Source: an uncultured Clostridia bacterium (lineage in GTDB: Bacteria > Bacillota > Clostridia > UBA1212 > UBA1255). Taken from it: a stretch of DNA of 64,000 bases. Location of the stretch: positions 1,591 to 65,590 of the forward strand of contig CANQOI010000003.1 in assembly GCA_947625435.1 (NCBI GenBank), in the 5' to 3' direction. This document shows, one piece after another, positions 1 to 64,000 of this stretch (position 1 is its first letter; the number at the start of each line of letters is the position of its first letter). Below the pieces are notes generated by a model. The model was not told the origin of the DNA and did not search any database. It saw only the letters and a program-made list of their open reading frames with translations. The translations under genes and the position numbers were made by a program.

Positions 1-1219
1 TGTTGAAGATGCCCTTTATGACCTCGAGCTGATTGCGCCCGCGCTGCGGCTCCTCTCCCGGTATGGATTTTCTCTCGCGGCAGAACACGAGCGCCTTCCA
101 TCCGTCCATATAGTTCATGCCCTCGCTGAAGTAGACAGGCTCGCCCGTAAAATATGAGGTATACGAGTACTTCGAATATGCCTCTATCCCTCCGAGCGCA
201 TCCACTATTTTCTCAAGAGACGTAAAATTGACTCTTATCCAGTGGTCTATGTGTATCCCCTTGTACACATTCTGCTCAAGGGTGGCGATAGAAACGGAGC
301 AGTCGTTGTTGCCGTATATGCCGGCATGCGTGAGCTTGTCATAAGCGTCGCCCGTAACTCCGGGGAACTGAACGTATGCATCTCTCGGTATGGTAACGAG
401 CAATATCTTGTGAGTGTTCGGATTCACGGCCATCACTATGTTGACATCGCTCCTGCTCTTCTGATTTATGCTGCCGGAAACGTCTATGCCGCTTATATAA
501 AGTACAAACGGCCTTTCCGTAAGGGGCCCGTTGGGCGTCGCACCGGTCTGCCCGCTGTCCTGACCGGGATCGGTCTCTATATTTATTTCGACATCAATGT
601 CGTCCAGTATCCTGACATAGTTATCTATATTGTCACCGTTGTCGGCGTAAAAATCCCTGCGCATTCCGAAGAAATTCGTATCCATGAGTATCGCGCGCGT
701 TTCATCGCTGTTCATGAATGCGTTCCACATATCGTCGTAGCTGTCGTACGCGACAATGTTTATTGTGTGGCTCAGTCTTGCGGCGAGTCCGTCCATAGCT
801 TTCTTTATGGCATCAAAATCGTGATTGTTCTCCACGCCTATCTTATCGTTTGCAATGTCTTCTATCTTCTCTGCGCTGTCGTCAAGCTTGACTACAACGT
901 GATATTTGACAATATATGTCGATCCGGGCGTCGTCACTTTGTCTATGCCGCGGTTAAAAGGATTCACGTACTTAAATGACAGTACCGCAAGTACGACCGA
1001 CATGAGCAGTGAAAATACCATGCCTACCGCAACCAGCGGACGCGATCTTGATATGACGAGCACAGCCGATATTATCAACAAGAGCAGAAGTATGAGCACG
1101 ACAAAAAAGATATAAACGCTCCTGAGTATATCTGTTTTTATTATGCAAACGACAGCTGTTATAGAAAAGATCAGCTGGAGCAGAAAACCTATGATACCTG
1201 TTATCTTGATATTTTTCAT
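1..1219 (-). CDS. LytR-CpsA-Psr (LCP) family cell-envelope polymer transferase, partial (start at 1219, C-terminus beyond window edge)
   Basis: I translated the minus strand from the ATG at 1219 myself, since the track gives no M-to-stop ORF here. The product runs MKNIKITGIIGFLL... with a TM helix, then an LCP-like core (NIVMAVNPNTHKILLVTIPRDAYVQFPG...DKLTHAGIYG...IDHWIRVNFTSLEKIVDALGGIE). The plus-strand ORF 242-979 is antisense to this gene. Confidence 0.75.
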   Translation of the reverse strand, partial: MKNIKITGIIGFLLQLIFSITAVVCIIKTDILRSVYIFFVVLILLLLLIISAVLVISRSRPLVAVGMVFSLLMSVVLAVLSFKYVNPFNRGIDKVTTPGSTYIVKYHVVVKLDDSAEKIEDIANDKIGVENNHDFDAIKKAMDGLAARLSHTINIVAYDSYDDMWNAFMNSDETRAILMDTNFFGMRRDFYADNGDNIDNYVRILDDIDVEINIETDPGQDSGQTGATPNGPLTERPFVLYISGIDVSGSINQKSRSDVNIVMAVNPNTHKILLVTIPRDAYVQFPGVTGDAYDKLTHAGIYGNNDCSVSIATLEQNVYKGIHIDHWIRVNFTSLEKIVDALGGIEAYSKYSYTSYFTGEPVYFSEGMNYMDGWKALVFCRERKSIPGEEPQRGRNQLEVIKGIFN

Positions 1220-1410
1220 TTGTTATTACCTTCCGTTTCACATCGCGTACACAGGCACGCATGCATAGCTTTGTGCGTGCGTATCAAGACGCAGTGCTTA
1301 GATTAGTCCCATATACATGATTTGTCAAGTTAAAAACAGGTGACGGAAAATCACGATCATGTTTGACCTCTTTAATGTTTTATGTTATATTTCGCGATGG
1401 AGTGATTTAA

Positions 1411-1926
1411 TTGTATTCAAATTGGTATGTTATACAGGTACTTTCTAATAACGAATACAGGCTGTGCAGCAAGATAAACAACCGCATAGACCGCAGTCTG
1501 TACGCGGAATGTTTTGTTCCGCAGGCCGAGTATGTATATAAGTCGAACGGGAACGTCCATACGCGCGTAAGGCCGCTGTTTCCCGGATACATTTTTGTCA
1601 TAACCGATACGGTGGAGGATTTCTACAATCGACTCAGATTGATAGACGGCTTCAAGCGTTTTCTGAAGGACGGGAATTTTTTTACGTCCATAACAAACGA
1701 GGAGGCCGCATTTATCGCGGGTGTGACGGACAATGAGCACAGCGCCAGCATGTCCGAGGGGTATATACTCGATTCAAAGGTTTACATCACATCGGGTCCT
1801 CTCATGGGCAAGGAGGGCGCCATCAAGAAGATCGACCGTCACAAGAGGATCGCCCTCATCGAATTTTCTTTTATGGGCAATCCCGTCCAGATAAGGATGC
1901 CGCTCGAGATCGTGAGCAAGCTTTGA
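1411..1926 (+). CDS. NusG-family specialised paralog (LoaP/UpxY-like transcription antiterminator)
   Basis: 171 aa. N-terminal NGN-like WYVIQV motif and C-terminal KOW-like GPLMGKEGAIKKIDRHKRIALIEF. Divergent from the LCP gene. Confidence 0.6.
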   Translation: MYSNWYVIQVLSNNEYRLCSKINNRIDRSLYAECFVPQAEYVYKSNGNVHTRVRPLFPGYIFVITDTVEDFYNRLRLIDGFKRFLKDGNFFTSITNEEAAFIAGVTDNEHSASMSEGYILDSKVYITSGPLMGKEGAIKKIDRHKRIALIEFSFMGNPVQIRMPLEIVSKL

Positions 1927-2013
1927 TACGATGCTGCGCCCGGCGTGCCTCCCCATGCATTTTCATCATAAAATAATATAAATAATGTATGTGAAATGCA
2001 GGAGGTAAAATGT

Positions 2014-2535
2014 ATGCGCACCACTCGCATCTGTCTTGTTGACAAATTTTTATTGGTCTTTTTGTCGGCACTTTTTATATACACGGCTTTCACACTTTTC
2101 ACGGGTACTATCGTAACGGAGAGCACTAAAACTGTCGACATACTGGTAAGAGCTTCATCGGCATCTATCTTCGGTTATTTTATAAGCAGCAATTTTGTAA
2201 AAAGTCACAGCGACAGCGGCATGGGCAGCCCGGAGGCCGCCGGCACCGATCAGGTTGCCGGCTGCGGCAATGACGGCACGGGCAGCAATGAAGGTACAGG
2301 CGGCACCGGCGCTGCGGAGACAGCAGCGCCTGCGCCGCAGGCGCCCGATCAAGTTAAATGCAATTCTCCGCAGGTGATAATCGTATCGCTGATAGGTCTT
2401 GTATCCATGATACTGATGTTCCTGTCAAACAAATACGCCGATGCCGCGCCGCACGCCGCAGCAACTATCGCGCAGCTCAGAGACTTTGTATCGGCGTGCG
2501 TCGGTTACCTCGTGAGCTGCGGCAAGTCTCACTGA
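2014..2535 (+). CDS. hypothetical membrane protein with Gly/Thr/Ala-rich low-complexity linker
   Basis: The ORF track starts this ORF at 1996, but the ATG at 2014 sits 8 nt after AGGAGG. Two hydrophobic segments flank a GTGGTGAAETAAPAPQAP low-complexity stretch. Confidence 0.4.
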   Translation: MRTTRICLVDKFLLVFLSALFIYTAFTLFTGTIVTESTKTVDILVRASSASIFGYFISSNFVKSHSDSGMGSPEAAGTDQVAGCGNDGTGSNEGTGGTGAAETAAPAPQAPDQVKCNSPQVIIVSLIGLVSMILMFLSNKYADAAPHAAATIAQLRDFVSACVGYLVSCGKSH

Positions 2536-2617
2536 CATCAGAATGAAATGCATGTAACGAAGCCTTTTGATCGTTCATAGTATAATTAGTGAATTGATTT
2601 TACAAGAGGCTGAGAAA

Positions 2618-3490
2618 ATGGACGCACAAAAGAAATACAGGTTTTCCGTAGCGGGCGGTGATATGAGAAATGCGGATCTTGCGGAGCTGCTCGCGGCGGG
2701 CGGACACGACGCGTACACATTCGCTTTGGGCAATGCCGGTAAAATGAGCGGCCGCTGCTCAAACCTCGGCGAAGCGGCGGCGCTTTGTGATATTTTGATA
2801 TGCCCGATACCTTTTTCGACCGACGGAATATATCTTAACGCTCCTTTTCACACGGAAAAGATCAGTCTTCAGTCCGTTTCAGACATTTTACGTGAGTCCG
2901 GATTCGGAGGATTGCTCATAGGCGGACGCATACCGCAGGAGATCGTATCAACAGGCGTTGATTGCGTTGATATCCTTATGAGAGACGACCTGGCCATACT
3001 GAATTCTGTCCCCACCGCCGAGGGCGCTCTGCAGATCGCCATGGAGGAGCTTCCGTATACTGTTCACGGCATTAAAGCCGTGGTGTGCGGGATGGGGCGC
3101 GTGGGCTCCGCTCTTGCAAGACTGCTCGTAAAAGCGGGCGCGGATGTCACTGTTTCCGTGAGGAGCAGCCGGGACGCGGCTGTCTGCGAAGCGGAATGTA
3201 TCAAAAGTACATCTTATGAGGATCTGGCCGACATTTTGCCGGACGCTATGCTCGTATACAATACGGTGCCGGCAAGGGTGATCGACAGCCGCCTTTTGGA
3301 CGCGGCCAACGAAAATGCTCTTTTTATCGATCTCGCGTCGGCGCCGGGAGGCATCGATTTTGACTATGCCGCTTCCAGACACCTGCGTGTTATACACGCT
3401 CTTTCTCTTCCCGGGAAGGTGGCCCCGGCAGGTGCGGCTCAGATTCTGCAAAAGGTTATATTCAACGTTCTTCGCGAGAAAAATATGTGA
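2618..3490 (+). CDS. dpaA: dipicolinate synthase subunit A (SpoVFA/DpaA)
   Basis: Rossmann motif VCGMGRVGSALARLL. Strong similarity to B. subtilis SpoVFA (NSVPTAEGALQIAMEEL..., LASAPGGIDF..., LSLPGKVAPAGAAQIL). The ATG at 2618 follows GAGGCTGAGAAA. The spoVFA-spoVFB gene order is conserved. Confidence 0.85.
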   Translation: MDAQKKYRFSVAGGDMRNADLAELLAAGGHDAYTFALGNAGKMSGRCSNLGEAAALCDILICPIPFSTDGIYLNAPFHTEKISLQSVSDILRESGFGGLLIGGRIPQEIVSTGVDCVDILMRDDLAILNSVPTAEGALQIAMEELPYTVHGIKAVVCGMGRVGSALARLLVKAGADVTVSVRSSRDAAVCEAECIKSTSYEDLADILPDAMLVYNTVPARVIDSRLLDAANENALFIDLASAPGGIDFDYAASRHLRVIHALSLPGKVAPAGAAQILQKVIFNVLREKNM

Positions 3491-3514
3491 TTTTTTATAT
3501 GAGGGGTTGGTAAA

Positions 3515-4099
3515 ATGTTCGAATGTTTCGATGGGCTGCGCGTCGGGCTCGCCGTAACGGGCTCGTTCTGCACTCATAAAAATATTGCCGCCGTTGCTGA
3601 CAATCTTGTTAAGCGCGGCGCCGTTGTTTTTCCGATACTGTCATATGCCTCCTCTGAAACGTCTACGAGATTCATGTCAAGAGAGGAGCTGTATGATACG
3701 CTCGTGAGCATCACGGGGCACGAGCCCATTTGCACTATAAAGGAAGCGGAGCCTATCGGTCCCAAGAAGCTGCTCGATGTGGTGGCCGTCGTGCCCTGCA
3801 CGGGCAATACTATTTCTAAGCTCGCAAATTCCATTACCGACACGCCTGTTCTTATGGCGTGCAAGTCGCATCTGCGAAATAACAGGCCGATCGTCATTGC
3901 GGTCTCTACCAATGACGGTCTGTCAGGCAATGCCAAAAACATAGGTACGCTGCTGGCCATGAAGAATTTCTTTTTTGTTCCCTTCAGGCAGGACGACAGC
4001 GTTAAGAAGCCTTTTTCTCTCATGGCCGATTTTTCGCTTGTGAACGAGACTATCGCCATGGCTCTCGAGGGCTCCCAGCTGCAGCCTATCCTGCTGTAG
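3515..4099 (+). CDS. dpaB: dipicolinate synthase subunit B (SpoVFB/DpaB, flavoprotein)
   Basis: 194 aa. GLAVTGSFCTH..., PCTGNTISKLANSITDTPVLMACKSHLRNNRPIVIAVSTNDGL, FFVPFRQDD and QLQPIL are near-identical to SpoVFB motifs. Confidence 0.9.
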   Translation: MFECFDGLRVGLAVTGSFCTHKNIAAVADNLVKRGAVVFPILSYASSETSTRFMSREELYDTLVSITGHEPICTIKEAEPIGPKKLLDVVAVVPCTGNTISKLANSITDTPVLMACKSHLRNNRPIVIAVSTNDGLSGNAKNIGTLLAMKNFFFVPFRQDDSVKKPFSLMADFSLVNETIAMALEGSQLQPILL

Positions 4100-4180
4100 G
4101 CTGTCGCCGCAGGCTGTTCTTCTGCGGGCTGTTCCGCTAGGGCTGTTCCGCTGCGGGCAGGGCGGGGTAAAATGCAATAA

Positions 4181-4220
4181 GGCGGCCGCTCACGCGCGCG
4201 GCCGCCCCGGGGTTTATATA
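4181..4220. terminator. GC-rich hairpin between convergent dpaB and glpQ-like genes; likely bidirectional terminator
   Basis: Stem GGCGGCCGC (4181-4189), 8-nt loop, then GCGGCCGCC (4198-4206), followed by CCGGGGTTTATATAATATTTT. It sits between two convergent genes. Confidence 0.5.
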
Positions 4221-4225
4221 ATATT

Positions 4226-4975
4226 TTACTCGTGCATGCCGTTTTTACGCAGCATATCCAGCACTCTGTCGGGAACGTTCGTTATTATTCCGGTTACGCC
4301 GAGCTCCATCGCGCGCTCTATGTCCTGCGGTGCGTCGACTGTCCACACGTTCACGTCTATACCGTTTTCACGGCACTTGTCCACTATTTCTTTATCCATG
4401 CAGTTTATCTCGGGATGTATGATATCCGCCTTATAGCTCCTGACAAATGCCACTGTCTCGTCCGGCGTCATTTTATGCCCGTACAGGAGCGCCGTCCTGA
4501 GATCGGGATGTGCTTCTTTGAGTTCTTTAAGCGACTTGTGGTCAAAGCTCGATATTATGGTGCGCTCCACACATGAATGTTTCACAAGTGAGTCGTACAG
4601 ATGATCAAACGCGAACGGCCTGTCGTCTTTCGGCATGAGCGGCTTTAATTCTATGTTTATCACACGCATGCCGTCCACTATATCGAGGAATTCTTCCAAT
4701 GTGGCTATGTGTGTGCCTTTGTATTTTTCGTCTGTACGTACCCCGAAGTCGTACTGCATGAGCTCTTCGTAGGTCATGTCGCATATCTCGCCCGTACCTG
4801 TCGACATTCTGTTTATATTGCCGTCGTGGCTCAGTACGTATATGTTGTCTTTTGTAAGACGTATATCGTTTTCGACACCGTCGGCTCCCATTTCAACCGC
4901 AAGTCTGAATGACGGCGCAGTGTTTTCCGGCGCGTAAGCCGAAGCGCCTCTGTGCGCCTGTACGTTTATCCTCAT
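4226..4975 (-). CDS. glycerophosphodiester phosphodiesterase (GDPD family)
   Basis: 249 aa. N-terminal HRGASAYAPENTAPSFRLAVEMGADGVENDIRLTKDNIYVLSHD is a typical GDPD/GlpQ-UgpQ signature. Confidence 0.8.
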   Translation of the reverse strand: MRINVQAHRGASAYAPENTAPSFRLAVEMGADGVENDIRLTKDNIYVLSHDGNINRMSTGTGEICDMTYEELMQYDFGVRTDEKYKGTHIATLEEFLDIVDGMRVINIELKPLMPKDDRPFAFDHLYDSLVKHSCVERTIISSFDHKSLKELKEAHPDLRTALLYGHKMTPDETVAFVRSYKADIIHPEINCMDKEIVDKCRENGIDVNVWTVDAPQDIERAMELGVTGIITNVPDRVLDMLRKNGMHE

Positions 4976-5119
4976 TTCAGCTACCTCCCGTTTAGTTCTT
5001 TTATACGGGACGAATTATAGTCTTTAATACTCATATTATCAAGATTTTTATTCCGCACCGGCGGCGGCGATAAATCAGTTATGGATTTATAAACTAAATA
5101 TTGTAAAATTTTTCTGTGA

Positions 5120-5165
5120 TTTTGCCTTTATAATTTGACAATCCGGTTATAATATGATAGGATAG
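5120..5165 (+). promoter_or_regulatory. candidate sigma-A-type promoter region for the ATPase/RloB module
   Basis: TTGACA at 5135-5140 and TATAAT at 5148-5153 cannot both be used because the spacing is wrong. The alternatives are TTGACA-17-TAGGAT, or a weak -35 with TATAAT. A strong RBS (GAGAGGAG) lies 8 nt before the ATG at 5194. Confidence 0.3.
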
Positions 5166-5193
5166 CAATGTAAAAAAGAGAGGAGATCATTAT

Positions 5194-6402
5194 ATGATCT
5201 GTCAATTTTCATTCAGGAATTTTATGTCATATAAAAATGAGGCTGTATTTGATTTCCAGGCAGCAGCTATTCCCGAGTTGTCCGACAGCGTTATTACGGG
5301 GGATAAGATGTCTGATCTTCTCCCGGCCTGCGTGATATACGGCCCAAACGGAGGCGGAAAGTCTAATCTGCTCAAGGCATTTGCCTGCCTTGTTTGTACT
5401 GTTGTAAAGCCCGTTGCAGATCTCGGAAAGACAAGGGAGGCTTTAATATTGCAGCTTGGGGCAGACTGCATTCCGTTTTTGCTCGATGACAATTCGCGGG
5501 ATGAGAGCACCATGTTCCGAGTTTATTTCCGCACTGACGGCAGCGAATACCGGTACAGCTTGGCTATAAATAAAGACGAGATAGTATCCGAATCTCTTTC
5601 ATGGAGAAATATCGGAGGGAAGAAAACAGGCGTTGTCTTTATAAGAAACTTTAGTGACATAGACCTCGGAGCCAGCATTAATAAGACAAGTGTCAACAAA
5701 CAAGTTAACCCCAAGATGCCTTATCTGTCTTTCCTTGCTATCAATTATGATTTTCCGGTCATAGCAGAGGTAATATCATGGTTTGAATCATGTATTATTC
5801 AAAGTTATGCCAATACGCATGTCGACAGCAGGATATTCTTTACAGATGAGAGCAACAAAAAGTCGATCATCCGAGCTTTGAATGATCTGGATATTGATAT
5901 CGCCGATTACAGATTCAGTGATGACAAGAAGCAAATGTATACTGTCAGAACAGTAAATGAAAAATCATATGAACTGCCTTTCGAATACGAATCCGACGGC
6001 ACAAGAAAGCTGCTTACAGCTCTTCCTATCATACTGATCGCACTTCGTTACGGAAGATTTGTTGTTATAGATGAGCTGGATGCCAAACTTCATCCGAAGC
6101 TCCTTCGTTATATAATCAAGCTCTTTCACAACCCCGAGATCAATAAAAACGGAGCCCAGTTGCTTTACACCTCTCACGATCTGACTACCATGAAGAATGA
6201 TCTGTTCCGCAGAGATGAGATATGGTTTGCATGTGAAAATGATTCTCATGAGAGTGAAATATATTCATTATATGATATTCGCGACGAAAATGACAAACAC
6301 GTCAATAATACCGCCGCATACGATAAGCAGTATATAGAAGGAAGATACGGCGCCGATCCTTACCTGCAGAATATTTTAGGAGGCGAATGGAATGAGTCTT
6401 AA
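5194..6402 (+). CDS. ABC-type/AAA_21-like ATPase (RloA/AbiLi-like, OLD-family ATPase-domain-like); candidate anti-phage system ATPase
   Basis: 402 aa. RecF/SMC-like N-terminus (FSFRNFMSYKNEAVFDF), Walker A (GPNGGGKSNLLKA), signature-like ESDGTRKLL, Walker B/D-loop (RFVVIDELDAKLHP) and H-loop (LYTSHD). A 60-mer sampled inside the island gave ~35% GC, against ~52% for one sampled in nifJ. Confidence 0.8.
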   Translation: MICQFSFRNFMSYKNEAVFDFQAAAIPELSDSVITGDKMSDLLPACVIYGPNGGGKSNLLKAFACLVCTVVKPVADLGKTREALILQLGADCIPFLLDDNSRDESTMFRVYFRTDGSEYRYSLAINKDEIVSESLSWRNIGGKKTGVVFIRNFSDIDLGASINKTSVNKQVNPKMPYLSFLAINYDFPVIAEVISWFESCIIQSYANTHVDSRIFFTDESNKKSIIRALNDLDIDIADYRFSDDKKQMYTVRTVNEKSYELPFEYESDGTRKLLTALPIILIALRYGRFVVIDELDAKLHPKLLRYIIKLFHNPEINKNGAQLLYTSHDLTTMKNDLFRRDEIWFACENDSHESEIYSLYDIRDENDKHVNNTAAYDKQYIEGRYGADPYLQNILGGEWNES

Positions 6403-7069
6403 GCCGACTAAAAAAACGGATCTTGGCAAGGACTGGCTTAAAGGCCGTGAGGCGCGGTCAACAAGAGTAAGACTCAATCCCGAATATCATCTTATTGTCA
6501 CTGAAGGAATTGATACAGAGCCGAGATATTTTGAAGCTATAAAAAACGAGATAAATAAGAATTTCAAAGACCGTATCAGCTTCGAAATAATCGGTACGGG
6601 AGATAATACAATCAGTCTTTTCAAAAAAGCTAAGTCCATCGTTGACAAAAGTCCCAATGGATTCAAGCACGTTTGGATCGTATACGATACCGACGACTTT
6701 CCACGGGAAAACATAAATCAAACTTTTGAGTTATGTAAGTCAAGCTCCACCGACGAAACAAAGTATCATGCTTTATGGTCTAATCAATGTATTGAACTCT
6801 GGTTCCTGCTTCACTTTGCCTACTATCATTCGGACATACACAGAACTGAGTATTGGCCGAAATTGACTGAACACCTAAAAAAAATCAATGCCGGAGAGTA
6901 TACAAAGGATCGCGATGATATGTATCTGATTTTGAAGCCGTTTGTTGATACTGCAATAAAAAATGCAAAAAAACTTGCATTTAGAAATCAAGGAAAAACA
7001 CCGGCAGAATCAGCCCCAGGCACTGAGGTATATCAGATCATTGAGATGCTTAAACCGTTTCTAAACTAA
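6392..7069 (+). CDS. RloB-family protein (TOPRIM/OLD-nuclease-like); partner of the ATPase
   Basis: 225 aa. N-terminal HLIVTEGIDTEPRYFEAIK matches the RloB I(V)CEGEKTEPNYF motif. HVWIVYDTDDF and ALWSNQCIELWFLLHF match the RloB WIVFDxDD and NPCFElWlllHf motifs. The start overlaps the ATPase stop by 11 nt, and AGGAGG lies 9 nt upstream. Confidence 0.8.
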   Translation: MSLKPTKKTDLGKDWLKGREARSTRVRLNPEYHLIVTEGIDTEPRYFEAIKNEINKNFKDRISFEIIGTGDNTISLFKKAKSIVDKSPNGFKHVWIVYDTDDFPRENINQTFELCKSSSTDETKYHALWSNQCIELWFLLHFAYYHSDIHRTEYWPKLTEHLKKINAGEYTKDRDDMYLILKPFVDTAIKNAKKLAFRNQGKTPAESAPGTEVYQIIEMLKPFLN

Positions 7070-7087
7070 ATGGATAGGAGATCACAC

Positions 7088-7267
7088 ATGAATGTAACCT
7101 TTGTAAATCCCGGAGTGGATTATATGATTTCGCGGATCATGGAGTCCCAATCCGAAGGTGAGTCCGCATTTTGGTCAGACCCTTTATTTCATTTCTTTCC
7201 TAAACTCGACAAAGCCCATGTCGACAGTCTTCCTTTTTCAACGATCTGCTGTGTAATGTCACTATGA
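7088..7267 (+). CDS. hypothetical small protein (59 aa) in the defence-island operon
   Basis: The ATG at 7088 is preceded by GGAG with a 7-nt spacer. The reading frame is open from the RloB stop. It is AT-rich and I recognise no domain. Confidence 0.3.
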   Translation: MNVTFVNPGVDYMISRIMESQSEGESAFWSDPLFHFFPKLDKAHVDSLPFSTICCVMSL

Positions 7268-7662
7268 ATCCGATCGAACCGCGTTTTCTCAAGGAGCATC
7301 GCTTTGATGTTTTTTATCTGAACAGCGAAAAAGGAGCTATCGGTGAAAGTATACATGAAATCGTGCACTTTATGTGGTTTTATGTATGGAATCAGTTGTT
7401 CGGTGACGATTACGATGAGTACGAGCGACCCTCGCTTAACCGGCTCAGTTCAATCAATCCTTACTTTCCCGGAGAAAACGGAGGATGTATATATCCCTGT
7501 TTCTTTGATATGAAGGTGAACGGTGTGCTGATACCGGATACGCTCAATACCATGTATAAGTCTCAGAGTATTGAAAATTTCATGCGCAACAGTTTTGCTT
7601 ATTGCAAGGAACACGAGACTGAAATCAGAGAGCACATGATCAAATCAAACGGAGCGGTATGA
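7264..7662 (+). CDS. hypothetical 132-aa protein with HExxH motif (possible small metallopeptidase-like protein)
   Basis: An ATGA overlap with the preceding ORF suggests translational coupling. HEIVH falls at residues 31-35 (GESIHEIVHFMWF), and there is a Cys pair (GGCIYPCFF). A terminator hairpin follows. Confidence 0.35.
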   Translation: MNPIEPRFLKEHRFDVFYLNSEKGAIGESIHEIVHFMWFYVWNQLFGDDYDEYERPSLNRLSSINPYFPGENGGCIYPCFFDMKVNGVLIPDTLNTMYKSQSIENFMRNSFAYCKEHETEIREHMIKSNGAV

Positions 7663-7675
7663 TAAATTCCCGTTA

Positions 7676-7709
7676 AGGAACGGCATGACCGAGATCATGC
7701 CGTTCCTTC
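7676..7709. terminator. strong hairpin terminating the island operon (also lies 3' of convergent nifJ)
   Basis: Perfect 14-bp stem AAGGAACGGCATGA / TCATGCCGTTCCTT with a 6-nt loop, followed on the plus strand by TCAGAATTTTATTGATTTTTC. Confidence 0.55.
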
Positions 7710-7736
7710 AGAATTTTATTGATTTTTCTTTACCGT

Positions 7737-10700
7737 TTACGCCTCGTACAGATCTCTCAGCTTGAGCAGATGCTCATACTTAGCCTTGGCGGCATCAGCA
7801 GCCTTGGCAAAGAGCTCCTCTGCCCTCTCCGGGAACGCCTGCTTCAGGCGGCTGTAACGCGTTTCACTCTGTATGAAGTCGATATAGCTCTCCGTAGGAG
7901 CCTTGCAATCGATCGTAAGAGGATTCTTGCCCTCAGCCTTGAGCGCAGGGTTGAAACGGAATGTCTGCCAATATCCGGCGGCAACAGCCTTCTTCATCTC
8001 GGACTGGCAGTTCGTCATGCCGCCCTTGACACCGTGCATTTCACAGGGAGCATATCCTATCACAATGGAAGGACCGTGATAAGCCTCCGCCTCCGTAAGA
8101 GCCTTTATAGTCTGGTTCATATCTGCGCCCATTGCTATCTGAGCCACATAAACGTAACCGTAGGACATGGCGATCTCGGCAAGGTTCTTCTTGCCTATGG
8201 ACTTGCCTGCCGCGGCAAACTGAGCTACCTGACCTATCTGGCTCGCCTTGGACGCCTGTCCGCCGGTATTGGAGTAAACCTCTGTATCAAATACCATCAC
8301 GTTTACATCCTCTCCCGAAGCCAGAACATGGTCGAGTCCGCCGAAGCCTATATCATATGCCCATCCGTCGCCGCCGAATATCCATACGGACTTCTTGGCA
8401 AGATATTCCTTGCTCGCAAGTATCGTCTTGCGCTCCTCACAGTCGCAGTCAAGTGTTTCGAGCTTTGCTATAAGCTTTGCGGCAGGCTCTGCATTCGCCT
8501 TGCCGTCATCCTTTGTATCAAGGAATGCGGTGCAGAGAGCCTTCACTTCATCATCGGAAGTCTTGTCGGCAATACGCTCAACACATGCTATGAGCCTGTC
8601 TCTTATGGCCTTCTGACCTAAGAATATTCCGAGTCCGTGCTCCGCATTGTCCTCAAAGAGGCTGTTGCCCCATGCCGGTCCGCGGCCTGAGTCACGGTTT
8701 ACAGTATAAGGTGTGGCAGGCGCCGAGCCGCCCCATATGGAAGAGCATCCGGTAGCATTTGAAATATACATGCGCTCGCCGAAGAGCTGTGTTATAAGTC
8801 TTGCATATGATGTCTCCGCACAGCCTGCGCAGGAGCCTGAGAATTCAAGCAGCGGCTGGTTGAACTGGCTGCCCTTTACCGAGAAATCGCTGAAGGATGT
8901 GGGCTTCTTCGTGACCGTAGCCACAGTATAATCGAATGCCGCCTGCTGATCCTTCTGAGATTCCTGAGATACCATGCGAAGAGCCTTTTCCTTGGCGGGG
9001 CACACATTTACGCACAGTCCGCATCCCATACAGTCAAGCGGGCTTATCGAAACCGTGAATGTGTATTCCTCGCAGCCCTTGCCCTTCATCTGTACCTTCT
9101 TTGTAGATGCCGGAGCACCGGCTGCCTCCTCCGCGTTCATGACGAACGGACGGATCGTGGCATGCGGGCATACGAAGGAGCACTGGTTACACTGTATACA
9201 ATTCTCGGGTATCCACTCAGGAACGTCCACGGCAACTCCGCGCTTTTCAAATGCGGCGGAGCCCTGCGGGAACGTACCGTCAGCTCTGTCCTTAAATACC
9301 GATACGGGCAGAGAATCGCCCTGCATCATGCCCACGGGCTGAAGTATCTCTTTCACAAATCTGGCAAGCTCCGGAGACTTACTGTTGACATCGCGCTCCT
9401 CTTTTACAACGGGAAGCGTCTTCCATGACTCGGGAACGTCGATCTTAACTATCGCGTCAACGCCCGCGTCTATCGCCTTATAGTTCATTTCAACTACGGC
9501 TTCGCCCTTCTTCATATATGACTTCTTGGCTGCCGCCTTCATATATTCGACCGCCGTATCTATCGGTAAAATGTTAGCGAGCGCGAAGAATGCGGACTGG
9601 AGTATAGTATTCGTCCTCTTGCCCATTCCTATCTCTCTCGCCTTGTCGATAGCATTTACTATATAGAACTTAATGTCGTTTTCCGCGATATATCTCTTGA
9701 CCTCTGCCGGCAGGTGCTTTTCAAGCTCCTCCGGAGTCCACTGACAGTTAAGGAGGAACGTACCGCCCGGCTTAACATCATTTACTATCTTATATCCCTT
9801 GAGCATGTATGACGGATTGTGGCATGCAACGAAGTCGGCCTTTGTTATATAGTACGACGACTTTATGGGCTTATCTCCGAAGCGCAGGTGCGATATAGTA
9901 ACGCCGCCCGTCTTCTTTGAGTCATACTGGAAGTATGCCTGTATGAATTTGTCCGTATGGTCGCCTATTATCTTTATCGAATTCTTGTTCGCGCCCACCG
10001 TTCCGTCTCCGCCGAGACCCCAGAACTTGCAGCTTATTGTGCCTGCGGGAGCCGTATCCGGAGCGGGCTTCTCCGCAAGGGAGTGATGCGTGACATCGTC
10101 CACTATTCCTATGGTGAAATTTCCCTTAGGCTCGTCGGCCTTGAGATTCTCATATACGGCAAATATGCTCGGCGGAGGCGTATCCTTGGAGCCGAGTCCG
10201 TAGCGTCCGCCTACTACCTTGGCATTTACGCCCTTGGAAGCAAGAGCGGCGGCAACATCGAGATAAAGAGGCTCGCCCAAGGAGCCGGGCTCCTTCGTCC
10301 TGTCGAGCACTGCTATCTTCTTAGCTGTTGAAGGTATAGCCTCTATGAGCTTCTCTGCGCTGAAGGGTCTGTAAAGTCTTACCTTAACAAGACCTACCTT
10401 CTCGCCGCGGGCATTCATATAATCTATTACTTCCTCAGCCACATCGCAAATAGAGCCCATGGCAACTATGACCCTGTCGGCATCGGGAGCGCCGTAATAG
10501 TTGAACAGCTTATAATTCGTTCCTATCCTGGCATTTACCTGATTCATATAATCCTCGACCACAGCGGGAAGTGCCTCATAATAGCTGTTGCACGCCTCTC
10601 TGTGCTGGAAGAATATATCTCCGTTCTCTGCGCTGCCTCTTAATACAGGATGCTCGGGATTGAGAGCTCTCTTTCTGAACTCCGCAAGAGCGTCCCTGTC

Positions 10701-11285
10701 TATCATGGAAGCAAGCTCGTCGTAATCCCATGCTTCTATCTTCTGTATCTCATGAGATGTGCGGAATCCGTCGAAGAAATTGATAAAAGGAACTCTGCCC
10801 TTTATCGCGGACAGATGCGCAACGGCGCCCAGATCCATGACCTCCTGAGGATTCGTGCATGCCAGCATCGCAAAGCCTGTCTGACGGCACGCATATATAT
10901 CGGAATGATCTCCGAAAATGTTGAGTGCGTGAGACGCAACGCATCTTGCGGAAACGTGTATAACGCAGGGAAGCAGCTCGCCCGCTATTTTATACATGTT
11001 AGGTATCATAAGAAGCAGTCCCTGGGATGCGGTATATGTCGTTGTAAGAGCGCCCGCCGCAAGGCTTCCGTGAACGGTGCCGGCGGCGCCTGCCTCTGAC
11101 TGCATTTCAATTACTTTAACTTTATCTCCGAAAATATTCTTAAGACCCGTAGCCGACCATGAGTCCGTCAGCTCAGCCATAACACTGGACGGCGTTATAG
11201 GATAAATACTCGCGACCTCTGTAAAAGCATAGCTCACATGAGCGGCGGCTGTATTTCCGTCCATTGATATCTTCTTTCTGGACAT
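7737..11285 (-). CDS. nifJ: pyruvate:ferredoxin (flavodoxin) oxidoreductase
   Basis: 1182 aa single-chain PFOR. The N-terminus (MDGNTAAAHVSYAFTEVASIYPITPSS), two 4Fe-4S ferredoxin motifs (CIQCNQCSFVCPHA, CMGCGLCVNVCP) and the TPP-binding domain are all recognisable. Confidence 0.95.
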   Translation of the reverse strand: MSRKKISMDGNTAAAHVSYAFTEVASIYPITPSSVMAELTDSWSATGLKNIFGDKVKVIEMQSEAGAAGTVHGSLAAGALTTTYTASQGLLLMIPNMYKIAGELLPCVIHVSARCVASHALNIFGDHSDIYACRQTGFAMLACTNPQEVMDLGAVAHLSAIKGRVPFINFFDGFRTSHEIQKIEAWDYDELASMIDRDALAEFRKRALNPEHPVLRGSAENGDIFFQHREACNSYYEALPAVVEDYMNQVNARIGTNYKLFNYYGAPDADRVIVAMGSICDVAEEVIDYMNARGEKVGLVKVRLYRPFSAEKLIEAIPSTAKKIAVLDRTKEPGSLGEPLYLDVAAALASKGVNAKVVGGRYGLGSKDTPPPSIFAVYENLKADEPKGNFTIGIVDDVTHHSLAEKPAPDTAPAGTISCKFWGLGGDGTVGANKNSIKIIGDHTDKFIQAYFQYDSKKTGGVTISHLRFGDKPIKSSYYITKADFVACHNPSYMLKGYKIVNDVKPGGTFLLNCQWTPEELEKHLPAEVKRYIAENDIKFYIVNAIDKAREIGMGKRTNTILQSAFFALANILPIDTAVEYMKAAAKKSYMKKGEAVVEMNYKAIDAGVDAIVKIDVPESWKTLPVVKEERDVNSKSPELARFVKEILQPVGMMQGDSLPVSVFKDRADGTFPQGSAAFEKRGVAVDVPEWIPENCIQCNQCSFVCPHATIRPFVMNAEEAAGAPASTKKVQMKGKGCEEYTFTVSISPLDCMGCGLCVNVCPAKEKALRMVSQESQKDQQAAFDYTVATVTKKPTSFSDFSVKGSQFNQPLLEFSGSCAGCAETSYARLITQLFGERMYISNATGCSSIWGGSAPATPYTVNRDSGRGPAWGNSLFEDNAEHGLGIFLGQKAIRDRLIACVERIADKTSDDEVKALCTAFLDTKDDGKANAEPAAKLIAKLETLDCDCEERKTILASKEYLAKKSVWIFGGDGWAYDIGFGGLDHVLASGEDVNVMVFDTEVYSNTGGQASKASQIGQVAQFAAAGKSIGKKNLAEIAMSYGYVYVAQIAMGADMNQTIKALTEAEAYHGPSIVIGYAPCEMHGVKGGMTNCQSEMKKAVAAGYWQTFRFNPALKAEGKNPLTIDCKAPTESYIDFIQSETRYSRLKQAFPERAEELFAKAADAAKAKYEHLLKLRDLYEA

Positions 11286-11322
11286 AATTACTCCTCCTTT
11301 GTTTATGAGAGTTAAAACGGTA

Positions 11323-12252
11323 TCACGCTCTTGCCTTTATTATCTTCTCGGCTATCGCCTCGGCCGTAAGGCCGTATTTCTCAAGCAGAGCGGCCGGAGT
11401 ACCGGATTTTCCGAATTTTTCCTCAACACCTATCATTTTAACCTTGCAGGGGTAGTTCTCGGAAAGAGCTTCGCATACGGCTCCGCCGAGTCCGCCTGTT
11501 ATATTATGCTCCTCAACCGTTACTATAAAGCCTGTTTCCTTCGCTGCCTTAACGAGTATATCCTTGTCTATGGGCTTTATCGTATGCATATCTATAACTC
11601 TTGCGTTTATTCCCTTTGAAGCGAGTATATCGGCCGCCTTGAGGGATTCCTGAACCATGAGTCCGGTGGCGACTATCGTAAGATCGTTTCCTTCTCTTAT
11701 CTCCACGCCCTTGCCTATCTCAAATTTGAATGTTGCGGGATCGTGGACTGCCTCAACGGCGAGTCTTCCCAGTCTCACATATACCGGTCCGTCATGATCT
11801 ATCGCGGCTTTGATCGCCTGATTGGTCTCCGCTTCATCGCAGGGGCTTAAAACTACCATGTTGGGAAGCGCTCTCATTATGGCAAGATCCTCGAGGCACT
11901 GATGCGAAGCTCCGTCCTCGCCTACGGTAAGTCCCGCATGCGTAGCGCATACCTTTACGTTAAGCTTCGGATAGCATATCGAGTTTCTTATCTGCTCGCA
12001 TGCACGCTCCGATGCGAAAATAGCAAATGTGCTGGCAAATACTATCTTACCTGTCGTTGCCAGTCCCGCTGCCACGCACATCATGTCGGCTTCGGCTATA
12101 CCCATGTTGAAATGTCTCTCCGGATATACCTTCTTGAATGTATCCGTCTTTGTGGACTTTGATAAGTCGGCATCGAGAACCACTATTCTCTCATCTGCGC
12201 CGTACTGCGCCAAAGCCGCTCCGTAAGCTTCTCTTGTTGCTACTTTACCCAT
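11323..12252 (-). CDS. transketolase, C-terminal (pyrimidine-binding) subunit
   Basis: 309 aa. GIAEADMMCVAAGLATTGKIVFASTFAIF and GEDGASHQ motifs. Split transketolase arrangement. Confidence 0.9.
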   Translation of the reverse strand: MGKVATREAYGAALAQYGADERIVVLDADLSKSTKTDTFKKVYPERHFNMGIAEADMMCVAAGLATTGKIVFASTFAIFASERACEQIRNSICYPKLNVKVCATHAGLTVGEDGASHQCLEDLAIMRALPNMVVLSPCDEAETNQAIKAAIDHDGPVYVRLGRLAVEAVHDPATFKFEIGKGVEIREGNDLTIVATGLMVQESLKAADILASKGINARVIDMHTIKPIDKDILVKAAKETGFIVTVEEHNITGGLGGAVCEALSENYPCKVKMIGVEEKFGKSGTPAALLEKYGLTAEAIAEKIIKARA

Positions 12253-12257
12253 TTATT

Positions 12258-13118
12258 TCAAGCCTCCTCTGCTATTTCCTTATCTATTTCGGCCATAAGA
12301 GCGTCCAGCTCCGCTATAGCCTGATCGCGCTGCTCCTGATTGGGAGCCGTTCCGTGCCATGCGTAATTGTTTTCCATGAATGAAACGCCCTTGCCCTTTG
12401 TGCACTTGCACACTACCATTGTGGGTTTTCCCTTAACTGTCTTGGCCGTCTCTATGGCGTCCTTTATCTGCTTGTGATCGTGTCCGTCGACAGTTATCAC
12501 ATTCCATCCGAATGCGGCAAATTTATCCGCTATGGGCTCAGGGTTCATTACGTCCGTTATGTTTCCGTCTATCTGGAGTCCGTTATAGTCAACAAAAGCC
12601 GTTAAGTTGTCGAGCTTATAGTGAGCCGCAGCCATGGCCGCTTCCCATACCTGACCTTCTTCAAGCTCTCCGTCTCCCAGTATGGAATAAACTCTGTAAT
12701 CCTTCTTATCTATTTTACCGGCAAGAGCCATGCCTACCGATGTGGATATTCCCTGTCCGAGAGAACCTGTCGACATATCTACGCCCGGCACGTACGTCAT
12801 GCTCGGATGTCCCTCGAGATAGCTGTCGGCTTTACGGAATGTGTAAAGATCCTTCTCCGGGAAAAAGCCCTTGACCGCCAGTGTCGCGTAAAGCGCAGGC
12901 GCGCAGTGTCCCTTTGAAAGCACGAATCTGTCTCTGTTCGGATCCTTCGGGTTCTTGGGATCTACTCTCATCTCGTCGAAATAGAGAACCGTGAAAATAT
13001 CTGTGCACGACAGCGATCCGCCCGGATGCCCTGATTTTGCGGAAAATACTTCTTCAATGATGTATTTTCTGATCTGCGTAGCTTTCTTTCGTAAATCAAG
13101 CTCTTTGCGCTTGTCCAT
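12258..13118 (-). CDS. transketolase, N-terminal (TPP-binding) subunit
   Basis: 286 aa. SGHPGGSLS, GHCAPALYA, GSLGQG and ILGDGELEEG motifs. Confidence 0.9.
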   Translation of the reverse strand: MDKRKELDLRKKATQIRKYIIEEVFSAKSGHPGGSLSCTDIFTVLYFDEMRVDPKNPKDPNRDRFVLSKGHCAPALYATLAVKGFFPEKDLYTFRKADSYLEGHPSMTYVPGVDMSTGSLGQGISTSVGMALAGKIDKKDYRVYSILGDGELEEGQVWEAAMAAAHYKLDNLTAFVDYNGLQIDGNITDVMNPEPIADKFAAFGWNVITVDGHDHKQIKDAIETAKTVKGKPTMVVCKCTKGKGVSFMENNYAWHGTAPNQEQRDQAIAELDALMAEIDKEIAEEA

Positions 13119-13193
13119 AATTTAATCTCCTCCATATTTAAAATTTAACTCTTTATATATTGAGAGCTGCCGGAGTAAAATCCTCCCGCAGCT

Positions 13194-13634
13194 TCAATTT
13201 CTGTTTTCTATGGCTGTTATAGTATCAAGCCTCGCCTGATGTCTGCCACCCTCGTATTCCGCGTCGAACCACGCGTCAACTATCATCTTTGCAAGCTCCG
13301 TGCCCACTACGCGCGCTCCGAAGCAAAGTATGTTGGAATTGTTGTGAACCTTGGACATTTTAGCCGAAAAGGGTTCAGAGCAGCATGCCGCTCTTATTCC
13401 GTGCACTTTATTGGCGGCTATCGATATGCCTATGCCCGTCCCGCATATGAGTATTCCTCTCTCGCATTCACCCGAAGCGACGGCATTCGCAACCTCTTCC
13501 GCTTTCTCGGCATAATTGCTCGCTGTCGTGGACTCTGTACCGAAATCCCTGACCTCTACGCCCTTCGACTCGAGATGTGCTTTGATCACTTCTTTGAGCG
13601 CGACTGCGGTATGATCATTTCCGATCGCATACAT
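13194..13634 (-). CDS. rpiB: ribose-5-phosphate isomerase B
   Basis: RpiB/LacAB family (MYAIGNDHTAVALKEVI..., ICGTGIGISIAANKVHGIRAA). The likely true start is the internal Met at 13634, preceded by AGGAGG. The track ORF 13194-13748 extends upstream. Confidence 0.85.
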   Translation of the reverse strand: MYAIGNDHTAVALKEVIKAHLESKGVEVRDFGTESTTASNYAEKAEEVANAVASGECERGILICGTGIGISIAANKVHGIRAACCSEPFSAKMSKVHNNSNILCFGARVVGTELAKMIVDAWFDAEYEGGRHQARLDTITAIENRN

Positions 13635-13802
13635 GTTTATCCTGCCTCCTGTTGTATAATATCGTAAAATATAAGCGGTTATCTCATATCTAACGCGCCG
13701 TATTTCCCATTTGCTTATTATACACTCCCGGCAAGTAAAATTCAACATAAATACCGCCGCCCGCGGCGCCGCATGTGCCGCGGAGCCGGTATGCGCCTTG
13801 CC

Positions 13803-14054
13803 TCTGTTACAGTTCCAAAGAATTTTCGTCTAACAGAAATTCATACAGACCAAGATGCAGAATGCCTTCATCATCTGTCCAAGGCTTTGCGGGTGTTTTA
13901 GTGATGATGATCTTTTTGAGTCCTTGTTGATCACAAAGTCAATCTCACATTGTTTTTTTGATCGTTTGCCCTCGCGGCTTTCTGAAATTTCAACAACCCC
14001 TACATCGACGGAATACTCGCGACATAAAAGTTCATTGTATATGATGTTCTCCAT
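13803..14054 (-). pseudogene. remnant of a COG1373/DUF4143 AAA+ ATPase gene (C-terminal fragment, frameshifted, 5'-truncated)
   Basis: ORF 13830-14054 encodes MENIIYNELLCREYSVDVGVVEISE...EIDFVINKD, matching the C-terminus of DUF4143 ATPases. The expected ending LKKIIITKTPAKPWTDDEGILHLGLYEFLLDENSLEL* is found in the +1 frame down to 13803. No upstream N-terminal portion is present. Confidence 0.55.
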
Positions 14055-14130
14055 GATATGAAGCCTCCTTATACCGATAACTTACGGGTAATTACATATC
14101 ATATACATCGGCATTTCTTCATATTATGTT

Positions 14131-15114
14131 ATGAACAACAATAATAAGGCCGTGTATATAATGATGAGAGAAGGTTATTTTTATTTTATTCCCGCTGCGG
14201 GAGAAAACAGAGAGGAAAATAAAGCTCTCGGATATATTTCAATATCGAAAGCGCCCGGCAGATCGGCATATTCAGTTCAATGCAGCCTGAACAGGAATCT
14301 GCTCAAGCCTCGCGGCGTTCCGGAAATATATTTCAGTCCTGCGCCGCATGCCGATTCGCAGTCGATATCAATAGGCAAAGTACGCGCCGTTTCAGGCACA
14401 TCGCGTCTGTTTATAGATTCATACATTTCATATGACGCCGCGGAAGATCTTGACAGCGATATATATGCGGTCGTTTCATGCTCGGGCAGGACTCTATGCT
14501 ACAGCATGATAAATAAAAAAAGTGTTGAGACCGGCCCGGATCCATATGAAGCCCCGATTTCCGCAGCTAAACAAACGAATCCGCACAACGATCTCGGAGG
14601 CAGAGCTTTCGATCCGTTCGGCACAACCAATGACATGTATAAATGGTATATATACGATATTTTCGGCAATAATACGGTCAATAATGTCGATTCTGTCAAA
14701 AATATGCAGCAGATAGATAAGCTTTTCAAACATTATAATATAAATTACAGTGTTTTTGCCCGTCTGAGTGAAGGTATCGAGAACTCCGCATTCCTTAAAA
14801 TGGCGCATTCATCCGTGCAGATTGCCCTGCATCTGTTGAGAGGCGAATACTCGGATGCGCAGACAGGCAGACGATTTACGATCATAGGACTGCCGGGCTG
14901 GAATCCGACATACGGCAGATCTGTAAAACAGCGTGTAAGGCAGCCGCAGATACATCACAGTATATCAGGCGCGTCGGCCATACGCGGATGCTCCAGATGG
15001 ATGTCTGCCGTAAACAGGCCGCGTTTTGCTTATAACAGTAGCTACAACGGCTATTGGCTTTATTACTTCGACTCCGAAAGCGGTCTTCCCGTGAAAGCTG
15101 TTATGAAGGAATGA
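14131..15114 (+). CDS. hypothetical protein (327 aa), no recognisable domain, in an AT-rich patch
   Basis: Long uninterrupted ORF in a sampled ~30% GC region. No RBS is evident and the start is uncertain (14131 or 14161). Confidence 0.4.
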   Translation: MNNNNKAVYIMMREGYFYFIPAAGENREENKALGYISISKAPGRSAYSVQCSLNRNLLKPRGVPEIYFSPAPHADSQSISIGKVRAVSGTSRLFIDSYISYDAAEDLDSDIYAVVSCSGRTLCYSMINKKSVETGPDPYEAPISAAKQTNPHNDLGGRAFDPFGTTNDMYKWYIYDIFGNNTVNNVDSVKNMQQIDKLFKHYNINYSVFARLSEGIENSAFLKMAHSSVQIALHLLRGEYSDAQTGRRFTIIGLPGWNPTYGRSVKQRVRQPQIHHSISGASAIRGCSRWMSAVNRPRFAYNSSYNGYWLYYFDSESGLPVKAVMKE

Positions 15115-15117
15115 TCT

Positions 15118-15615
15118 CTACGAGCATATCAGGCCGGCAGCGACCGCCGATACTAAATTTGCCGTGAGCGCAGCCGGCAGAACCCCCGGCATTTTACGTA
15201 TGCCGGAGCTTCCCGCATACACAGTCATAGTGTAAAATATCGTTTCAGTCGAGCCCATCATGACACATGCCGCCCGCGCCGCCGGTGAGTCCGCGCCGCA
15301 TTTTACGATTATATCTCTCAGCGTGGCAAGCGAAGCGCTTCCCGATACGGGTCTTATCATTATAAGCGGTAAAATATCGGCGCTCGCCCCTATTTTCTCC
15401 ATTATCGGTCTGAAAAGCTCCACTATTATGTCAAGTGCGCCCGACGCTCTGAAAACGCCGATCGCTACTATGAGCCCTATCAGCGACGGTACCAGACGCA
15501 CTATCGTCATTGCTCCGTTTTGAGCGCCTTTTACAAAACTGTCAAAGCACGGCACACCCTTTATAAATCCCACTGTGATTATGATCAGTAAAAATACCGG
15601 TATGATATATATCAT
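15118..15615 (-). CDS. spmB: spore maturation protein B
   Basis: MIYIIPVFLLIIITVGF... nucleoside-recognition-domain membrane protein. The start at 15615 overlaps the spmA stop by 1 nt (TAATG). The track ORF extends further upstream in the overlap region. Confidence 0.75.
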   Translation of the reverse strand: MIYIIPVFLLIIITVGFIKGVPCFDSFVKGAQNGAMTIVRLVPSLIGLIVAIGVFRASGALDIIVELFRPIMEKIGASADILPLIMIRPVSGSASLATLRDIIVKCGADSPAARAACVMMGSTETIFYTMTVYAGSSGIRKMPGVLPAALTANLVSAVAAGLICS

Positions 15616-16217
15616 TATTGTCCTTCCTTTGCCTTTCGTTTCATTCTGACTGCGCGCATGCAGTAATATGCTCTTCTGTATACGCTGTATATTATAAGTG
15701 CGGACAAAAGCGATATGCCCGATACTATCCATGTGGGTACAAGTATGTCCGACGGATCCGAAGCTCCCAGTTCCGAGCGCATTGCTATCACTGTTGAGGG
15801 TATGAGCTGTATTCCGGCTGAGTTTATGACAAGGAACAGACATATATCCTTTATACTGTTATTCATTTCACGTACAGCCTCTATACCGGACGGCGTGGCT
15901 CCGTTTCCGAGGCCGAGAAAGTTAGCTGATATGTTGGTTATTATCGCCGATTGTGCTTTTTCGTTATTTTTTGTGCCCGGAAACAGCTTTGTTATAACGG
16001 GCTTTAATATTTTAGATGTGACTTTAAGTACTCCCGCGTCTTCCAATATCTGTATCAGACCGCACCAGAGTGCCACTGCTCCTATAAGCCCGAAAGCGAA
16101 TTTGACGGCCTCATCGGCGGAAGTCATGATACTCGCCGCGACCGAATGTATGCGCCCGGTAAAAATACCTGTTATCAATCCTGCTATAAGCAGTGCTGCC
16201 CATATGATATTAAGCAT
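15615..16217 (-). CDS. spmA: spore maturation protein A
   Basis: MLNIIWAALLIAGLITGIFTG... SpmA-like. Start at 16217, with GGAGGAGG 7 nt upstream. Confidence 0.75.
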   Translation of the reverse strand: MLNIIWAALLIAGLITGIFTGRIHSVAASIMTSADEAVKFAFGLIGAVALWCGLIQILEDAGVLKVTSKILKPVITKLFPGTKNNEKAQSAIITNISANFLGLGNGATPSGIEAVREMNNSIKDICLFLVINSAGIQLIPSTVIAMRSELGASDPSDILVPTWIVSGISLLSALIIYSVYRRAYYCMRAVRMKRKAKEGQ

Positions 16218-16309
16218 GATGCATCCTCCTCCGTACGTATCTGTAAAATTATATGAAGTTGTACCTTGCAGTATGTTCATGCATTTGTCGGGAAATATTT
16301 CCCAAACAT

Positions 16310-16338
16310 TTGACATATCTACATTTTTTATGTATTAT
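16310..16338 (+). promoter_or_regulatory. sigma-A-type promoter for abrB
   Basis: TTGACA (16310-16315), 17-nt spacer, TATTAT (16333-16338). AAAGGAGA RBS precedes the ATG at 16388. Confidence 0.5.
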
Positions 16339-16387
16339 ATATTCGCATTCAATCGAATGATACTTATATATAAAGGAGATAATACGT

Positions 16388-16645
16388 ATGAGATCTACAG
16401 GAATAGTTAGAAAGGTCGACGAATTAGGAAGAATCGTACTTCCGATAGAACTTAGAAGAGTTTTGAATATTTCATACAAAGATTCTCTTGAAATATTCAC
16501 TGACAACAACATGGTAATTCTGAGAAAATATGAACCGTGCTGCATTTTCTGCGGCAGCGCAACGAACGTCGTTACATATAAAGGCAAAAACATATGCCCC
16601 GAATGCATATCCCGTATGCATGATGACATAAAGATCGCTCAATAG
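16388..16645 (+). CDS. abrB: AbrB-family transition-state regulator (SpoVT/AbrB domain)
   Basis: 85 aa. MRSTGIVRKVDELGRIVLPIELRRVLNI...LEI swapped-hairpin domain. Confidence 0.85.
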   Translation: MRSTGIVRKVDELGRIVLPIELRRVLNISYKDSLEIFTDNNMVILRKYEPCCIFCGSATNVVTYKGKNICPECISRMHDDIKIAQ

Positions 16646-16688
16646 TATGTCACACATGCATATATATTAATCTTCCTCGCTTTAGTTA

Positions 16689-16730
16689 AGTTTAATGCCG
16701 CTTTACTGTCCAAAGCGGCATTAAACATTT
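16689..16730. terminator. intrinsic terminator after abrB
   Basis: TTTAATGCCGCTTT / AAAGCGGCATTAAA 14-bp stem with a 7-nt loop, then ATTTTTCT. A second imperfect hairpin at ~16766-16820 with a U-rich tail on the minus strand probably terminates tuf. Confidence 0.55.
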
Positions 16731-16845
16731 TTCTATCATTGTGAATCATAAATGTAAAACAAAACCGCCGCATTTCAAAGCCATACTGTTACATACAGCA
16801 TCTGAAATGCAGCGGGATTTATTCAGGTCTTATACGATTCCTGTA

Positions 16846-18054
16846 TTATTCTATGATCTTTGTAACCGTACCTGAACCGACAGTTCTGCCGCCTTCACGA
16901 ATAGCGAAACGGAGTCCTTCTTCCATAGCGATAGGAGTAATAAGCTGAACATCCATATCGATGTGGTCGCCCGGCATTACCATTTCCGTTCCCTCAGGAA
17001 GCGTTATAACGCCTGTAACGTCCGTTGTTCTGAAATAGAACTGAGGTCTGTAATTGCTGAAGAAAGGTGAGTGACGTCCGCCCTCTTCCTTTGTCAGTAC
17101 GTAAACCTGACCCTTGAAGTGCGTATGCGGATGGATCGTTCCGGGTTTAACAAGAACCTGTCCTCTTTCCACTTCGTTTCTCTGGATACCTCTGAGAAGC
17201 ACGCCGATGTTGTCGCCTGCTTCTGCCTGATCGAGCTGCTTTCTGAACATCTCAACACCGGTAACAACCGTGCTCTTCTTCTCGTCGCTGAGGCCAACGA
17301 TCTCAGCAGGATCTCCTACCTTTATAACGCCTCTCTCAAGACGACCCGTAGCAACGGTACCGCGTCCTGTGATCGTGAATACGTCTTCAACAGGCATAAG
17401 GAAGGGCTTGTCGATCGGTCTCTCAGGTGTAGGAATGTAACTGTCAACCGCTTCCATAAGCTCATGTATGCACTTATATTCAGGTGCATTAACATCTGTT
17501 GATGTAGATTCAAGAGCTTTAAGAGCAGAACCTCTTATGATCGGGATCTCATCTCCGGGGAATTCATATGAGCTGAGCAGCTCTCTGATCTCCATCTCGG
17601 CAAGGTCAAGTATCTCTTCGTCGCCTTCATCTATCATATCGCACTTGTTCATGAAAACTACGATATAGTGAACGCCAACCTGACGTGCGAGAAGTATATG
17701 CTCTCTTGTCTGAGCCTGCGGGCCGTCAGGACCGGAAACCAGAAGGATAGCACCGTCCATCTGAGCGGCACCGGTGATCATGTTCTTAACATAGTCGGCA
17801 TGTCCGGGGCAGTCAACGTGAGCATAGTGTCTGTTAGCTGTCTGATACTCAACGTGAGCTGTATTGATCGTGATTCCTCTTGCTTTCTCCTCCGGAGCGC
17901 CGTCGATTTCATCGTATGCCTTTACCTCTGCATCACCTGTAAGAGCAAGTACTTTCGTGATCGCAGCTGTAAGAGTTGTCTTACCGTGGTCAACGTGACC
18001 AATGGTACCGATATTTACGTGTGGTTTTGTTCTTACGAACTTAGCTTTTGCCAT
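16846..18054 (-). CDS. tuf: elongation factor Tu
   Basis: 402 aa. [23 protein letters not shown] and NKCD motifs. Confidence 0.97.
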
Positions 18055-18168
18055 TTTAAAATCCTCCTTAACTTAGATATCATAACGAATTAAATGAAAA
18101 CGTATACTTGCACTATATTACACTTTTCACCGTTATTTTGCAAGTATATTTTTGTCATGCAACTTTGT

Positions 18169-20253
18169 TTATGCGTTTTGGGCATTTCTCTGTTTTATGA
18201 CAGCATCCTGTACACTCTTCGGAACTTCCTCGTAGTGACTCGGCTCCATTATAAACGAACCTCTTCCCTGTGTTATGGATCGGAGTGTCGTCGTGTATCC
18301 GAACATCTCGGCCAGAGGACAGAAAGCAGATATCACCTTATTTCCCGCAACATCATCCATGCCCTCTATCTTGCCTCTCTTTGAACTGATAGAGCCTATT
18401 ATGTCTCCGAGATATTCCTCGGGAACATTCACGCTGACTTTCATGATAGGTTCGAGCAGCACGGGATCTGCCTTGCGGCATGCATCCTTTATTGCCATCG
18501 AGCCTGCTATCTTGAACGCCATCTCGGAAGAGTCGACCTCGTGATAAGAACCGTCAACAAGTGTAACTTTAACGTCAACAACAGGATATCCGCCGAGCAC
18601 GCCTGTCTGAAGTGCATCCTGAATGCCCTGATCAACAGGTCCGATATACTCCTTGGGGATCACGCCGCCGACGATCTTGTTGACGAACTCATATCCTTTA
18701 CCTCTCTCAAGCGGCTCTACCTCGATCACGCAGTGACCGTACTGGCCGCGTCCGCCCGACTGACGCACGAACTTTCCTTCCTGACGTACAGCCTTACGTA
18801 TGCCTTCTTTATACGCAACCTGCGGATTACCTACATTAGCCTCGACCTTGAACTCACGCAGGAGTCTGTCTACTATGATTTCAAGATGGAGCTCGCCCAT
18901 TCCCGAAATAATGGTCTGTCCGGTCTCAGAATCAGTATGAACTCTGAATGTAGGATCTTCTTCGGCAAGCTTCTGAAGAGCTATGCTCATCTTCTCCTGA
19001 CCTGCTTTTGTCTTAGGTTCAACGGCTACCGAAATAACGGGATCCGGAAATTCCATTTTTTCAAGAACGATCGGATTCGTTTCATCGCAAAGCGTGTCGC
19101 CCGTCGTAGTATCCTTAAGTCCCACGGCAGCGGCTATATCACCCGCATATACACAGTTGATCTCTTCTCTGTGATTCGCGTGCATCTGAACTATACGTCC
19201 GATCCTCTCCTTCTTACCCTTTGTTGCATTATAAACATATGAACCTGCTTCAAGCGTTCCCGAATACACACGGAAGAAGCAAAGCTTTCCGACAAAAGGA
19301 TCGGTCACAATCTTGAACGCAAGCGCGGAAAACGGCTCACTGTCGCTGGAGTGTCTGAAGGATTCCTCTTCTTCTCCGGGAACGACGCCTTTGATCGAAG
19401 GAATATCAGTCGGCGCCGGCATAAAGTCTACGATCGCATCGAGGAGCTGCTGCACTCCCTTATTTCTGTAAGACGATCCGCAGAGTATGGGTATCATCTT
19501 AACCGATATCGTAGCCTTTCTGATGGCTCTCTTAAGCTCTTCTACAGTGATCTCCTCTCCTTCAAGATATTTCGCCATTACGTCATCGTCCTGATCCGCA
19601 ACAGCCTCGAGAAGCTTATCCCTGTATTCGGCAGCAAGATCGGCCATATCATCGGGTATAGGCTCGATCTCCACTTTTGTTCCGAGTTCATCTTTATAAA
19701 CGTGAGCATCCATGTTTATAAGATCCACAATTCCTACAAACGAATCCTCTTTGCCTATAGGGAGCTGTATCGGAACGGCGTTTGCGCCGAGGCGAGTGCG
19801 TATCATATCAACGCAACGGTAAAAATCCGCACCCATGATATCCATTTTGTTTACATAGCCCATACGGGGAACACCATATTTATCCGCCTGTCTCCAAACT
19901 GTCTCCGACTGCGGTTCAACGCCTCCTTTGGCGCAGAACAGCGTAACACTTCCGTCAAGGACTCTCAGAGAGCGTTCAACTTCAACGGTAAAATCCACAT
20001 GTCCGGGAGTATCGATTATATTTATTCTCGTATTCTTCCACTGAGCCGTCGTGGCAGCGGAAGTGATCGTAATACCTCTCTCCTGCTCCTGTACCATATA
20101 GTCCATTGTAGCCGCGCCATCGTGTACCTCGCCGATCTTATGAGTACGTCCCGTGTAGAAAAGTATTCTTTCCGTCGTTGTCGTCTTACCGGCGTCTATA
20201 TGAGCCATAATTCCTATATTTCTGGTATTCTCCAAACTAAACTTTCTAGGCAT
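18169..20253 (-). CDS. fusA: elongation factor G
   Basis: 694 aa. [15 protein letters not shown]..., DTPGHVDF. Confidence 0.97.
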
Positions 20254-20306
20254 ATTTTCTCCATTCTTTCGTAAATAACTATTGCCTTTATGCTCCGTTC
20301 AGTAAA

Positions 20307-20777
20307 TTACCAACGGAAATGAGCAAAAGCTCTGTTGGCCTCTGCCATTTTATGCATATCTTCTTTTCTTCTTACGGCTCCGCCCGCATTGTTAAGAGCA
20401 TCCATGAGCTCGCCCGCAAGACGCTCGGCCATAGTCTTCTCGCTGCGCTTACGTGCAAAGAAAACGATCCAGCGCAATCCGAGTGCCTGACGGCGTTCCG
20501 GCCTTACTTCCATAGGAACCTGATATGTTGCACCGCCGACACGGCGCGCCTTAACCTCTAATTGGGGCATGATATTATTGAGAGCTTCTTTGAAAGCTTC
20601 AAGGGGTTCTTTGCCGGTCTTCTCACGTACGATATCAAAAGCGTCATAGCATATCTTCTGTGCTACGCCCTTCTTGCCGTCGAGCATGATATTATTTATG
20701 AGTTTTGTAACGATCTGATCGTTATATATCGGATCGGGCAGAACCTCTCTCTTCGCAATATATCCCTTTCTAGGCAT
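20307..20777 (-). CDS. rpsG: 30S ribosomal protein S7
   Basis: 156 aa, canonical S7. Confidence 0.95.
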
Positions 20778-20918
20778 TTAACTTCCCTCCTTACTAATGA
20801 TAATCGATCATCTGGTACTCTGCTCTGCTTCAGAGCAGTACATGCCGGTAAAATTCATAAGATATATCACGTTCATGAAATAAAATCTATATGAAACACC
20901 GGCGATCCCGGTATAAAA

Positions 20919-21341
20919 TTATTTTTTCGAACTCTTCGGCACTTTAGCGCCATACTTGGATCTTCCCTGCATACGGTTGTTTACTCCCGCCGTATCAAGC
21001 GTACCTCTTATGATGTGATACCTCACACCGGGGAGATCCTTAACTCTTCCGCCTCTTATAAGAACAACACTGTGCTCCTGAAGGTTATGTCCGATACCCG
21101 GTATATAAGCGGTAACTTCCATACCGTTTGTCAGACGTACCCTCGCTATCTTACGCAGCGCGGAATTAGGTTTCTTAGGGGTAGTTGTTCTTACGACAGA
21201 GCACACACCTCTCTTCTGTGGACTGCTTATGTCTGTGCTTCTCTTTGCAAGGCTGTTAAAACCTTTCTGGAGCGCAGGAGAAGTGGATTTCTTCTCTACC
21301 GTCTGTCTGCCCTTACGAACCAACTGGTTAAATGTCGGCAT
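20919..21341 (-). CDS. rpsL: 30S ribosomal protein S12
   Basis: 140 aa. [11 protein letters not shown]...[10 protein letters not shown]. Confidence 0.95.
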
Positions 21342-21436
21342 TCAATTTCACCTCCGTCTATAAATTAAGATAAATATGATATAACACACAAACACGATTT
21401 GGACGATAAAATCGTCCAAATCGCATAAGCGTTGCT

Positions 21437-21465
21437 ATTTTACAATAATGAATCACGCTTGTCAA
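21437..21465 (-). promoter_or_regulatory. sigma-A promoter of the str operon (rpsL-rpsG-fusA-tuf)
   Basis: On the minus strand: TTGACA (21460-21465), 17-nt spacer, TAAAAT (21437-21442). A 12-bp perfect hairpin GATTTGGACGAT/ATCGTCCAAATC at 21396-21422 lies in the 5' UTR. Confidence 0.5.
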
Positions 21466-21514
21466 TAAGACTCATTCCGTAATTTCCCTTCATCTTGCCC
21501 GGATTCCGACTGCT

Positions 21515-24500
21515 CTATTCCTCATCGGGATCACTGTCGTCGTCAAGATAGATATCTCCGTCGATTATATCGTAATCATTTTCATCGATCTCACCGAGAT
21601 CTTCATCCTCGAGCGTTTCGAGAAGCTCCTCGTCTTCATCCGGAGCCACTGCATCTTCGGCTGCATCTTCATCGGAAGCATCTGTCTGCACAGTGCCCGG
21701 AGCTTCCCCAGGTTTACGCTTAAGTGCCTCTACATTTATATCAATATCCTTGTAGCGGCTCATTCCCGTACCTGCGGGTATGAGCTTTCCGATTATAACG
21801 TTTTCTTTAAGTCCGAGGAGCGGATCGCGCTTACTCTTTATCGCAGCCTCGGTAAGCACACGCGTTGTTTCCTGGAATGAAGCTGCGGACAGGAATGATT
21901 CGGTGGCAAGAGATGCCTTTGTTATTCCGAGCAGCGCTCTGCTTCCCGTAGCCTCCTGCTTGCCTTCCTCTCTCATTTTTGCATTTTCGGCTTTGAATGT
22001 TGAAATATCGACCACGCTTCCCGGGAGAAGTGTCGTATCTCCGGCATCGTCTACCTTGATCTTCCTGAGCATCTGCCTTACTATGACCTCAATATGCCTG
22101 TCATTGATCTTAACGCCCTGCATATTGTAGACCTTCTGCACTTCTTCGATTATATAGTTCTGAACACCGGTAACGCCTATTATGCGCAATATGTCATGCG
22201 GATTGACAGATCCGCTCACTATCATATCGCCCTTTTTAACGGTATCCCCGTCCTGAACCTTTATATTCGTGCCTGTCACAAAAGAATAAGAAACACTTTC
22301 TCCGGTTTCGGACGTTACGGTAACTTCCTTCTTCTTTCCTGCATCATTAATTGACACTGTTCCGTCAAGCTCGGATATCGTGGCGTTTCCTTTGGGCTTT
22401 CGTGCTTCGAAAAGCTCTTCTACTCTCGGAAGGCCCTGGGTGATATCGTCGGCTGTGGCAACACCGCCGGTATGGAACGTACGCATCGTAAGCTGTGTAC
22501 CGGGCTCTCCTATCGACTGAGCCGCTATTATTCCGACTGCATCTCCTATATTGCACTCCTCATTGGTCGCCAGGTTCGAACCGTAGCACTTGGCGCATAC
22601 GCCGTGGGCGCACTGACATGTAAGTACCGATCTGATCTTAACCTTTGTATATCCGGCAGCCACTATTTTTTCAGCAAGCTCTTCGGTTATGAGAGTATCG
22701 CGATCGGCAAGGAGCTCACCCGTAACGGGATCTACTATATCCTCCGCAGGATAACGTCCCGAAATACGCGCTTCGAGCGGAACTATGGGTCCCTGCTCCT
22801 TAGCATCACTGTTCTCGATCGCGGATATTTCTATATATTCGTCTGTTCCGCAGTCCGCCTCGCGTATTATCACTTCCTGGCTCACATCCACAAGCCTTCT
22901 TGTAAGATATCCGGAGTCGGCGGTCCTGAGAGCAGTGTCGGAAAGTGTCTTTCTCGTTCCGTGGCTCGATATGAAGAATTCGAGTACGTCAAGACCTTCA
23001 CGGAAGTTGGCCTTTATAGGTATCTCTATCGATTTACCCGATGTATCCGTCATAAGTCCGCGCATTCCGGCGAGCTGCTTTATCTGGTTGATATTACCTC
23101 TTGCTCCCGAGTCGCTCATCATGTTTATAGGATTGTACTCTCCCATGTTCTTCTTGAGAATCGCGGTGAGCTTATCGATCGTTTCGGTCCATGCCTTTAT
23201 AACATTGTTATAACGCTCTTCCTCGGTTATAAGACCTCTTCTGTACTGTTTTACTATTTTATCGACGAGCTTGTCGGTCTCTTCAATGAGCTGCTGCTTC
23301 TCGGGAGGAACTATTATATCCTCTATTCCGACGGTTATGGCGCCCTTTGTCGAATACTTATATCCGAGTGACTTTATCTTATCCAGTACAACGGCCGTTT
23401 CGGTAAGCCCGTGTACCTTTATGCATTTGTCAAGTATCTCTCCTAAGGTTCCCTTCTTGACGAGCATATCGATCTCAAGGACGAGCGCATTTTCGCGTTT
23501 TGTTCTGTCTACGAAACCGAGATCCTGAGGTATCGCCTCGTTAAAGATGAGCTTTCCGATCGTCGTATTTATTATCTGACTTATCGGTTCGCCCTCGAAT
23601 TCTCCGAACCGACGCACCTTTATGGCTGTATGAAGGTCTATGCGTCCCGTGTCATATGCGAGCTTTGCCTCATCGAACGATCCGAAAACAGGCGCGTTCG
23701 TATAATCCTTGTTCTTGTAAAGCGTAAGATAATAGCTTCCGAGTACCATGTCCTGAGTCGGGACCGTTATAGGCTTGCCGTCTTTGGGAGCGAGAAGGTT
23801 ATTCGCAGACAGCATGAGCACCCTCGCCTCAGCCTGAGCCTCCGCGGAAAGCGGCACATGCACTGCCATCTGGTCTCCGTCAAAGTCGGCATTGTATGCC
23901 GTACATACGAGCGGGTGCAGTCTGAGTGCGCGTCCCTCAACAAGCACGGGTTCAAATGCCTGTATGCCGAGTCTGTGCAGCGTAGGCGCTCTGTTGAGCA
24001 GGACAGGGTGTTCCTTTATTATGTCCTCAAGTATATCCCATACTTCCGGACGGACTCTGTCCACCATTTTACGGGCGCTCTTTATATTCTGGGCTTTGCC
24101 GTCATTAACGAGCTTTCTCATAACGAACGGCTTAAACAGCTCAAGTGCCATTTCCTTCGGAAGACCGCACTGATATATTTTAAGCTCAGGTCCGACAACT
24201 ATAACGCTTCGTCCGGAATAATCGACTCTCTTTCCGAGCAGATTCTGGCGGAAGCGTCCCTGCTTGCCGCGGAGCATATCGGAAAGAGATTTAAGAGGTC
24301 TGGTGTTAGGTCCCGTCACCGGGCGTCCGCGGCGTCCGTTGTCGAGGAGCGCGTCCACAGCTTCCTGGAGCATTCTTTTCTCGTTTCTGACAATGATATC
24401 CGGGGCCCTCAGCTCCTGAAGTCTTCTCAGTCTGTTGTTTCTGTTAATCACGCGCCTGTACAGATCATTGAGGTCCGATGTGGCGAATCTGCCGCCGTCG

Positions 24501-25267
24501 AGCTGTACCATAGGACGAAGGTCCGGAGGTATTACCGGTATGACGGAAAGTATCATCCATTCAGGTTTGTTGTGTGACTGTCTGAAAGCTTCAACGACCT
24601 CAAGTCTCTTAACAAGACGCATTTTCTTCTGGCTTATCGTCTGTCCGCCTTTTTCCTTTTCTTTCTGAGTGAGGCGGTCTACCTCTTCCCTGAGTTCTGC
24701 GGAAAGCTCATCGAGATCGACGTCGTGGAGGAGCTTCTGTATCGCCTCGGCGCCCATCTGAGCCTGAAAACGCTGATACCCGTATGTTTCGATCGCCTCT
24801 CTGTACTCACGCTCGGTAAGAACCTGCTTATACGCAAGAGCAGTCGTTCCGGGATCGATGACAACGTATGCGGCAAAATACAATATCTTTTCCAGCGCTC
24901 TCGGAGCCATATCGAGTATGAGTCCCATTCGGCTGGGTATACCTCTGAAAAACCATATGTGGGATACGGGAGCCGCCAGTTCAATATGTCCCATACGTGT
25001 ACGTCTGACCTTTGAGCTTGTTACTTCAACTCCGCATTTGTCACATACGATACCTCTGTATCTGTTTTTCTTATATTTACCGCAGTGGCACTCTCCGTCC
25101 TTTGTAGGTCCGAATATTCTTTCGCAGAAAAGTCCGTCCTTTTCAGGCTTAAGAGTCCTGTAATTTATGGTTTCAGGCTTTTTGACTTCTCCGTGAGACC
25201 ATTTGAGTATGGTTTCAGGCGAGGCAAGACCTATCTGTATTGAATCAAAATTATTAAAATCTGTCAT
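21515..25267 (-). CDS. rpoC: DNA-directed RNA polymerase subunit beta'
   Basis: 1250 aa. [12 protein letters not shown] catalytic motif and zinc-finger CxxC motifs. Acidic C-terminal tail. Confidence 0.97.
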
Positions 25268-25288
25268 TCTGTCCGCACTCCTTTACAA

Positions 25289-28200
25289 TCACTCCGAATC
25301 GGTCGTATCTGAAATATTGTCAAATACGTCTGCGTCAAGTTCTGCCTCTCCCTCTTCAAAATCAGATATTTCCGGCTCATCCGTGTCGTCAAAATCGTCA
25401 TCGTGAAGTATATCGTCCGACGGATCGGACTCGGCCGAAGCATCGCCCGACATGAATATTCCGCCCGAATCATCCGTAAATGACTGAAAATCGGGATTGT
25501 ATACGTCCTTCTTGGTCCTGTATTTATCGGGATTCTTTATATAATCCTCTTCCGCCTCTTTAAGCGGTATCTCCGTATTGTCTTCCGTAAAGATACGCAC
25601 GTCGAGAGCAAGGCTCTGCAGCTCTTTAACAAGCACCTTGAACGACTCCGGTATGCCGGGTTCGGGAACATTCTCACCCTTTACAATGGCTTCATAAGTC
25701 TTTACGCGTCCTATGGTATCATCGGACTTGATAGTGAGTATCTCCTGAAGTGTATACGCGGCTCCGTAAGCTTCGAGCGCCCATACTTCCATTTCACCGA
25801 AGCGCTGTCCTCCGAACTGTGCCTTTCCTCCGAGAGGCTGCTGTGTAACGAGCGAGTACGGTCCGGTCGAGCGCGCGTGTATCTTATCGTCAACAAGATG
25901 ATGAAGCTTAAGATAATACATATATCCGACTGTTACCGGGTTATCGAAGGGTTCTCCCGTACGGCCGTCGTAAAGTATCGTCTTTCCGTCCGGACTCTTG
26001 CCCGCAAGCTTGAGCGTGTCTATAATGTCATGCTCCGACGCCCCGTCGAATACAGGGGTCGCTATCTTCCATCCCAGTGCTTTTGCAGCGTATCCGAGAT
26101 GCACCTCTAGCACCTGACCTATGTTCATTCGGGAAGGAACGCCGAGAGGATTGAGCACTATTTCAAGCGGCGTACCGTCCGGCAGGAACGGCATATCCTC
26201 TTCCGGTAAAATCCTCGATATAACGCCCTTATTTCCGTGACGACCTGCCATTTTATCTCCGACGGAGAGCTTTCTCTTCTGAGCTATATAAACTCTTACC
26301 ATGCGGTTTACTCCGGGTGCCAGTTCATCGTCATTTTCTCTTGTAAATTCTTTAACGTCAACGACTATTCCGGATTCGCCGTGAGGAACCTTGAGTGATG
26401 TATCTCTTACATCTCTTGATTTCTCGCCGAATATGGCCCTCAGCAGTCTTTCCTCCGCAGTGAGCTCTGTCTCGCCCTTAGGAGTCACCTTGCCTACCAG
26501 TATATCTCCGGCATGAACCTCAGAGCCTACGATTATCACGCCGTTCTGGTCGAGCATGCGGAGCGCGTCCTCTCCCACATGGGGTATCTCGGCCGTTATC
26601 TCTTCCGGTCCGAGCTTTGTGTCTCTTGCCTCGCACTCATATTCTTCTATGTGTATCGAGGTGTATATGTCTTCTTTAACAAGCTTCTCGCTTATGAGGA
26701 CCGCGTCCTCGTAGTTGTAGCCTTCCCATGTCATAAAGCCTATGAGAGCGTTTCTTCCGAGAGCTATCTCTCCTTTGTCGGTGGACGGACCGTCCGCTAT
26801 CACATCGCCCTCTTCCACTCTCTGATCAAATGTCACGACAGGCTTCTGATTTATGCATGTGCCCTGATTGGAGCGCAGGAACTTGAGCAGATTGTACGTA
26901 TCAAACGTACCGTCATCGCGCTGAATGATTATATATTTGCCGGTGACGTCCTTGACTGTTCCGGAATGCTTCGCAAGCACAACGGCGCCCGAATCCTTGG
27001 CCGCTTTATACTCTATTCCCGTTGCTACGATAGGAGATTCGGCACAGAGCAGCGGAACAGCCTGGCGCTGCATGTTCGATCCCATGAGCGCACGGCTCGC
27101 GTCATCGTTCTCAAGGAACGGTATCATGGCCGCAGCCACGGACACTACCTGTTTCGGTGAAACGTCCATATAGTCGACACGTTCGCCTTCAACTTCTATA
27201 AATTCATCTCTGTATCTGCAGACGACCTTACGGTTCTTGAAATGTCCTTCCTCGTCGAGGGGCTCGTTTGCCTGAGCAATTATATATTTGTCCTCTTCAT
27301 CGGCCATGAGGTAGTCGATGTGATCGGTCACGATTTTCTTTTCGGGATCGTATTTTCTATATGGAGCTTCAATGAATCCGTATTCATTGATCCTCGCATA
27401 TGTACTCAGCGAGCCTATCAAACCTATATTCGGACCTTCCGGTGTTTCTATAGGACACATGCGTCCGTAATGCGAATAGTGTACGTCACGTACGTCGAAT
27501 GTCGCCCTTTCTCTGTTGAGTCCTCCCGGTCCCAGAGCGCTGAGCCTTCTCTTGTTGGCGAGCTCCGCCAGCGGATTCGTCTGATCCATGAACTGCGACA
27601 GCTGGCTCGAACCGAAGAATTCTTTGATCGCTGCCGTCACGGGTCTTGTGTTTATGAGCGCCTGAGGCGTTATCACGTCTTTCTCCTGCATCGCCATACG
27701 TTCGCGCACGATTCTTTCCATTCTCGAAAGTCCGATCCTGAACTGATTCTGGAGCAGTTCGCCTACGGAACGTATCCTTCTGTTCCCGAGATGGTCTATA
27801 TCATCCGTGAAGCCTATATCGTACTGCAGGTTCAGTATATAGCTGAAGGACGCTATTATATCGTCAAGCGTCAGATGCTTCGGCTGAAGATCGGGCACTC
27901 TGTTCTGTATCTCCTTCTCGAGCGCCTCGGTATCATCACCGACACGGTCAAGTATGTCTTTGAGCACTGTGTAATTTACACGTTCGGTTATGCCGTATTG
28001 TCTTACATTGAAAGGCACGTACTTCGTGATGTCCACAGTATTGTTTCCGATGATCTTAACAGGTCTGTACGATGTGTTTATGATTACGGTATTTATACCG
28101 CGATCCTGTATATCAACGGCCTTCTCCTCAGTCAGCGTCTCTCCGGCCTGTGCGATCACCTCTCCCGTTTCGGTGTCGATGACATCGGCCGCCAATGTCT

Positions 28201-29116
28201 TTCCTTCTATCTGTGAAAACAGTGAAAGCTTTTTGTTGAATTTATAACGGCCGACCTTGGCAAGGTCGTATCTCTTGGCGTCAAAGAACATTCCGTAAAG
28301 CAGAGAGCGGGCATTCTCAACGAGAGCCGGCTCACCGGGACGGAGCTTCTTGTATATCTCAATAAGCGCTTCGTCCGTATTCTGTGTCGAATCCTTCTGG
28401 AGTGTGTTCAGAAGGCGTTCGTCTACGATGGTATCCTCAACGTTCTCGGCATATGAAGGCGCGAGTTCATCCTTAGACACGGAGAAAAGGCCCAGTATGC
28501 TGCTGCTGTCGCTGTAGCCGAGGGCTCTCAGTAAGATCGTAGCGGGGATCTTTCTGTTTCTGTCTATCCTCACGTATACGATATCGCTGAAATCTATTTC
28601 CGTTTCAAGCCATGCTCCTCTGTTGGGGATGAGAGTTGATGCGGTTATATGCTTACCTTTGATCTTATCGTAATTCTTTTCAAAATATGCTCCGGGGGAA
28701 CGCACCAGCTGACTTACGATAACACGTTCGGCTCCGTTCATTATGAATGTTCCGTTATCCGTCATGAGAGGAAACTCTCCGAAGTATATAACGTCCTCCT
28801 TCATAAGTCCCGTTTCTTTATCTACAACACGTACGCGAACCTTAAGAGGAGATGCGTATGTCGCGTCTCTTTCCTTGCATTCCTCTATTGAATAATTGGT
28901 TTTGTTTTCGAGATAATAATCTACGAATTCCAGCATCAGATTTCCCGAATAATCGGTGATCGGGGAAATATCCTTAAAGACTTCTTTCAGGCCCTCGTCC
29001 AGGAACTGCTTATATGAGCTCTTCTGAACTGCTATGAGATTAGGCATTTCCAATATTTCCTGTATACGGGAATAGCTCTGTCTCTCATTCTGACCGTACA
29101 TTACCGAATGCACCAT
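25289..29116 (-). CDS. rpoB: DNA-directed RNA polymerase subunit beta
   Basis: 1275 aa, canonical RpoB conserved regions. Acidic C-terminal extension. Confidence 0.97.
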
Positions 29117-29516
29117 TGATAATCACCTCATGTTTTCTTCCTGCAAAGCTGTCTCAGCAAGGCTTGTCCTGAAACTATTGCGCACCGTATGATTTCATGC
29201 TATAATCCGCACATCAGGACGGGCAACAGTTGATATTGGTACTACGCACGGCGCGTTTTGCGTGCGCCAATGCACCGTTGTAATCAATCAGGCGATTACA
29301 ACGCAGTTTGTTATTGTATCACGAAGCAGTCAACGCGTCAAGACGGTGATAAGGTATCTCATAAAATTAATAATTTTCACATTTTGGTTATATTGGCGGC
29401 GGTGCGATCCGGCGTTTTATATGAGAATTCGTCGAATTATATATCTTCGTATTTTATATCTTCCTATTTCATTTCAATGATGTATAATACTACCCGTGAA
29501 GGAAGGAGCGGCAGTA

Positions 29517-30221
29517 ATGAACACAGCATTGATCCTGGCCGGCGGGAAAGGCACGCGCATGGGGGCTTCCGTGCCCAAACAATATATTTTACACAACGGT
29601 AAGCCCATACTCATACACACGTTGGAAGCATTTGCCGGACATGACGGTATAGATGACATATATATAGTATGTCCGCGGGACAGTATAGATCTGACGAGAG
29701 AAATGACCGTAAAATATAACGTGTCTAAGATAGCGGGCATTTTACCGGGAGGCGCGACGAGACGCGAATCGTCTCTTGCGGGCATACGCGCCATATCGGA
29801 GGATCACGGACGCGGTGACATAGTGCTCATACACGATGCGGCAAGACCGAATGTGTCCGCACGCATCATCTCGGAGAATATATCTGCGGCGGGCAGGTAC
29901 GGCGCGTGTGAAACGGCAGTAGCCGTATGCGACACGATAGCGGTATCCGAGGACGGGCTCAGGATAAAAAATATACCCGACAGAAGGTGCCTGTACAACG
30001 TGCAGACTCCTCAGTCGTTCAGGCTCGGGGTTATATATGACGCTCACACGGCGCTTGACGATAAACTCACGGAAAGCCCCGACGCCGCAAAAGACGTAAC
30101 GGACGATGCCGCTCTCATTTTACGGAACGGCGGCGATGTTTTTATTGTGGAGGGCGACAAATTGAACATCAAGATCACAACGGAGGAGGACCTCAGAATA
30201 TTATACAATATAATGATTTGA
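29517..30221 (+). CDS. ispD: 2-C-methyl-D-erythritol 4-phosphate cytidylyltransferase (IspD/TarI family)
   Basis: ALILAGGKGTRMG...PKQY nucleotidyltransferase N-terminus. The start at 29517 follows GGAAGGAGC. The track ORF starts at 29496. Confidence 0.7.
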   Translation: MNTALILAGGKGTRMGASVPKQYILHNGKPILIHTLEAFAGHDGIDDIYIVCPRDSIDLTREMTVKYNVSKIAGILPGGATRRESSLAGIRAISEDHGRGDIVLIHDAARPNVSARIISENISAAGRYGACETAVAVCDTIAVSEDGLRIKNIPDRRCLYNVQTPQSFRLGVIYDAHTALDDKLTESPDAAKDVTDDAALILRNGGDVFIVEGDKLNIKITTEEDLRILYNIMI

Positions 30222-30241
30222 TATTCGGGAGGTGTTGTGAA

Positions 30242-30463
30242 ATGTCCGGATGCTTGTGTATAGCAGGTTCTCAGAATCAGGCTTCGGCTATCGTTTCGAT
30301 GCTCAGGCGCGCGGGCGTAAGAAGTGAGATCGTTCCGACGCCGCGCCGCCTCGCGGAAGGCGAAGGCTGCTCGTACAGCGTGGAAATACCGCAAAAATAT
30401 GTTTCTGCCGCAATGGACATGCTGCGCCGTTCAGGCATGGACAACAGGATAGTGTGCCCGTAA
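30242..30463 (+). CDS. small DUF3343-like protein (putative Se/S-carrier-like)
   Basis: ~73 aa. IVPTPRRLAEGEGCSYSV resembles the DUF3343 TPRE..GCG core. The start is uncertain (30218 or 30242). Confidence 0.4.
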   Translation: MSGCLCIAGSQNQASAIVSMLRRAGVRSEIVPTPRRLAEGEGCSYSVEIPQKYVSAAMDMLRRSGMDNRIVCP

Positions 30464-30480
30464 CGGAAAAATTTTACACT

Positions 30481-30509
30481 TGCTTTTTGTACGGTAAAAA
30501 TATATAATC
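30481..30509 (+). promoter_or_regulatory. orphan sigma-A promoter (TTGCTT-17-TATAAT) with no downstream plus-strand gene
   Basis: TTGCTT at 30481-30486, exact 17-nt spacer, TATAAT at 30504-30509. Confidence 0.45.
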
Positions 30510-30515
30510 CCGCCA

Positions 30516-30780
30516 TGGAATGTCCGGGTGTATTCCTGGGGTGTTCGACAAGAACCTGTATTTTGAACCTACATCACAAACACGGGAATCCCATGCAAGA
30601 TGTTTTTAGACCGGGCCGCAAGCTAATTCCGGACTTTTGTCCGGCAGCGGAAGGTCGATATTACACGCAGGATACCCACCTAGCTCGGCTAGGTGTCAAA
30701 ATATTGGGGCGGCATCCCGGGTATCCCGGATTTTTTGCAGCAGCAACCGGAGACAGTTGCTGCTGCGTTCATTTGACGCC
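30516..30780 (+). ncRNA. candidate small RNA (~230-260 nt) between orphan promoter and hairpin/terminator cluster
   Basis: No plausible CDS with an RBS in the region. Hairpins: CACCTAGC-TCG-GCTAGGTG (30677-30695), CCGGG-TAT-CCCGG + T6 (30717-30736), and GCAGCAGCAA/TTGCTGCTGC 10-bp stem (30737-30766) followed by GTTCATTTGA. Confidence 0.3.
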
Positions 30781-30796
30781 CCTCAGCGTCCGCCGT

Positions 30797-33274
30797 TTAT
30801 CTCACGGCCTTTACCTTGTAATCCTGAGCTTCTACTGCCTTCCTGAGGATATCGTCCCCGACTTCCTTTTCGAGTGTTACGACAGCGGTGCCGTCCGTGT
30901 GGCTTACGATTGCCTCTTTCACTCCGTCAAGCGCTTCAAGCGCCTTTTTTACGCGTGCTTCGCAGTGACCGCACATCATACCTTCGATCTCAAGAGTTCT
31001 TTTCATTCCGACAACTTCCTTTCCTTTCTTTTTTTTCATGTTGTTTTTGCGTTTTATTCTGTGATCCTTTCCGGGATCATGTATGCGTACAAAATTGAGT
31101 CTCAGAGCATTCGTAACGACACAGAAGCTTGAAAGGCTCATGGCAGCCGCGCCGAACATGGGGTTCATCTGCCACCCGAACAGATTTATAAAAACGCCGG
31201 CCGCGATAGGTATTCCTATAGTATTATATATGAACGCCCAAAACAGGTTCTCGTGTATGTTCCTGAGGGCCGCGCGGCTCAGCCTTATGGCCGCGGGCAC
31301 ATCGGACAGGCGGCTCTTCATCAGAACTACGTCTGCGGCGTCTATGGCAACGTCCGTTCCGGCGCCTATGGCAATGCCTATGTCCGCGGCGGTGAGCGCC
31401 GGAGCGTCATTTATCCCGTCTCCCACCATCACCACGGTGCCTTCCCGCCCAAGCTCACGTATCGCGCGTTCCTTGCCTTCCGGAAGCACGCCGGCTATCA
31501 CGGTGTCGGCTCCCGCCTGAGCCGCTATGGCATCTGCGGTGCGTTTATTGTCTCCCGTAAGCATCACGACGCGTATGCCCATATTTTTCAGCTCGTTTAC
31601 GGCCTCCCGACTGTCGGGTTTTATCACGTCCGCCACTGCGATTATACCGCAGAGCTCCCCTCCCCGTGAAAAATACAGGGGCGTCTTCCCTTCTCCCGAG
31701 AGGGCATCGGCTTTAAGCCTCATCTCTTCGGGTATTTCGGCAGTGCTCTTTATAAAGCTCTCGTTCCCGCCGCACAGCCGTATTCCGCCCGCGTCCGCCG
31801 TGAGGCCGTTTCCGGGGAGCGCTTTAAAACCGGTGACATCCTCCGCCTCAATGCCGCGTTCCTCCGCGCGCATGTTCACTGCTCCCGCGAGGGGATGTTC
31901 GCTCCTTTTCTCAAGCGTGTAAGCAATGCCCAGCAGTGCTTCCTCAGTATATCCTTCCGCCGGTAAAATGTCGGTGACCTGCGGTCTTCCCTCAGTGACT
32001 GTGCCCGTTTTGTCAAGTACGACAGTCTGCGCCCTGCCTGTCTTTTCAAGAGAAGCGGCAGTTTTAAACAGTATCCCGTTTCTCGCGCCCACTCCGCTTC
32101 CCACCATTATGGCGACAGGCGTGGCAAGTCCCAATGCGCACGGGCAGCTTATTACCAGCACGGATATGCCCCTTGCCAGTGCGAATCCCACCGTCCTGCC
32201 TGCTATGAGCCATATCAATGTCGTTAAAACGGCGATCGCCATCACAGCGGGAACAAATATTCCGGATACCTTATCCGCTACCTTAGCTATAGGCGCTTTT
32301 GTAGCCGCGGCATCGCTCACGAGGCGTATTATATTGGAAAGGGTCGTGTCCTCTCCGACTTTTAGTGCCTCGCAGCGTATAAAGCCCGATCGGTTCAGTG
32401 TTCCCGCGGAAACAGTCGAGCCCTCAGCTTTATCCGCAGGTATGCTCTCTCCCGTAAGAGCCGATTCATCCACCGCGCTGCTTCCTTCTGTTACCACTCC
32501 GTCAACGGGTATGTGTTCCCCCGGGCGCACGACAAATATATCGCCCTTTACGATCTGTTCTGCGGGCACCGTTATCTCGACGCCGTCCCTGATCACTGTG
32601 GCTGTTTCGGGCGCGAGCTTCATAAGGCTCTTAAGCGCGTCGGTCGTTTTACCCTTTGAGCGAGCCTCGAGCATTTTACCCAGAGTGATGAGCGTAAGTA
32701 TCATGGCCGCGGACTCAAAATAAAATTCGTGCATGTGCTCATCCGGCTGCATGCCCGTCATGGCAAACAGCGAGACTGTGCTGTATATGAATGCCGCCGA
32801 TGAACCGAGCGCCACGAGCGCATCCATATTGGGAGCACGATTTATGATGCTTTTGAAGCCGCTTATGAAAAACTTTCTGTTTATCACCATTATGATCTCG
32901 CACAAAAGCAGCTGCGCAAGTCCTGTCGCCATGTGATTTCCGCTGAAAAACGGCGGCAGCGGCCATCCCCACATGGCATTACCCATCGAGATGTACATGA
33001 GGGCGGCGAGGAATACGAGAGATATTATGAGACGCCGCCTGAGCGCGGGCGTTTCACGGTCTTTGAGCGTATCCCCTCCTTTAACGGACGCGCCGTAGCC
33101 TGCCCCCTGTACGGCGGATATCACGGCTTCATCCGTCGCGCTGCCCTCTACTCCCATTGAGTTTGTGAGCAGGCTTACGGAGCATGATCTCACTCCGGGC
33201 ACCTTTGATACTGCCTTCTCTATGCGCGCACTGCACGCGGCGCAGCTCATTCCCGTAATATTATACTGTCTCAT
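30797..33274 (-). CDS. copA: copper-translocating P-type ATPase with N-terminal and extra C-terminal HMA domains
   Basis: 825 aa. N-terminal GMSCAACSARIE. CPC (ISCPCALG), DKTGT and GDGINDAP motifs. A C-terminal CopZ-like domain (MKRTLEIEGMMCGHCEARVKKALEALDGV) is fused in frame. Confidence 0.92.
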   Translation of the reverse strand: MRQYNITGMSCAACSARIEKAVSKVPGVRSCSVSLLTNSMGVEGSATDEAVISAVQGAGYGASVKGGDTLKDRETPALRRRLIISLVFLAALMYISMGNAMWGWPLPPFFSGNHMATGLAQLLLCEIIMVINRKFFISGFKSIINRAPNMDALVALGSSAAFIYSTVSLFAMTGMQPDEHMHEFYFESAAMILTLITLGKMLEARSKGKTTDALKSLMKLAPETATVIRDGVEITVPAEQIVKGDIFVVRPGEHIPVDGVVTEGSSAVDESALTGESIPADKAEGSTVSAGTLNRSGFIRCEALKVGEDTTLSNIIRLVSDAAATKAPIAKVADKVSGIFVPAVMAIAVLTTLIWLIAGRTVGFALARGISVLVISCPCALGLATPVAIMVGSGVGARNGILFKTAASLEKTGRAQTVVLDKTGTVTEGRPQVTDILPAEGYTEEALLGIAYTLEKRSEHPLAGAVNMRAEERGIEAEDVTGFKALPGNGLTADAGGIRLCGGNESFIKSTAEIPEEMRLKADALSGEGKTPLYFSRGGELCGIIAVADVIKPDSREAVNELKNMGIRVVMLTGDNKRTADAIAAQAGADTVIAGVLPEGKERAIRELGREGTVVMVGDGINDAPALTAADIGIAIGAGTDVAIDAADVVLMKSRLSDVPAAIRLSRAALRNIHENLFWAFIYNTIGIPIAAGVFINLFGWQMNPMFGAAAMSLSSFCVVTNALRLNFVRIHDPGKDHRIKRKNNMKKKKGKEVVGMKRTLEIEGMMCGHCEARVKKALEALDGVKEAIVSHTDGTAVVTLEKEVGDDILRKAVEAQDYKVKAVR

Positions 33275-33287
33275 ATGGAACGCTCCT

Positions 33288-33596
33288 TTATTTCATAAGC
33301 TTCTGAAGTATGGCAACAAGCTCGTCGATCACGTCGTCCTTTCCCTCTCTTATATCGCGCACGACGCACGTGCGAAGGTGGCTTGCTATAAGATCCTTAT
33401 TAAATGAATTCACAGCCGCGTTTACGGCCGCTGACTGAACAAGTATGTCGGCACAGTACGCATTTTTCTCTATCATACCTTTTATGCCCCGTATCTGGCC
33501 TTCTATGCGGCTGAGTCTGTTCATGAGCTTTTTTTGTTCTTCTCCGCTTCGCACCGTTGTCTTTGCGCAGCACTCACATTTTTCCTTTTTTGCCAT
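33288..33596 (-). CDS. csoR: CsoR-family copper-sensing transcriptional repressor
   Basis: Start at the internal Met at 33596 (MAKKEKCECC...). The track ORF begins at 33692. The RcnR/CsoR fold motif LSRIEGQIRGIKGMIEKNAYCADILVQ is present. The gene is adjacent to copA. Confidence 0.85.
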   Translation of the reverse strand: MAKKEKCECCAKTTVRSGEEQKKLMNRLSRIEGQIRGIKGMIEKNAYCADILVQSAAVNAAVNSFNKDLIASHLRTCVVRDIREGKDDVIDELVAILQKLMK

Positions 33597-33642
33597 GTTT
33601 TTATCTCCCGGTGTTACATGATCTGTTTTATTATATGTTAAA

Positions 33643-33692
33643 ATACCCCCATAGGGTATACATATTGTATACCCTATGGGGGTATCGGTCAA
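33643..33692 (-). promoter_or_regulatory. csoR-copA promoter with tandem inverted CsoR operator boxes
   Basis: ATACCCCCATAGGGTATAC (33643-33661) and GTATACCCTATGGGGGTAT (33667-33685) are inverted copies resembling the B. subtilis CsoR box TACCCTACGGGGGTA. On the minus strand, -35 TTGACC (33687-33692), 17-nt spacer, -10 TACAAT (33664-33669). One box lies in the spacer and one over the transcription start. Confidence 0.6.
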
Positions 33693-33728
33693 GAGCTTTT
33701 TTAAAAACTTCTCAAAATTTTTAAGCGG

Positions 33729-35405
33729 TCACTTGCCCTTGTTCATTTTCTTCCAGCTGTCTTTGAGTGAAACTGTCCTGTTGAATACGGGCTTTTCTCT
33801 CGTATGGTCGTCGTCGGCGCTGAAGAAACCGTTCCTTAAGAACTGGAAATGAGCGTTTTTATCGCAGTTTGCGACATACGGCTCCACAAAAGCATTTTTG
33901 CAGACCGTAAGCGAATCGGGGTTCAGCTTCTCCGTGAAATCCCTTCCGTCCGAGTCATCCATGGGATCCGGGTCGGCAAAAAGCTGATCGTAGAGCCTTA
34001 TTTCCGCAGGGACTGCGTCACGCGCCGAGACCCAGTGTATTGTGCCCTTTACTTTTCTGTCCGGCAGCCAGCCGCCCCTCGATGCCGGGTCATACGTGCA
34101 GTGAACGACGGTCACATTGCCGTTTTCATCTGTCTCATAGGACGTTGCCCTTACGTAGTACGCATATTTGAGGCGCACCTCGTTGCCCGGGAACAGGCGG
34201 AAATATCCCTTTACGGGCTCCGCCATGAAGTCCTCTCTTTCTATATACAGCTCTCTCGAAAAGCTTACCTTGCGCATTCCCATTTCGGGATTTTCGGGAT
34301 TTACCTCCGCATCGAATTCCTCCGTGGTATCCTTGTCATAGTTATCTATAACAAGTTTTATGGGATCCAATACGGCCATGCCGCGGGGCGCGATCTTATT
34401 AAGATCCTCGCGTATACAGTATTCCAGCAGACCGTAATCCGCCACACTGTTGCTCGTTGAAACGCCCACCGCATCTATAAAATTCCTTATTGATGCCGGC
34501 GTATAGCCTCTGCGTCTGAGCCCGCAGAGGGTCGGCATGCGCGGATCGTCCCAGCCGCTCACCGTGCCCGACTCAACCATTTTACGGAGATATCTCTTGC
34601 TCATCATGGTATACGTTATATTGAGCCGCGCGAATTCGTTCTGACAGGGCGCGGGATCGAACGGCCCGCATTTTTCAACAACCCAATCGTAAAGCGGTCT
34701 GTGATCCTTAAAGCCGAGATCGCACAGTGAATGCGTTATACCTTCAAATGCGTCCTCGAGCGGGTGCGCGAAATCGTACATGGGGTAGATGCACCACGCG
34801 TCGCCCGAATGGTGATGTGTCGCGTGGACTATCCTGTATATGACAGGGTCTCTCATGTTTATATTAGGCGACGCCATGTCTATCTTCGCCCTCAGCACGC
34901 GGCTCCCGTCCGTGAACTCTCCCGCTTTCATCCTGCGGAACAGATCGAGATTGTCATCTATGCTGCGCTCCCTGTAGGGGCTGTTTATACCCGGCTCCGT
35001 GAGCGTGCCGCGGTAATCTCTTATTTCGTCCGCGTTAAGGTCGCACACATACGCAAGGCCCTTCTTTATGAGCTTTTCCGCACATTCATACATGCGCGGG
35101 AAATAATCCGACGCGTAAAATACATTTTTCCACGAGTAGCCGAGCCATTTCACGTCATTCATTATGGCGTCCACATACTCTGTGTCCTCCTTGCTCGGAT
35201 TGGTGTCGTCGAACCGCAGATTGCAGTACCCGCCGTATTTTTCAGCCGTGCCGAAGTCGATGCATATGGCCTTTGCATGTCCTATGTGGAGATAGCCGTT
35301 CGGCTCGGGAGGGAAACGCGTATATACCGTCTTGCCGTAATATCTTCCGCCTTCTTTTATATCGTTTTCTACTATATCGTGAATAAAATTGCTGCTCGCT
35401 TCCAT
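33729..35405 (-). CDS. glnS: glutaminyl-tRNA synthetase
   Basis: 558 aa. Class I HIGH ([13 protein letters not shown]) and MSK-type motifs. C-terminal anticodon-binding beta-barrel region. Confidence 0.9.
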
Positions 35406-35423
35406 TATATGTCAGCTCCTTTC

Positions 35424-36890
35424 TCAGCCCTCAAGCTCTTTTTCAAGCTTTGATATTCCCGCTTCTATCCTTTTCATCGTCTCGCCTCGCCCCAATATCT
35501 CCGCAAGCTCCGTGGCGCCTCCGGGGCTTACTTCCCTTCCGCTGAGAGCCGTTCTCACGGGCCAGAGTATCTGACTGTTCTTCATTTCGTTTTCCGATGC
35601 GAGCAGGCAGAACGCCTCGTAGAGTTTGGGAGACGTCCATTCATGCTCAAGCTCATCATTCCGTAAAATGAGGTCGCGTGTCAGTTTAAGGGCTCTTAGC
35701 GATATCTCGCGGTCGGTCTTCATTTTCTTATGGCAGTATATCTCGCTGCTGTATTCGGGAAGCTCCCTGAAGAAGCTTATCTTATCCGGTATGTCGGTGA
35801 GTATCTCTGTTCTCTGCTGTATCAGCGCCGATATTTTACCGATATCGCAGGCGCTGTTTCCGAGCGCCTCCTCTATATACGGCCTTGCAAGGGCTGTGAA
35901 ATCCTCCGGGGAGAGCTTCCTTATATATTCGGCGTTCATCCACTTGAGCTTCTCCGTGTCGAAAATGGAAGGGGATTTGTTGAGCCCTTCTATCGTAAAA
36001 TCCTCCTCGAGCTCTTTAAGGGTGTAAAACTCTCTCGTCCCTCCCGGACTCCATCCGAGGAGCGCTATATAATTCAGTATCGCCTCCGGCAGATAGCCTT
36101 TCTTTACGAGATCCTGGAAGGATGCGTCGCCGTTTCTCTTGGAGAGCTTGTTGTGAGCGTCCTTCATTATGCTCGGAAGATGGATGTATACCGGTATGTC
36201 CCATCCGAACGACTGATAGAGTATATTGTATTTCGGAGTGGAAGAAAGGTATTCGTTGCCTCTTACCACATGCGTTATCTTCATGAGATGGTCGTCTACG
36301 ACGTTCGCGAAATTATACGTAGGCATTCCGTCGGATTTTATGAGTATCTGGTCGTCAAGTGTGTCATTGTCGACCGTTATGTCCCCGTATACCACATCGG
36401 TAAATGTCGTTCTGCCCTCGCGCGGCACCTTCTGTCTTATCACGAACGGCTTGCCTTCGGCGAGGTTCCTCTCCACCTCCTCTTTTGTAAGGGAAAGGCA
36501 GTGTCTGTCGTATGTGAAGGATGCGCCCTCGGATTCTCTTAATGAATCAAGACGTTCCTTCGTGCAAAAGCAGTAATACGCGGCGCCTTTTTCTATCAAT
36601 TGTCGGGCATATTCCATATATATGCCGCGTCTTTCGCTCTGTATATACGGGCCGTAGTCTCCTCCCACGCCGGGGCCTTCGTCATATGATATCCCGGTTG
36701 CTTTAAGCGTATCGTATACGACGTCCATAGCGCCCTCTACGTAGCGCTCCTGATCCGTGTCTTCGATCCTCAATATAAATTTACCGCCCTGAGATCTTGC
36801 TATCAGGTACTCATATAAAGCTGTTCTTAAATTTCCGATATGCATAAAGCCCGTCGGGCTCGGAGCAAACCTTGTTCTGACTTCTCCCAT
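35424..36890 (-). CDS. gltX: glutamyl-tRNA synthetase
   Basis: Start at the internal Met at 36890 ([26 protein letters not shown]). KLSKR motif. The track ORF extends to 37019, leaving a ~130-nt leader. Confidence 0.9.
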
Positions 36891-37012
36891 ACGTCTTGTC
36901 CTTTCTCTGCAGTGCAGTATGATGATCATGTAAAGGCAAAAACCTTTGTAAATAATAAAGCCAAAAATGAATAAAGTCAATAATACGCACTGTTCATGCG
37001 CAATATTATACG

Positions 37013-37600
37013 TTGACACAGCGGGCGCGATACATTATCATGGCAGGAGCGAAGGTGCTTCTGATATATGTATTTTACAGGCGGGACGGGAATCGGTCAT
37101 GGACATTAAACATAGTATATGCCGTCGATACGCGAGGTCACGGCGGCACGCCCCGCGGCAGCGCGCCGTTTACAATACGCGTATTTGCACACGATCTTTA
37201 TGAATTCATGAATGAGCATGAGATCCGGAAGGCACATATACCGGGGTTTTCGGACGGTGCGAATACGGCCATGATATTTGCGTTAAAATATCCCGATATG
37301 GTAAATAAGCTCATTTTAAACGGAGGGAATCTGTACCCCGCCGGTTTGAGATTCGGGGTCAGGCTTCAGATCGAACTCGGTTACTTTATAGCGAAGCGCT
37401 TTGATACTATGAAGCGCCGTGCCGAAATGCTGAGACTCATGGTAAAGGATCCTGACATAAGGCCCGAGGAGCTCATAGCGGGCAGCATACCGGGCTCTGT
37501 TCTCGTTTTCGTAAAAGGCTCGCATTTTGCGGCAAATGAGAATCCGGAGGATTTCAACAAAGCGGTGCTGGACTTTCTCGCGCAAGACCCTCTGTCTTAA
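37013..37600 (+). CDS. alpha/beta-hydrolase-fold protein, short (possibly N-terminally truncated or misannotated start)
   Basis: GFSDG nucleophile-elbow motif (G-x-S-x-G) and a DTRGHGG-like motif. Only ~190 aa, against the usual ~260. Confidence 0.45.
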
Positions 37601-37610
37601 GTCTCTTATA

Positions 37611-37892
37611 TCAGAGATACATGTTTTTGTATTCCATCCTCTTTTTTATCTCGCTTCTTTTTTTAAAATCCGAGATCGAACGTATGTTATATTTATAGCA
37701 GCAGTCGCGGCATATGGATATGTCGCCCTTTCTCGTAAGGCGCATGCTTACGGGCGTATGGTATCTGAAATATGTACGGAATTTTACCCTGCCGCAGCAG
37801 CCGCATCTCGGGAAAATGAGTGGTTTGAATATCACGGCGCCGAGCGCGGCGGATGCCGATATGAAAATGAGTATTTTGATCGCTGCGGTCAT
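37611..37892 (-). CDS. possible small Cys-rich membrane protein (uncertain)
   Basis: 93-aa ORF with a hydrophobic N-terminus and CGCCG / CRDCC cysteine clusters. No recognisable family. Confidence 0.2.
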   Translation of the reverse strand: MTAAIKILIFISASAALGAVIFKPLIFPRCGCCGRVKFRTYFRYHTPVSMRLTRKGDISICRDCCYKYNIRSISDFKKRSEIKKRMEYKNMYL

Positions 37893-38009
37893 AATGTTAC
37901 CTCTTCTTTGTCATAATGTTTCTCCGTATCTGTTCTTTATATGATATGCGCCCGGCGCAGGATATATTCATAAGCCGTGCTCCGGGCGCAGGATGCTAAA
38001 CAACCTTTA

Positions 38010-38207
38010 TCACTGATTCTGTGAACCTGTATAATAGTTGTTTCCTGTATAGCTTTCAAATACCTTACGGACTATATTTCCGCCGATCGTTCCCGCTTCT
38101 TTCGAAGTCAGATCGCCGTTATAGCCATCCTTAAGGTTTACGCCTGTTTCTTTTGCTATTTCATATTTAAGCTTATCAAAAGATGTTTTACTTTTACTGT
38201 TAGACAT
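38010..38207 (-). CDS. small acid-soluble spore protein, alpha/beta type
   Basis: 65 aa. KLKYEIAKETGVNL...GDLTSKEAGTIGGNIVRKV matches the alpha/beta-SASP signatures. Confidence 0.85.
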   Translation of the reverse strand: MSNSKSKTSFDKLKYEIAKETGVNLKDGYNGDLTSKEAGTIGGNIVRKVFESYTGNNYYTGSQNQ

Positions 38208-38313
38208 AACTGTTACCTCCTCATCCGTATTTTACCGCAGTCGGAAGGAATACGGCGCCGCGCCATGCGCGGCAATATTATTATTATTCATATCCGATTA
38301 TATATTCCGGTAA

Positions 38314-38529
38314 TTATTCCCTTATTGCTTCGTGATTTCTGAAAAGCAGACTTATCGAATAAATTCCCGCGACTCCTACCAGTGAATATATTATCCTGCT
38401 CACTGTAGAAGAAGCGCCGCCGAACAATGCGGCAACAAAGTCAAATCGGAACAAACCGACAGAAAGCCAGACTATCGCGCCTACTATCACAAGTATGAGC
38501 GCTATCCTGTCCAAACCGTTTCTTGCCAT
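38314..38529 (-). CDS. DUF378-family small membrane protein
   Basis: 71 aa with two TM helices and a DUF378-like pattern (ALILVIVGAIVWLSVGLF...FGG). Confidence 0.5.
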   Translation of the reverse strand: MARNGLDRIALILVIVGAIVWLSVGLFRFDFVAALFGGASSTVSRIIYSLVGVAGIYSISLLFRNHEAIRE

Positions 38530-38663
38530 AGGGATTCAGCTCCTTTCCGCATTTTTGCCGAACATAACAGTTTCACAACTGTCGGTATTAGGGTGACCAA
38601 AAAAATAAAAATTATTACACGGTATTGCAAATTAAAAAATTTTAGATTAGTATTCAGTCCGCT

Positions 38664-39398
38664 ATGAAGACATATATCTTAAACGGAAGCAACGACATAT
38701 CCTGCACGCAAGCCTGTGAAAATCTTTCCGGGAACATTTCACCTGGTTCGTACGTCCTGCGTCTGCCGCCGTGCAGCCATCTTCCCGAGCCCGAGCAATA
38801 TCACGCGGACATGCGTTTCTGCAAGATATCGGAGGATCTTCTCGTCTGTTCTCCGGAGGATTTTAAAAGTGATATTACGCGTCAGCTTGAGCGGCGCGGC
38901 ATACGCGTCGTGTCCGGCGTCACTGACATTAAAGGTCCGTACCCGCACAATATCGCGTACAATGTACTCCGTGCGGGCAGCGTTTCTTTTCACAATACGA
39001 GATATACGGATCCCCGTCTTAAGGAATTCCTGTGCGCCTCTTCGTATTCTTTATTGCACGTAAATCAGGGCTATGCCGGCTGCTCGTCCGTGGCCGTGCC
39101 CGTAAGTGCGGGCGGCATGCTTGTGATATCGTCGGATATGGGGATCGTGTCCGCAATAAAAAAGGCGGATATCCCCGCCCTTTATACCGAATATTTTACC
39201 GATACGGACAGCATTTTACTCGAAGGCCTCGATCACGGCTTTATAGGCGGCTGCTGCGGCTACGACCCGGACGCCGGTCTTCTCGTGTGCGGTAAAATAA
39301 ACGGACAGTTCAGGAAGCTGTCCGCGGTCTACGGTTTTGATGTTGTTTCTGTTTATGACGGTCCTCTTACCGATATAGGCGGCATACTTATTATGTAG
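38664..39398 (+). CDS. hypothetical protein (244 aa)
   Basis: Long ORF. Candidate promoter TTGCAA-17-TAGTAT at ~38621-38649. No recognisable domain. Confidence 0.4.
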
Positions 39399-39777
39399 CG
39401 CCTGTTCCCATATCTATGAGCCCCAAGCTTATTTTGAGCGCATAGTCTATTTTACCCATGCTCTGCGGCCCTATATGGCACACCTTTTCTCTCAGGCGCC
39501 GTTTATCTATCGTGCGGAGCTGTTCGAGAAGTATTACTGAATCCTTGGCTATACCGAATTTATCGGCGTTTATTTCAAGATGTGTGGGGAGCTTCGATTT
39601 ATTTATCTGCGATGTTATTGCCGCTACTATCACAGTCGGACTGTATTTATTTCCTATATCGTTCTGAATTATCAGCACCGGCCGTATGCCGCCCTGCTCC
39701 GAGCCGACTACGGGGCTGAGATCGGCATAATATATATCGCCACGCTTTACTGAAAGCACAAAACCACTCCGTTTCAA
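39391..39777 (-). CDS. ndoA: MazF/PemK-family endoribonuclease toxin (EndoA/NdoA orthologue)
   Basis: [59 protein letters not shown] is near-identical to B. subtilis EndoA. Confidence 0.85.
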
Positions 39778-39786
39778 TTCATTCTG

Positions 39787-40050
39787 TCATTCTGCAAACC
39801 AGAGCTCCTGTTCGGCTGCGTAAAATTCTTCTGATATTTTCAGGTTTATATCAGCCATTTCACGATATCCGCCTATCATCTGCTCGCGCAGCTTTCTCTT
39901 TTCGGCGTCGCTTAAGGCGCAGTCCCGCGATCTGTCAGCGGCATCGCTTCCGGTTTTGCTTTTTTTATTTTTTACGGTATTCGCCGTATTATCCTGTTTA
40001 CGGCGGTCATCCGCGGGAATAGGCCCGACTCTTCTGTCTGCCGCTGCCAT
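39787..40050 (-). CDS. ndoAI: EndoAI/MazE-like antitoxin (RHH)
   Basis: The C-terminus (KLREQMIGGYREMADINLKISEEFYAAE) matches EndoAI. Conserved alr-ndoAI-ndoA synteny. Confidence 0.7.
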   Translation of the reverse strand: MAAADRRVGPIPADDRRKQDNTANTVKNKKSKTGSDAADRSRDCALSDAEKRKLREQMIGGYREMADINLKISEEFYAAEQELWFAE

Positions 40051-40164
40051 ATAAACCCTCCTATCACATTGTATCCATTTTTCCGAAGTAAATTCACCTG
40101 ATATCGCCGACTTTGTAAAATAAATTTTACACCGCCCCGTACTGCCCTGCGCCGATCTACACTC

Positions 40165-41361
40165 CTATACTAACCTGTTCATTGTTTCTATTATGCTCCC
40201 GTCTTTTATGTAAAGGCGCGGCACACGTCTCCCTACCGCGCATATGACTTCATAATTCACTGTCCCCGCGATCGATGCTATCTCATCTGCGTCCGGGACT
40301 CCTTCTCCTTTGCCGAACAGTATCACGGTATCTCCTACCGAAACCTCCCCGTGTTTTCCCGCGTCCGTTACGTCTATCATCATCTGATCCATGCATACTC
40401 TGCCTGTGATGCGCGCCCGCATGTGCGTTTTCTCATGGCACACGGAAGCGCCGTTTCCGAGTACTCTGAAATAGCCGTCCGCATACCCCGCCGGCACCGT
40501 GGCTATAAGCTTTCTTCCGTCTGACCGATATGTGCGGCCGTAGCTTATGAAACAGCCTTCTTCAACTGTTTTCAGGTATGAGATTGCCGATCTGAGCGTC
40601 ATGGCCGGCACGAGCTCCGTGCCCGCGCTCATTTTACGCACTTCCTCCGAGGGCCAGAGCCCGTACATTATTATACCGGCGCGCACCATGTCCATGTGCA
40701 TATCCGGAAAACGTATTATCGCGGCGCTGTTTGCGGCATGTCTGTAGGGCACGCGGCGCCCGGTCGCTTCTTCGATCAGTCTGCATGTTTCGCAAAATTC
40801 TCTGTATTGCATTTTCGTATATTCATCCGCGTCCTCCGTGCATTCGTCGGCGGAGGCGAAATGCGTAAAAATACCTTCTGTTTCTATTCCTTTGAGCGAC
40901 GCTATTTTTGCGGCCTCCGCAGGCGCGTTTTTACGCGTAAAACCTATACGCCCCATTCCCGTGTCTATTTTCAGGTGTATTTTTGCTTTTGTGTTCAGCC
41001 TTTCGGCGGCTTCCGACAGGGTGCGCGCCATTTCATACGAGTATACGGACTGCCTTATGTCGTTTTTAACGATCGCTTCAGCGTATTCCGGTTCATTGTC
41101 GCTCAGTATCAGTATGGGCGCGCTTATGCCTGCGTTCCTGAGCTCGAGCGCCTCCTCGAGCATTGACACTCCGAGCCATGATGCTCCGTTTTCGAGAGCT
41201 GTTTTCGCCGCCTGCACCGCTCCGTGCCCGTAAGCATCTGCCTTTACGACGCTCATCACGCACGCCGATCTTTCGGTCATTGCCCGTATCCTGCGCATAT
41301 TGAGGGCTATCGCGTCAAGATCTATTTCAGCCCACGTCCTGCGCGTATATTCACATCCCAT
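40165..41361 (-). CDS. alr: alanine racemase
   Basis: 398 aa. VVKADAYGHG PLP-lysine motif. Confidence 0.9.
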   Translation of the reverse strand: MGCEYTRRTWAEIDLDAIALNMRRIRAMTERSACVMSVVKADAYGHGAVQAAKTALENGASWLGVSMLEEALELRNAGISAPILILSDNEPEYAEAIVKNDIRQSVYSYEMARTLSEAAERLNTKAKIHLKIDTGMGRIGFTRKNAPAEAAKIASLKGIETEGIFTHFASADECTEDADEYTKMQYREFCETCRLIEEATGRRVPYRHAANSAAIIRFPDMHMDMVRAGIIMYGLWPSEEVRKMSAGTELVPAMTLRSAISYLKTVEEGCFISYGRTYRSDGRKLIATVPAGYADGYFRVLGNGASVCHEKTHMRARITGRVCMDQMMIDVTDAGKHGEVSVGDTVILFGKGEGVPDADEIASIAGTVNYEVICAVGRRVPRLYIKDGSIIETMNRLV

Positions 41362-42337
41362 ATCTGTGTACCTCTTTCAGCATTTCGATCAGATCTCCGG
41401 CAGTTACGGCTCTCTGACCGTATCTTTGCGCTGCGATATCTCCGCATAAGCCGTGTATGTACGCACCGCACCGTGCCATGTCGTACAGCGGCGTTCCCGA
41501 TCTGTCCGACGCCGCTATGCCCGCTATGATGCCTGCCAGAACATCTCCGCTTCCGCCCGTAGCCATTCCCGGATTACCGCTCGTGTTCACGTGGCATATT
41601 TTATCCCCCGTATGTAAAATCTCCGCTGTCAGCGTTCTGTTTCCTTTGAGCAGTGTCACGGCTCCCGTCATGCCGCAGGCCTTAAACGCGGCTTCTTCTC
41701 TGTTTTCGTTTATATATTTTATATTCATTCCGGTAAGGCGTGAAAGCTCCGCAGCGTGCGGCGTTATCACGAGACGCGCCCTGTTATCGGGCGCGCCGGA
41801 TACAAGGCCGCACGCGTACCTTTTTAGTGCAGCGCTGTCGCCCGTAAATGCATTCAGTCCGTCTGCATCGAGAACTACTGTCACTCCGCTTCCTTCAAGC
41901 TCCGAAAGCACCTCATACACGAACTGCTTTGTCTGTATGCGACGCCCTATTCCGGGGCCTATCACGGCGACGCTTTTGGCCGCCGCTCCCGCGCGCGCCC
42001 CTTCAAGATCGGCTCTTATCATATCTGCCGCGCGCGCCGCATGCTCTTCTGTAAAATATTCCGATTCTCTGTCAAGTTCTGTTTTGACTGCCTCCGGGCA
42101 GAGTATTTCGTACGTGCTCATGAGCTTCCCGGGTGCGAGCATATACACAAGCCCCGCTCCGGCCCTCAGCGCCGCTCTTGCACACATGACTGCGGCGCCG
42201 GTCATTCCGTATGAGCCCGCAAGAATATATACGCGGCCATAGTCGCCTTTATGAGTATCGGGCTTCCTGGCCGCATTGTAATAGGCAAGCATCTCTGCCT
42301 GTCCCGTATATTCCATGTCAGCGTCTTCTCCAATCAT
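41351..42337 (-). CDS. NAD(P)H-hydrate dehydratase (YjeF C-terminal domain, carbohydrate-kinase fold)
   Basis: HKGDYGRVYILAGSYGMTGAAVMCARAALRAGAGLV and GGSGDVLAG motifs. Confidence 0.75.
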   Translation of the reverse strand: MIGEDADMEYTGQAEMLAYYNAARKPDTHKGDYGRVYILAGSYGMTGAAVMCARAALRAGAGLVYMLAPGKLMSTYEILCPEAVKTELDRESEYFTEEHAARAADMIRADLEGARAGAAAKSVAVIGPGIGRRIQTKQFVYEVLSELEGSGVTVVLDADGLNAFTGDSAALKRYACGLVSGAPDNRARLVITPHAAELSRLTGMNIKYINENREEAAFKACGMTGAVTLLKGNRTLTAEILHTGDKICHVNTSGNPGMATGGSGDVLAGIIAGIAASDRSGTPLYDMARCGAYIHGLCGDIAAQRYGQRAVTAGDLIEMLKEVHRYGM

Positions 42338-42791
42338 CTTCCGGATTTACATATGTCTGTTTTTTCTTTCTGAGCCAATGAACGATCCCTTCTATGATAA
42401 AGAAAAGACATACGAGAAATATTATGAGCATAAATGCTATCTGTCCGCCGCTGTTGCCTGTTCCGTCGGGCGTTGCATCGAATGCCTGCGCGTTGTCATC
42501 GTGTGGCGTGGGCGCAGGCGTTTCACCGTCTGAAGGCGACGGAACCGCATCCGTGCCTGATATTTCCTCCGTCGGTGATATGACAGACGGCGTTGTAACA
42601 GGGACTGTGCTGCCTTCGTCGGCGCTGTCATGCGCAGCAGACGGCGCCGCAGCCGCGATCGACGCGGAAACAGATGTCATTACAAGTGCGAATGCTATTA
42701 TGAACAGTATAAATATTTTACAGTATGATCTTCGCAAGGGATCACCGCTTTCTGAGATTATTGTGTGTATTTTACACGAATTTATTTGCAA
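42318..42791 (-). CDS. hypothetical secreted/membrane protein with Pro/Thr/Ser-rich region
   Basis: 157-aa ORF that overlaps both neighbours by 20 nt. Signal-peptide-like N-terminus and a C-terminal TM segment. Confidence 0.3.
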   Translation of the reverse strand: MQINSCKIHTIISESGDPLRRSYCKIFILFIIAFALVMTSVSASIAAAAPSAAHDSADEGSTVPVTTPSVISPTEEISGTDAVPSPSDGETPAPTPHDDNAQAFDATPDGTGNSGGQIAFMLIIFLVCLFFIIEGIVHWLRKKKQTYVNPEDDWRRR

Positions 42792-43569
42792 TTACAACTG
42801 CGGCAAGCAGCGCGCAGGTTATCACGGACAGCACGGCATCTATATATGTGAATCTGAGCATCCTGTATTTCGTACGGCCTTCCCCGCCTCTGTAACACCT
42901 TGCATTCATTGCCATTGCGAGCTCATCGGCCTTTCTCCAGGCGCCCACGAACATAGGCACTATTATCGGTATATAGCTTTTTATTTTTTTTATTATATTT
43001 TTGCTGTCAAAATCGGCTCCCCGCGCTGTCTGAGCTTTTATTATACGTTCTGTTTCTTCCGAGAATGTTGGTATGAATCTGAGTGCGATGCTCATTATCA
43101 TGGCTATCTCATGCGCCGGAAAATGTATTTTTTTCAGCGGCGACATAAGACTTTCCAAGCCGTCCGTCATCATAACGGATGTTGTCGTATACGTGAGTAC
43201 GGACGATGCCAACACGAGCAATATCACTCTGAGCAGCATTTTCAGCGCAAAATACACTGATTCTTTATAAACGGTTATCTTCCAAAAGCTGACAAGCACC
43301 GTGGTGCCTCCGTAGAAAAAAATATTCAGCACGACGGTCATCGCCATCATTATGATGAGCGGTCTGAGGCTTCTGAGTATCTTGCATATATTTATATGCG
43401 CGCATATAAATGCTGCCGCCAGAAGGGCTGCGGATGCAATGTACGACACATAGCTTTTCGACATGAGCACCGCGACCATATAGACAAGTGTTAAAATAAA
43501 TTTTGTGCGCGGATCCGCTTTATGGAGCGCAGAGTTTCCGGGAACGTACTGTCCTATCGCTATCTTCAT
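42772..43569 (-). CDS. ecfT: ECF transporter transmembrane (T) component
   Basis: MKIAIGQYVPGNSALHKADPRTKFILTL... The start at 43569 overlaps the ecfA2 stop (ATGA). Confidence 0.85.
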   Translation of the reverse strand: MKIAIGQYVPGNSALHKADPRTKFILTLVYMVAVLMSKSYVSYIASAALLAAAFICAHINICKILRSLRPLIIMMAMTVVLNIFFYGGTTVLVSFWKITVYKESVYFALKMLLRVILLVLASSVLTYTTTSVMMTDGLESLMSPLKKIHFPAHEIAMIMSIALRFIPTFSEETERIIKAQTARGADFDSKNIIKKIKSYIPIIVPMFVGAWRKADELAMAMNARCYRGGEGRTKYRMLRFTYIDAVLSVITCALLAAVVIANKFV

Positions 43570-44453
43570 TTTTCCGCCTCCGCCGCTTGTCCGCATGCGG
43601 TTCCTTTATCGATCACGCGCAGCACCTCGCACGCCGCTTCTTCCACTGTAAGTATGTCCCTGCGTATGCCTGCTTCGGGGAAACGTTCCGCAAGGCGGCT
43701 GAATACATCTGTCATCAGAGGTACATCAAGACATATTTCTCTGAGCCTTTTCACATTTTTGAATATTTCACGCGGCGTCCCCGTCATTTCGACGCCTCCG
43801 TCATTCATGACTATTATATTATCCGCAAGCTCCGCTATATCCTCCATGCTGTGTGACACAAGTATCACCGTCACTCCGTTTTTATCGCACAGATCTTTTG
43901 TGAGCTTCAATATCTCCTTCCTTCCCTCCGGATCAAGACCGGCGGCCGGTTCGTCGAGCACAAGTATGTCGGGATTCATTACCGTTATTCCCGCTATTGC
44001 CACGCGCCTTTTCTGTCCTCCCGAGAGCTCGTAAACAGATCTGTCAAGCGTATCATGCGTAAGTCCCGTTTTTCGTGCCGCATCTTCTACGCGCCTGCGT
44101 TCCTCTTCTTCGGTAAGCTTTTCGCCCCTCAGCCCGAAGGCTATATCACGGTAAACGGTTGATTCAAACAGCTGATATTCGGGATACTGGAAAACGAGTC
44201 CTACCTTTTTTCTCATTTCCTTCACATCGCTGCCTTCGGTAAGCTTCCCGTTTATATATATCTTGCCGCTGTCAGGGCGCAGAAGTCCGTTAAAATGCTG
44301 TATAAGTGTCGATTTGCCGCATCCCGTATGACCTATAATTCCCGTAAAAGTTCCCGCCTCTATCTGAAAGCTCACGTTATCCAGGGCTTTTTTCTCAAAC
44401 GGCGTTTTTTTCATATATGTGTATGATATGTTCTCAACCTTAAGTGCAGTCAT
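43566..44453 (-). CDS. ecfA2: ECF transporter ATPase component A2
   Basis: Walker A (GHTGCGKST), LSGGQKRRVAIAG and ILDEPAAGLD. Start taken at MTALKVENISY. Confidence 0.85.
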   Translation of the reverse strand: MTALKVENISYTYMKKTPFEKKALDNVSFQIEAGTFTGIIGHTGCGKSTLIQHFNGLLRPDSGKIYINGKLTEGSDVKEMRKKVGLVFQYPEYQLFESTVYRDIAFGLRGEKLTEEEERRRVEDAARKTGLTHDTLDRSVYELSGGQKRRVAIAGITVMNPDILVLDEPAAGLDPEGRKEILKLTKDLCDKNGVTVILVSHSMEDIAELADNIIVMNDGGVEMTGTPREIFKNVKRLREICLDVPLMTDVFSRLAERFPEAGIRRDILTVEEAACEVLRVIDKGTACGQAAEAEK

Positions 44454-44463
44454 ACGCATCACC

Positions 44464-45339
44464 TCACGCAAAGCTTTCCCCGGTAAAATGCAAGTCAGAC
44501 AGCAGTTCCGACAATGCTTCGAAGCATTCATCGCCGGTCAATACCGTGCCGCGTACAGGAACACCCTTATCTCTTAATACCTCTGCCAGCTCCGCTGCCT
44601 TAGGCAATTCAAGACCGGCTTCTTCCACAAGCCTTCTGTTCCTGAAAAGCTCTGACGGAGCCGTATCGGCAATGATTTTACCGCTTTCGATCAATATGAC
44701 CCTGTCTGCGCAGCATACCTCTTCCATATGGTGTGTTATATCGACTATCGTTATGCCGTTTTCTTTATTGAGTCTGTGCGCGAGCTCCATGACCTCTCTG
44801 CGCCCGGACGGATCCAGCATGGCCGTAGCTTCGTCAAATACGATACACTCCGGCCGCATGGCAGTTATTCCGGCTATCGCGCATCTTTGTTTCTGCCCTC
44901 CTGACAGTAAATGAGGCTGCGTACTTCTTTCTTTTTCAAGCCTCACAGTCAGAAGCGCTCTGTCAATTCTCTCATGCATTTCATCACGCGAAAGTCCGAT
45001 ATTCTCAAGTCCGAATGCTATATCATCTTCTACTGTGGCTCCTACGATCTGACTGTCCGGATTCTGGAATACCATGCCTACCGTTCTTCTTATATCCCAC
45101 ACTTCAGATTCATCCGATGTATCTTTGCCGTTTACATATACTTTACCGTATGTGGGTATAAGAAGTGCATTCATCAGTTTCGCGAGAGTGGATTTACCGG
45201 AACCGTTTCTTCCTGCTATCGCCGTGAATTCACCTTTTTTTATTGTTAAATCCGCGTTTTCTATTGCATATTTTATATTATCCGCGTCACTCGTATAGCT
45301 GTACGAAACATTTTCAAATCTGATAAAATCATCCGTCAT
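44464..45339 (-). CDS. ecfA1: ECF transporter ATPase component A1
   Basis: Walker A (GRNGSGKST), LSGGQKQRCAIAG and VFDEATAMLD. Confidence 0.85.
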   Translation of the reverse strand: MTDDFIRFENVSYSYTSDADNIKYAIENADLTIKKGEFTAIAGRNGSGKSTLAKLMNALLIPTYGKVYVNGKDTSDESEVWDIRRTVGMVFQNPDSQIVGATVEDDIAFGLENIGLSRDEMHERIDRALLTVRLEKERSTQPHLLSGGQKQRCAIAGITAMRPECIVFDEATAMLDPSGRREVMELAHRLNKENGITIVDITHHMEEVCCADRVILIESGKIIADTAPSELFRNRRLVEEAGLELPKAAELAEVLRDKGVPVRGTVLTGDECFEALSELLSDLHFTGESFA

Positions 45340-45463
45340 TGCCGTGCTTACCCCAAAAATATTTATGTGCCTTGTCAAAAGCGGGAACCATCAGTAAAGA
45401 CGGTCCCCGCTTTAAAATCTCTTAATATTTACCTGCTCACATCATATGCATCATGCAATATGG

Positions 45464-45988
45464 TCATACAAGCTCGATTATGGCCATCGGCGCAGCATCG
45501 CCGCGTCTTGCACCGGTCTTGTATATACGTGTATAACCGCCCTTGCGTTCCTTATATTTCGGAGCTATCTCATCAAAGAGTTTGTTGACAACGTTTACAT
45601 TATTGCCTTCGACATCTTTTACTTTATACACCCACTCGATCACCTGTTTTCTGGCAGCAAGTCTCGACGGATTATCTATACGCACAAGCTCCGTCTTGAT
45701 CTCACGGTCAGCAAACTTTGTATATTTCTTACCGTTTTTGGATGTAACGACTGTCGTATTTCGCTTACCCTTTGAATCTGTAGGTACCTTACTGACTTTA
45801 GCCTGCTTCGTTGTGAAATTATCGGCTTCACGCACAGCTTTGGCTATTATTCTTTCTGCAATACTCTGCACTTCTTTTGCTCTTGTCTCCGTTGTTACAA
45901 CAGAGCCGTTCTGCAAAAGTGCCGTAACAAGACCTCTGAGCATTGCCTTTCTTTGGTCCGATGTCCGGCCAAGCTTTCTATATGCCAT
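45464..45988 (-). CDS. rplQ: 50S ribosomal protein L17 (with ~50-aa internal insertion)
   Basis: The N-terminus ([20 protein letters not shown]) and C-terminus ([25 protein letters not shown]) are canonical. 174 aa, against the usual ~120. Confidence 0.9.
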
Positions 45989-46030
45989 TTCAATTATCCT
46001 CCTGTCTAATACTGTTATCGCGTATGAACA

Positions 46031-46990
46031 TCATACATCATCTTTTTTGAGAGAGAGTCCCAGTGATTCCAGCTTTTGAATTACCTCTTCAAGAGACTTT
46101 CTTCCGAGATTCCGAACCTTCATCATTTCTTCTTCCGTCTTGTCTGCAAGGTCGCCTACTGTATTTACCGCAGCACGCTTAAGACAATTGTAAGAACGCA
46201 CTGAAAGATCCAGATCTTCAATATTCATCTCCAATACTTTTTCGGTCTTACAAGGATTGTCCTTCTCGATAACAACCGGCTTTTCTTCTTCCTCTTCATC
46301 AAGATTCAGGAAGAGAGAGAAATGATCTATCAATATTTTTGCACTCTCACTGATAGCCTCTTTAGGAGTCAGCGCACCGTTTGTCCAGACCTCGATCGTG
46401 AGCTTGTCATAGTCCGTAACATTGCCGACACGCGTATTCTCCACCTGATAATTCGCCTTTTTTATAGGTGAGAAAAGCGAATCTACGGGAATTACGCTGA
46501 AAGGCATATTCGGGGTTTTATTCTTGTCTGCAGATCTCCATCCTCTTGACGTGCCGACTTCGATCTCAACGGAAAATTCAGCATCGCCGTTAAGCGTCGC
46601 TATATGCTGTTCCGGATTCAGAACCTCTATATCGGAATCGCATATAATATCGGCAGCTGTAACCTCACCTTTGTCCGATTTGTTTATCATCACGACTTTA
46701 GTCACATCCGGGTCGTCATCATAAATCTTAAATGCAACAGACTTTATATTTAATATAATCTCCGTAACATCTTCTACGACACCGGGTATTGCAGTAAATT
46801 CATGACACGCGCCCTTAACTTTAATACTGGTAGCGGCCGAACCGGGCAAAGACGAAAGAAGAATTCTCCTGAGTGAATTTCCTAACGTAGTTCCGTATCC
46901 TCTTTCAAGGGGTTCTATGACGAATTTTCCGTATCTTTCGGATTCGTCTGTTTCCACGCATTCTATCCTCGGCTTTTCAATTTCAATCAC
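46031..46990 (-). CDS. rpoA: DNA-directed RNA polymerase subunit alpha
   Basis: 319 aa, canonical. Confidence 0.95.
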
Positions 46991-47028
46991 GGTAATCCCT
47001 CCTTAGACTTCCGATACACTCAACGAAA

Positions 47029-47661
47029 TTACTTACTGTACAACTCAACGATCAAGTGCTCCTGTATCGGCAGATCAATGTCTTCACGTTTCGGAATCGC
47101 AAGCACTGTGCCTTCCATCGTCTCTTCATTTAACGAAAGCCACTCCGGTCTTGTACGTCCTCCCGTTACCTCAAGTATCTGTCCTATTCTTTCATTCGAC
47201 CTGCTCTTCTGGCATACAGCGATCACGTCATTTGCGGATACGAGATAGGACGGAATATTAACCCGCTTTCCGTTTACCGTAAAATGTCCGTGCAATACCA
47301 GCTGTCTCGCTTCGGCTCTCGATGTTCCGAGTCCGAGGCGGTATGCCACATTGTCAAGTCTTCTTTCAAGAAGAGTAAGCAGATTTTCACCCGTAACGCC
47401 CTTCTTTTTATTGGCAAGCTCATAATATGTGTGGAACTGCTTTTCAAGCAGACCGTAATATCTCTTTACCTTTTGCTTTTCTCTGAGCTGCAAACAATAC
47501 TCAGACTGTTTCTTCCTTCCCTGTCCGTGCTGTCCGGGAGCATACGCTCTCTTGGGCTTAGACACGGGGCATTTTTCTGTATAACACTTTGTGCCTTTGA
47601 GAAAAAGCTTTTCACCCTCTCTTCTGCAAAGTCTGCACGATGCGTCATTATATCTCGCCAT
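47029..47661 (-). CDS. rpsD: 30S ribosomal protein S4
   Basis: [23 protein letters not shown]. The track ORF begins upstream at 47709. Confidence 0.95.
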
Positions 47662-47678
47662 CTGATTACACCTCCGAA

Positions 47679-48083
47679 TTAAACTCTTCTTCTCTTGGGC
47701 GGCCTGCATCCGTTGTGCGGTATCGGGGTCTCGTCCTTAATGAGAGTAACGTCAAGTCCTGCAACCTGCAGTGCTCGTATAGCTGACTCTCTACCTGCTC
47801 CGGGACCTCTTACATATACTTCAACAGATTTAAGTCCGTGTTCCATCGCTGCCTTTGCTGCAGTCTCTGCGGCTGACTGTGCCGCAAACGGCGTACTCTT
47901 TTTTGAACCTCTGAATCCGAGTCCGCCCGCACTTGCCCATGAGATCGCGTTTCCGGATTTATCTGTTATTGTTACGATCGTATTATTAAAAGTGGAACGA
48001 ATATGTGCCTGACCGTATTCAATGTATTTACGTTCTTTTCTCTTACCTTTGACAGTCCTTTTGGTCTTAACAGCCATAATCAA
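47679..48083 (-). CDS. rpsK: 30S ribosomal protein S11
   Basis: [16 protein letters not shown]. Confidence 0.95.
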
Positions 48084-48089
48084 ACCTCC

Positions 48090-48458
48090 TTATTTCTTCT
48101 TGCCTGCTACAGTTTTGCTCGGGCCTTTTCTCGTACGGGCATTGGTCTTAGTCCTCTGTCCTCTTACCGGAAGTCCCATCTTATGGCGTCTGCCCCTGTA
48201 GCAGCCAATTTCCATCAGACGTTTGATATTGAGTGAAACCTCTCTGCGTACGTCTCCCTCAACTACATATTCTCTGTCTATTATATCTCTCAACTTTCCG
48301 ACCTCGTCGTCAGTCAGATCTCTGACTCTTGTATCCGGATTGATACCGGTTTTGGAAAGTATCTCATTTGATTTTGATCTGCCTATACCGTAAATGTATG
48401 TCAGTCCGATCTCTACACGTTTTTCTCTCGGCAAGTCCACACCTGCAATTCGAGCCAT
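48090..48458 (-). CDS. rpsM: 30S ribosomal protein S13
   Basis: [26 protein letters not shown]. Confidence 0.95.
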
Positions 48459-48607
48459 TCGCAAAAACACCTCCGTAAAATGTTCATTCTAATTTTTGCT
48501 TTATAGTAAATAAAATATATATCAACATTCCGAAGCTCATGTTATACATGCAGCCGCACTCCGAAACGATAATGATCTATGCTTCTCAAAGAGAAGCAGT
48601 ACAACAC

Positions 48608-48724
48608 TTATCCTTGCTTTTGCTTGTGCTTCGGATAAGCATCACATATAACCATCACTTTACCTTTTCTCTTTATAACCTTGCATTTATCGCATATCGG
48701 CTTTACTGACGGTCTTACTTTCAT
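48608..48724 (-). CDS. rpmJ: 50S ribosomal protein L36
   Basis: I translated this by hand: [38 protein letters not shown] (38 aa; too short for the track). Confidence 0.85.
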
Positions 48725-48738
48725 GGCACAAACCTCCT

Positions 48739-48954
48739 TCACTTTCTCCATACGATCCGACCGCGATCGAGATCATACGGTGACAATTCCAGGGTGACAT
48801 GGTCACCCTTAACTATCTTGATATAATTAGTCCTGAGCTTACCGGATATATGAGCGATCACTATATGTCCGTTGGCAAGCTCAACCTTAAAAACACAGTT
48901 CGGAAGCACTTCGGCTATAACGCCTTCAACTTCAATCAGGTCTTCTTTAGACAA
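48739..48954 (-). CDS. infA: translation initiation factor IF-1
   Basis: 71 aa, S1-like OB fold, canonical. Confidence 0.95.
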
Positions 48955-48974
48955 GCTTTCATCCTCCCTAAATC

Positions 48975-49736
48975 CTAAATCGTTAAGATCTGAGGCTCAT
49001 CATCCGTCACGATAACAGTGTTCTCATAATGTGCGGACAATTTGCCGTCTTTTGTATATACAGTCCACTTGTTCGCAGCGATCTTCACTGCATACGAGCC
49101 TTCGTTGATCATCGGCTCTATGGCAAGCGCCATTCCTGCGACAAGACGGTGACCGCGCCTGTTTGTGCGAAAATTCGGTATCTCCGGATCCTCATGCAGA
49201 TCACGGCCGACACCATGACCTGTATAATCGCGAACAACAGAATAACCAAACGATTCTGCATAGTCCTGAATGGCTCCTGATATATCGGATATGCGACAAT
49301 TCGGCTTAACGAATTTCAGTCCTTCAAAAAAGCTCTGCCGAGTCACATCGATGAGCTTTCTCGCTTCTGCGGAAATGCTGCCTACCGGGAAGGTCCTCGC
49401 AGCATCACTGTGAAATCCTTCGTAATAGACACCCGCATCAATACTTACAATATCGCCGTTTCTGAGTTTTCGCTCATCCGGTATACCGTGGATCACTTCA
49501 CTGTTTACAGAGGCACATATCGCTCCGGGGAATTTAATTCCGCCGTAATAATTGGGAACTCCCAGGAAAGACGGCGAAGCGCCACTCTTTATTATATATT
49601 CTGAAGCAATTCTGTCAAGTTCTTTTGTCGTTATACCCGGTAAAATATTCTCTTCTATCTTCCTCAGCACTTCTGATAATATCTTACCCGAATCCCGCAT
49701 CTTTTCTATTTCGGATTTTGATTTTATATTTATCAT
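48975..49736 (-). CDS. map: methionine aminopeptidase type I
   Basis: 253 aa, canonical metal-ligand residues. Confidence 0.95.
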
Positions 49737-49742
49737 AACAAA

Positions 49743-50390
49743 TCAAATACCTTTCAGACCGAGAGCGTACAATGTATTCTGTAAGGATTCGGAAATAGAA
49801 TTCTCACTGCGTACATTAAGAAGCTTTCCCCTGTGTCTGTAAAATTCCACGAGCGGTTCCGTTGTTTTGTGGTATTCCTCGATCCTATGCCTGATCACAT
49901 CTGCCCTGTCATCATTACGCTGAACAAGCTGTGAACCGCATTTACACATATTCCCTTCAGCCGGATTGAATTTCAGATGATAAGTATCTCCGCAAGCAGG
50001 ACAAACTCTTCTGTAGGAAAGGCGTTCAACGATTATGTCATCATCTACGACGATATTTATTATCCAATCGATCTTACGCCCGGATTCCCCGAGCATCCTT
50101 TCAAGCGCTTCCGCCTGAGGGATAGAACGGGGAAATCCGTCTAATATAAAGCCTTTATCGCAATCTGCCTGTGACAGACGATCTCTGACGATACCGATCG
50201 TTATTTCATCGGGAACAAGCTCTCCCTTTGAAATATATGAATTCGCTATCGCTCCGAGTTCAGTATTACGCTTGATATTATCTCTGAAAATATCACCGGT
50301 GGAGATGTGAGGAATCTGCAATATTTTTGAAAGTTCAAATGCCTGCGTGCCTTTGCCGGCTCCCGGCGCTCCCAATAATATTAAATTCAT
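49743..50390 (-). CDS. adk: adenylate kinase
   Basis: MNLILLGAPGAGKGTQA. Zinc-lid CPACGxxYH...CxxCG. Confidence 0.95.
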   Translation of the reverse strand: MNLILLGAPGAGKGTQAFELSKILQIPHISTGDIFRDNIKRNTELGAIANSYISKGELVPDEITIGIVRDRLSQADCDKGFILDGFPRSIPQAEALERMLGESGRKIDWIINIVVDDDIIVERLSYRRVCPACGDTYHLKFNPAEGNMCKCGSQLVQRNDDRADVIRHRIEEYHKTTEPLVEFYRHRGKLLNVRSENSISESLQNTLYALGLKGI

Positions 50391-50410
50391 CATAACCTCC
50401 GACAGACCGA

Positions 50411-51742
50411 TCAATCCAGGAATCCCTTGTAGTTTCTCATGAGGAGCTGGGATTCGAGCTGTCTTACAGTCTCAAGCGCAACACCCACGAGGATCAAAAC
50501 GGTCGTACCGCCGAACCACAGATTAACATTGCCTATGTCTTCCTGAATGTAGGAAGCGATCTTCTGAAGCAAGGACGGTCCGACGGCGAGGATCGCAAGG
50601 AATATAGCACCGAACCATGTGATCCTGTGCGATGTCTTTTTGATGTAATCCGCTGTAGGCGCGCCCGGCCTCAATCCGGGGACGAATCCTCCGTTTTTCT
50701 TAAGGTTATTTGCTATATCTACCGGATCAAAATATACTATGTTATAGAAGAATGTGAATCCTACTATAAGAAGAGCATATATTATAATGTACAGCCATCC
50801 GCTTCCGTTAGAAAAAGATGTTATCGCCTTTGATATACTGCCGTTCGTACCTATAAATGATACTATCGTGACAGGGAACTGCAGCATTGACATAGCAAAT
50901 ATTATAGGAAGCACTCCCGATGAGTTTACTTTGATCGGAATATTTGTGCTCTGTCCGCCATATATCTTTCTGCCGACTACGCGCTTTGCATACTGAACCG
51001 GAATACGTCTTTCACCGCTTTCCATCCAGACAACTGCAACTATTACAGCGAGGAAAACGAGAAGCACTGCAACCACAAATATAATTCTTATATACAAAGC
51101 TATATTCATGGCCTCGCCTGTCAGTATGGCGTAAAGCGATACCGCGGCACTGGGCGCTCCTGCAACAATACCGGCAAAAATGATTATCGAAATTCCGTTT
51201 CCTATTCCGAGTTCCGTTATTTTGTCACCCAACCACATAAGGACCATAGTACCGGCCATAAAAGACAAAATAGCGAGCAGGAATGAAAATACATCAAAGC
51301 TGCCGGGATCGGCAAAGAGATTTATCATCATGCCGCTGTTGTTTATATTAAGGTACATCATTACCGACTGGAAAAGAGCCAGACCGAGCGTTATGAAACG
51401 CGTGATCTTTGTGAGCTTTTTTCTGCCCTCGGGGCCCTCTTTCTGCATTCTCTCGAGTGCCGGGATAGCCACCGTCAGGAGCTGAACAATAATGGACGCA
51501 TTGATATACGGACTTATTGTCATTGCAAAAAGTGATACATTCTTAAATGCGCCGCCTGAAAACATATTGTATACATTGAATATGCCGTTTTGCGCAAAAC
51601 TGTCAAATGCACCCGAAGAAAGTCCGGGAACCGGTACAAAACATCCTATTCTGAAGATGAGAACGAGCATGAGCGTCATAAACATTTTCTTTCTTAAGTC
51701 TTTGACTTTAAAAGCGTTAATGACAATGTCCTTAAAGTTCAT
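50411..51742 (-). CDS. secY: preprotein translocase subunit SecY
   Basis: 443 aa, 10 TM helices, canonical. Confidence 0.95.
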   Translation of the reverse strand: MNFKDIVINAFKVKDLRKKMFMTLMLVLIFRIGCFVPVPGLSSGAFDSFAQNGIFNVYNMFSGGAFKNVSLFAMTISPYINASIIVQLLTVAIPALERMQKEGPEGRKKLTKITRFITLGLALFQSVMMYLNINNSGMMINLFADPGSFDVFSFLLAILSFMAGTMVLMWLGDKITELGIGNGISIIIFAGIVAGAPSAAVSLYAILTGEAMNIALYIRIIFVVAVLLVFLAVIVAVVWMESGERRIPVQYAKRVVGRKIYGGQSTNIPIKVNSSGVLPIIFAMSMLQFPVTIVSFIGTNGSISKAITSFSNGSGWLYIIIYALLIVGFTFFYNIVYFDPVDIANNLKKNGGFVPGLRPGAPTADYIKKTSHRITWFGAIFLAILAVGPSLLQKIASYIQEDIGNVNLWFGGTTVLILVGVALETVRQLESQLLMRNYKGFLD

Positions 51743-51743
51743 C

Positions 51744-52187
51744 TCAGATCACCTCTGCCTTTCCTCCTGCATTTTCAATCTTTTCAGCTGCACTTTTTGT
51801 AAAACGCGTAGCTTTAACTGTTAATTTCTTGTTCAAGTCACCGTTGCCGAGAATTTTAACACCGTCATACAGCTTCCTGATAAGTCTCGCGTTCACAAGT
51901 GCCGCTGCATCGATAACAGCGCCGTCTTCGAAAATATTGAGATCCGAAACATTTACTTCGGCATATACATCTGCAAATATCTTATTGTTAAAACCTCTTT
52001 TAGGCATTCTTCTGTATAAAGGTGTCTGTCCACCTTCAAAGCCGGGTCTTACCCCGCCACCTGAACGCGCCTTCTGTCCTTTGTGTCCTCTGCCGGCGGT
52101 TTTACCGTTCCCGGATCCGTGGCCTCTGCCCTTTCTGTATGCTTCACGGCTTGAACCCGCCGCGGGACGTAATTCATCAAGCTTCAT
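51744..52187 (-). CDS. rplO: 50S ribosomal protein L15
   Basis: Canonical. Confidence 0.95.
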
Positions 52188-52201
52188 GGAAACACCTCCT
52201 G

Positions 52202-52381
52202 TTATATTTCTTCTACTTTAACCAGATGTGCGACTGTTCTGATCATTCCTCTTATCTGAGGGTTGTCGCTGTGCTCTACAGTGCTGCCTATCTTTTTAAG
52301 ACCAAGCGCCTGAACTGTAGCCTTCTGTCTCTGAACAACTTTATTGGTACTTCTTATAAGAGTTATCTTCAATTTTGACAT
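52202..52381 (-). CDS. rpmD: 50S ribosomal protein L30
   Basis: I translated this by hand: [59 protein letters not shown] (59 aa). Confidence 0.85.
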
Positions 52382-52393
52382 TGCGCTTCCCCC

Positions 52394-52894
52394 TTATTCC
52401 AGTATCTCTTCAACAGTCTTACCGCGAAGCTTTGAAACTTTCTCGGCAGTCATAAGTGAAGTAAGTCCGTCTATTGTGGCACGCACCATATTTATAGGAT
52501 TATTTGACCTGAGTGATTTTGTTCTTATGTCACGTATTCCGGAAAGCTCAATGACCGCTCTTACAGGTCCGCCTGCTATAACTCCGGTACCTTCGGCAGC
52601 CGGCTTAAGGAGAACTTCGCCTGCACCGTACTTGCCTATTATCTCGTGAGGAATCGTAGTGCCCACCATAGGAACATTTATGATGTTCTTTTTGGCGTCT
52701 TCCACACCTTTTCTTATTGCCTCTGTCACTTCGGCGGCTTTGCCGAGTCCTACGCCAACCTGACCGTTTTCATTGCCTACAACAACCAAAGCGCTCCATC
52801 TGAAATTACGTCCGCCCTTTACAACTTTAGTAACTTTGCCGAGGTTAACGACTTTCTCTTTAAATTCTGATGTATTGGAATTATTATGATCCAT
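52394..52894 (-). CDS. rpsE: 30S ribosomal protein S5
   Basis: Canonical. Confidence 0.95.
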
Positions 52895-52913
52895 GTTATA
52901 TCCTCCTTACGCC

Positions 52914-53282
52914 TTAGAAGTTAAGACCGGCTTCACGGGCAGCGTCTGCGAGCTCTTTTACTCTTCCGTGGTACACATACCCGCCGCGATCGAACACAAC
53001 CTCTGTTATCCCTGCGGCAGCAGCTCTCTCGGCTATAAGCTTTCCGACTTCCTTTGCCGCCTCAATATTGCCACCGTAGCTTAACTTCTCGCGTATTGCT
53101 TTATCAAGCGTTGATGCAGATACGAGCGTATTACCGGTTGTATCATCTATTACCTGTGCATAAATATTGGAAAGGCTCCTGAATACATTAAGTCTCGGAC
53201 GTTCAGGTGTTCCGCTGATATGCTTTCTTACACGTACGTGTCTTCTCTGACGAATCTGATTCTTACTTAATTTTTTTGCCAT
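52914..53282 (-). CDS. rplR: 50S ribosomal protein L18
   Basis: Canonical. Confidence 0.95.
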
Positions 53283-53300
53283 ATTGCGTCACTCCCTTTC

Positions 53301-53852
53301 TTATTTCTTGCCTGCGCCGCCTGTTTTACCTTCTTTACGGCGTACAAATTCATCAACATATTTAATGCCTTTGCCCTTATACGGCTCGGGAGGCTTCTTG
53401 CTTCTGACTTTTGCGGCAAATTCTCCGACCATCTGTTTATCGGTTCCTTTAATTATTATCTTGTTCTGAGCAGGTACTTCTATCGTTATTCCTTCCGGCG
53501 GATCCATATTGATCTGATGTGAAAAGCCGACATTCAGGACCAACATCTTGCCCTGAAGCGCAGCTCTGTAACCTACGCCGTTAATCTCAAGCTCTTTAAC
53601 ATATCCCTTCGTTACCCCGTCCACCATATTCTGTATGAGAGAACGTGTAAGTCCGTGAAGCGAACGATCCTCTTTATCATCGCTCTTCCTTGTAACTACT
53701 ATAGAACCGCCATCTATGTTTATGTCGATCCTTGAATGAAACTGCTCAGTGAGCGTTCCTTTTGGTCCCTTCACCTGCAGCTTATGACCGTCTAAAAGCT
53801 CTACTGTTACGCCTTCAGGAATCACAACAGGTTTTTTACCTATTCTGGACAT
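53301..53852 (-). CDS. rplF: 50S ribosomal protein L6
   Basis: Canonical. Confidence 0.95.
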
Positions 53853-53944
53853 TTTACTATTTCCTCCAATCTTAAAATTCTGTACTGCCTCTCATATCCG
53901 GCAATACTTTTCAGATCATTTATATATTTCTGTTGGCATACCGA

Positions 53945-54343
53945 TCACCAAACGTAGGCCATTACTTCTCCGCCGATGCCGAGGCTTCTCGCCTTTTTAT
54001 CGGTCATTATACCGCTCGATGTCGATATGATAGCCACACCGAGTCCGCCGAGAACCTTCGGGAGCTCATCTTTTGATGCGTACACGCGGAGTCCCGGCTT
54101 TGATATACGCTTAATGCCGGATATTACAGGCCTCTTGCCCTCAGTATATTTAAGATACAGTCTGAGGACACCCTGCTTGCCGTCATCTATCGTCTGAACT
54201 TCCTTGACATATCCTTCTTCTTCCAAAATACGCGCGATAGCACTCTTCACATTCGAAGCAGGCACATCAACCGTTTCGTGTTTTGCTGTTCCCGCATTTC
54301 TTATACGCGTCAACATATCGGCTACAACATCAGTAATTTGCAT
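53945..54343 (-). CDS. rpsH: 30S ribosomal protein S8
   Basis: Canonical. Confidence 0.95.
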
Positions 54344-54370
54344 AATGCTAACCTCCTTTACTCTTATCTG

Positions 54371-54556
54371 TTACCAGCTGGCTTTCTTGACACCGGGTAT
54401 CTGTCCCTTATAAGCCAATTCTCTGAAACAAATACGGCAGATGCCATACTTTCTGATATATGCATGAGGACGTCCGCAGATCTTACATCTGTTGTATGCT
54501 CTCGTAGAATACTTAGGTGTCCTTTGTTGTTTTATTTTCATTGAAACCTTTGCCAT
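54371..54556 (-). CDS. rpsZ: 30S ribosomal protein S14 type Z (zinc-binding)
   Basis: 61 aa, CxxC...CxxC. Confidence 0.95.
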
Positions 54557-54570
54557 GGTCTACCTCCTTA

Positions 54571-55110
54571 TTACGAGTCAAACGGCATACCCATCATCTT
54601 GAGCAGCGCTTTTGCTTCTTCATCAGTCTTTGCCGTTGTGACAAAGATGATATCCATGCCTCTGACTTTATCAATCTTATCATATTCTATTTCAGGGAAA
54701 ATGATCTGCTCTTTAAGTCCGAGTGCGTAATTTCCGCGGCCGTCAAATGAATTTCCGGGTATTCCGTGAAAATCTCGAATACGGGGCAATGTAATGTTTA
54801 TAAGCTTATCCGCGAATGCATACATCCTTACGCCTCTGAGCGTTACCTTGCAGCCTATGTTCATTCCCTCACGTACCTTAAATGCGGCAACGGATTTTTT
54901 TGCCTTAGTTACGACCGGCTTTTGTCCGGTGATAAGAGAAAGATCGCTCACTGCGGATTCGATAGCCTTCGGGTTCTCCTTTACCTCTCCGAGTCCCATG
55001 TTTATGACTATCTTCTCAAGCTTAGGTATTTCCATTACATTCTTGTATTTGAACTGCTCCTGAAGAGCCGGCGCTATTTCTTTTTCATATTTTTCTTTAA
55101 GCCTTAACAT
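54571..55110 (-). CDS. rplE: 50S ribosomal protein L5
   Basis: Canonical. Confidence 0.95.
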
Positions 55111-55130
55111 TTATTATCCTCCATTCGAAA

Positions 55131-55505
55131 TCACTTCGTATAATCGGTGGTAGGAATTACGGCTCCGCAACCCTTCCTCTTACAAACACGCACCTTGATC
55201 TGCTTACCGTTTTCTTCTATGACCTTGTGTCCGGTCCTCGTAGGTTCTCCGCACTTAGGGCAGATCACCATGACATTAGACACATGTACGGGAGATTCCT
55301 TCTTTATGATTCCTCCCTGTTCCGTACGGCCCTTCGGCTTCTGGTGCTTGCTCACCATATTGTAGCCTTCAACGATTACCTGCTCCTTATCCGGAATAAC
55401 CGCGAGTACTTTGCCTGTAACGGTTCTGGGCTTGCCGTTTTTATCTTTCTGACGACGTGTGTTCAGAACTACTACTTTATCGCCCTTCTTAATATTCATA
55501 CTCAT
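55131..55505 (-). CDS. rplX: 50S ribosomal protein L24 (with Cys4 zinc-ribbon-like C-terminal region)
   Basis: KOW N-terminus. The C-terminus carries ICPKCG...VCKRKGCG, four Cys at positions that are non-Cys in B. subtilis L24. Confidence 0.9.
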   Translation of the reverse strand: MSMNIKKGDKVVVLNTRRQKDKNGKPRTVTGKVLAVIPDKEQVIVEGYNMVSKHQKPKGRTEQGGIIKKESPVHVSNVMVICPKCGEPTRTGHKVIEENGKQIKVRVCKRKGCGAVIPTTDYTK

Positions 55506-55520
55506 AATATTATCCTCCGA

Positions 55521-55889
55521 TCAAATAACTTCGGGAGCAAGCGAGACGATCTTCATAAAATCATTCTCTCTGAGCTCTCTTGCTACAGGTCCGAAAATAC
55601 GTGTTCCTCTCGGATTCATGTCATCCTTTATAAGAACAGCAGCGTTCTCGTCAAATCTTATATATGTTCCGTCTTCACGGCGAACTCCGCGCTTCGTGCG
55701 AACTATCACGCATTTAACGACATCGCCCTTCTTGACCATACCGCCCGGAGCGGCAGCTTTAACAGAGCATACTATTATATCTCCTATATTCGCATAACGG
55801 CGCCTGCTTCCGCCTATAACTTTGATGCACATCAATTCTTTAGCGCCGGTATTGTCTGCAACTTTAAGCCTAGTCTGTACTTGTACCAT
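55521..55889 (-). CDS. rplN: 50S ribosomal protein L14
   Basis: Canonical. Confidence 0.95.
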
Positions 55890-55910
55890 AACTTTTGCCT
55901 CCTATATTCG

Positions 55911-56168
55911 TTAGCGAGCCTTCTCTATGATAGAAGCCAGTCTCCACCGTTTGTCTTTACTGAGAGGCCGGGTTTCCATTACCTCAACGGTATCCCCCAC
56001 CTTCGCCTCGTTTGCTTCGTCATGGGCCTTTAATTTATATGTGGTCTTAACGACCTTCTTGTAGAGCGGATGCTTCACACTGTCGACCACCGCAACTACG
56101 ATAGTCTTATCCATCTTATCGCTGATAACCTTACCAACTCTTGTTTTTCTTAAATTTCTGTCTGCCAA
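55911..56168 (-). CDS. rpsQ: 30S ribosomal protein S17
   Basis: Canonical. Confidence 0.95.
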
Positions 56169-56194
56169 ATTAAACTACCTCCTTCCGAAGCTTC

Positions 56195-56410
56195 TCATTT
56201 CTGCTCAGAAGCAAGTTCTCTTGCTCTGATGGCAGTCTTCACACGCGCGATGTCACGCTTTAAAAACTTTAATTTCATAGGGTTATCTATCGGGCTGGTA
56301 GCATTCTTGAAACGGAGCTTAAAAAGCTCTTCTTTCAGGGATGCTTCTTCCTTTTTCAATTCTTCAATCGACATTTTACTTAAATTATCATTGAAATCCT
56401 TAGCCTTCAT
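56195..56410 (-). CDS. rpmC: 50S ribosomal protein L29
   Basis: Canonical. Confidence 0.9.
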
Positions 56411-56840
56411 TTACATCACCCTCCGTTTCTGTCTGTTCGCGAGCGATTATCTTGCATTTTACGGGAAGCTTATGCATCGCAAGGCGCAGTGCTTCTCTGC
56501 AAAGATCTTCGCTTACGCCTGCCACCTCGAAAAGAACTCTGCCGGGTTTAACTACAGCTACCCAATACTCGGGATTACCTTTACCGGAACCCATTCGTAC
56601 TTCCGCAGGTTTCTTTGTAACAGGTTTATCGGGGAATATTTTGATCCAAACCTTACCGCCTCTTTTGATAGAACGCGTCAGTGCGATACGGGCAGCTTCT
56701 ATCTGATTGCTTGTTATCCAACCGCACTCGGTGGACTGGAGGCCGAACTCACCCTGAGAAACAACATTGCCTCTCGAGGCTACGCCTTTCATTCTGCCTC
56801 TCTGCACTTTTCTGTGCTTGACTCTTTTAGGCATTAACAT
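56400..56840 (-). CDS. rplP: 50S ribosomal protein L16
   Basis: Canonical. Confidence 0.95.
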
Positions 56841-56842
56841 AA

Positions 56843-57523
56843 TTATTCCTCGCTCCCTTCTGAATTCGCCGCACCTGCGTTTTTAGCTGCAGGCAGGACT
56901 TCTCCTTTGTAAATCCAGACTTTAACACCGATCTTGCCGTATGTGGTATTAGCTTCCGCAAATCCGTAATCTATATCGGCTCTCAGTGTCTGAAGCGGTA
57001 TCGTACCCTCGTGATAATGTTCGCTGCGTGCGATCTCGGCGCCGCCGAGTCTTCCGCTGCATGCGGTCTTGATACCGAGTGCTCCCGCGCGCATTGTTCT
57101 GAGCATTACCTGCTTCATCGCTCTTCTGAATGTTATACGCTTTTCAAGCTGAGCTGCTATGTTCTCGGCGCAGAGCTGCGCATCGAGATCGGGATTCTTC
57201 ACTTGGAAAACATTTATCGAAACTATCTTGCCCGTCATTTTCTCGAGCTCATTCTTAAGCTCATCTTTTATCGCGCCGTTCTTGCCGATAACGAAGCCGG
57301 GCTTTGCGGTTTCTATATTTACGAGAACTTTATTCGCCGTTCTCTCTATCTTTATCCTTGATATTTCAGCCGTATAAAGCTTCTTCTTGACATAAGTCCT
57401 TATCTTGTTATCTTCCACGAGGAAATCCGCAAAATTCTTTTTATTTGCGTACCATTTGGAATCCCAGTCCTTTATTACTCCCACTCTGAGTCCGTGAGGA
57501 TTAACCTTCTGTCCCATACTCAA
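56843..57523 (-). CDS. rpsC: 30S ribosomal protein S3
   Basis: Canonical. Confidence 0.95.
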
Positions 57524-57532
57524 CCTCCTCCA

Positions 57533-58009
57533 TTAGTCTCTTTCTTTCAGTACCACGGTAATGTGGCTTGTTCTCTTGTTTATACGCGTTCCGCGCCCTC
57601 TGGCTACCGCGCGCATACGTTTGAGAGTCGGTCCCTGATTTGCGTAGCAATCGGCAACATATAACTTATCGCTGTCAAGTTCAAAATTATTTACCGCATT
57701 TGCTTCAGCCGAATGCAGAAGCTTGTATATAAGCTCGGAGGCGGCCTTAGGCGTAAATCTTACGATAGCGTATGCTTCTTGAAGATCCTTACCTTTGATA
57801 AGATCAAGCACGATCTTAACCTTCCTGGCTGAAATCCTCGCATAATTCAGCGTTGCCTTACCCTGATCTCTGCCGATACCCAGCACCTTACGTTCACGCT
57901 TTGAAAGAATGAAAGGTTTGTTGTTCTTGCCCGACTGAGAGTTATATTGTTTTATCAGTTCTTCTCTTCTTGACAGAAGTTCAGATTCGCTCAAAATTTT
58001 TCTTTCCAA
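57533..58009 (-). CDS. rplV: 50S ribosomal protein L22 (with ~48-aa N-terminal extension if the annotated start is used)
   Basis: The core (ARISARKVKIVLDLIKGK...RINKRTSHITVV) is canonical. Only 18 nt separate it from rpsS with the long start. Confidence 0.9.
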   Translation of the reverse strand: MERKILSESELLSRREELIKQYNSQSGKNNKPFILSKRERKVLGIGRDQGKATLNYARISARKVKIVLDLIKGKDLQEAYAIVRFTPKAASELIYKLLHSAEANAVNNFELDSDKLYVADCYANQGPTLKRMRAVARGRGTRINKRTSHITVVLKERD

Positions 58010-58027
58010 AGAAATTCCTCCTTTACA

Positions 58028-58315
58028 TCAGCGCTTTACGGAGCTGGATTTTTCACTCTTGTTTGCATGGCCTCTGTAAGTTCTCGTAGGAGCAAATTCA
58101 CCAAGCTTATGTCCGACCATTTCTTCTGTTATATATACAGGCACATGCTTGCGTCCGTCATGAACAGCTATCGTGTGACCTACCATCTGCGGGAAGATCG
58201 TAGATGCTCTCGACCACGTTTTGATGACGATCTTCTCGTTCTTTTCATTCATAGCTTCTATTCGCTTTAAAAGTTTCTCCTGTACAAAAGGCCCTTTCTT
58301 AACAGATCTACTCAT
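58028..58315 (-). CDS. rpsS: 30S ribosomal protein S19
   Basis: Canonical. Confidence 0.95.
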
Positions 58316-58333
58316 GCTGCAACCTCCTTAAGA

Positions 58334-59167
58334 TTACTTACTGTTCCTTCTTCTGACGATATACTTATCAGAAGCTTTATTCTTCTTCCTTGTCTTGTAT
58401 CCGAGGGTTGGCTTACCCCAAGGAGTAACAGGACTCGGCATACCGACAGGAGACTTGCCTTCGCCGCCGCCGTGAGGGTGGTCGCACGGGTTCATTACTA
58501 CACCGCGTACCGTAGGACGTATTCCCATCCATCTTTTTCTTCCGGCTTTACCTATCGTAATATTCTCGTGGTCAAGGTTGCCTACCTGCCCGATCGTTGC
58601 CTTGCAGAGCTGCGGTATGAGACGAACCTCTCCGGAGCCGAGGCGGACCTGCGCAAATCCGTTTTCCTTAGCCATGAGCTGAGCGGACGAGCCTGCGGAT
58701 CTTACAAGCTGAGCTCCCTTTCCGGGCTTCATTTCTATGTTGTGGATTATAGTACCTATCGGTATATCCTTAAGTGCGAGAGCATTTCCCGGTAAAATGT
58801 CGGCTCCTTCTCCCGACAGTACCTTATCTCCCACTTTAAGTCCGTCCGGATGAAGTATATATCTCTTCTCTCCGTCGGCATAAACGAGCAATGCTATGTT
58901 GGCGGATCTGTTAGGATCGTACTCCACAGATACAACCTTTGCGGGTATACCCTCTTTATCTCTCTTGAAGTCAATTATTCTGTACTGTCTCTTAGTGCCG
59001 CCGCCCTGATGACGAACGGTAATCCTTCCGTATGAGTTTCTGCCTGCGTTCTTCTTGACAGGAGTCATGAGCGACTTAACGCTGCTCTTAGCGGTTATCT
59101 CCTCAAAAGTCGAGACCGTCATCGTTCTTCTGGAAGGTGTTGTCGGATTATATTTCTTAATACCCAT
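58334..59167 (-). CDS. rplB: 50S ribosomal protein L2
   Basis: Canonical. Confidence 0.95.
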
Positions 59168-59185
59168 TTCACTGTCCTCCTAAGC

Positions 59186-59539
59186 TTACTGAGCGAATCC
59201 GAAGTCTTCGATCGAATTCTTATACTTCTTTGTTTTCTTCTCTCCGCCGACAGTATATTCAACAGCCTGGGGATCGGTATCGATCGTAATGACTGCCTTC
59301 TTCCACTTCGGAGTATATCCTACTGCCATTCCCGAATTCTGCCTGCGGCTTCTTTTCTTACCGTCATAGCGCATCGTGTTCACTGCCAGCACTTTGACTT
59401 CAAAGATCTTCTCTGCGGCTTTCTTTATGTCGATCTTTGTGGCGTTTACATCAACAACAAAAGTATATCTGCCCTCTGCCGCGGCTTCGGTGCTTTTTTC
59501 TGTTATGTGGGGACGAATAATTATATCATATGCGTTCAT
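59186..59539 (-). CDS. rplW: 50S ribosomal protein L23
   Basis: Canonical core, C-terminal extension. Confidence 0.9.
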
Positions 59540-60174
59540 GCGTACACCTCCGAAATTTTACTTAAAGCGTCTTTGGTTACGATGAATTTGCCGTGACGCA
59601 GTATGTCGTATACGTTGATTGTATTTACGTATGCCGTATCCACACCCTTGATATTGCTCGCCGATTTAACAACATTGATATCCTTCTCCGGTATTACCAC
59701 GAGAGCGCTTCCGTTAGTGCGTCCGTCGGAAACTCCGAGATTCCTGAGAACTTCCACCATGTTCTTTGTCTTGATTCCTTCAAATCCGAGCGTATCGAGA
59801 ACTATTATGTCGCCGTCATTCGCCTTGCTTGTAAGTGACGACTTGATCGCCAGTCTCTTTACTTTCTTAGGTATGGTATAACTGTAATCTCTCGGTTTGG
59901 GTCCGAACACGATACCGCCGTGTATCCACTGCGCGGATCTCGTACTTCCCTGTCTCGCACGGCCTGTGCCCTTCTGTCTGTAAGGCTTCTTGCCGCCTCC
60001 GCTCACTTCGCTCTTTACGAGCGTTGAGTGCGTTCCCTGACGCTTATTCGCAAGATTGTTCACAACCGCAGCGTGCATGCAGTATGTGTTGACCTCCACG
60101 CCGAATATATTGCTGTCGAGTTCTATCTCCTCAACAACTTCTCCCTTCATATTATAAACATTTACTTTTGGCAT
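59536..60174 (-). CDS. rplD: 50S ribosomal protein L4
   Basis: [12 protein letters not shown]... The ATGA overlap with rplW is present. Confidence 0.95.
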
Positions 60175-60194
60175 GATTTCTTCCTCCTTCCGCG

Positions 60195-60827
60195 TCACGC
60201 TTTAACCGATTCTCTTATCTCAAGGAGTCCGCCCTTGGGGCCCGGAATTGCGCCTTTTATAAGAAGAAGATTCCTGTCACCGTCAACCTTAACGACAGTC
60301 AGGTTTTGTACTGTCACTCTCTCTGCTCCCATATGTCCCGGCATGTTCTTTCCTTTGAAGACCTTGCCCGGATCCGTGTTGGCGCCCATGGAACCTACAC
60401 CTCTGTGATACTTGGAACCGTGAGACTTCGGTCCTATCTTCTGTCCGTGTCTCTTGATGGCACCCTGGTATCCTTTACCTTTTGATGTGCCGCTCACGTC
60501 TACGCTGTCTCCGTCCTTGAACATGTCCGTTACGGTGATCGTCTGTCCGAGCTCATACGTATCGGCATTCTCGGGTTTGAATTCTCTGAGATACTTGAAG
60601 CCGCTCATTTCGAGCTTATCGAAAAGGCCCTTCTCGGGTTTGTTGAGCTTCTTCTTGTCTACTTCGCCGTAAGCTATCTTAACAGCGCTATAGCTGTCTG
60701 TTTCTTCAGTCTTCTTCTGCACGACAGTGCAGGGACCTGCAAGCACTACAGTGATCGGCGTACATTTGCCGTCAGCGTCAAAAATCTGAGTCATTCCGAT
60801 TTTTGTTCCTAAAATAAAATTCTTCAT
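60195..60827 (-). CDS. rplC: 50S ribosomal protein L3
   Basis: Canonical. Confidence 0.95.
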
Positions 60828-60922
60828 TTACTGCTTTACCTCCTGATTGGTTATTGGTTCCCGAGGGAACTTGACCGGTTCCACGCCCTGCAGGGCGGAA
60901 CCCGGGTAACGCGATCAAAGTA

Positions 60923-61240
60923 TCACTGTTTAACTTTGATCTCTATATCCACGCCTGCCGGCAGATCGAGACGCATGAGTGCGTCAACAGTCTTGGGCGA
61001 AGGCATAAGGATGTCTATGAGCCTCTTGTGTGTCCTCATTTCAAACTGTTCGCGCGAATCTTTATATTTATGAGGAGCACGAAGTATCGTTACGACTTCT
61101 CTGTCTGTCGGGAGCGGTATCGGACCTGAAACCACGGCATCCGTGCGTTTTGCAGTGTCGACGATCTTCTGAGCCGCCTGATCGAGCAGCTGGAAATCGT
61201 AAGCCTTTAATTTGATTCTGATTTTCTGTTTGTTTGCCAT
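60923..61240 (-). CDS. rpsJ: 30S ribosomal protein S10
   Basis: Canonical. Confidence 0.95.
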
Positions 61241-61559
61241 ACATAATCCTCTTTCTTTAGATGTTTTGTTACGTATAACAGCTTGCGCACCTTTTCTGTT
61301 TTTCTGTCACCGTGCCGTGTGTTTCACGTTTTGGGCAATAAAAAAACCAAATTGAAATATCCTTCTTCGGAAGGATTCCAAGTTGGGCATAAAATCTGAA
61401 ACATACAGCAGAATAACATCTATACAGTATTCAGTGCATGACTTGTCGCCCGGTTTCACGAATCGGACATTCTCCACATGAGTTACCTGCCCATGCACGG
61501 TTGATCATCCGCGCGGCAGCAATCTCCTGCTTCATCGTCTGTCAAGTCGCAACAGGCGA

Positions 61560-61588
61560 ATTATACTCTATACGATATGAGATGGCAA
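61560..61588 (-). promoter_or_regulatory. sigma-A promoter of the S10 operon with ~310-nt leader
   Basis: On the minus strand: TTGCCA (61583-61588), 17-nt spacer, TATAAT (61560-61565). The leader contains the hairpin ATCCTTC-TTCG-GAAGGAT (61361-61379), followed on the minus strand by TTTCAATTTGGTTTTTTTATTG. Confidence 0.5.
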
Positions 61589-61828
61589 GCCCTTTTTACC
61601 GGGCGCAGCGGGCTTTGGATTGTAAACTTTTTGTGAACAAACGGCGTTTCAAAATAAAGAAAGGGAGCGGCACCCTCACGTGAATTATTAGGGGAGAGAT
61701 TCACAATCGATAAAAAAGAGGTATGCACGAACTCCCATGGGCGTATGATACATCACGAATATGAATTAAAAACACTTATTAAGCTAACGAAATGTTAACT
61801 AAAACCGCTCTGTTTACGGGCATTATAT

Positions 61829-62689
61829 TCAGTCGTGCAGTCCCTTCGTTTCCCTGACCTCATTTACTATTATGAAAGCGTTCGGGTCGCACTTATCTAC
61901 TATCTTCCTTATCTGCGGGAGCTGCCTGTTATATACGATGCACCAGAGTATAGAAACGGATTTTCCTGTGTACATTCCCTCTCCCGTGAGCTTTGTGACG
62001 CCTCTTTTCATATGTTCGAGTATCTCCTGCGCCATTTCGTCCGGGTTCTCGGTGACTATATAAAGCTCCTTTGCGTAGTTGACGCCCGCTTCCACCACAT
62101 CTATTATTTTCGAAGATACGAACACTGCTATCCCGCTGTACAGCGCCGCTATGGCCGATCTGAACGTCACTGTGACTATCACGAGGAAAAGTATGTCAAA
62201 AAACAGCACGAGCTGTCCGAGAGTGAGCCAGCTCATTTTACGTTGGAGGAGACGCGCACCTATATCGGTTCCTCCCGTCGTGGCGCCGCCCCTGAATATC
62301 ATGCCGTAGCCTATCCCTATGAAAAGTCCTCCCCATATCGCGTACAGCATCGTATGTGATTCTCCCTCCGCGTAAAATATTTTATAAACACTCCGGGGAA
62401 GGTGCGTGCACAGATCTACCATGACGGAGAAGAGGAATGTGCCCACGAAGCTTTTTATCGTAAACTCCTTGCCGAGAACTTTATAGCCAAGAATAAAAAG
62501 CGGCACATTGAGTACGAGCGTCATGAGACCTACAGGGAGCAGTCCTTTCGATACGGTGTTTATTATAACGGCAAGTCCGGATATGCCTCCCGGCGCTATG
62601 TTGTTTGGCTCCAGGAACAGATTGAGCCCTACGGCCGATATAAAAGAGCCGAACAGTATCATGGCTGTTTTCATTATCTTTTTTTTCAA
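61829..62689 (-). CDS. YitT-family (DUF161/DUF2179) membrane protein
   Basis: 286 aa. Multiple TM helices plus a C-terminal DUF2179-like soluble domain. Confidence 0.65.
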   Translation of the reverse strand: MKKKIMKTAMILFGSFISAVGLNLFLEPNNIAPGGISGLAVIINTVSKGLLPVGLMTLVLNVPLFILGYKVLGKEFTIKSFVGTFLFSVMVDLCTHLPRSVYKIFYAEGESHTMLYAIWGGLFIGIGYGMIFRGGATTGGTDIGARLLQRKMSWLTLGQLVLFFDILFLVIVTVTFRSAIAALYSGIAVFVSSKIIDVVEAGVNYAKELYIVTENPDEMAQEILEHMKRGVTKLTGEGMYTGKSVSILWCIVYNRQLPQIRKIVDKCDPNAFIIVNEVRETKGLHD

Positions 62690-62916
62690 AAAAACGCCTC
62701 CCGGTACATCATCTTTTCATTCTCTATTATACATCGCGGTAAAATGCAATATGCCGCGTACGCTGTGTTATATTTTACATTAAGCGGGAGCATTTTTAAA
62801 GTAAAAATTTATTCATCAAACTGCTTTTTATTTTGCCAAAAGACAAGTTGCAATTAAAGTAAAACTATGCTATAAAAAGACCGTTGTAAAAATACTCCGA
62901 AGGATGGTAAACCCAT

Positions 62917-64000
62917 ATGATCACGAAACGAGTTACCCATGTGTGTACGACCGATAAAGAAAAGCAGCTTGCAAAGGACCGTCTGTCCGAGCTGTTCGGA
63001 TCGTACGACAGACTTCCGTTTTCCTTTAAAATAGGTGATAAGGCCTATCACGGTTTCGATGACGATTTCACCTATGTTTCACGAGAGACATCGGAAGAAC
63101 ATATTACGAAAAAGCACGCATCATACTCTGTAAAGAAAACGCTTATCACCGCGCGGCACACGAGCGGCACGGAGGTAACCTGCGAATGCTCCTACTATCA
63201 TGATTATGCTGTTTTTGAATGGGTGCTGCATTTCAGGAACACGGCGGACGTGAATTCTCCCTATATAAGCTGCGTGAATGCGGCGGATACGGATTTTACG
63301 GGAGCGTCGCCTGTGCTCGAATACTTCTTCGGAGATGACTGTTCCGATCAGAAGGCTATGAAGCCCTGCACTGCCGACCTTAATACGGGTCTTGCGATGG
63401 AATTTGAGCCCTTCGGAGGACGCCCCACCAATTTTCAGCTGCCGTTTTACCGCCTTTACTGCGGCGACACGGGTGCTGTCATTTCTGTGGGCTGGGCAGG
63501 CCAGTGGAGAGCCTGTTTTGATGCCCGGAACAGGATGGGAAGCGTTCATTTTACCGCCGGTCAGGCCGAGCTCTGCGGTTATCTGAAGCCGGGTGAGGAT
63601 ATACGCACGCCACTTATAACCGTGCTGAATTTTACGAGCTGTCCGGGATACAAGGTGACTGAGATGCGCGCGCTGAACCTCTGGAGAAGATGGCTTATAG
63701 ACTGCAATCTCAAAACGATAAACGGTGAGCTGTTCCCGCCCCGCTGCGCTGCGAGCACTTCATGGATATACGGTGAAATGCGCGATGCTACAGACCGCAA
63801 TCAGGTAGAGGCGTTTGATACATATATAAACAACGGACTCGATCTCGACTTCTGGTGGATGGACGCCGGATGGTATGTGAAGGACCCTGACGGCACGCCT
63901 ATCTCAAGCTGGGTGGAAACGGGCTCGTGGTACATCGATAAGAACCGGTTCCCTAGTGAAATGTCGGATGTTTCGAAGCACTGCGCGGAGCATAACGCAA
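62917..64000 (+). CDS. glycoside hydrolase, GH36/GH27-like alpha-galactosidase family (partial; continues beyond window)
   Basis: I found this ORF by hand: ATG at 62917 after GAAGGATGG, open to the window end. It contains GLDLDFWWMDAGWY, resembling the (F/L)xxDDGW(F/Y) motif of clan GH-D enzymes. Confidence 0.45.
   Translation, partial: MITKRVTHVCTTDKEKQLAKDRLSELFGSYDRLPFSFKIGDKAYHGFDDDFTYVSRETSEEHITKKHASYSVKKTLITARHTSGTEVTCECSYYHDYAVFEWVLHFRNTADVNSPYISCVNAADTDFTGASPVLEYFFGDDCSDQKAMKPCTADLNTGLAMEFEPFGGRPTNFQLPFYRLYCGDTGAVISVGWAGQWRACFDARNRMGSVHFTAGQAELCGYLKPGEDIRTPLITVLNFTSCPGYKVTEMRALNLWRRWLIDCNLKTINGELFPPRCAASTSWIYGEMRDATDRNQVEAFDTYINNGLDLDFWWMDAGWYVKDPDGTPISSWVETGSWYIDKNRFPSEMSDVSKHCAEHNA

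What the first reader, a model, noticed from the sequence alone, without database searches (positions are those of the whole stretch)
4976..7736. Low-GC ~2.7 kb insertion between conserved metabolic genes carrying a candidate anti-phage module
The segment between the GDPD gene (ends 4975) and nifJ (ends 7737) is markedly AT-richer than its flanks. One sampled 60-mer was ~35% GC, against ~52% inside nifJ. It encodes a 4-ORF plus-strand operon running opposite to both flanking genes, with its own promoter-like elements and a strong terminator hairpin. Composition and context point to a horizontally acquired defence islet. Its content is an ATPase, an RloB/TOPRIM-like protein and two unknown small proteins.
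Basis: partly seen in the sequence, partly recalled or inferred. Interest (0 to 1): 0.85.

Follow-up and report, generated by a model that had tools for sequence, protein, structure and literature searches.

The report
AbiL phage-defence cassette plus broken gene
The AT-rich stretch holds an ordinary, already catalogued two-gene anti-phage system (AbiL: an ATPase plus an RloB nuclease-like protein) picked up from a mobile element, followed by the wreck of an unrelated metalloprotease-like gene rather than two extra defence proteins.

Summary
Window 4976-7736 is the most AT-rich stretch of the 64-kb window (GC 0.40 against 0.475). It carries plus-strand ORFs that run opposite to GDPD and nifJ.

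It is not a single 2.7-kb, four-gene insertion. The acquired unit is a 1,985-bp promoter-to-stop cassette (5085-7069). It encodes AbiLi (AAA_21 ABC-type ATPase, PADLOC AbiLi 1.5e-79) and AbiLii (Pfam RloB 3.7e-40). This cassette is about 80% identical in DNA (89% and 81% in protein) to copies inside integrase- and recombinase-bearing prophage-like elements. The homology edges are sharp. More distant relatives occur on 16 viral contigs.

The two "unknown small proteins" are the halves of one degraded gene. It belongs to an uncharacterised ~260-aa HExxH, zincin-like family. It is broken by a ~166-nt frameshifting deletion and a 45-nt in-frame deletion. This family is never found next to AbiL elsewhere.

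The left 109 bp is native GDPD promoter region. The hairpin (7675-7708) is not part of the cassette.

No empty site could be recovered. The TOPRIM nature of AbiLii rests on the literature and on motif placement. My fold searches were not specific.

Verdict: a new member of a known kind, of low interest.

The parts
4976..5084 (-). Native intergenic DNA upstream of GDPD. It includes a sigma-70-like promoter on the minus strand (TTGATA 5042-5037, 17 nt, TATAAT 5019-5014). It is not part of the acquired cassette.
   Evidence: Promoter scan scores 11 of 12 matches. Homology to the mobile-element cassettes starts only at about 5085.
5085..7069 (+). AbiL cassette: the acquired unit, running from upstream of its promoter to the AbiLii stop codon. 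GC 0.398, the lowest 2-kb stretch of the window.
   Evidence: blastn gives 79.5-81.4% identity, over 1,987-1,989 aligned columns in L179-L184 and to the contig end in the shorter L185, always starting at window 5085 and, in L179-L184, ending at 7069.
5086..5099 (+). Left copy of the 13/14 direct repeat at the cassette edge (TTTATAAACTAAAT).
   Evidence: the repeat finder family D9. The chance of such a repeat at both edges is about 5e-4 under a Markov model, and 2 of 1,668 in real-sequence controls. This is a post-hoc observation and the repeat is not conserved in the element copies.
5135..5163 (+). Cassette promoter: TTGACA, 17-nt spacer, extended -10 (TG-n-TAGGAT). The AGGAG ribosome-binding site follows at 5181-5185.
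   Evidence: Promoter scan scores 10 of 12 with TG. Both hexamers are invariant across the window and three element copies.
5194..6402 (+). abiLi: 402-aa ABC/Rad50-type ATPase. Walker A is GPNGGGKSN (residue 50), the signature-like motif is SDGT (267), Walker B is VVIDELD (290) and the H-loop is TSHD (326).
   Evidence: Pfam AAA_21 2.6e-29; PADLOC AbiLi 1.5e-79; AriA model weaker at 1.8e-34. It is 89% identical to the element copies, with dN/dS 0.055.
6392..7069 (+). abiLii: 225-aa RloB-family protein and presumed TOPRIM/OLD-like nuclease effector. It overlaps abiLi by 11 nt. Its AGGAGG ribosome-binding site is at 6378-6383.
   Evidence: Pfam RloB 3.7e-40 over the full model; PADLOC AbiLii 5.9e-27. 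The AF2 model has pLDDT 82, with four beta-alpha units. E38 follows beta1, D99-x-D101 follows beta3 and E135 follows beta4; D99, D101 and E135 are invariant and E38 nearly invariant (at least 90%) in 46 homologues.
7058..7071 (+). Right copy of the 13/14 direct repeat (TTTCTAAACTAAAT). It spans the AbiLii stop codon.
   Evidence: Homology to the element copies ends exactly at the TAA at 7067-7069. The element copies then continue into their own terminator hairpin.
7073..7669 (+). Degraded gene of an uncharacterised ~260-aa HExxH, zincin-like family. It is a separate module from the AbiL cassette. ORF3 (7088-7267) covers residues 1-49/50 followed by out-of-frame codons. ORF4 (7264-7662) starts at a conserved internal Met.
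7232..7244 (+). Junction of deletion 1, at 7243/7244. About 166 nt (3k+1) is lost between ~11-bp direct repeats (CCTTTTTCAA[A/C]G). This removes about 53 residues and shifts the frame.
   Evidence: Nucleotide alignment with L176 and L177. The frame changes from 2 to 1.
7437..7438 (+). Junction of deletion 2. A 45-nt in-frame loss removes the conserved KWILSEMVVE-x-(I/V)M(K/R)(D/E) segment, which includes the nearly invariant Glu of SEMVVE.
7675..7708 (.). Perfect 14-bp hairpin between the convergent plus-strand genes and nifJ. It is the probable shared terminator: a U-rich tail follows on the plus strand and a weaker one on the minus strand. It is not part of the AbiL cassette.
   Evidence: Inverted repeat I8. 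Folding gives -25.1 kcal/mol (plus strand, z -6.1) and -30.1 kcal/mol (minus strand, z -7.4). The element copies carry a different terminator right after RloB.

Best explanation
The interval is a composite of four pieces.

(1) 5085-7069 is a self-contained two-gene AbiL-type abortive-infection cassette with its own promoter. abiLi encodes an ABC/Rad50-like AAA_21 ATPase. abiLii, translationally coupled to it, encodes an RloB-family protein. The cassette was acquired horizontally from, or exchanged with, prophage-like integrative elements of gut Clostridia.

(2) It was joined directly, at its stop codon, to the ribosome-binding site of a zincin-like HExxH gene. That gene has since been wrecked by two microhomology-type deletions.

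(3) 4976-5084 is native GDPD upstream DNA.

(4) The hairpin at 7675-7708 terminates the convergent transcripts.

Likely mechanism, inferred by analogy with PARIS, OLD and Gabija and not shown here: the ATPase holds the RloB/TOPRIM-like nuclease inactive and senses an infection cue. On infection the nuclease is released or activated and cuts host or phage nucleic acid, aborting the infection.

Shown here: domain identities, intact catalytic-type motifs, strong purifying selection, cassette edges, and carriage on mobile elements and viral contigs. Inferred: nuclease activity, its target, the trigger, and the direction and mechanism of transfer.
For: Family identity: Pfam AAA_21 2.6e-29 and RloB 3.7e-40; PADLOC AbiLi 1.5e-79 and AbiLii 5.9e-27. 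The two genes overlap by 11 nt and each has a Shine-Dalgarno site.

Intactness: Walker A, Walker B and H-loop are present. The acidic E...DxD...E pattern sits at the strand ends of the AF2 model. AbiLi dN/dS against the element copies is 0.055.

Acquisition: it is the lowest-GC 2-kb stretch of the window (0.398 against 0.475 +/- 0.031), and it matches the GC of the elements (0.415-0.42). There is about 80% nucleotide identity across window 5085-7069 to L179-L184 (L185 ends earlier, at its contig end). Those loci carry a tyrosine integrase, serine recombinases and a cI/Cro-like HTH switch directly upstream of the pair. Sixteen IMG/VR viral contigs carry AbiLi relatives at 59-66% identity, 11 of them with the RloB gene adjacent. 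In Gemmiger formicilis the pair forms a chromosomal islet next to IS remnants. The nearest relatives of the host lack it at the GDPD locus.

Broken gene. It never co-occurs with AbiL.

Literature: AbiL is a two-component abortive-infection system grouped with the ABC-ATPase plus TOPRIM systems. AbiLii is described as an OLD/TOPRIM-like toxic effector (PMC10440598, PMC11464382, PMC13064643).
Against: No empty site or cassette-free strain was found, so insertion is inferred rather than seen.

Per-gene GC and GC3 deviations are moderate.

No recombinase or transposase lies next to the cassette in the window. No phenotype data exist for this clade.

The PADLOC AbiLii match covers only part of the model (positions 13-89 of 170).
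Confidence: 0.85

Rival explanations
1. It is a four-gene defence operon. ORF3 and ORF4 are genuine small accessory proteins of an extended AbiL variant, for example a protease-like regulator or sensor, co-transcribed with the pair and required for its function.
For: There is no terminator between the AbiLii stop and ORF3. ORF3 has a good ribosome-binding site (AGGAG at 7076-7080). ORF3 and ORF4 overlap by ATGA, which allows coupling. ORF4 keeps the HExxH motif. The same arrangement is 100% conserved in three metagenome samples. dN/dS against L176 is 0.14-0.22.
Against: Both ORFs align collinearly to single intact proteins of 245-262 aa. About 53 residues are missing, the frame changes, and a second 15-residue deletion removes a nearly invariant segment. 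None of the AbiL loci examined in elements, viral contigs or Gemmiger has this gene. None of the family's other loci has AbiL nearby. The low dN/dS reflects history before the lesions. The three samples are probably the same strain.
Confidence: 0.05
2. It is a type II toxin-antitoxin addiction module and not primarily a phage-defence system. AbiLii would be the toxin and the AAA ATPase its antitoxin, stabilising the mobile elements that carry the pair.
For: The NetFlax work classifies AAA (node D29) plus TOPRIM_OLD or RloB pairs inside the TA network and validated related pairs by toxicity-neutralisation assays (PMC10440598). The closest copies sit in integrative elements.
Against: This is largely the same molecular system under another name. 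The founding AbiL gives abortive infection (PMC13064643). In the window the pair is chromosomal, with no element left to stabilise. The two readings are not mutually exclusive.
Confidence: 0.08
3. The pair is ancestral to this lineage and the low GC is a gene-specific property. The mobile elements captured it from chromosomes like this one, so this locus saw no acquisition.
For: No empty site was found. Per-gene GC deviation is only -1.4 to -2.2 SD, and other genes in the window are as AT-rich. No recombinase is adjacent.
Against: The homology edges are sharp and coincide with promoter and stop codon. A foreign-looking junction lies at 7069/7070, where the cassette has lost the terminator it has elsewhere. 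Cassette GC equals element GC. The pair is 81-89% identical to element copies, while the flanking GDPD gene finds nothing closer than 74-75% outside this strain. The clade is scattered over viral contigs, elements and different chromosomal sites.
Confidence: 0.05

Closest known systems
AbiL (AbiLi/AbiLii) abortive-infection system of Lactococcus lactis plasmid pND861 (Deng et al. 1999), as modelled in PADLOC
   Same: It has the same two-gene, co-oriented, overlapping architecture. The first gene is an AAA_21/Rad50-like ABC ATPase and the second is an RloB-family protein. Both PADLOC models match (1.5e-79 and 5.9e-27). It is carried on mobile DNA.
   Different: The host is different (an uncultured gut Clostridia lineage) and the location is chromosomal. 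The proteins are diverged: tblastn against plasmids finds nothing above 32% identity, and no lactococcal hit appears among the best 25. The AbiLii model is matched only over positions 13-89 of 170. No phenotype is known.
RloA/RloB, the restriction-linked ORFs of Campylobacter jejuni type I R-M loci (Pfam PF13707 founders)
   Same: The second protein is a full-length PF13707 RloB match (3.7e-40) paired with an AAA ATPase. One plasmid hit to AbiLi is annotated RloA (H16).
   Different: No hsdR, hsdM or hsdS genes are adjacent. The flanks are GDPD and PFOR.
PARIS (AriA ABC ATPase plus AriB DUF4435/TOPRIM nuclease)
   Same: It has the same logic: a separate ABC ATPase sensor and a TOPRIM-class effector, and it is often carried by prophages or satellites. 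AbiLi also hits a PADLOC AriA model (1.8e-34). The literature places AbiL in the same AAA15/21 tree (PMC11464382).
   Different: The effector is RloB (PF13707), not DUF4435, and there is no AriB hit. No detectable sequence similarity between AbiLii and AriB is reported, and their predicted structures superpose poorly (PMC13064643). The trigger and the target (tRNA-Lys in PARIS) are unknown for AbiL.
Class 1 OLD (phage P2 Old, Thermus scotoductus OLD) and Gabija GajA
   Different: Those proteins are single fused polypeptides, and Gabija adds the GajB helicase. Here there are two separate proteins. hhalign to P2 Old is insignificant for AbiLii (0.2%) and weak for AbiLi (22%).
Zincin (HExxH) metalloproteases: M1 aminopeptidase catalytic domain, M30 lugdulysin, minigluzincins, and Wss1/SprT. 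This comparison is for the broken gene only.

Membership tests
AbiL (PADLOC/DefenseFinder sense) | Two adjacent, co-oriented genes matching the AbiLi and AbiLii models | tested here: met
   PADLOC AbiLi PDLC02335 at 1.5e-79 and AbiLii PDLC02337 at 5.9e-27. The genes overlap by 11 nt on the plus strand. The AbiLii match covers only model positions 13-89 of 170.
AbiL | The first component is an ABC/Rad50-type (AAA_21/AAA_15) ATPase with intact nucleotide-binding motifs | tested here: met
   Pfam AAA_21 2.6e-29, AAA_15 3.1e-08 and SMC_N 3.4e-07. Walker A, the SDGT motif, Walker B and the H-loop were located and lie at invariant columns in 20 homologues.
AbiL | The second component is an RloB-family protein (PF13707) | tested here: met
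   Pfam RloB 3.7e-40 (138.6 bits against a cut-off of 31.5), model positions 2-195 of 195.
AbiL | The second component has a TOPRIM/OLD-nuclease fold and active site | tested here: inconclusive
   [not shown]
AbiL | Confers abortive-infection phage resistance, with both genes required | not testable with these tools
   This needs phage challenge of a host expressing 5085-7069 and single-gene knock-outs.
PARIS | The effector is AriB (DUF4435, PF14491) | tested here: not met
   AbiLii has no DUF4435 or AriB hit in Pfam (even at E <= 10) or in PADLOC.
Gabija / class 1-2 OLD | ATPase and TOPRIM are fused in one polypeptide (plus the GajB helicase for Gabija) | tested here: not met
   There are two separate ORFs and no helicase in the interval.
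Type I R-M-linked RloAB | Embedded in an hsd (type I restriction-modification) locus | tested here: not met
   The neighbours are DpaA, DpaB, GDPD, PFOR, transketolase and RpiB.
Genomic island acquired by site-specific integration | An empty site in relatives, flanking att or target-site repeats, and an adjacent integrase or a tRNA | tested here: inconclusive
   No empty site is available. There is no tRNA in 1-20000 and no recombinase in the interval. A 13/14 direct repeat sits at both cassette edges (p about 5e-4 to 1e-3, post hoc) but is absent from the donor-like copies.

The most novel reading that the evidence does not exclude
The 1,985-bp promoter-to-stop AbiL unit may behave as a discrete, recombinase-independent 'defence cassette'. 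It would move between the moron slot downstream of the cI/Cro switch in prophage-like elements and chromosomal intergenic sites, by recombination at a short (~14-bp) sequence. The near-identical 14-mers at its two edges in this window would be the scar. On this reading the locus preserves the insertion junction, and it predicts the empty site (4976-5099 joined directly to 7072 onward, giving GDPD divergent from an intact zincin-like gene).
Probability: 0.12. Interest if true: 0.5.

Novelty: new member of a known kind. Interest (0 to 1): 0.18.

Why it matters
It matters little beyond annotation. The pair would be called automatically by PADLOC or DefenseFinder, and the family is very common: more than 7,400 AbiLi homologues at E <= 1e-20, and 1,397 RloB homologues at E <= 1e-10.

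There are three modest points of value.

(i) It corrects a tempting over-reading. A compositional trough plus co-oriented ORFs was taken as one four-gene system. In fact it is a two-gene cassette abutting a pseudogene.

(ii) It gives base-pair edges for an AbiL cassette shared between prophage-like elements and a chromosome. That is useful for anyone studying how small defence modules are exchanged.

(iii) AbiL's mechanism is still open (PMC13064643). This gut-Clostridia clade is compact and strongly conserved, so it could serve as an alternative model for biochemistry.

Tried and rejected
**Empty-site search.**
- Exact look-ups of GDPD and nifJ found only short contigs of the same strain, or nothing.
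- The genome and metagenome scans with GDPD found only relatives at 74-75% identity (L006, L086, L087). These keep GDPD-DpaB-DpaA but have no nifJ nearby.

**Testing the 14-mer repeat as an insertion scar.** I compared L176's upstream region with the window's left intergenic region. There is no convincing homology, so the repeat stays uncorroborated.

**Viral scan.** The scan with the single AbiLi protein found nothing. It succeeded only with an alignment.

**Structural and profile confirmation of TOPRIM for AbiLii.**
- PDB sequence and profile searches were empty.
- Foldseek was empty.
- hhalign against P2 Old was insignificant.
- I therefore do not claim to have shown the TOPRIM fold here.

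**An idea I withdrew.** I first thought the zincin-like family was broken in every lineage, which suggested recoding or phase variation. The exhaustive representative search shows that most members are intact at 245-262 aa. The earlier picture came from short contigs and the word-index search. The L176 frameshift lies in a poly-A run on a 3.6x-coverage contig and may be an assembly error.

**Other checks.**
- Rfam and tRNA scans of the interval found only a sub-threshold Gut-1 hit inside abiLi, and no tRNA.
- The organism name could not be recovered from the cluster tables.
Full report
**1. Observation**

A sliding GC profile shows a trough of 0.37-0.43 across 4800-7800, against 0.50-0.55 on both sides. 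Over the whole window (GC 0.476), the finding interval (0.403) and its 1,985-bp core (0.398) are the lowest of all equal-sized stretches. Only 0.05% and 0.08% of positions respectively are as low.

Per gene the contrast is more modest. Among 57 ORFs of at least 120 codons (GC 0.474 +/- 0.039; GC3 0.503 +/- 0.07):
- AbiLii has GC 0.388 and GC3 0.389.
- AbiLi has GC 0.418 and GC3 0.449.
- ORF4 has GC 0.421 and GC3 0.489.

The flanking genes are as described:
- GDPD is at 4226-4975 on the minus strand (Pfam GDPD 6e-50).
- A 1,182-aa PFOR/nifJ is at 7737-11285 on the minus strand.
- The wider neighbourhood is housekeeping: NusG-like, DpaA, DpaB, a split transketolase and RpiB.

Four plus-strand ORFs are present: 5194-6402, 6392-7069, 7088-7267 and 7264-7662.

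**2. The defence pair**

The 402-aa protein matches Pfam AAA_21 (2.6e-29) and the PADLOC AbiLi model (1.5e-79). It matches AriA, PtuA, HEC-01A and other ATPase models much more weakly. The 225-aa protein is a full-length Pfam RloB match (3.7e-40) and matches PADLOC AbiLii (5.9e-27). NCBIfam adds nothing.

The genes overlap by 11 nt and each has a Shine-Dalgarno site. Walker A (GPNGGGKSN), SDGT, Walker B (VVIDELD) and the H-loop (TSHD) are present at invariant alignment columns.

AbiLii is modelled with confidence (pLDDT 82). It forms four beta-alpha units with E38 after beta1, D99-x-D101 after beta3 and E135 after beta4; D99, D101 and E135 are invariant and E38 nearly invariant (at least 90%) in 46 homologues. 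That is the motif placement expected of a TOPRIM domain, from established knowledge (Aravind et al. 1998).

My attempts to recover that relationship directly were not specific:
- Foldseek finds nothing at E <= 1e-3.
- Sequence and profile searches of the PDB find nothing.
- hhalign against phage P2 Old is insignificant.

The TOPRIM/OLD assignment of RloB/AbiLii therefore rests on the literature:
- HHpred, in PMC10440598.
- The AAA15/21 tree, in PMC11464382.

Those papers also state that AbiL is a two-component abortive-infection system and that its mode of action is unresolved.

**3. Where the acquired unit begins and ends**

AbiLi has more than 7,400 homologues at E <= 1e-20. A tight group is 89% identical. 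Looking these up gives loci L179-L185, where the pair lies inside integrative, prophage-like elements. These carry a tyrosine integrase, serine recombinases and a cI/Cro-like trio of HTH genes immediately upstream. Downstream is variable cargo: Fic, DUF4417, two metallophosphatases and an RNA ligase.

blastn of these loci against the window gives a single match in each locus. In the six loci that contain the whole pair it always spans window 5085-7069, at about 80% identity over 1,987-1,989 aligned columns (the short contig L185 matches from 5085 to its end at 6861).

Base-level alignments show the two edges:
- **Left edge.** It lies at about 5085. The TTGACA-17-TG-n-TAGGAT promoter and the ribosome-binding site are conserved, so they belong to the cassette.
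- **Right edge.** It lies exactly at the AbiLii TAA. The element copies run on into their own GC-rich terminator hairpin. The window runs straight into a different sequence.

Further support:
- Cassette GC (0.398) resembles element GC (0.415-0.42) and not the host's.
- AbiLi is under strong purifying selection (dN/dS 0.055).
- Relatives at 59-66% identity occur on 16 IMG/VR viral contigs, 11 of them with RloB adjacent.
- In Gemmiger formicilis the pair forms a chromosomal two-gene islet beside IS66 and rve remnants.

This is good evidence that 5085-7069 is a mobile two-gene cassette. No empty site could be found:
- Exact look-ups return only the same strain.
- The nearest genomes (GDPD 74-75% identical) retain GDPD-DpaB-DpaA but have no nifJ or AbiL nearby.

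A 13/14 direct repeat (TTTATAAACTAAAT at 5086-5099; TTTCTAAACTAAAT at 7058-7071) sits at the two independently defined edges. Its chance probability is about 5e-4 under a Markov model, and it occurred in 2 of 1,668 real-sequence controls. I leave it as a possible junction scar.

**4. The 'two unknown small proteins'**

A homologue search with ORF4 returned proteins that were mostly longer than ORF4. Some of them begin with the ORF3 sequence.

Mapping against a composite protein and against the intact 261-aa P0306 shows:
- ORF3 covers residues 1-49/50.
- Residues ~50-102 are missing and the reading frame changes.
- The ORF4 frame (from 7228) covers residues 103-261.
- A further 15 residues are deleted within that stretch.

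At nucleotide level:
- The first lesion is a ~166-nt (3k+1) deletion between ~11-bp direct repeats, with its junction at 7243/7244.
- The second is a 45-nt in-frame deletion at 7437/7438. It removes the nearly invariant KWILSEMVVE... segment.
- The ORF4 ATG is a conserved internal Met that happens to overlap the out-of-frame ORF3 stop (ATGA).

The family has these properties:
- It has 495 clusters at 50% identity, mostly of 245-262 aa.
- It has no Pfam, NCBIfam or PHROG model.
- It carries an HExxH motif.

Its genomic neighbours differ in every genome examined and never include AAA_21 or RloB genes. Conversely, no AbiL locus examined has it.

DNA homology to the nearest copy (L176) covers only 7073-7669. 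It starts 4 nt after the AbiLii stop. dN/dS against L176 is 0.14-0.22, so the lesions are recent.

Whether this gene was resident when the cassette arrived or came with it is unresolved. I withdrew an earlier suspicion that the family is broken everywhere. That was a sampling artefact.

**5. The remaining pieces**

4976-5084 carries a strong minus-strand promoter-like site for GDPD and is not shared with the elements. The hairpin at 7675-7708 is real and very stable. It lies between convergent genes and is not part of the AbiL cassette. It probably terminates both the read-through abiL transcript and nifJ. No tRNA or credible Rfam family lies in the interval.

**6. Mechanism**

Shown here: an intact, selected ATPase plus RloB pair with its own conserved promoter, carried on mobile DNA.

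Inferred by analogy with PARIS, OLD and Gabija and from the cited literature: the ATPase acts as sensor and antitoxin, and the RloB protein is a metal-dependent nuclease effector that is unleashed on infection, giving abortive infection. The trigger, the target and the stoichiometry are unknown.

**7. Comparison and verdict**

All sequence-testable defining features of AbiL are met. The features of PARIS (DUF4435 effector), Gabija and class 1 OLD (fused protein, helicase), and R-M-linked RloAB (hsd context) are not met.

This is a new member of a known, widespread kind. Its extent (four genes, 2.7 kb) is wrong. Interest is low (0.18). The only mildly novel angle is the precisely bounded cassette with an edge repeat (probability about 0.12).

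Noticed in passing
[not shown]
   Followed up: partly
L168 7853-8450 (and L169-L175); L166 8001-8642; L167 7607-8480: Several other copies of the zincin-like gene carry independent lesions. L168 has a deletion of residues ~54-108 with a frameshift, seen in at least 14 samples. This is almost the same segment as is lost in the window. The Catenibacillus copy has an in-frame deletion of ~51 residues. L167 has a stop codon. The recurrent loss of the same segment suggests a deletion hotspot between short direct repeats.
   Followed up: partly
window 5086-5099 and 7058-7071: A 13/14 direct repeat sits exactly at the two edges of the AbiL cassette, which were defined independently by homology. Chance is about 5e-4 to 1e-3, though this was noticed post hoc. 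The repeat is not present in the mobile-element copies. It may be an insertion scar.
   Followed up: partly
L179 and L181-L184 (for example L181 54-18889): These are integrative, prophage-like elements with a tyrosine integrase, serine recombinases and a cI/Cro-like HTH switch. AbiL occupies the slot right after the switch. Variable cargo follows (Fic, DUF4417, two metallophosphatases, a PHA02142-type RNA ligase), which looks like a defence or moron hotspot.
   Followed up: no
L180 4489-5132: One element copy has a disrupted RloB gene. The AbiLii match is split over two frames and only 114 aa are called, while AbiLi is intact.
   Followed up: no
L203-L208 (Gemmiger formicilis), genes at about 6001-7880: An AbiLi/RloB pair 66% identical to the window's sits as a chromosomal two-gene islet next to IS66 and rve transposase remnants. 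It is seen on hundreds of contigs.
   Followed up: no
   Followed up: yes
window 800-1600; 13800-14800; 16249-16629: There are other AT-rich patches in the window (GC 0.40-0.43, 0.375-0.42, and one 126-aa ORF at GC 0.344 with no Pfam hit). ORFs 242-979, 1996-2535 and 14131-15114 also have no Pfam match.
   Followed up: no
L006 8502-10000 compared with window 4976-7736: Synteny with the nearest genome (Clostridia bacterium HGM11336) breaks exactly at the GDPD start codon. Downstream, GDPD-DpaB-DpaA is conserved. Upstream there are unrelated 462-aa and 448-aa genes in place of AbiL and nifJ.
   Followed up: partly
window 6213-6283 (plus strand): A sub-threshold Rfam Gut-1 sRNA match (27.4 bits against a gathering score of 50; E 0.026) lies inside the abiLi coding sequence. 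It is most likely chance.
   Followed up: no

What the first reader, a model, noticed from the sequence alone, without database searches (positions are those of the whole stretch)
5194..7069. Translationally coupled ABC/AAA_21-type ATPase plus RloB-family protein: split OLD/PARIS/AbiL-like architecture
The 402-aa ATPase has a RecF/SMC-like N-terminus, Walker A (GPNGGGKSN), a signature-like SDGTRKLL, Walker B (VVIDELDAKLHP) and an H-loop (TSHD). The 225-aa partner carries RloB hallmarks (LIVTEGIDTEPRYFE, WIVYDTDDF, SNQCIELWFLLHF). The two genes overlap by 11 nt, and the partner has a strong RBS inside the ATPase 3' end. That implies stoichiometric co-expression. This is the split form of OLD-family nucleases (ATPase plus TOPRIM-like), the class that includes PARIS (AriA/AriB), AbiL (AbiLi/AbiLii) and RloA/RloB pairs. 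Its function in a Clostridia-like sporeformer is untested. The two extra downstream ORFs are not part of the described two-gene systems as far as I know.
Basis: partly seen in the sequence, partly recalled or inferred. Interest (0 to 1): 0.85.

Follow-up and report, generated by a model that had tools for sequence, protein, structure and literature searches.

The report
AbiL-type ATPase plus nuclease defence pair
Two overlapping genes in a small low-GC islet encode an ABC-type ATPase and an RloB (TOPRIM-like) nuclease; this is an ordinary member of the already catalogued AbiL class of phage-defence / toxin-antitoxin modules, and the two ORFs behind it are the wreck of an unrelated metalloprotease gene.

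Summary
ORF1 (5194-6402, 402 aa) is an AAA_21 ABC ATPase with all catalytic motifs. ORF2 (6392-7069, 225 aa) is an RloB-family protein. They overlap by 11 nt, with AGGAGG 8 nt before the ORF2 start. PADLOC models call them AbiLi (1.5e-79) and AbiLii (5.9e-27). Both align to a lactococcal prophage pair annotated as abortive-infection proteins. In 80/80 genome loci and 72/77 viral contigs the ATPase sits directly upstream of RloB. Neighbours are otherwise unrelated: conjugative-element operons, recombinases, housekeeping genes. A confident model of ORF2 has the TOPRIM layout, with invariant Glu after strand 1 and DxD after strand 3. Its best structural match is PH0156, an AriB-like protein; OLD nuclease also matches. 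My own profile link to OLD TOPRIM stayed weak. Published work already places AbiL among split ABC-ATPase/TOPRIM systems and showed a clostridial RloB-type pair to be toxin/antitoxin. The downstream ORFs are one decayed zincin-like gene, never linked to the pair elsewhere. Verdict: a new member of a known kind.

The parts
5135..5163 (+). Promoter-like site: TTGACA, 17-nt spacer, TG-extended TAGGAT
   Evidence: Consensus scan, 10/12 matches with TG. The number of such sites in the region is no higher than in shuffles, so this is a prediction only.
5180..5185 (+). Shine-Dalgarno GAGGAG, 8 nt before the ORF1 ATG
   Evidence: Read from the sequence.
5194..6402 (+). ORF1: AbiLi-type ABC ATPase (402 aa). 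Walker A G50-N58 (K56), signature-like S267-D-G-T-R-K, Walker B/D-loop V290-P301 (D293 E294 D296), H-loop H328.
   Evidence: Pfam AAA_21 2.6e-29. PADLOC AbiLi 1.5e-79. Motifs essentially invariant in 75 aligned homologs.
6378..6383 (+). Shine-Dalgarno AGGAGG for ORF2, inside the 3' end of ORF1
   Evidence: Read from the sequence. An SD-like motif precedes the RloB start in 68/80 homologous loci.
6392..7069 (+). ORF2: RloB / AbiLii-type TOPRIM-like putative nuclease (225 aa). Candidate metal-binding residues are E38, E43, D99, D101, E135; G68 follows strand 2; K172 is invariant.
7088..7267 (+). ORF3 (59 aa): N-terminal remnant of a zincin-like gene. Not part of the defence pair.
   Evidence: Matches the N-terminus of the longer homologs P0033 and P0048. 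No homolog beside the pair in 80 genome and 77 viral loci.
7264..7662 (+). ORF4 (132 aa): C-terminal remnant of the same zincin-like gene. It keeps HEIVH and EYE but lacks about 15 residues (KWILSEMVVESVMKDE). Not part of the pair.
7675..7708 (.). Perfect 14-bp hairpin followed by a T-rich tract. Probable bidirectional terminator closing the islet transcript and the convergent PFOR gene.
   Evidence: Inverted repeat I5. RNA fold -25.1 kcal/mol, z -6.2 against shuffles.

Best explanation
A self-contained two-gene AbiL-family module carried on a ~2.7-kb low-GC islet in the chromosome of an uncultured Clostridia bacterium. Shown here: ORF1 is an ABC (AAA_21) ATPase with intact nucleotide-binding motifs. 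ORF2 is an RloB-family protein whose predicted fold and invariant acidic residues fit a TOPRIM two-metal nuclease. The two genes are always adjacent and tightly coupled, and the pair moves between unrelated genomic contexts, including conjugative elements, plasmids and phages. Inferred from PARIS, P2 Old and the NetFlax toxin/antitoxin tests: the ATPase oligomer holds the RloB nuclease inactive and acts as sensor and antitoxin. A phage or other mobile-element cue changes the ATPase state and frees or activates the nuclease. The nuclease then cuts nucleic acid and stops growth before the invader replicates (abortive infection). The substrate is most likely tRNA or another RNA, by analogy with AriB and Old, but DNA is possible. 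The same toxin/antitoxin logic would also stabilise the elements that carry the pair. The downstream ORFs are a decayed neighbour gene, not components.
Confidence: 0.72

Rival explanations
1. The pair is mainly an addiction (post-segregational killing) toxin-antitoxin module that stabilises mobile elements. Any anti-phage effect is secondary or absent.
For: Close homologs sit inside conjugative T4SS operons and beside recombinases. Homologs occur on very small plasmids, e.g. the 3.8-kb pCAQ10.10. The RloB-type:AAA pair behaved as toxin/antitoxin in E. coli; in that paper the phage screen that gave no hits concerned another AAA-neutralised pair (the text points to Acinetobacter phages), and no phage test of the RloB-type pair appears in the passages I read (PMC10440598).
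Against: The window copy, and many of the 80 loci, are chromosomal islets among housekeeping genes, with nothing obvious to stabilise. Lactococcal AbiL was defined by an anti-phage phenotype (PMC13064643). The two roles are not exclusive.
Confidence: 0.15
2. A four-gene system in which ORF3 and ORF4 are accessory components of the ATPase-RloB pair.
For: All four ORFs share the low-GC islet. There is no terminator between ORF2 and ORF3. ORF3 and ORF4 overlap by 4 nt, and one hairpin closes the set. The same four ORFs recur on two other contigs of the same organism.
Against: ORF3 and ORF4 together equal one gene that is contiguous in homologs. The window copy has lost about 55 residues with a frame change, plus about 15 more residues. 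None of 80 genome loci or 77 viral loci has this family next to the pair. Conversely, four genomic contexts of the family lack the pair.
Confidence: 0.03
3. A restriction-modification accessory (RloA/RloB, 'R-linked ORFs') working with a type I R-M system.
For: RloB was named from ORFs in Campylobacter hsd loci (PMC10440598). Two of 148 neighbouring ORFs of homologs carry HsdM/N6_Mtase domains. One plasmid homolog of the ATPase is annotated RloA.
Against: There are no hsd genes next to the window pair; the flanks are GDPD and PFOR. R-M neighbours are rare (2/148).
Confidence: 0.03
4. A housekeeping DNA-repair pair: a RecF/SMC-like ATPase with a RecR-like Toprim protein.
For: Weak SMC_N, AAA_23 and RecF-type N-terminal similarity. 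RecR is also a Toprim protein (PMC6755086).
Against: All repair-family NCBIfam scores are far below their cut-offs. The distribution is patchy, the GC atypical and the context variable or mobile. Close relatives of the host lack the arrangement.
Confidence: 0.02

Closest known systems
AbiL (AbiLi/AbiLii) of Lactococcus lactis, as modelled in PADLOC and seen in prophage proPhi7 ORF55/56
   Same: Two co-oriented, tightly packed genes, with the AAA_21 ABC ATPase first and the RloB-domain protein second. Both window proteins hit the AbiLi/AbiLii models about as well as the lactococcal pair does. Catalytic motifs align.
   Different: Only 27% and 32% identity. The host is a gut Clostridia MAG. The copy is a chromosomal islet rather than on a dairy plasmid or prophage. 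The original pND861 prototype was not available for direct comparison, and no phenotype is known.
PARIS (AriA/AriB)
   Same: A split ABC ATPase plus a separate TOPRIM-type effector. The best structural match of ORF2 (PH0156/2P62) is also the best HHpred match of lactococcal AriB. It is the likely template for the mechanism: sequestration, trigger-induced release, tRNA cleavage.
   Different: ORF2 is RloB (PF13707), not DUF4435, and matches no AriB model. ORF1 scores far better on AbiLi than on the AriA models, and the best AriA hit spans the same residues (47-332) and a profile of the same length (304) as Pfam AAA_21, so it looks like a generic AAA_21-type match. ORF2 is smaller (225 aa against a ~35 kDa AriB).
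OLD-family nucleases (P2 Old, Ts OLD, Bp OLD) and Gabija GajA
   Different: There the domains are fused in one polypeptide. Here they are two proteins, and sequence-profile similarity is marginal.
NetFlax TOPRIM_OLD(D44):AAA(D29) pair of Clostridium algidicarnis
   Same: An RloB-node toxin neutralised by an AAA ATPase antitoxin, from a Clostridium, with the same two-gene architecture (PMC10440598).
   Different: It was tested only for toxicity/neutralisation in E. coli.
RloA/RloB of Campylobacter type I R-M loci
   Same: The RloB domain paired with an ATPase.
   Different: There is no R-M context in the window.

Membership tests
AbiL (PADLOC / DefenseFinder sense) | Two adjacent, co-oriented genes with the ATPase upstream of the RloB-type gene | tested here: met
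   5194-6402 and 6392-7069 overlap by 11 nt. The same order holds in 80/80 genome loci and 72/77 viral loci.
AbiL (PADLOC / DefenseFinder sense) | First protein matches the AbiLi ABC-ATPase model | tested here: met
   PDLC02335 AbiLi 1.5e-79 over residues 1-395; Pfam AAA_21 2.6e-29.
AbiL (PADLOC / DefenseFinder sense) | Second protein matches the AbiLii / RloB model | tested here: met
   PDLC02337 AbiLii 5.9e-27; Pfam RloB 3.7e-40, above the 31.5-bit cut-off.
AbiL (PADLOC / DefenseFinder sense) | Pairwise homology of both proteins to a lactococcal AbiL-type pair | tested here: met
   Against proPhi7 ORF55/56: E 5e-27 (27%) and E 9e-15 (32%). That pair is annotated, not itself tested. The pND861 prototype was not available.
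AbiL (PADLOC / DefenseFinder sense) | Abortive-infection phenotype requiring both genes | not testable with these tools
   Needs phage challenge in a suitable host.
Toprim / OLD-type nuclease fold (ORF2) | Four-stranded parallel sheet flanked by helices (b1-a1-b2-a2-b3-a3-b4) | tested here: met
   AF2 model pLDDT 89.1, pTM 0.80: strands 31-37, 62-68, 91-99, 124-130 with intervening helices. This is a prediction, not a solved structure.
Toprim / OLD-type nuclease fold (ORF2) | Invariant Glu by strand 1, Gly after strand 2, DxD by strand 3 (definition in PMC6755086) | tested here: met
   E38 is at least 90% conserved and E43 invariant. G68 is invariant in the close set. D99 and D101 are invariant in 94 diverse sequences, and they sit at the strand ends of the model.
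Toprim / OLD-type nuclease fold (ORF2) | Significant sequence-profile similarity to a recognised Toprim family | tested here: inconclusive
   hhalign against the P2-Old TOPRIM alignment: P 0.0021, probability 13%, 39 columns. Against the single sequence: E 0.27. One of 94 members hits OLD-like_TOPRIM at 0.0032 and one hits Toprim_3 at 0.018, amid noise. Published HHpred reports the link (PMC10440598).
Toprim / OLD-type nuclease fold (ORF2) | Structural match to solved Toprim nucleases above background | tested here: inconclusive
Toprim / OLD-type nuclease fold (ORF2) | Metal-dependent nuclease activity | not testable with these tools
   Requires biochemistry.
PARIS (AriA/AriB) | Effector carries DUF4435 (AriB) | tested here: not met
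   Pfam finds only RloB, and no AriB model appears in the PADLOC output.
PARIS (AriA/AriB) | ATPase best matched by AriA models | tested here: not met
   AbiLi scores 265 bits; the best AriA model scores 118 bits, over the same residues (47-332) and with the same profile length (304) as the Pfam AAA_21 match.
RloA/RloB of type I R-M loci | Embedded in an hsd (type I R-M) locus | tested here: not met
   The flanks are GDPD and PFOR. Only 2 of 148 neighbours of homologs carry HsdM domains.

The most novel reading that the evidence does not exclude
The gut-Clostridia RloB subfamily may be mechanistically distinct from PARIS and Old, with a different substrate or activation route. Its repeated placement inside conjugative transfer operons (between TrbL and PrgI/VirB4) may reflect a role in conflicts between mobile elements, such as ICE-borne exclusion of incoming plasmids or phages or ICE addiction, rather than classical phage abortive infection.
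Probability: 0.12. Interest if true: 0.5.

Novelty: new member of a known kind. Interest (0 to 1): 0.22.

Why it matters
On its own this matters little: standard defence-system annotators would label the locus AbiL. Its modest value is as material. AbiL/RloB-type systems are widespread: 3,464 clusters at 50% identity, at least 517 species genomes for this subfamily, plus plasmids, ICEs and some phages. Yet they have no biochemical or structural characterisation. This subfamily is compact (402 + 225 aa), strongly conserved and abundant in gut Clostridia. It could serve to test whether the 'ATPase sequesters a TOPRIM tRNase' logic of PARIS and Old extends to RloB effectors.

Tried and rejected
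(1) Four-gene cassette: rejected. ORF3 and ORF4 are one decayed gene and never accompany the pair.
(2) Programmed frameshift between ORF3 and ORF4: rejected. Intact homologs carry about 55 extra residues at the junction, so the window copy has a deletion, not a slippery site.
(3) The Pfam label 'putative AbiEii toxin, type IV TA' for AAA_21: ignored as a family-name artefact. ORF1 is a complete ABC ATPase.
(4) PARIS membership: rejected, because there is no DUF4435 match.
(5) Sequence search of ORF1, ORF2 and the RloB profile against PDB chains: nothing useful.
(6) Foldseek of the ORF2 model against the PDB: only generic alpha/beta hits.
(7) Building a diverse OLD-TOPRIM profile failed. The homolog search with the P2 Old C-terminal region returned 5 near-identical fragments. 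Viral contigs gave only relatives at 68% identity or more. Plasmids gave none. No OLD-like protein was found in 1.8 Mb of fetched DNA.
(8) Empty-site reconstruction failed. Relatives with 75% GDPD or at least 90% DpaB keep the DpaA-DpaB side but have other genes where the islet and PFOR lie.
(9) Rfam scan of 4000-8500: only a sub-threshold Gut-1 hit inside ORF1.
(10) No flanking direct or inverted repeats suggest a transposon or integration site.

Full report
OBSERVATION. The window holds ORF1 at 5194-6402 (+, 402 aa) and ORF2 at 6392-7069 (+, 225 aa), overlapping by 11 nt. Pfam gives AAA_21 (2.6e-29, residues 47-332, with weaker AAA_15, SMC_N and AAA_23) for ORF1 and RloB (3.7e-40, residues 34-220) for ORF2. 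A GAGGAG lies 8 nt before the ORF1 ATG, and an AGGAGG (6378-6383) lies 8 nt before the ORF2 ATG, inside the ORF1 3' end. A sigma-70-like TTGACA-17-TG-TAGGAT site sits at 5135-5163, but such sites are no more frequent here than in shuffles, so it is only a prediction. A perfect 14-bp hairpin at 7675-7708 (-25.1 kcal/mol, z -6.2) followed by a T-rich tract closes the region opposite the convergent PFOR gene. The stretch from about 5000 to 7700 has GC near 0.40, against 0.50-0.53 on both sides. The flanks are housekeeping: NusG-like, DpaA, DpaB and GDPD on the left; PFOR, split transketolase and RpiB on the right. The source is an uncultured Clostridia MAG. The same four ORFs recur on two other metagenome contigs.

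WHAT THE PAIR IS. PADLOC models assign ORF1 to AbiLi (1.5e-79, residues 1-395) and ORF2 to AbiLii (5.9e-27). The AriA hit for ORF1 is much weaker and spans the same residues (47-332) and the same profile length (304) as the Pfam AAA_21 match, and no AriB, GajA or Old effector model matches ORF2. NCBIfam has no specific model; all its hits lie far below their cut-offs. A Lactococcus prophage (proPhi7) carries two genes annotated 'abortive phage resistance protein' after its lysin gene. They hit the same two PADLOC models (4.4e-76, 4.7e-18). They align to ORF1 over its full length (27%, E 5e-27) and to ORF2 over residues 23-164 (32%, E 9e-15), with TEGI-TE, the DxD and SN--IE-W-LLHF in register. 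So the pair is a divergent member of the AbiL family.

THE PAIR IS A SELF-CONTAINED MOBILE MODULE. Most are gut Clostridia (Lachnospiraceae, Oscillospiraceae and others); the best 80 share 54-69% identity. In all 80 the ATPase homolog lies directly upstream on the same strand. The junction ranges from a 2-nt gap to a 20-nt overlap: 59 loci overlap by 4 nt, 8 by 1 nt, 11 have a 2-nt gap and 2 overlap by 20 nt. An SD-like motif precedes the RloB start in 68 of 80. The 326 flanking ORFs fall into 284 clusters, so there is no conserved third gene. Pfam domains of 148 immediate neighbours are a mixture: HTH regulators (5), serine recombinases (4), MatE (4), HsdM (2), Tn916-type integrase (2) and many housekeeping enzymes. 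Close homologs (67-74% identity) are inserted between TrbL and PrgI/VirB4 in conjugative-transfer operons on three contigs, and next to three serine recombinase genes on another. ATPase homologs lie on 186 plasmids, including 3.8-5.2-kb ones, and RloB homologs on 15 plasmids. RloB relatives occur in 3 of 50,697 phage records and on 77 of 2.9 million viral contigs. The ATPase is adjacent upstream in 72 of those 77; three of the other five matches begin at or near the locus start and two are partial RloB matches. The representative library holds 3,464 RloB clusters at E <= 0.001. This is the distribution of an accessory defence or addiction module, not of a housekeeping pair.

THE ATPASE. Walker A (G50-N58, K56), the signature-like ESDGTRK (266-272), Walker B and D-loop (VVIDELDAKLHP, 290-301) and the H-loop (TSHD, 326-329) are essentially invariant in 75 aligned homologs. 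So are a C-terminal RRDEIWF / GRYGADPY region and an LSFLA segment. It therefore looks catalytically competent.

MECHANISM (INFERRED). PARIS AriA sequesters AriB until a phage protein triggers release, and AriB then nicks tRNAs (PMC11464382, PMC12409363). P2 Old is held inactive as a tetramer and becomes a tRNase when destabilised (bioRxiv 10.64898/2026.07.10.737580). A Clostridium algidicarnis RloB-node protein is toxic in E. coli and is neutralised by its AAA partner (PMC10440598). The most likely reading is that ORF1 is the sensor/antitoxin and ORF2 the nuclease toxin of an abortive-infection module. The order 'antitoxin first' and the tight coupling would keep ORF2 from being made without ORF1. 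Substrate, trigger and stoichiometry are unknown. I put about 0.9 on AbiL-family membership, about 0.7 on a defence/TA role of this kind, and about 0.3 on tRNA as the target.

NOVELTY AND VERDICT. The architecture, its assignment to the ABC-ATPase/TOPRIM class and its toxin/antitoxin behaviour are all published, and annotators would label this locus AbiL. The window copy is a new, divergent but ordinary member. Its suggestion of a possible four-gene unit, and its interest score of 0.85, are not.

Noticed in passing
window 7088-7662; also L003 6001-6642, L004 about 5560-6483, L005 5853-6450: An uncurated zincin-like (HEIIH...EYE) protein family with no Pfam match appears independently damaged in several unrelated genomes. 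The window copy has a ~55-residue deletion with a frame change plus a ~15-residue loss. L005-L008 show a similar N/C split (67 + 149 aa). L004 has an in-frame stop in the N-terminal part. Catenibacillus scindens P0048 has lost ~45 residues near the C-terminus, and P0033 has lost the HEIIH segment. Intact N-terminal halves exist on short contigs. I do not know why this gene decays so often.
   Followed up: partly
L009 4803-6681; L011 4803-6675; L012 4040-5912: Close homologs of the pair (67-68% identity) are inserted inside conjugative-transfer operons, between a TrbL_2 gene and PrgI/VirB4. This is an unusual place for cargo genes.
   Followed up: partly
L186 (Edwardsiella piscicida pCAQ10.10, 3782 bp); hits H22, H23, H40-H45: Very small plasmids (3.8-5.2 kb) in Edwardsiella, Enterobacter, Klebsiella and E. 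coli carry ATPase homologs at 26-29% identity. At least the Edwardsiella plasmid also carries RloB (31.6% identity to ORF2), with little else annotated besides Rop. That would fit an addiction role.
   Followed up: no
window 4100-7736, compared with L188-L191 and L093/L094: The islet lies at a synteny breakpoint. Relatives with at least 90% identical DpaB have DpaA-DpaB-GATase(C26)-GDPD-HAD hydrolase. The window lacks the GATase gene and has the islet and PFOR after GDPD.
   Followed up: partly
L200-L255 (many IMG/VR contigs of 35-110 kb): About 40 viral contigs give the same tblastn result for the RloB gene (30% identity to ORF2, E 9e-24), each with the ATPase upstream. This suggests one widespread phage or prophage lineage that carries an AbiL-type pair.
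   Followed up: no
window 6213-6283 (+): A sub-threshold Rfam match to Gut-1 RNA (27.4 bits against a gathering score of 50, E 0.026) lies inside the ATPase coding region. It is probably chance.
   Followed up: no
window 4126-4152: An exact tandem duplication of a 13-nt unit (GGGCTGTTCCGCT, 14-nt spacing) lies in the short spacer between the convergent DpaB and GDPD genes.
   Followed up: no
window 14131-15114 (+) and 1996-2535 (+): Two sizeable ORFs (327 aa and 179 aa) have no Pfam match. A 74-aa ORF at 13830-14054 (-) also has none.
   Followed up: no

What the first reader, a model, noticed from the sequence alone, without database searches (positions are those of the whole stretch)
7088..7662. 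Two small coupled ORFs downstream of the ATPase/RloB pair, one with a HExxH motif
A 59-aa ORF (GGAG RBS) and a 132-aa ORF are linked by an ATGA overlap. They sit inside the same operon, before the terminator hairpin. The 132-aa protein contains HEIVH (residues 31-35), a HExxH zinc-metallopeptidase-like signature, plus a nearby Cys pair. These could be accessory, sensor or anti-toxin-like components, or the decayed remains of a larger gene. Neither resembles anything I can name.
Basis: seen in the sequence. Interest (0 to 1): 0.55.

Follow-up and report, generated by a model that had tools for sequence, protein, structure and literature searches.

The report
Broken gene beside an AbiL cassette
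The two small overlapping ORFs are the two halves of one broken ~260-residue gene of unknown function, wrecked by two internal deletions; it merely sits next to a self-contained two-gene AbiL-type phage-defence cassette, so the finding is ordinary.

Summary
A 59-aa ORF (7088-7267) and a 132-aa ORF (7264-7662) overlap by ATGA. The second carries HEIVH. Both lie after an AAA_21 ATPase/RloB (AbiLi/AbiLii) pair and before a strong hairpin.

The "accessory component" reading is not supported. Intact homologues are single ~259-268-aa ORFs that contain both pieces in one frame. Relative to them the window copy has two deletions:
- a 166-nt deletion between short direct repeats, which shifts the frame and creates the ORF1/ORF2 split;
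- a 45-nt in-frame deletion, which removes family-invariant W174 and E178, the likely third metal ligand of an HExxH...E motif.

Family-conserved residues are also replaced (R199G, L220P, D224N).

No ATPase/RloB relative lies near any of 80 intact genomic homologues. None of six loci with 68-79%-identical ATPase/RloB pairs carries this family. The parent family is widespread in gut Clostridia and has no Pfam, NCBIfam or PDB match. Its confident AlphaFold model has no significant structural neighbour. It may be a zincin-like hydrolase, but that is inferred. Interest in the finding itself is low.

The parts
7088..7662 (+). Pseudogene: remains of one ~260-codon gene of an uncharacterised HExxH...E family. 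It is 211 nt shorter than intact relatives.
   Evidence: Protein alignment A1 and DNA alignment A4 against intact L001, L002 and L003. Length check: 780 + 3 - 572 = 211 = 166 + 45 nt missing.
7073..7087 (+). Native ribosome-binding region of the broken gene (GGATAGGAGATC...). Similarity to intact homologues starts here, 4 nt after the RloB stop codon.
   Evidence: alignment, columns 15-30. GGAG at 7077-7080.
7088..7267 (+). ORF1. Residues 1-51 are the native N-terminus (MNVTFVNPG...SLPFS). Residues 52-59 (TICCVMSL) are an out-of-frame reading of native ...FNDLLCNVTM.
   Evidence: P0034 and L001 carry the same N-terminus fused in frame to the ORF2 sequence.
7234..7241 (+). Junction of deletion 1. 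It removes 166 nt (codons ~52-106 of the intact gene) and shifts the frame. It lies inside the microhomology TTTTCAA, present at both ends of the deleted segment in intact copies (CCTTTTTCAA ... CCTTTTCAA).
   Evidence: columns 179-344.
7264..7662 (+). ORF2. It starts at internal Met115 of the intact protein, with no RBS of its own. It carries the C-terminal part minus 15 residues.
7354..7368 (+). HEIVH codons, equivalent to H145-E146-x-x-H149 of the intact family.
   Evidence: E146 is invariant; H145 and H149 are at least 90% conserved over 45 members down to 22% identity.
7437..7440 (+). Junction of deletion 2. It removes 45 nt in frame and so loses KWILSEMVVESVMKD, including family-invariant W174 and E178.
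   Evidence: columns 548-592. Invariance.
7675..7708 (.). Perfect 14-bp hairpin between the convergent pseudogene (+) and the pyruvate:ferredoxin oxidoreductase gene (7737-11285, -). It is a likely terminator.
   Evidence: z = -5.4. Not called by the consensus scan.
5124..7069 (+). Neighbouring, independent two-gene AbiL-type cassette. It comprises a promoter-like site at 5135-5163, the AAA_21 ATPase (5194-6402) and RloB/Toprim (6392-7069).
   Evidence: blastn similarity to cassettes in other contexts spans 5124-7062 only.

Best explanation
ORF1 and ORF2 are not two genes. They are the wreck of a single ~260-codon gene.

Shown:
- A 166-nt deletion between short direct repeats removed codons ~52-106 and shifted the frame. 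The native start now yields 51 native residues plus 8 nonsense residues. The rest of the gene is readable only from an internal Met, which happens to overlap the new stop (ATGA).
- A second, 45-nt in-frame deletion removed 15 residues, including two family-invariant residues.

Inferred:
- The deletion mechanism was slipped-strand or illegitimate recombination.
- The remnant is a non-functional pseudogene.
- It may still be transcribed by read-through from the adjacent AbiL-type ATPase/RloB cassette, because no terminator intervenes.

The cassette is a self-contained two-gene mobile defence module that abuts the remnant by chance inside a ~3-kb low-GC islet.

The intact parent protein is a cytoplasmic, stand-alone protein of an undescribed family. 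Its conserved HExxH (in a helix) plus an invariant Glu 29 residues later (in the next helix), preceded by a small beta-sheet, most likely forms a gluzincin-like metal site for a hydrolase or peptidase. This is inferred from motif and predicted topology only (about 0.5 confidence).
For: One gene, not two:
- P0034 and 78 of 80 genomic homologues encode both pieces in one uninterrupted 259-268-aa ORF. The family's 90% clusters are overwhelmingly 259 aa.
- DNA alignment with the intact L001, L002 and L003 shows exactly two gaps, of 166 and 45 nt.

Loss of function:
- Deletion 2 removes invariant W174 and E178.
- Deletion 1 removes most of the long helix 50-98 of the model.
- Window-specific replacements hit conserved sites: F20S, R199G, L220P, D224N (conservation).

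No link to AbiL:
- tblastn, an RloB HMM and phmmer with the ATPase found no hit near 80 intact homologues.
- Six loci with 68-79%-identical ATPase/RloB pairs, in four different contexts, have other downstream genes and no family relative.
- Similarity to other cassettes ends at the RloB stop codon.
- AbiL is described as a two-component system (PMC13064643).

Recurrent decay of this family elsewhere:
- L080 has a 1-nt loss in an A7 run.
- L100 has an independent ~182-nt deletion with a different junction.
- L103 has a stop codon plus a deletion.
Against: - Pairwise dN/dS of the window copy against its closest relatives is still 0.18-0.21. The lineage-specific nonsynonymous:synonymous ratio is only 11:15. 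Decay is therefore recent, and residual constraint cannot be formally excluded.
- ORF1 keeps its native RBS and start, and ORF2 is translationally coupled, so both peptides could be made.
- No expression data were available.
- The zincin-like assignment of the parent family has no significant support: no Pfam, NCBIfam, PDB-sequence, Foldseek or hhalign match.
Confidence: 0.9

Rival explanations
1. The two ORFs are true accessory, sensor or antitoxin-like components of the ATPase/RloB (AbiL-type) operon.
For: They share the strand with the pair, no terminator separates them from RloB, there is an 18-nt gap between the RloB stop and the ORF1 start, and the hairpin comes only after ORF2.
Against: - Neither direction shows co-occurrence.
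- The ORFs are fragments of a gene that is stand-alone everywhere else.
- AbiL is a two-component system.
- Cassette similarity stops at the RloB stop codon.
Confidence: 0.03
2. The gene is split but still functional: ORF2 alone, or ORF1 and ORF2 together, acts as a reduced HExxH protein.
For: - HEIVH is intact.
- Pairwise dN/dS is still below 1.
- N-terminally truncated forms starting near the same Met are common in the databases (P0005 in 53 blocks).
Against: - ORF2 lacks invariant W174 and E178 and carries R199G, L220P and D224N.
- 55 codons forming the long central helix are gone.
- The truncated forms elsewhere come from independent frameshifting deletions with different junctions, which is the pattern of repeated inactivation.
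- ORF2 has no RBS of its own.
Confidence: 0.05
3. The deletions are sequencing or assembly artefacts and the real gene is intact.
For: Many database relatives come from short, low-coverage metagenome contigs.
Against: The identical broken arrangement appears in three further independent assemblies (L081-L083, 99.7-100% identity over up to 2.66 kb).
Confidence: 0.02

Closest known systems
Frameshifted or deleted pseudogene formed by short-repeat-mediated deletion
   Same: There are internal deletions relative to intact orthologues. One junction lies in a 7-nt microhomology. The frame is shifted, invariant residues are lost, and conserved sites are newly replaced.
   Different: Nothing unusual. 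The ATGA overlap that suggested translational coupling is a by-product of the frameshift meeting an internal Met codon.
AbiL (AbiLi/AbiLii) / RloAB / PARIS-like ATPase + Toprim(OLD) two-gene defence systems (neighbouring genes only)
   Same: The neighbours at 5194-7069 match AbiLi, AbiLii and RloB models strongly. They occur elsewhere as the same overlapping two-gene pair.
   Different: The ORFs in question are not part of it. No third component is conserved with this cassette. AbiL is described as two-component (PMC13064643).
Gluzincin / minimal zincin metallopeptidases (e.g. selecase-type minigluzincins, Peptidase_MA_2, SprT-like, the ArdC protease domain), as a comparison for the intact parent family
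   Same: HExxH sits in a helix (136-160), an invariant Glu lies 29 residues later in the next helix (172-185), and a small beta-sheet precedes them. The only thematically coherent weak fold hits are zincins: selecase 4qhf/4qhi, ArdC 6i89 and a viral SprT-like protein. One distant member is fused to a Peptidase_MA_2 domain.
   Different: No significant sequence, profile or fold match was found: Foldseek E > 0.2, TM <= 0.41; hhalign E = 0.12 over 17 columns. The 110-residue N-terminal helical region and the C-terminal helices have no counterpart. Metal binding is untested.

Membership tests
AbiL / RloAB-type defence system (as an extra component) | The component is conserved next to homologous ATPase/RloB pairs. 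| tested here: not met
   Six loci in four contexts carry 68-79%-identical pairs. Their downstream genes differ (HTH_32; an unknown gene on the opposite strand; PrgI of a T4SS), and tblastn finds no family relative.
AbiL / RloAB-type defence system (as an extra component) | Homologues of the ORFs lie next to ATPase/RloB genes. | tested here: not met
   In 80 genomic loci, tblastn over +-10 kb and an RloB HMM plus ATPase phmmer over +-6 kb gave zero hits. No neighbour family is conserved.
AbiL / RloAB-type defence system (as an extra component) | The system is described as needing more than two genes. | tested here: not met
   The review PMC13064643 lists AbiL among two-component systems.
Pseudogene of a longer gene | Intact single-ORF orthologues exist that cover both fragments collinearly. 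| tested here: met
   L001 (89%), L002 and L003 (81-82%) plus 75 more intact ORFs of 259-268 aa. Alignments A1 and A4.
Pseudogene of a longer gene | Disabling lesions are present: a frameshift, or loss of invariant residues. | tested here: met
   A 166-nt frameshifting deletion, and a 45-nt deletion removing invariant W174 and E178. R199G, L220P and D224N replace conserved residues.
Pseudogene of a longer gene | Selection has been relaxed since disruption. | tested here: inconclusive
   Lineage-specific counts are 11 nonsynonymous and 15 synonymous, and pairwise omega is 0.18-0.21 against 0.11-0.16 among intact copies. There are too few changes to decide.
Zincin / gluzincin metallopeptidases (parent family) | An HExxH motif is conserved across the family. 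| tested here: met
   E146 is invariant; H145 and H149 are at least 90% conserved in 45 members down to 22% identity.
Zincin / gluzincin metallopeptidases (parent family) | A third metal ligand (Glu) sits on the helix after the active-site helix. | tested here: inconclusive
   Invariant E178 lies in helix 172-185, after helix 136-160. Model coordinates could not be inspected for geometry.
Zincin / gluzincin metallopeptidases (parent family) | There is significant sequence, profile or fold similarity to a known zincin family. | tested here: not met
   Pfam, NCBIfam, PHROGs and the PDB profile search gave nothing. Foldseek against PDB and BFVD gave no hit with E <= 0.001. hhalign against a Peptidase_MA_2 domain gave E = 0.12.
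Zincin / gluzincin metallopeptidases (parent family) | The protein binds zinc and has peptidase activity. | not testable with these tools
   This requires purified intact protein.

The most novel reading that the evidence does not exclude
The wreck derives from an undescribed, widespread protein family, and that family is the more novel item.

- It has at least 497 clusters at 50% identity and is ~259 aa, mainly in gut Clostridia.
- It has a conserved HExxH...E site.
- Its high-confidence predicted fold has no significant neighbour among solved or viral structures.

The family might be a new kind of zincin-like hydrolase. Its repeated, independent inactivation in several lineages would then reflect a conditionally costly activity. 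A link to the adjacent AbiL cassette is not excluded in this one lineage, but nothing supports it.
Probability: 0.3. Interest if true: 0.4.

Novelty: not a real feature. Interest (0 to 1): 0.12.

Why it matters
For the scan, this removes a false lead. The AbiL-type cassette here is an ordinary two-gene module without new accessory genes. An ATGA-coupled pair of small ORFs after a defence operon can be just a frameshifted pseudogene.

There is a modest positive by-product. The parent gene belongs to a large family of conserved hypothetical proteins with an HExxH...E motif that has no Pfam or NCBIfam model. Its predicted fold has no detectable relatives. That could justify a new family entry and a simple biochemical test.

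Tried and rejected
Searches with the fragments and intact proteins that found nothing:
- Pfam and PADLOC with the two ORFs. The only hit was a chance GajA match at E = 0.043.
- Pfam, NCBIfam and PHROGs with intact and distant family members.
- A PDB sequence-profile search, which returned only coiled-coil noise.
- Foldseek of a pLDDT-91 model against PDB and BFVD, with no significant hit.
- hhalign of the family profile against the Peptidase_MA_2 domain of the fusion protein P0329, which aligned only the HExxH stretch (E = 0.12).
- tblastn of an intact member against plasmid and phage collections, with no match. A plasmid or phage origin is therefore unsupported.
- An Rfam scan of 4900-7800, which gave only sub-threshold hits.

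Apparent leads that dissolved:
- Clustering suggested a MetN/ABC-transporter neighbour in 25 of 80 loci. This was generic ABC ATPases at scattered distances.
- "Tandem paralogues" in L047, L059 and L066 were spurious high-GC ORFs.

Failed look-ups:
- An empty site or intact copy in the window's own genomic context was sought through the neighbouring GDPD protein. Only ~1-kb contigs came back.
- blastn of the window's first 20 kb against the 80 loci showed no flanking synteny.
- Searches failed on a coordinate that included a stop codon and were repeated.

Full report
**Observation**

- ORF1 is 7088-7267 (59 aa). GGAG lies 7 nt upstream of its start.
- ORF2 is 7264-7662 (132 aa). It overlaps ORF1 by ATGA.
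- ORF2 residues 31-35 are HEIVH.
- The upstream genes are an AAA_21 ATPase (5194-6402; PADLOC AbiLi 1.5e-79) and an RloB protein (6392-7069; Pfam 3.7e-40, PADLOC AbiLii).
- A perfect 14-bp hairpin (7675-7708) follows ORF2, z = -5.4 against shuffles.
- The same arrangement is present at 99.7-100% identity in three other metagenome assemblies, so it is not an assembly artefact.
- Neither ORF matches Pfam or PADLOC.

**The two ORFs are one broken gene**

A search with ORF2 returned relatives up to 228 aa. One of them, P0034, begins MNVTFVNPGADDMISRIM...DSLPFS. That is ORF1. It then continues in the same frame for about 53 residues into ...LFNDLQCNVTMNPIEPRFLKEH..., which is ORF2.

A scan of one genome per species found 146 coding relatives. 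Of the best 80:
- 78 carry an uninterrupted 259-268-aa ORF covering residues 1 to about 260;
- one is cut by a contig end;
- one (L080) is frameshifted.

A second protein search found more than 1,000 clusters at 90% identity, almost all 259 aa, and none with a name or a Pfam domain.

**The lesions**

DNA alignment with the closest intact genes (L001 at 89%, L002 and L003 at 81-82%) shows exactly two gaps in the window copy.

1. A 166-nt gap. Its junction (7234-7241) lies in the microhomology TTTTCAA, which occurs at both ends of the missing segment in intact genes. This is the classic footprint of a short-repeat deletion. It removes codons ~52-106 and shifts the frame.
   - The native start therefore gives 51 native residues plus 8 nonsense residues (TICCVMSL).
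   - The remainder is open only from internal Met115, which happens to overlap the new stop codon.
2. A 45-nt in-frame gap (junction 7437-7440). It removes KWILSEMVVESVMKD.

The arithmetic closes: 780 + 3 - 572 = 211 = 166 + 45.

**Evidence that the remnant is dead**

In an alignment of 45 family members down to 22% identity, the only invariant residues are E146 (of HExxH), W174 and E178. H145 and H149 are at least 90% conserved. Deletion 2 removes W174 and E178.

Deletion 1 removes most of the long helix 50-98 of a confident AlphaFold model of an intact member (pLDDT 91, pTM 0.87).

Changes unique to the window lineage include F20S, R199G, L220P and D224N, all at positions conserved in the family.

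Selection statistics are not decisive. Pairwise omega is 0.18-0.21, against 0.11-0.16 among intact copies. The lineage-specific counts are 11 nonsynonymous and 15 synonymous. This suggests a recent event.

**No link to the ATPase/RloB pair**

- Around the 80 intact homologues there is no relative of either AbiL protein. This was tested by tblastn over +-10 kb and by an HMM of 120 RloB sequences plus phmmer with the ATPase over +-6 kb.
- No conserved neighbour of any kind appears. An apparent ABC-ATPase neighbour was an artefact of clustering generic ABC proteins.
- Conversely, 68-79%-identical ATPase/RloB pairs were examined in six loci from four contexts. These were next to an integrase/HTH region, in a defence-like islet, and inserted between TrbL and PrgI genes of conjugative elements.
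- Each is the same overlapping two-gene pair. The downstream genes are unrelated, and no family relative is present.
- Nucleotide similarity between these cassettes and the window runs from 5124 to 7062. That is from about 70 nt upstream of the ATPase to the end of rloB, and it stops there. Similarity to the broken gene's homologues starts at 7073, in its own RBS.
- The whole stretch 4750-7750 is 37-46% G+C, between flanks of 50-55%. This is a small islet of acquired DNA between a GDPD gene and the pyruvate:ferredoxin oxidoreductase gene.
- AbiL is described as a two-component ATPase + Toprim/OLD system (PMC13064643).

**The parent family**

It is widespread. An exhaustive search gave 497 representative clusters at 50% identity with E <= 1e-3, mostly ~250 aa. 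Members come mainly from gut Oscillospiraceae, Lachnospiraceae and Christensenellaceae. They are chromosomal and are absent from the plasmid and phage collections.

It has no Pfam, NCBIfam, PHROGs or PDB-sequence match.

The model's element order is: a small beta-sheet (3-6, 109-114, 127-131), a helix carrying HExxH (136-160), then a helix carrying invariant E178 (172-185). This is what a minimal gluzincin looks like.

The only thematically coherent weak fold hits are zincins (selecase, ArdC, SprT-like). None is significant: all E > 0.2 and TM <= 0.41. A profile comparison with a Peptidase_MA_2 domain aligned only the motif.

I therefore propose, at about 0.5 confidence, that the intact protein is a cytoplasmic metal-dependent hydrolase of an undescribed zincin-like family. 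I do not file it as a member of any known family.

**Recurrent decay of the family**

- L080, the closest relative (93%), is frameshifted by loss of one A in an A7 run.
- The L100 lineage, seen in 53 collection blocks, has an independent ~182-nt frameshifting deletion of nearly the same region, with a different junction. It yields a very similar 67-aa + 149-aa ORF pair.
- L103 has a stop codon plus a deletion.
- Several metagenomic proteins show other internal deletions: P0016, P0033, P0034, and P0048 from Catenibacillus scindens.

**Verdict**

The "accessory or sensor" interpretation is rejected, and the "decayed remains" alternative is confirmed. As a candidate new element the finding is not real. 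It is a pseudogene lying next to an ordinary AbiL-type cassette. Interest is low (0.12). The uncharacterised parent family is a minor, separate point of interest.

Noticed in passing
window 5124-7069: The AbiL-type ATPase/RloB pair behaves as a discrete ~1.95-kb mobile cassette. Copies 68-79% identical lie in quite different places, including between TrbL_2 and PrgI genes of T4SS/conjugative-element clusters (L097-L099). Similarity begins ~70 nt before the ATPase start and ends at the rloB stop.
   Followed up: partly
window 4750-7750: A low-GC islet (37-46% against 50-55% in the flanks) holds the cassette and the pseudogene, between a GDPD gene (4226-4975, -) and the PFOR gene (7737-11285, -). 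No empty-site relative could be found.
   Followed up: partly
L100:2353-2950, L080:3641-4422, L103:2107-2983: The same family has been inactivated independently in other lineages: a ~182-nt deletion of about the same codons with another junction, a 1-nt loss in an A7 run, and a stop plus a deletion. Other metagenomic members show different internal deletions (P0016, P0033, P0034, P0048). The reason for this recurrent decay is unexplained.
   Followed up: partly
P0329 (488 aa): One distant family member is fused C-terminally to a Peptidase_MA_2 domain (Pfam 8.2e-10). This protein therefore carries two HExxH modules.
   Followed up: partly
L084-L093:5651-6978: In the most abundant lineage (P0121, 2,580 member sequences) the intact gene is flanked by a DUF6061 gene (79 aa) upstream and a 64-aa weak NikA-like (ribbon-helix-helix) gene downstream. 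DUF6061-like ORFs also precede the gene in 6 of the 80 genomic loci.
   Followed up: no
model md4eb085da3bd (intact member P0121): A high-confidence AlphaFold model (pLDDT 91, pTM 0.87) has no Foldseek neighbour with E <= 0.001 in PDB or BFVD. AlphaFold DB was not available for comparison.
   Followed up: partly
window 6213-6283 (+): A sub-threshold Rfam match to Gut-1 RNA (27.4 bits against a gathering score of 50, E = 0.016) lies inside the ATPase coding region. It is probably chance.
   Followed up: no
window 7070-7087: An in-frame ATG at 7070 directly follows the rloB stop (TAAATG), which would give a 65-aa version of ORF1. Homologues all start at the MNVTF/MEVTF position, so 7088 is the native start.
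   Followed up: yes
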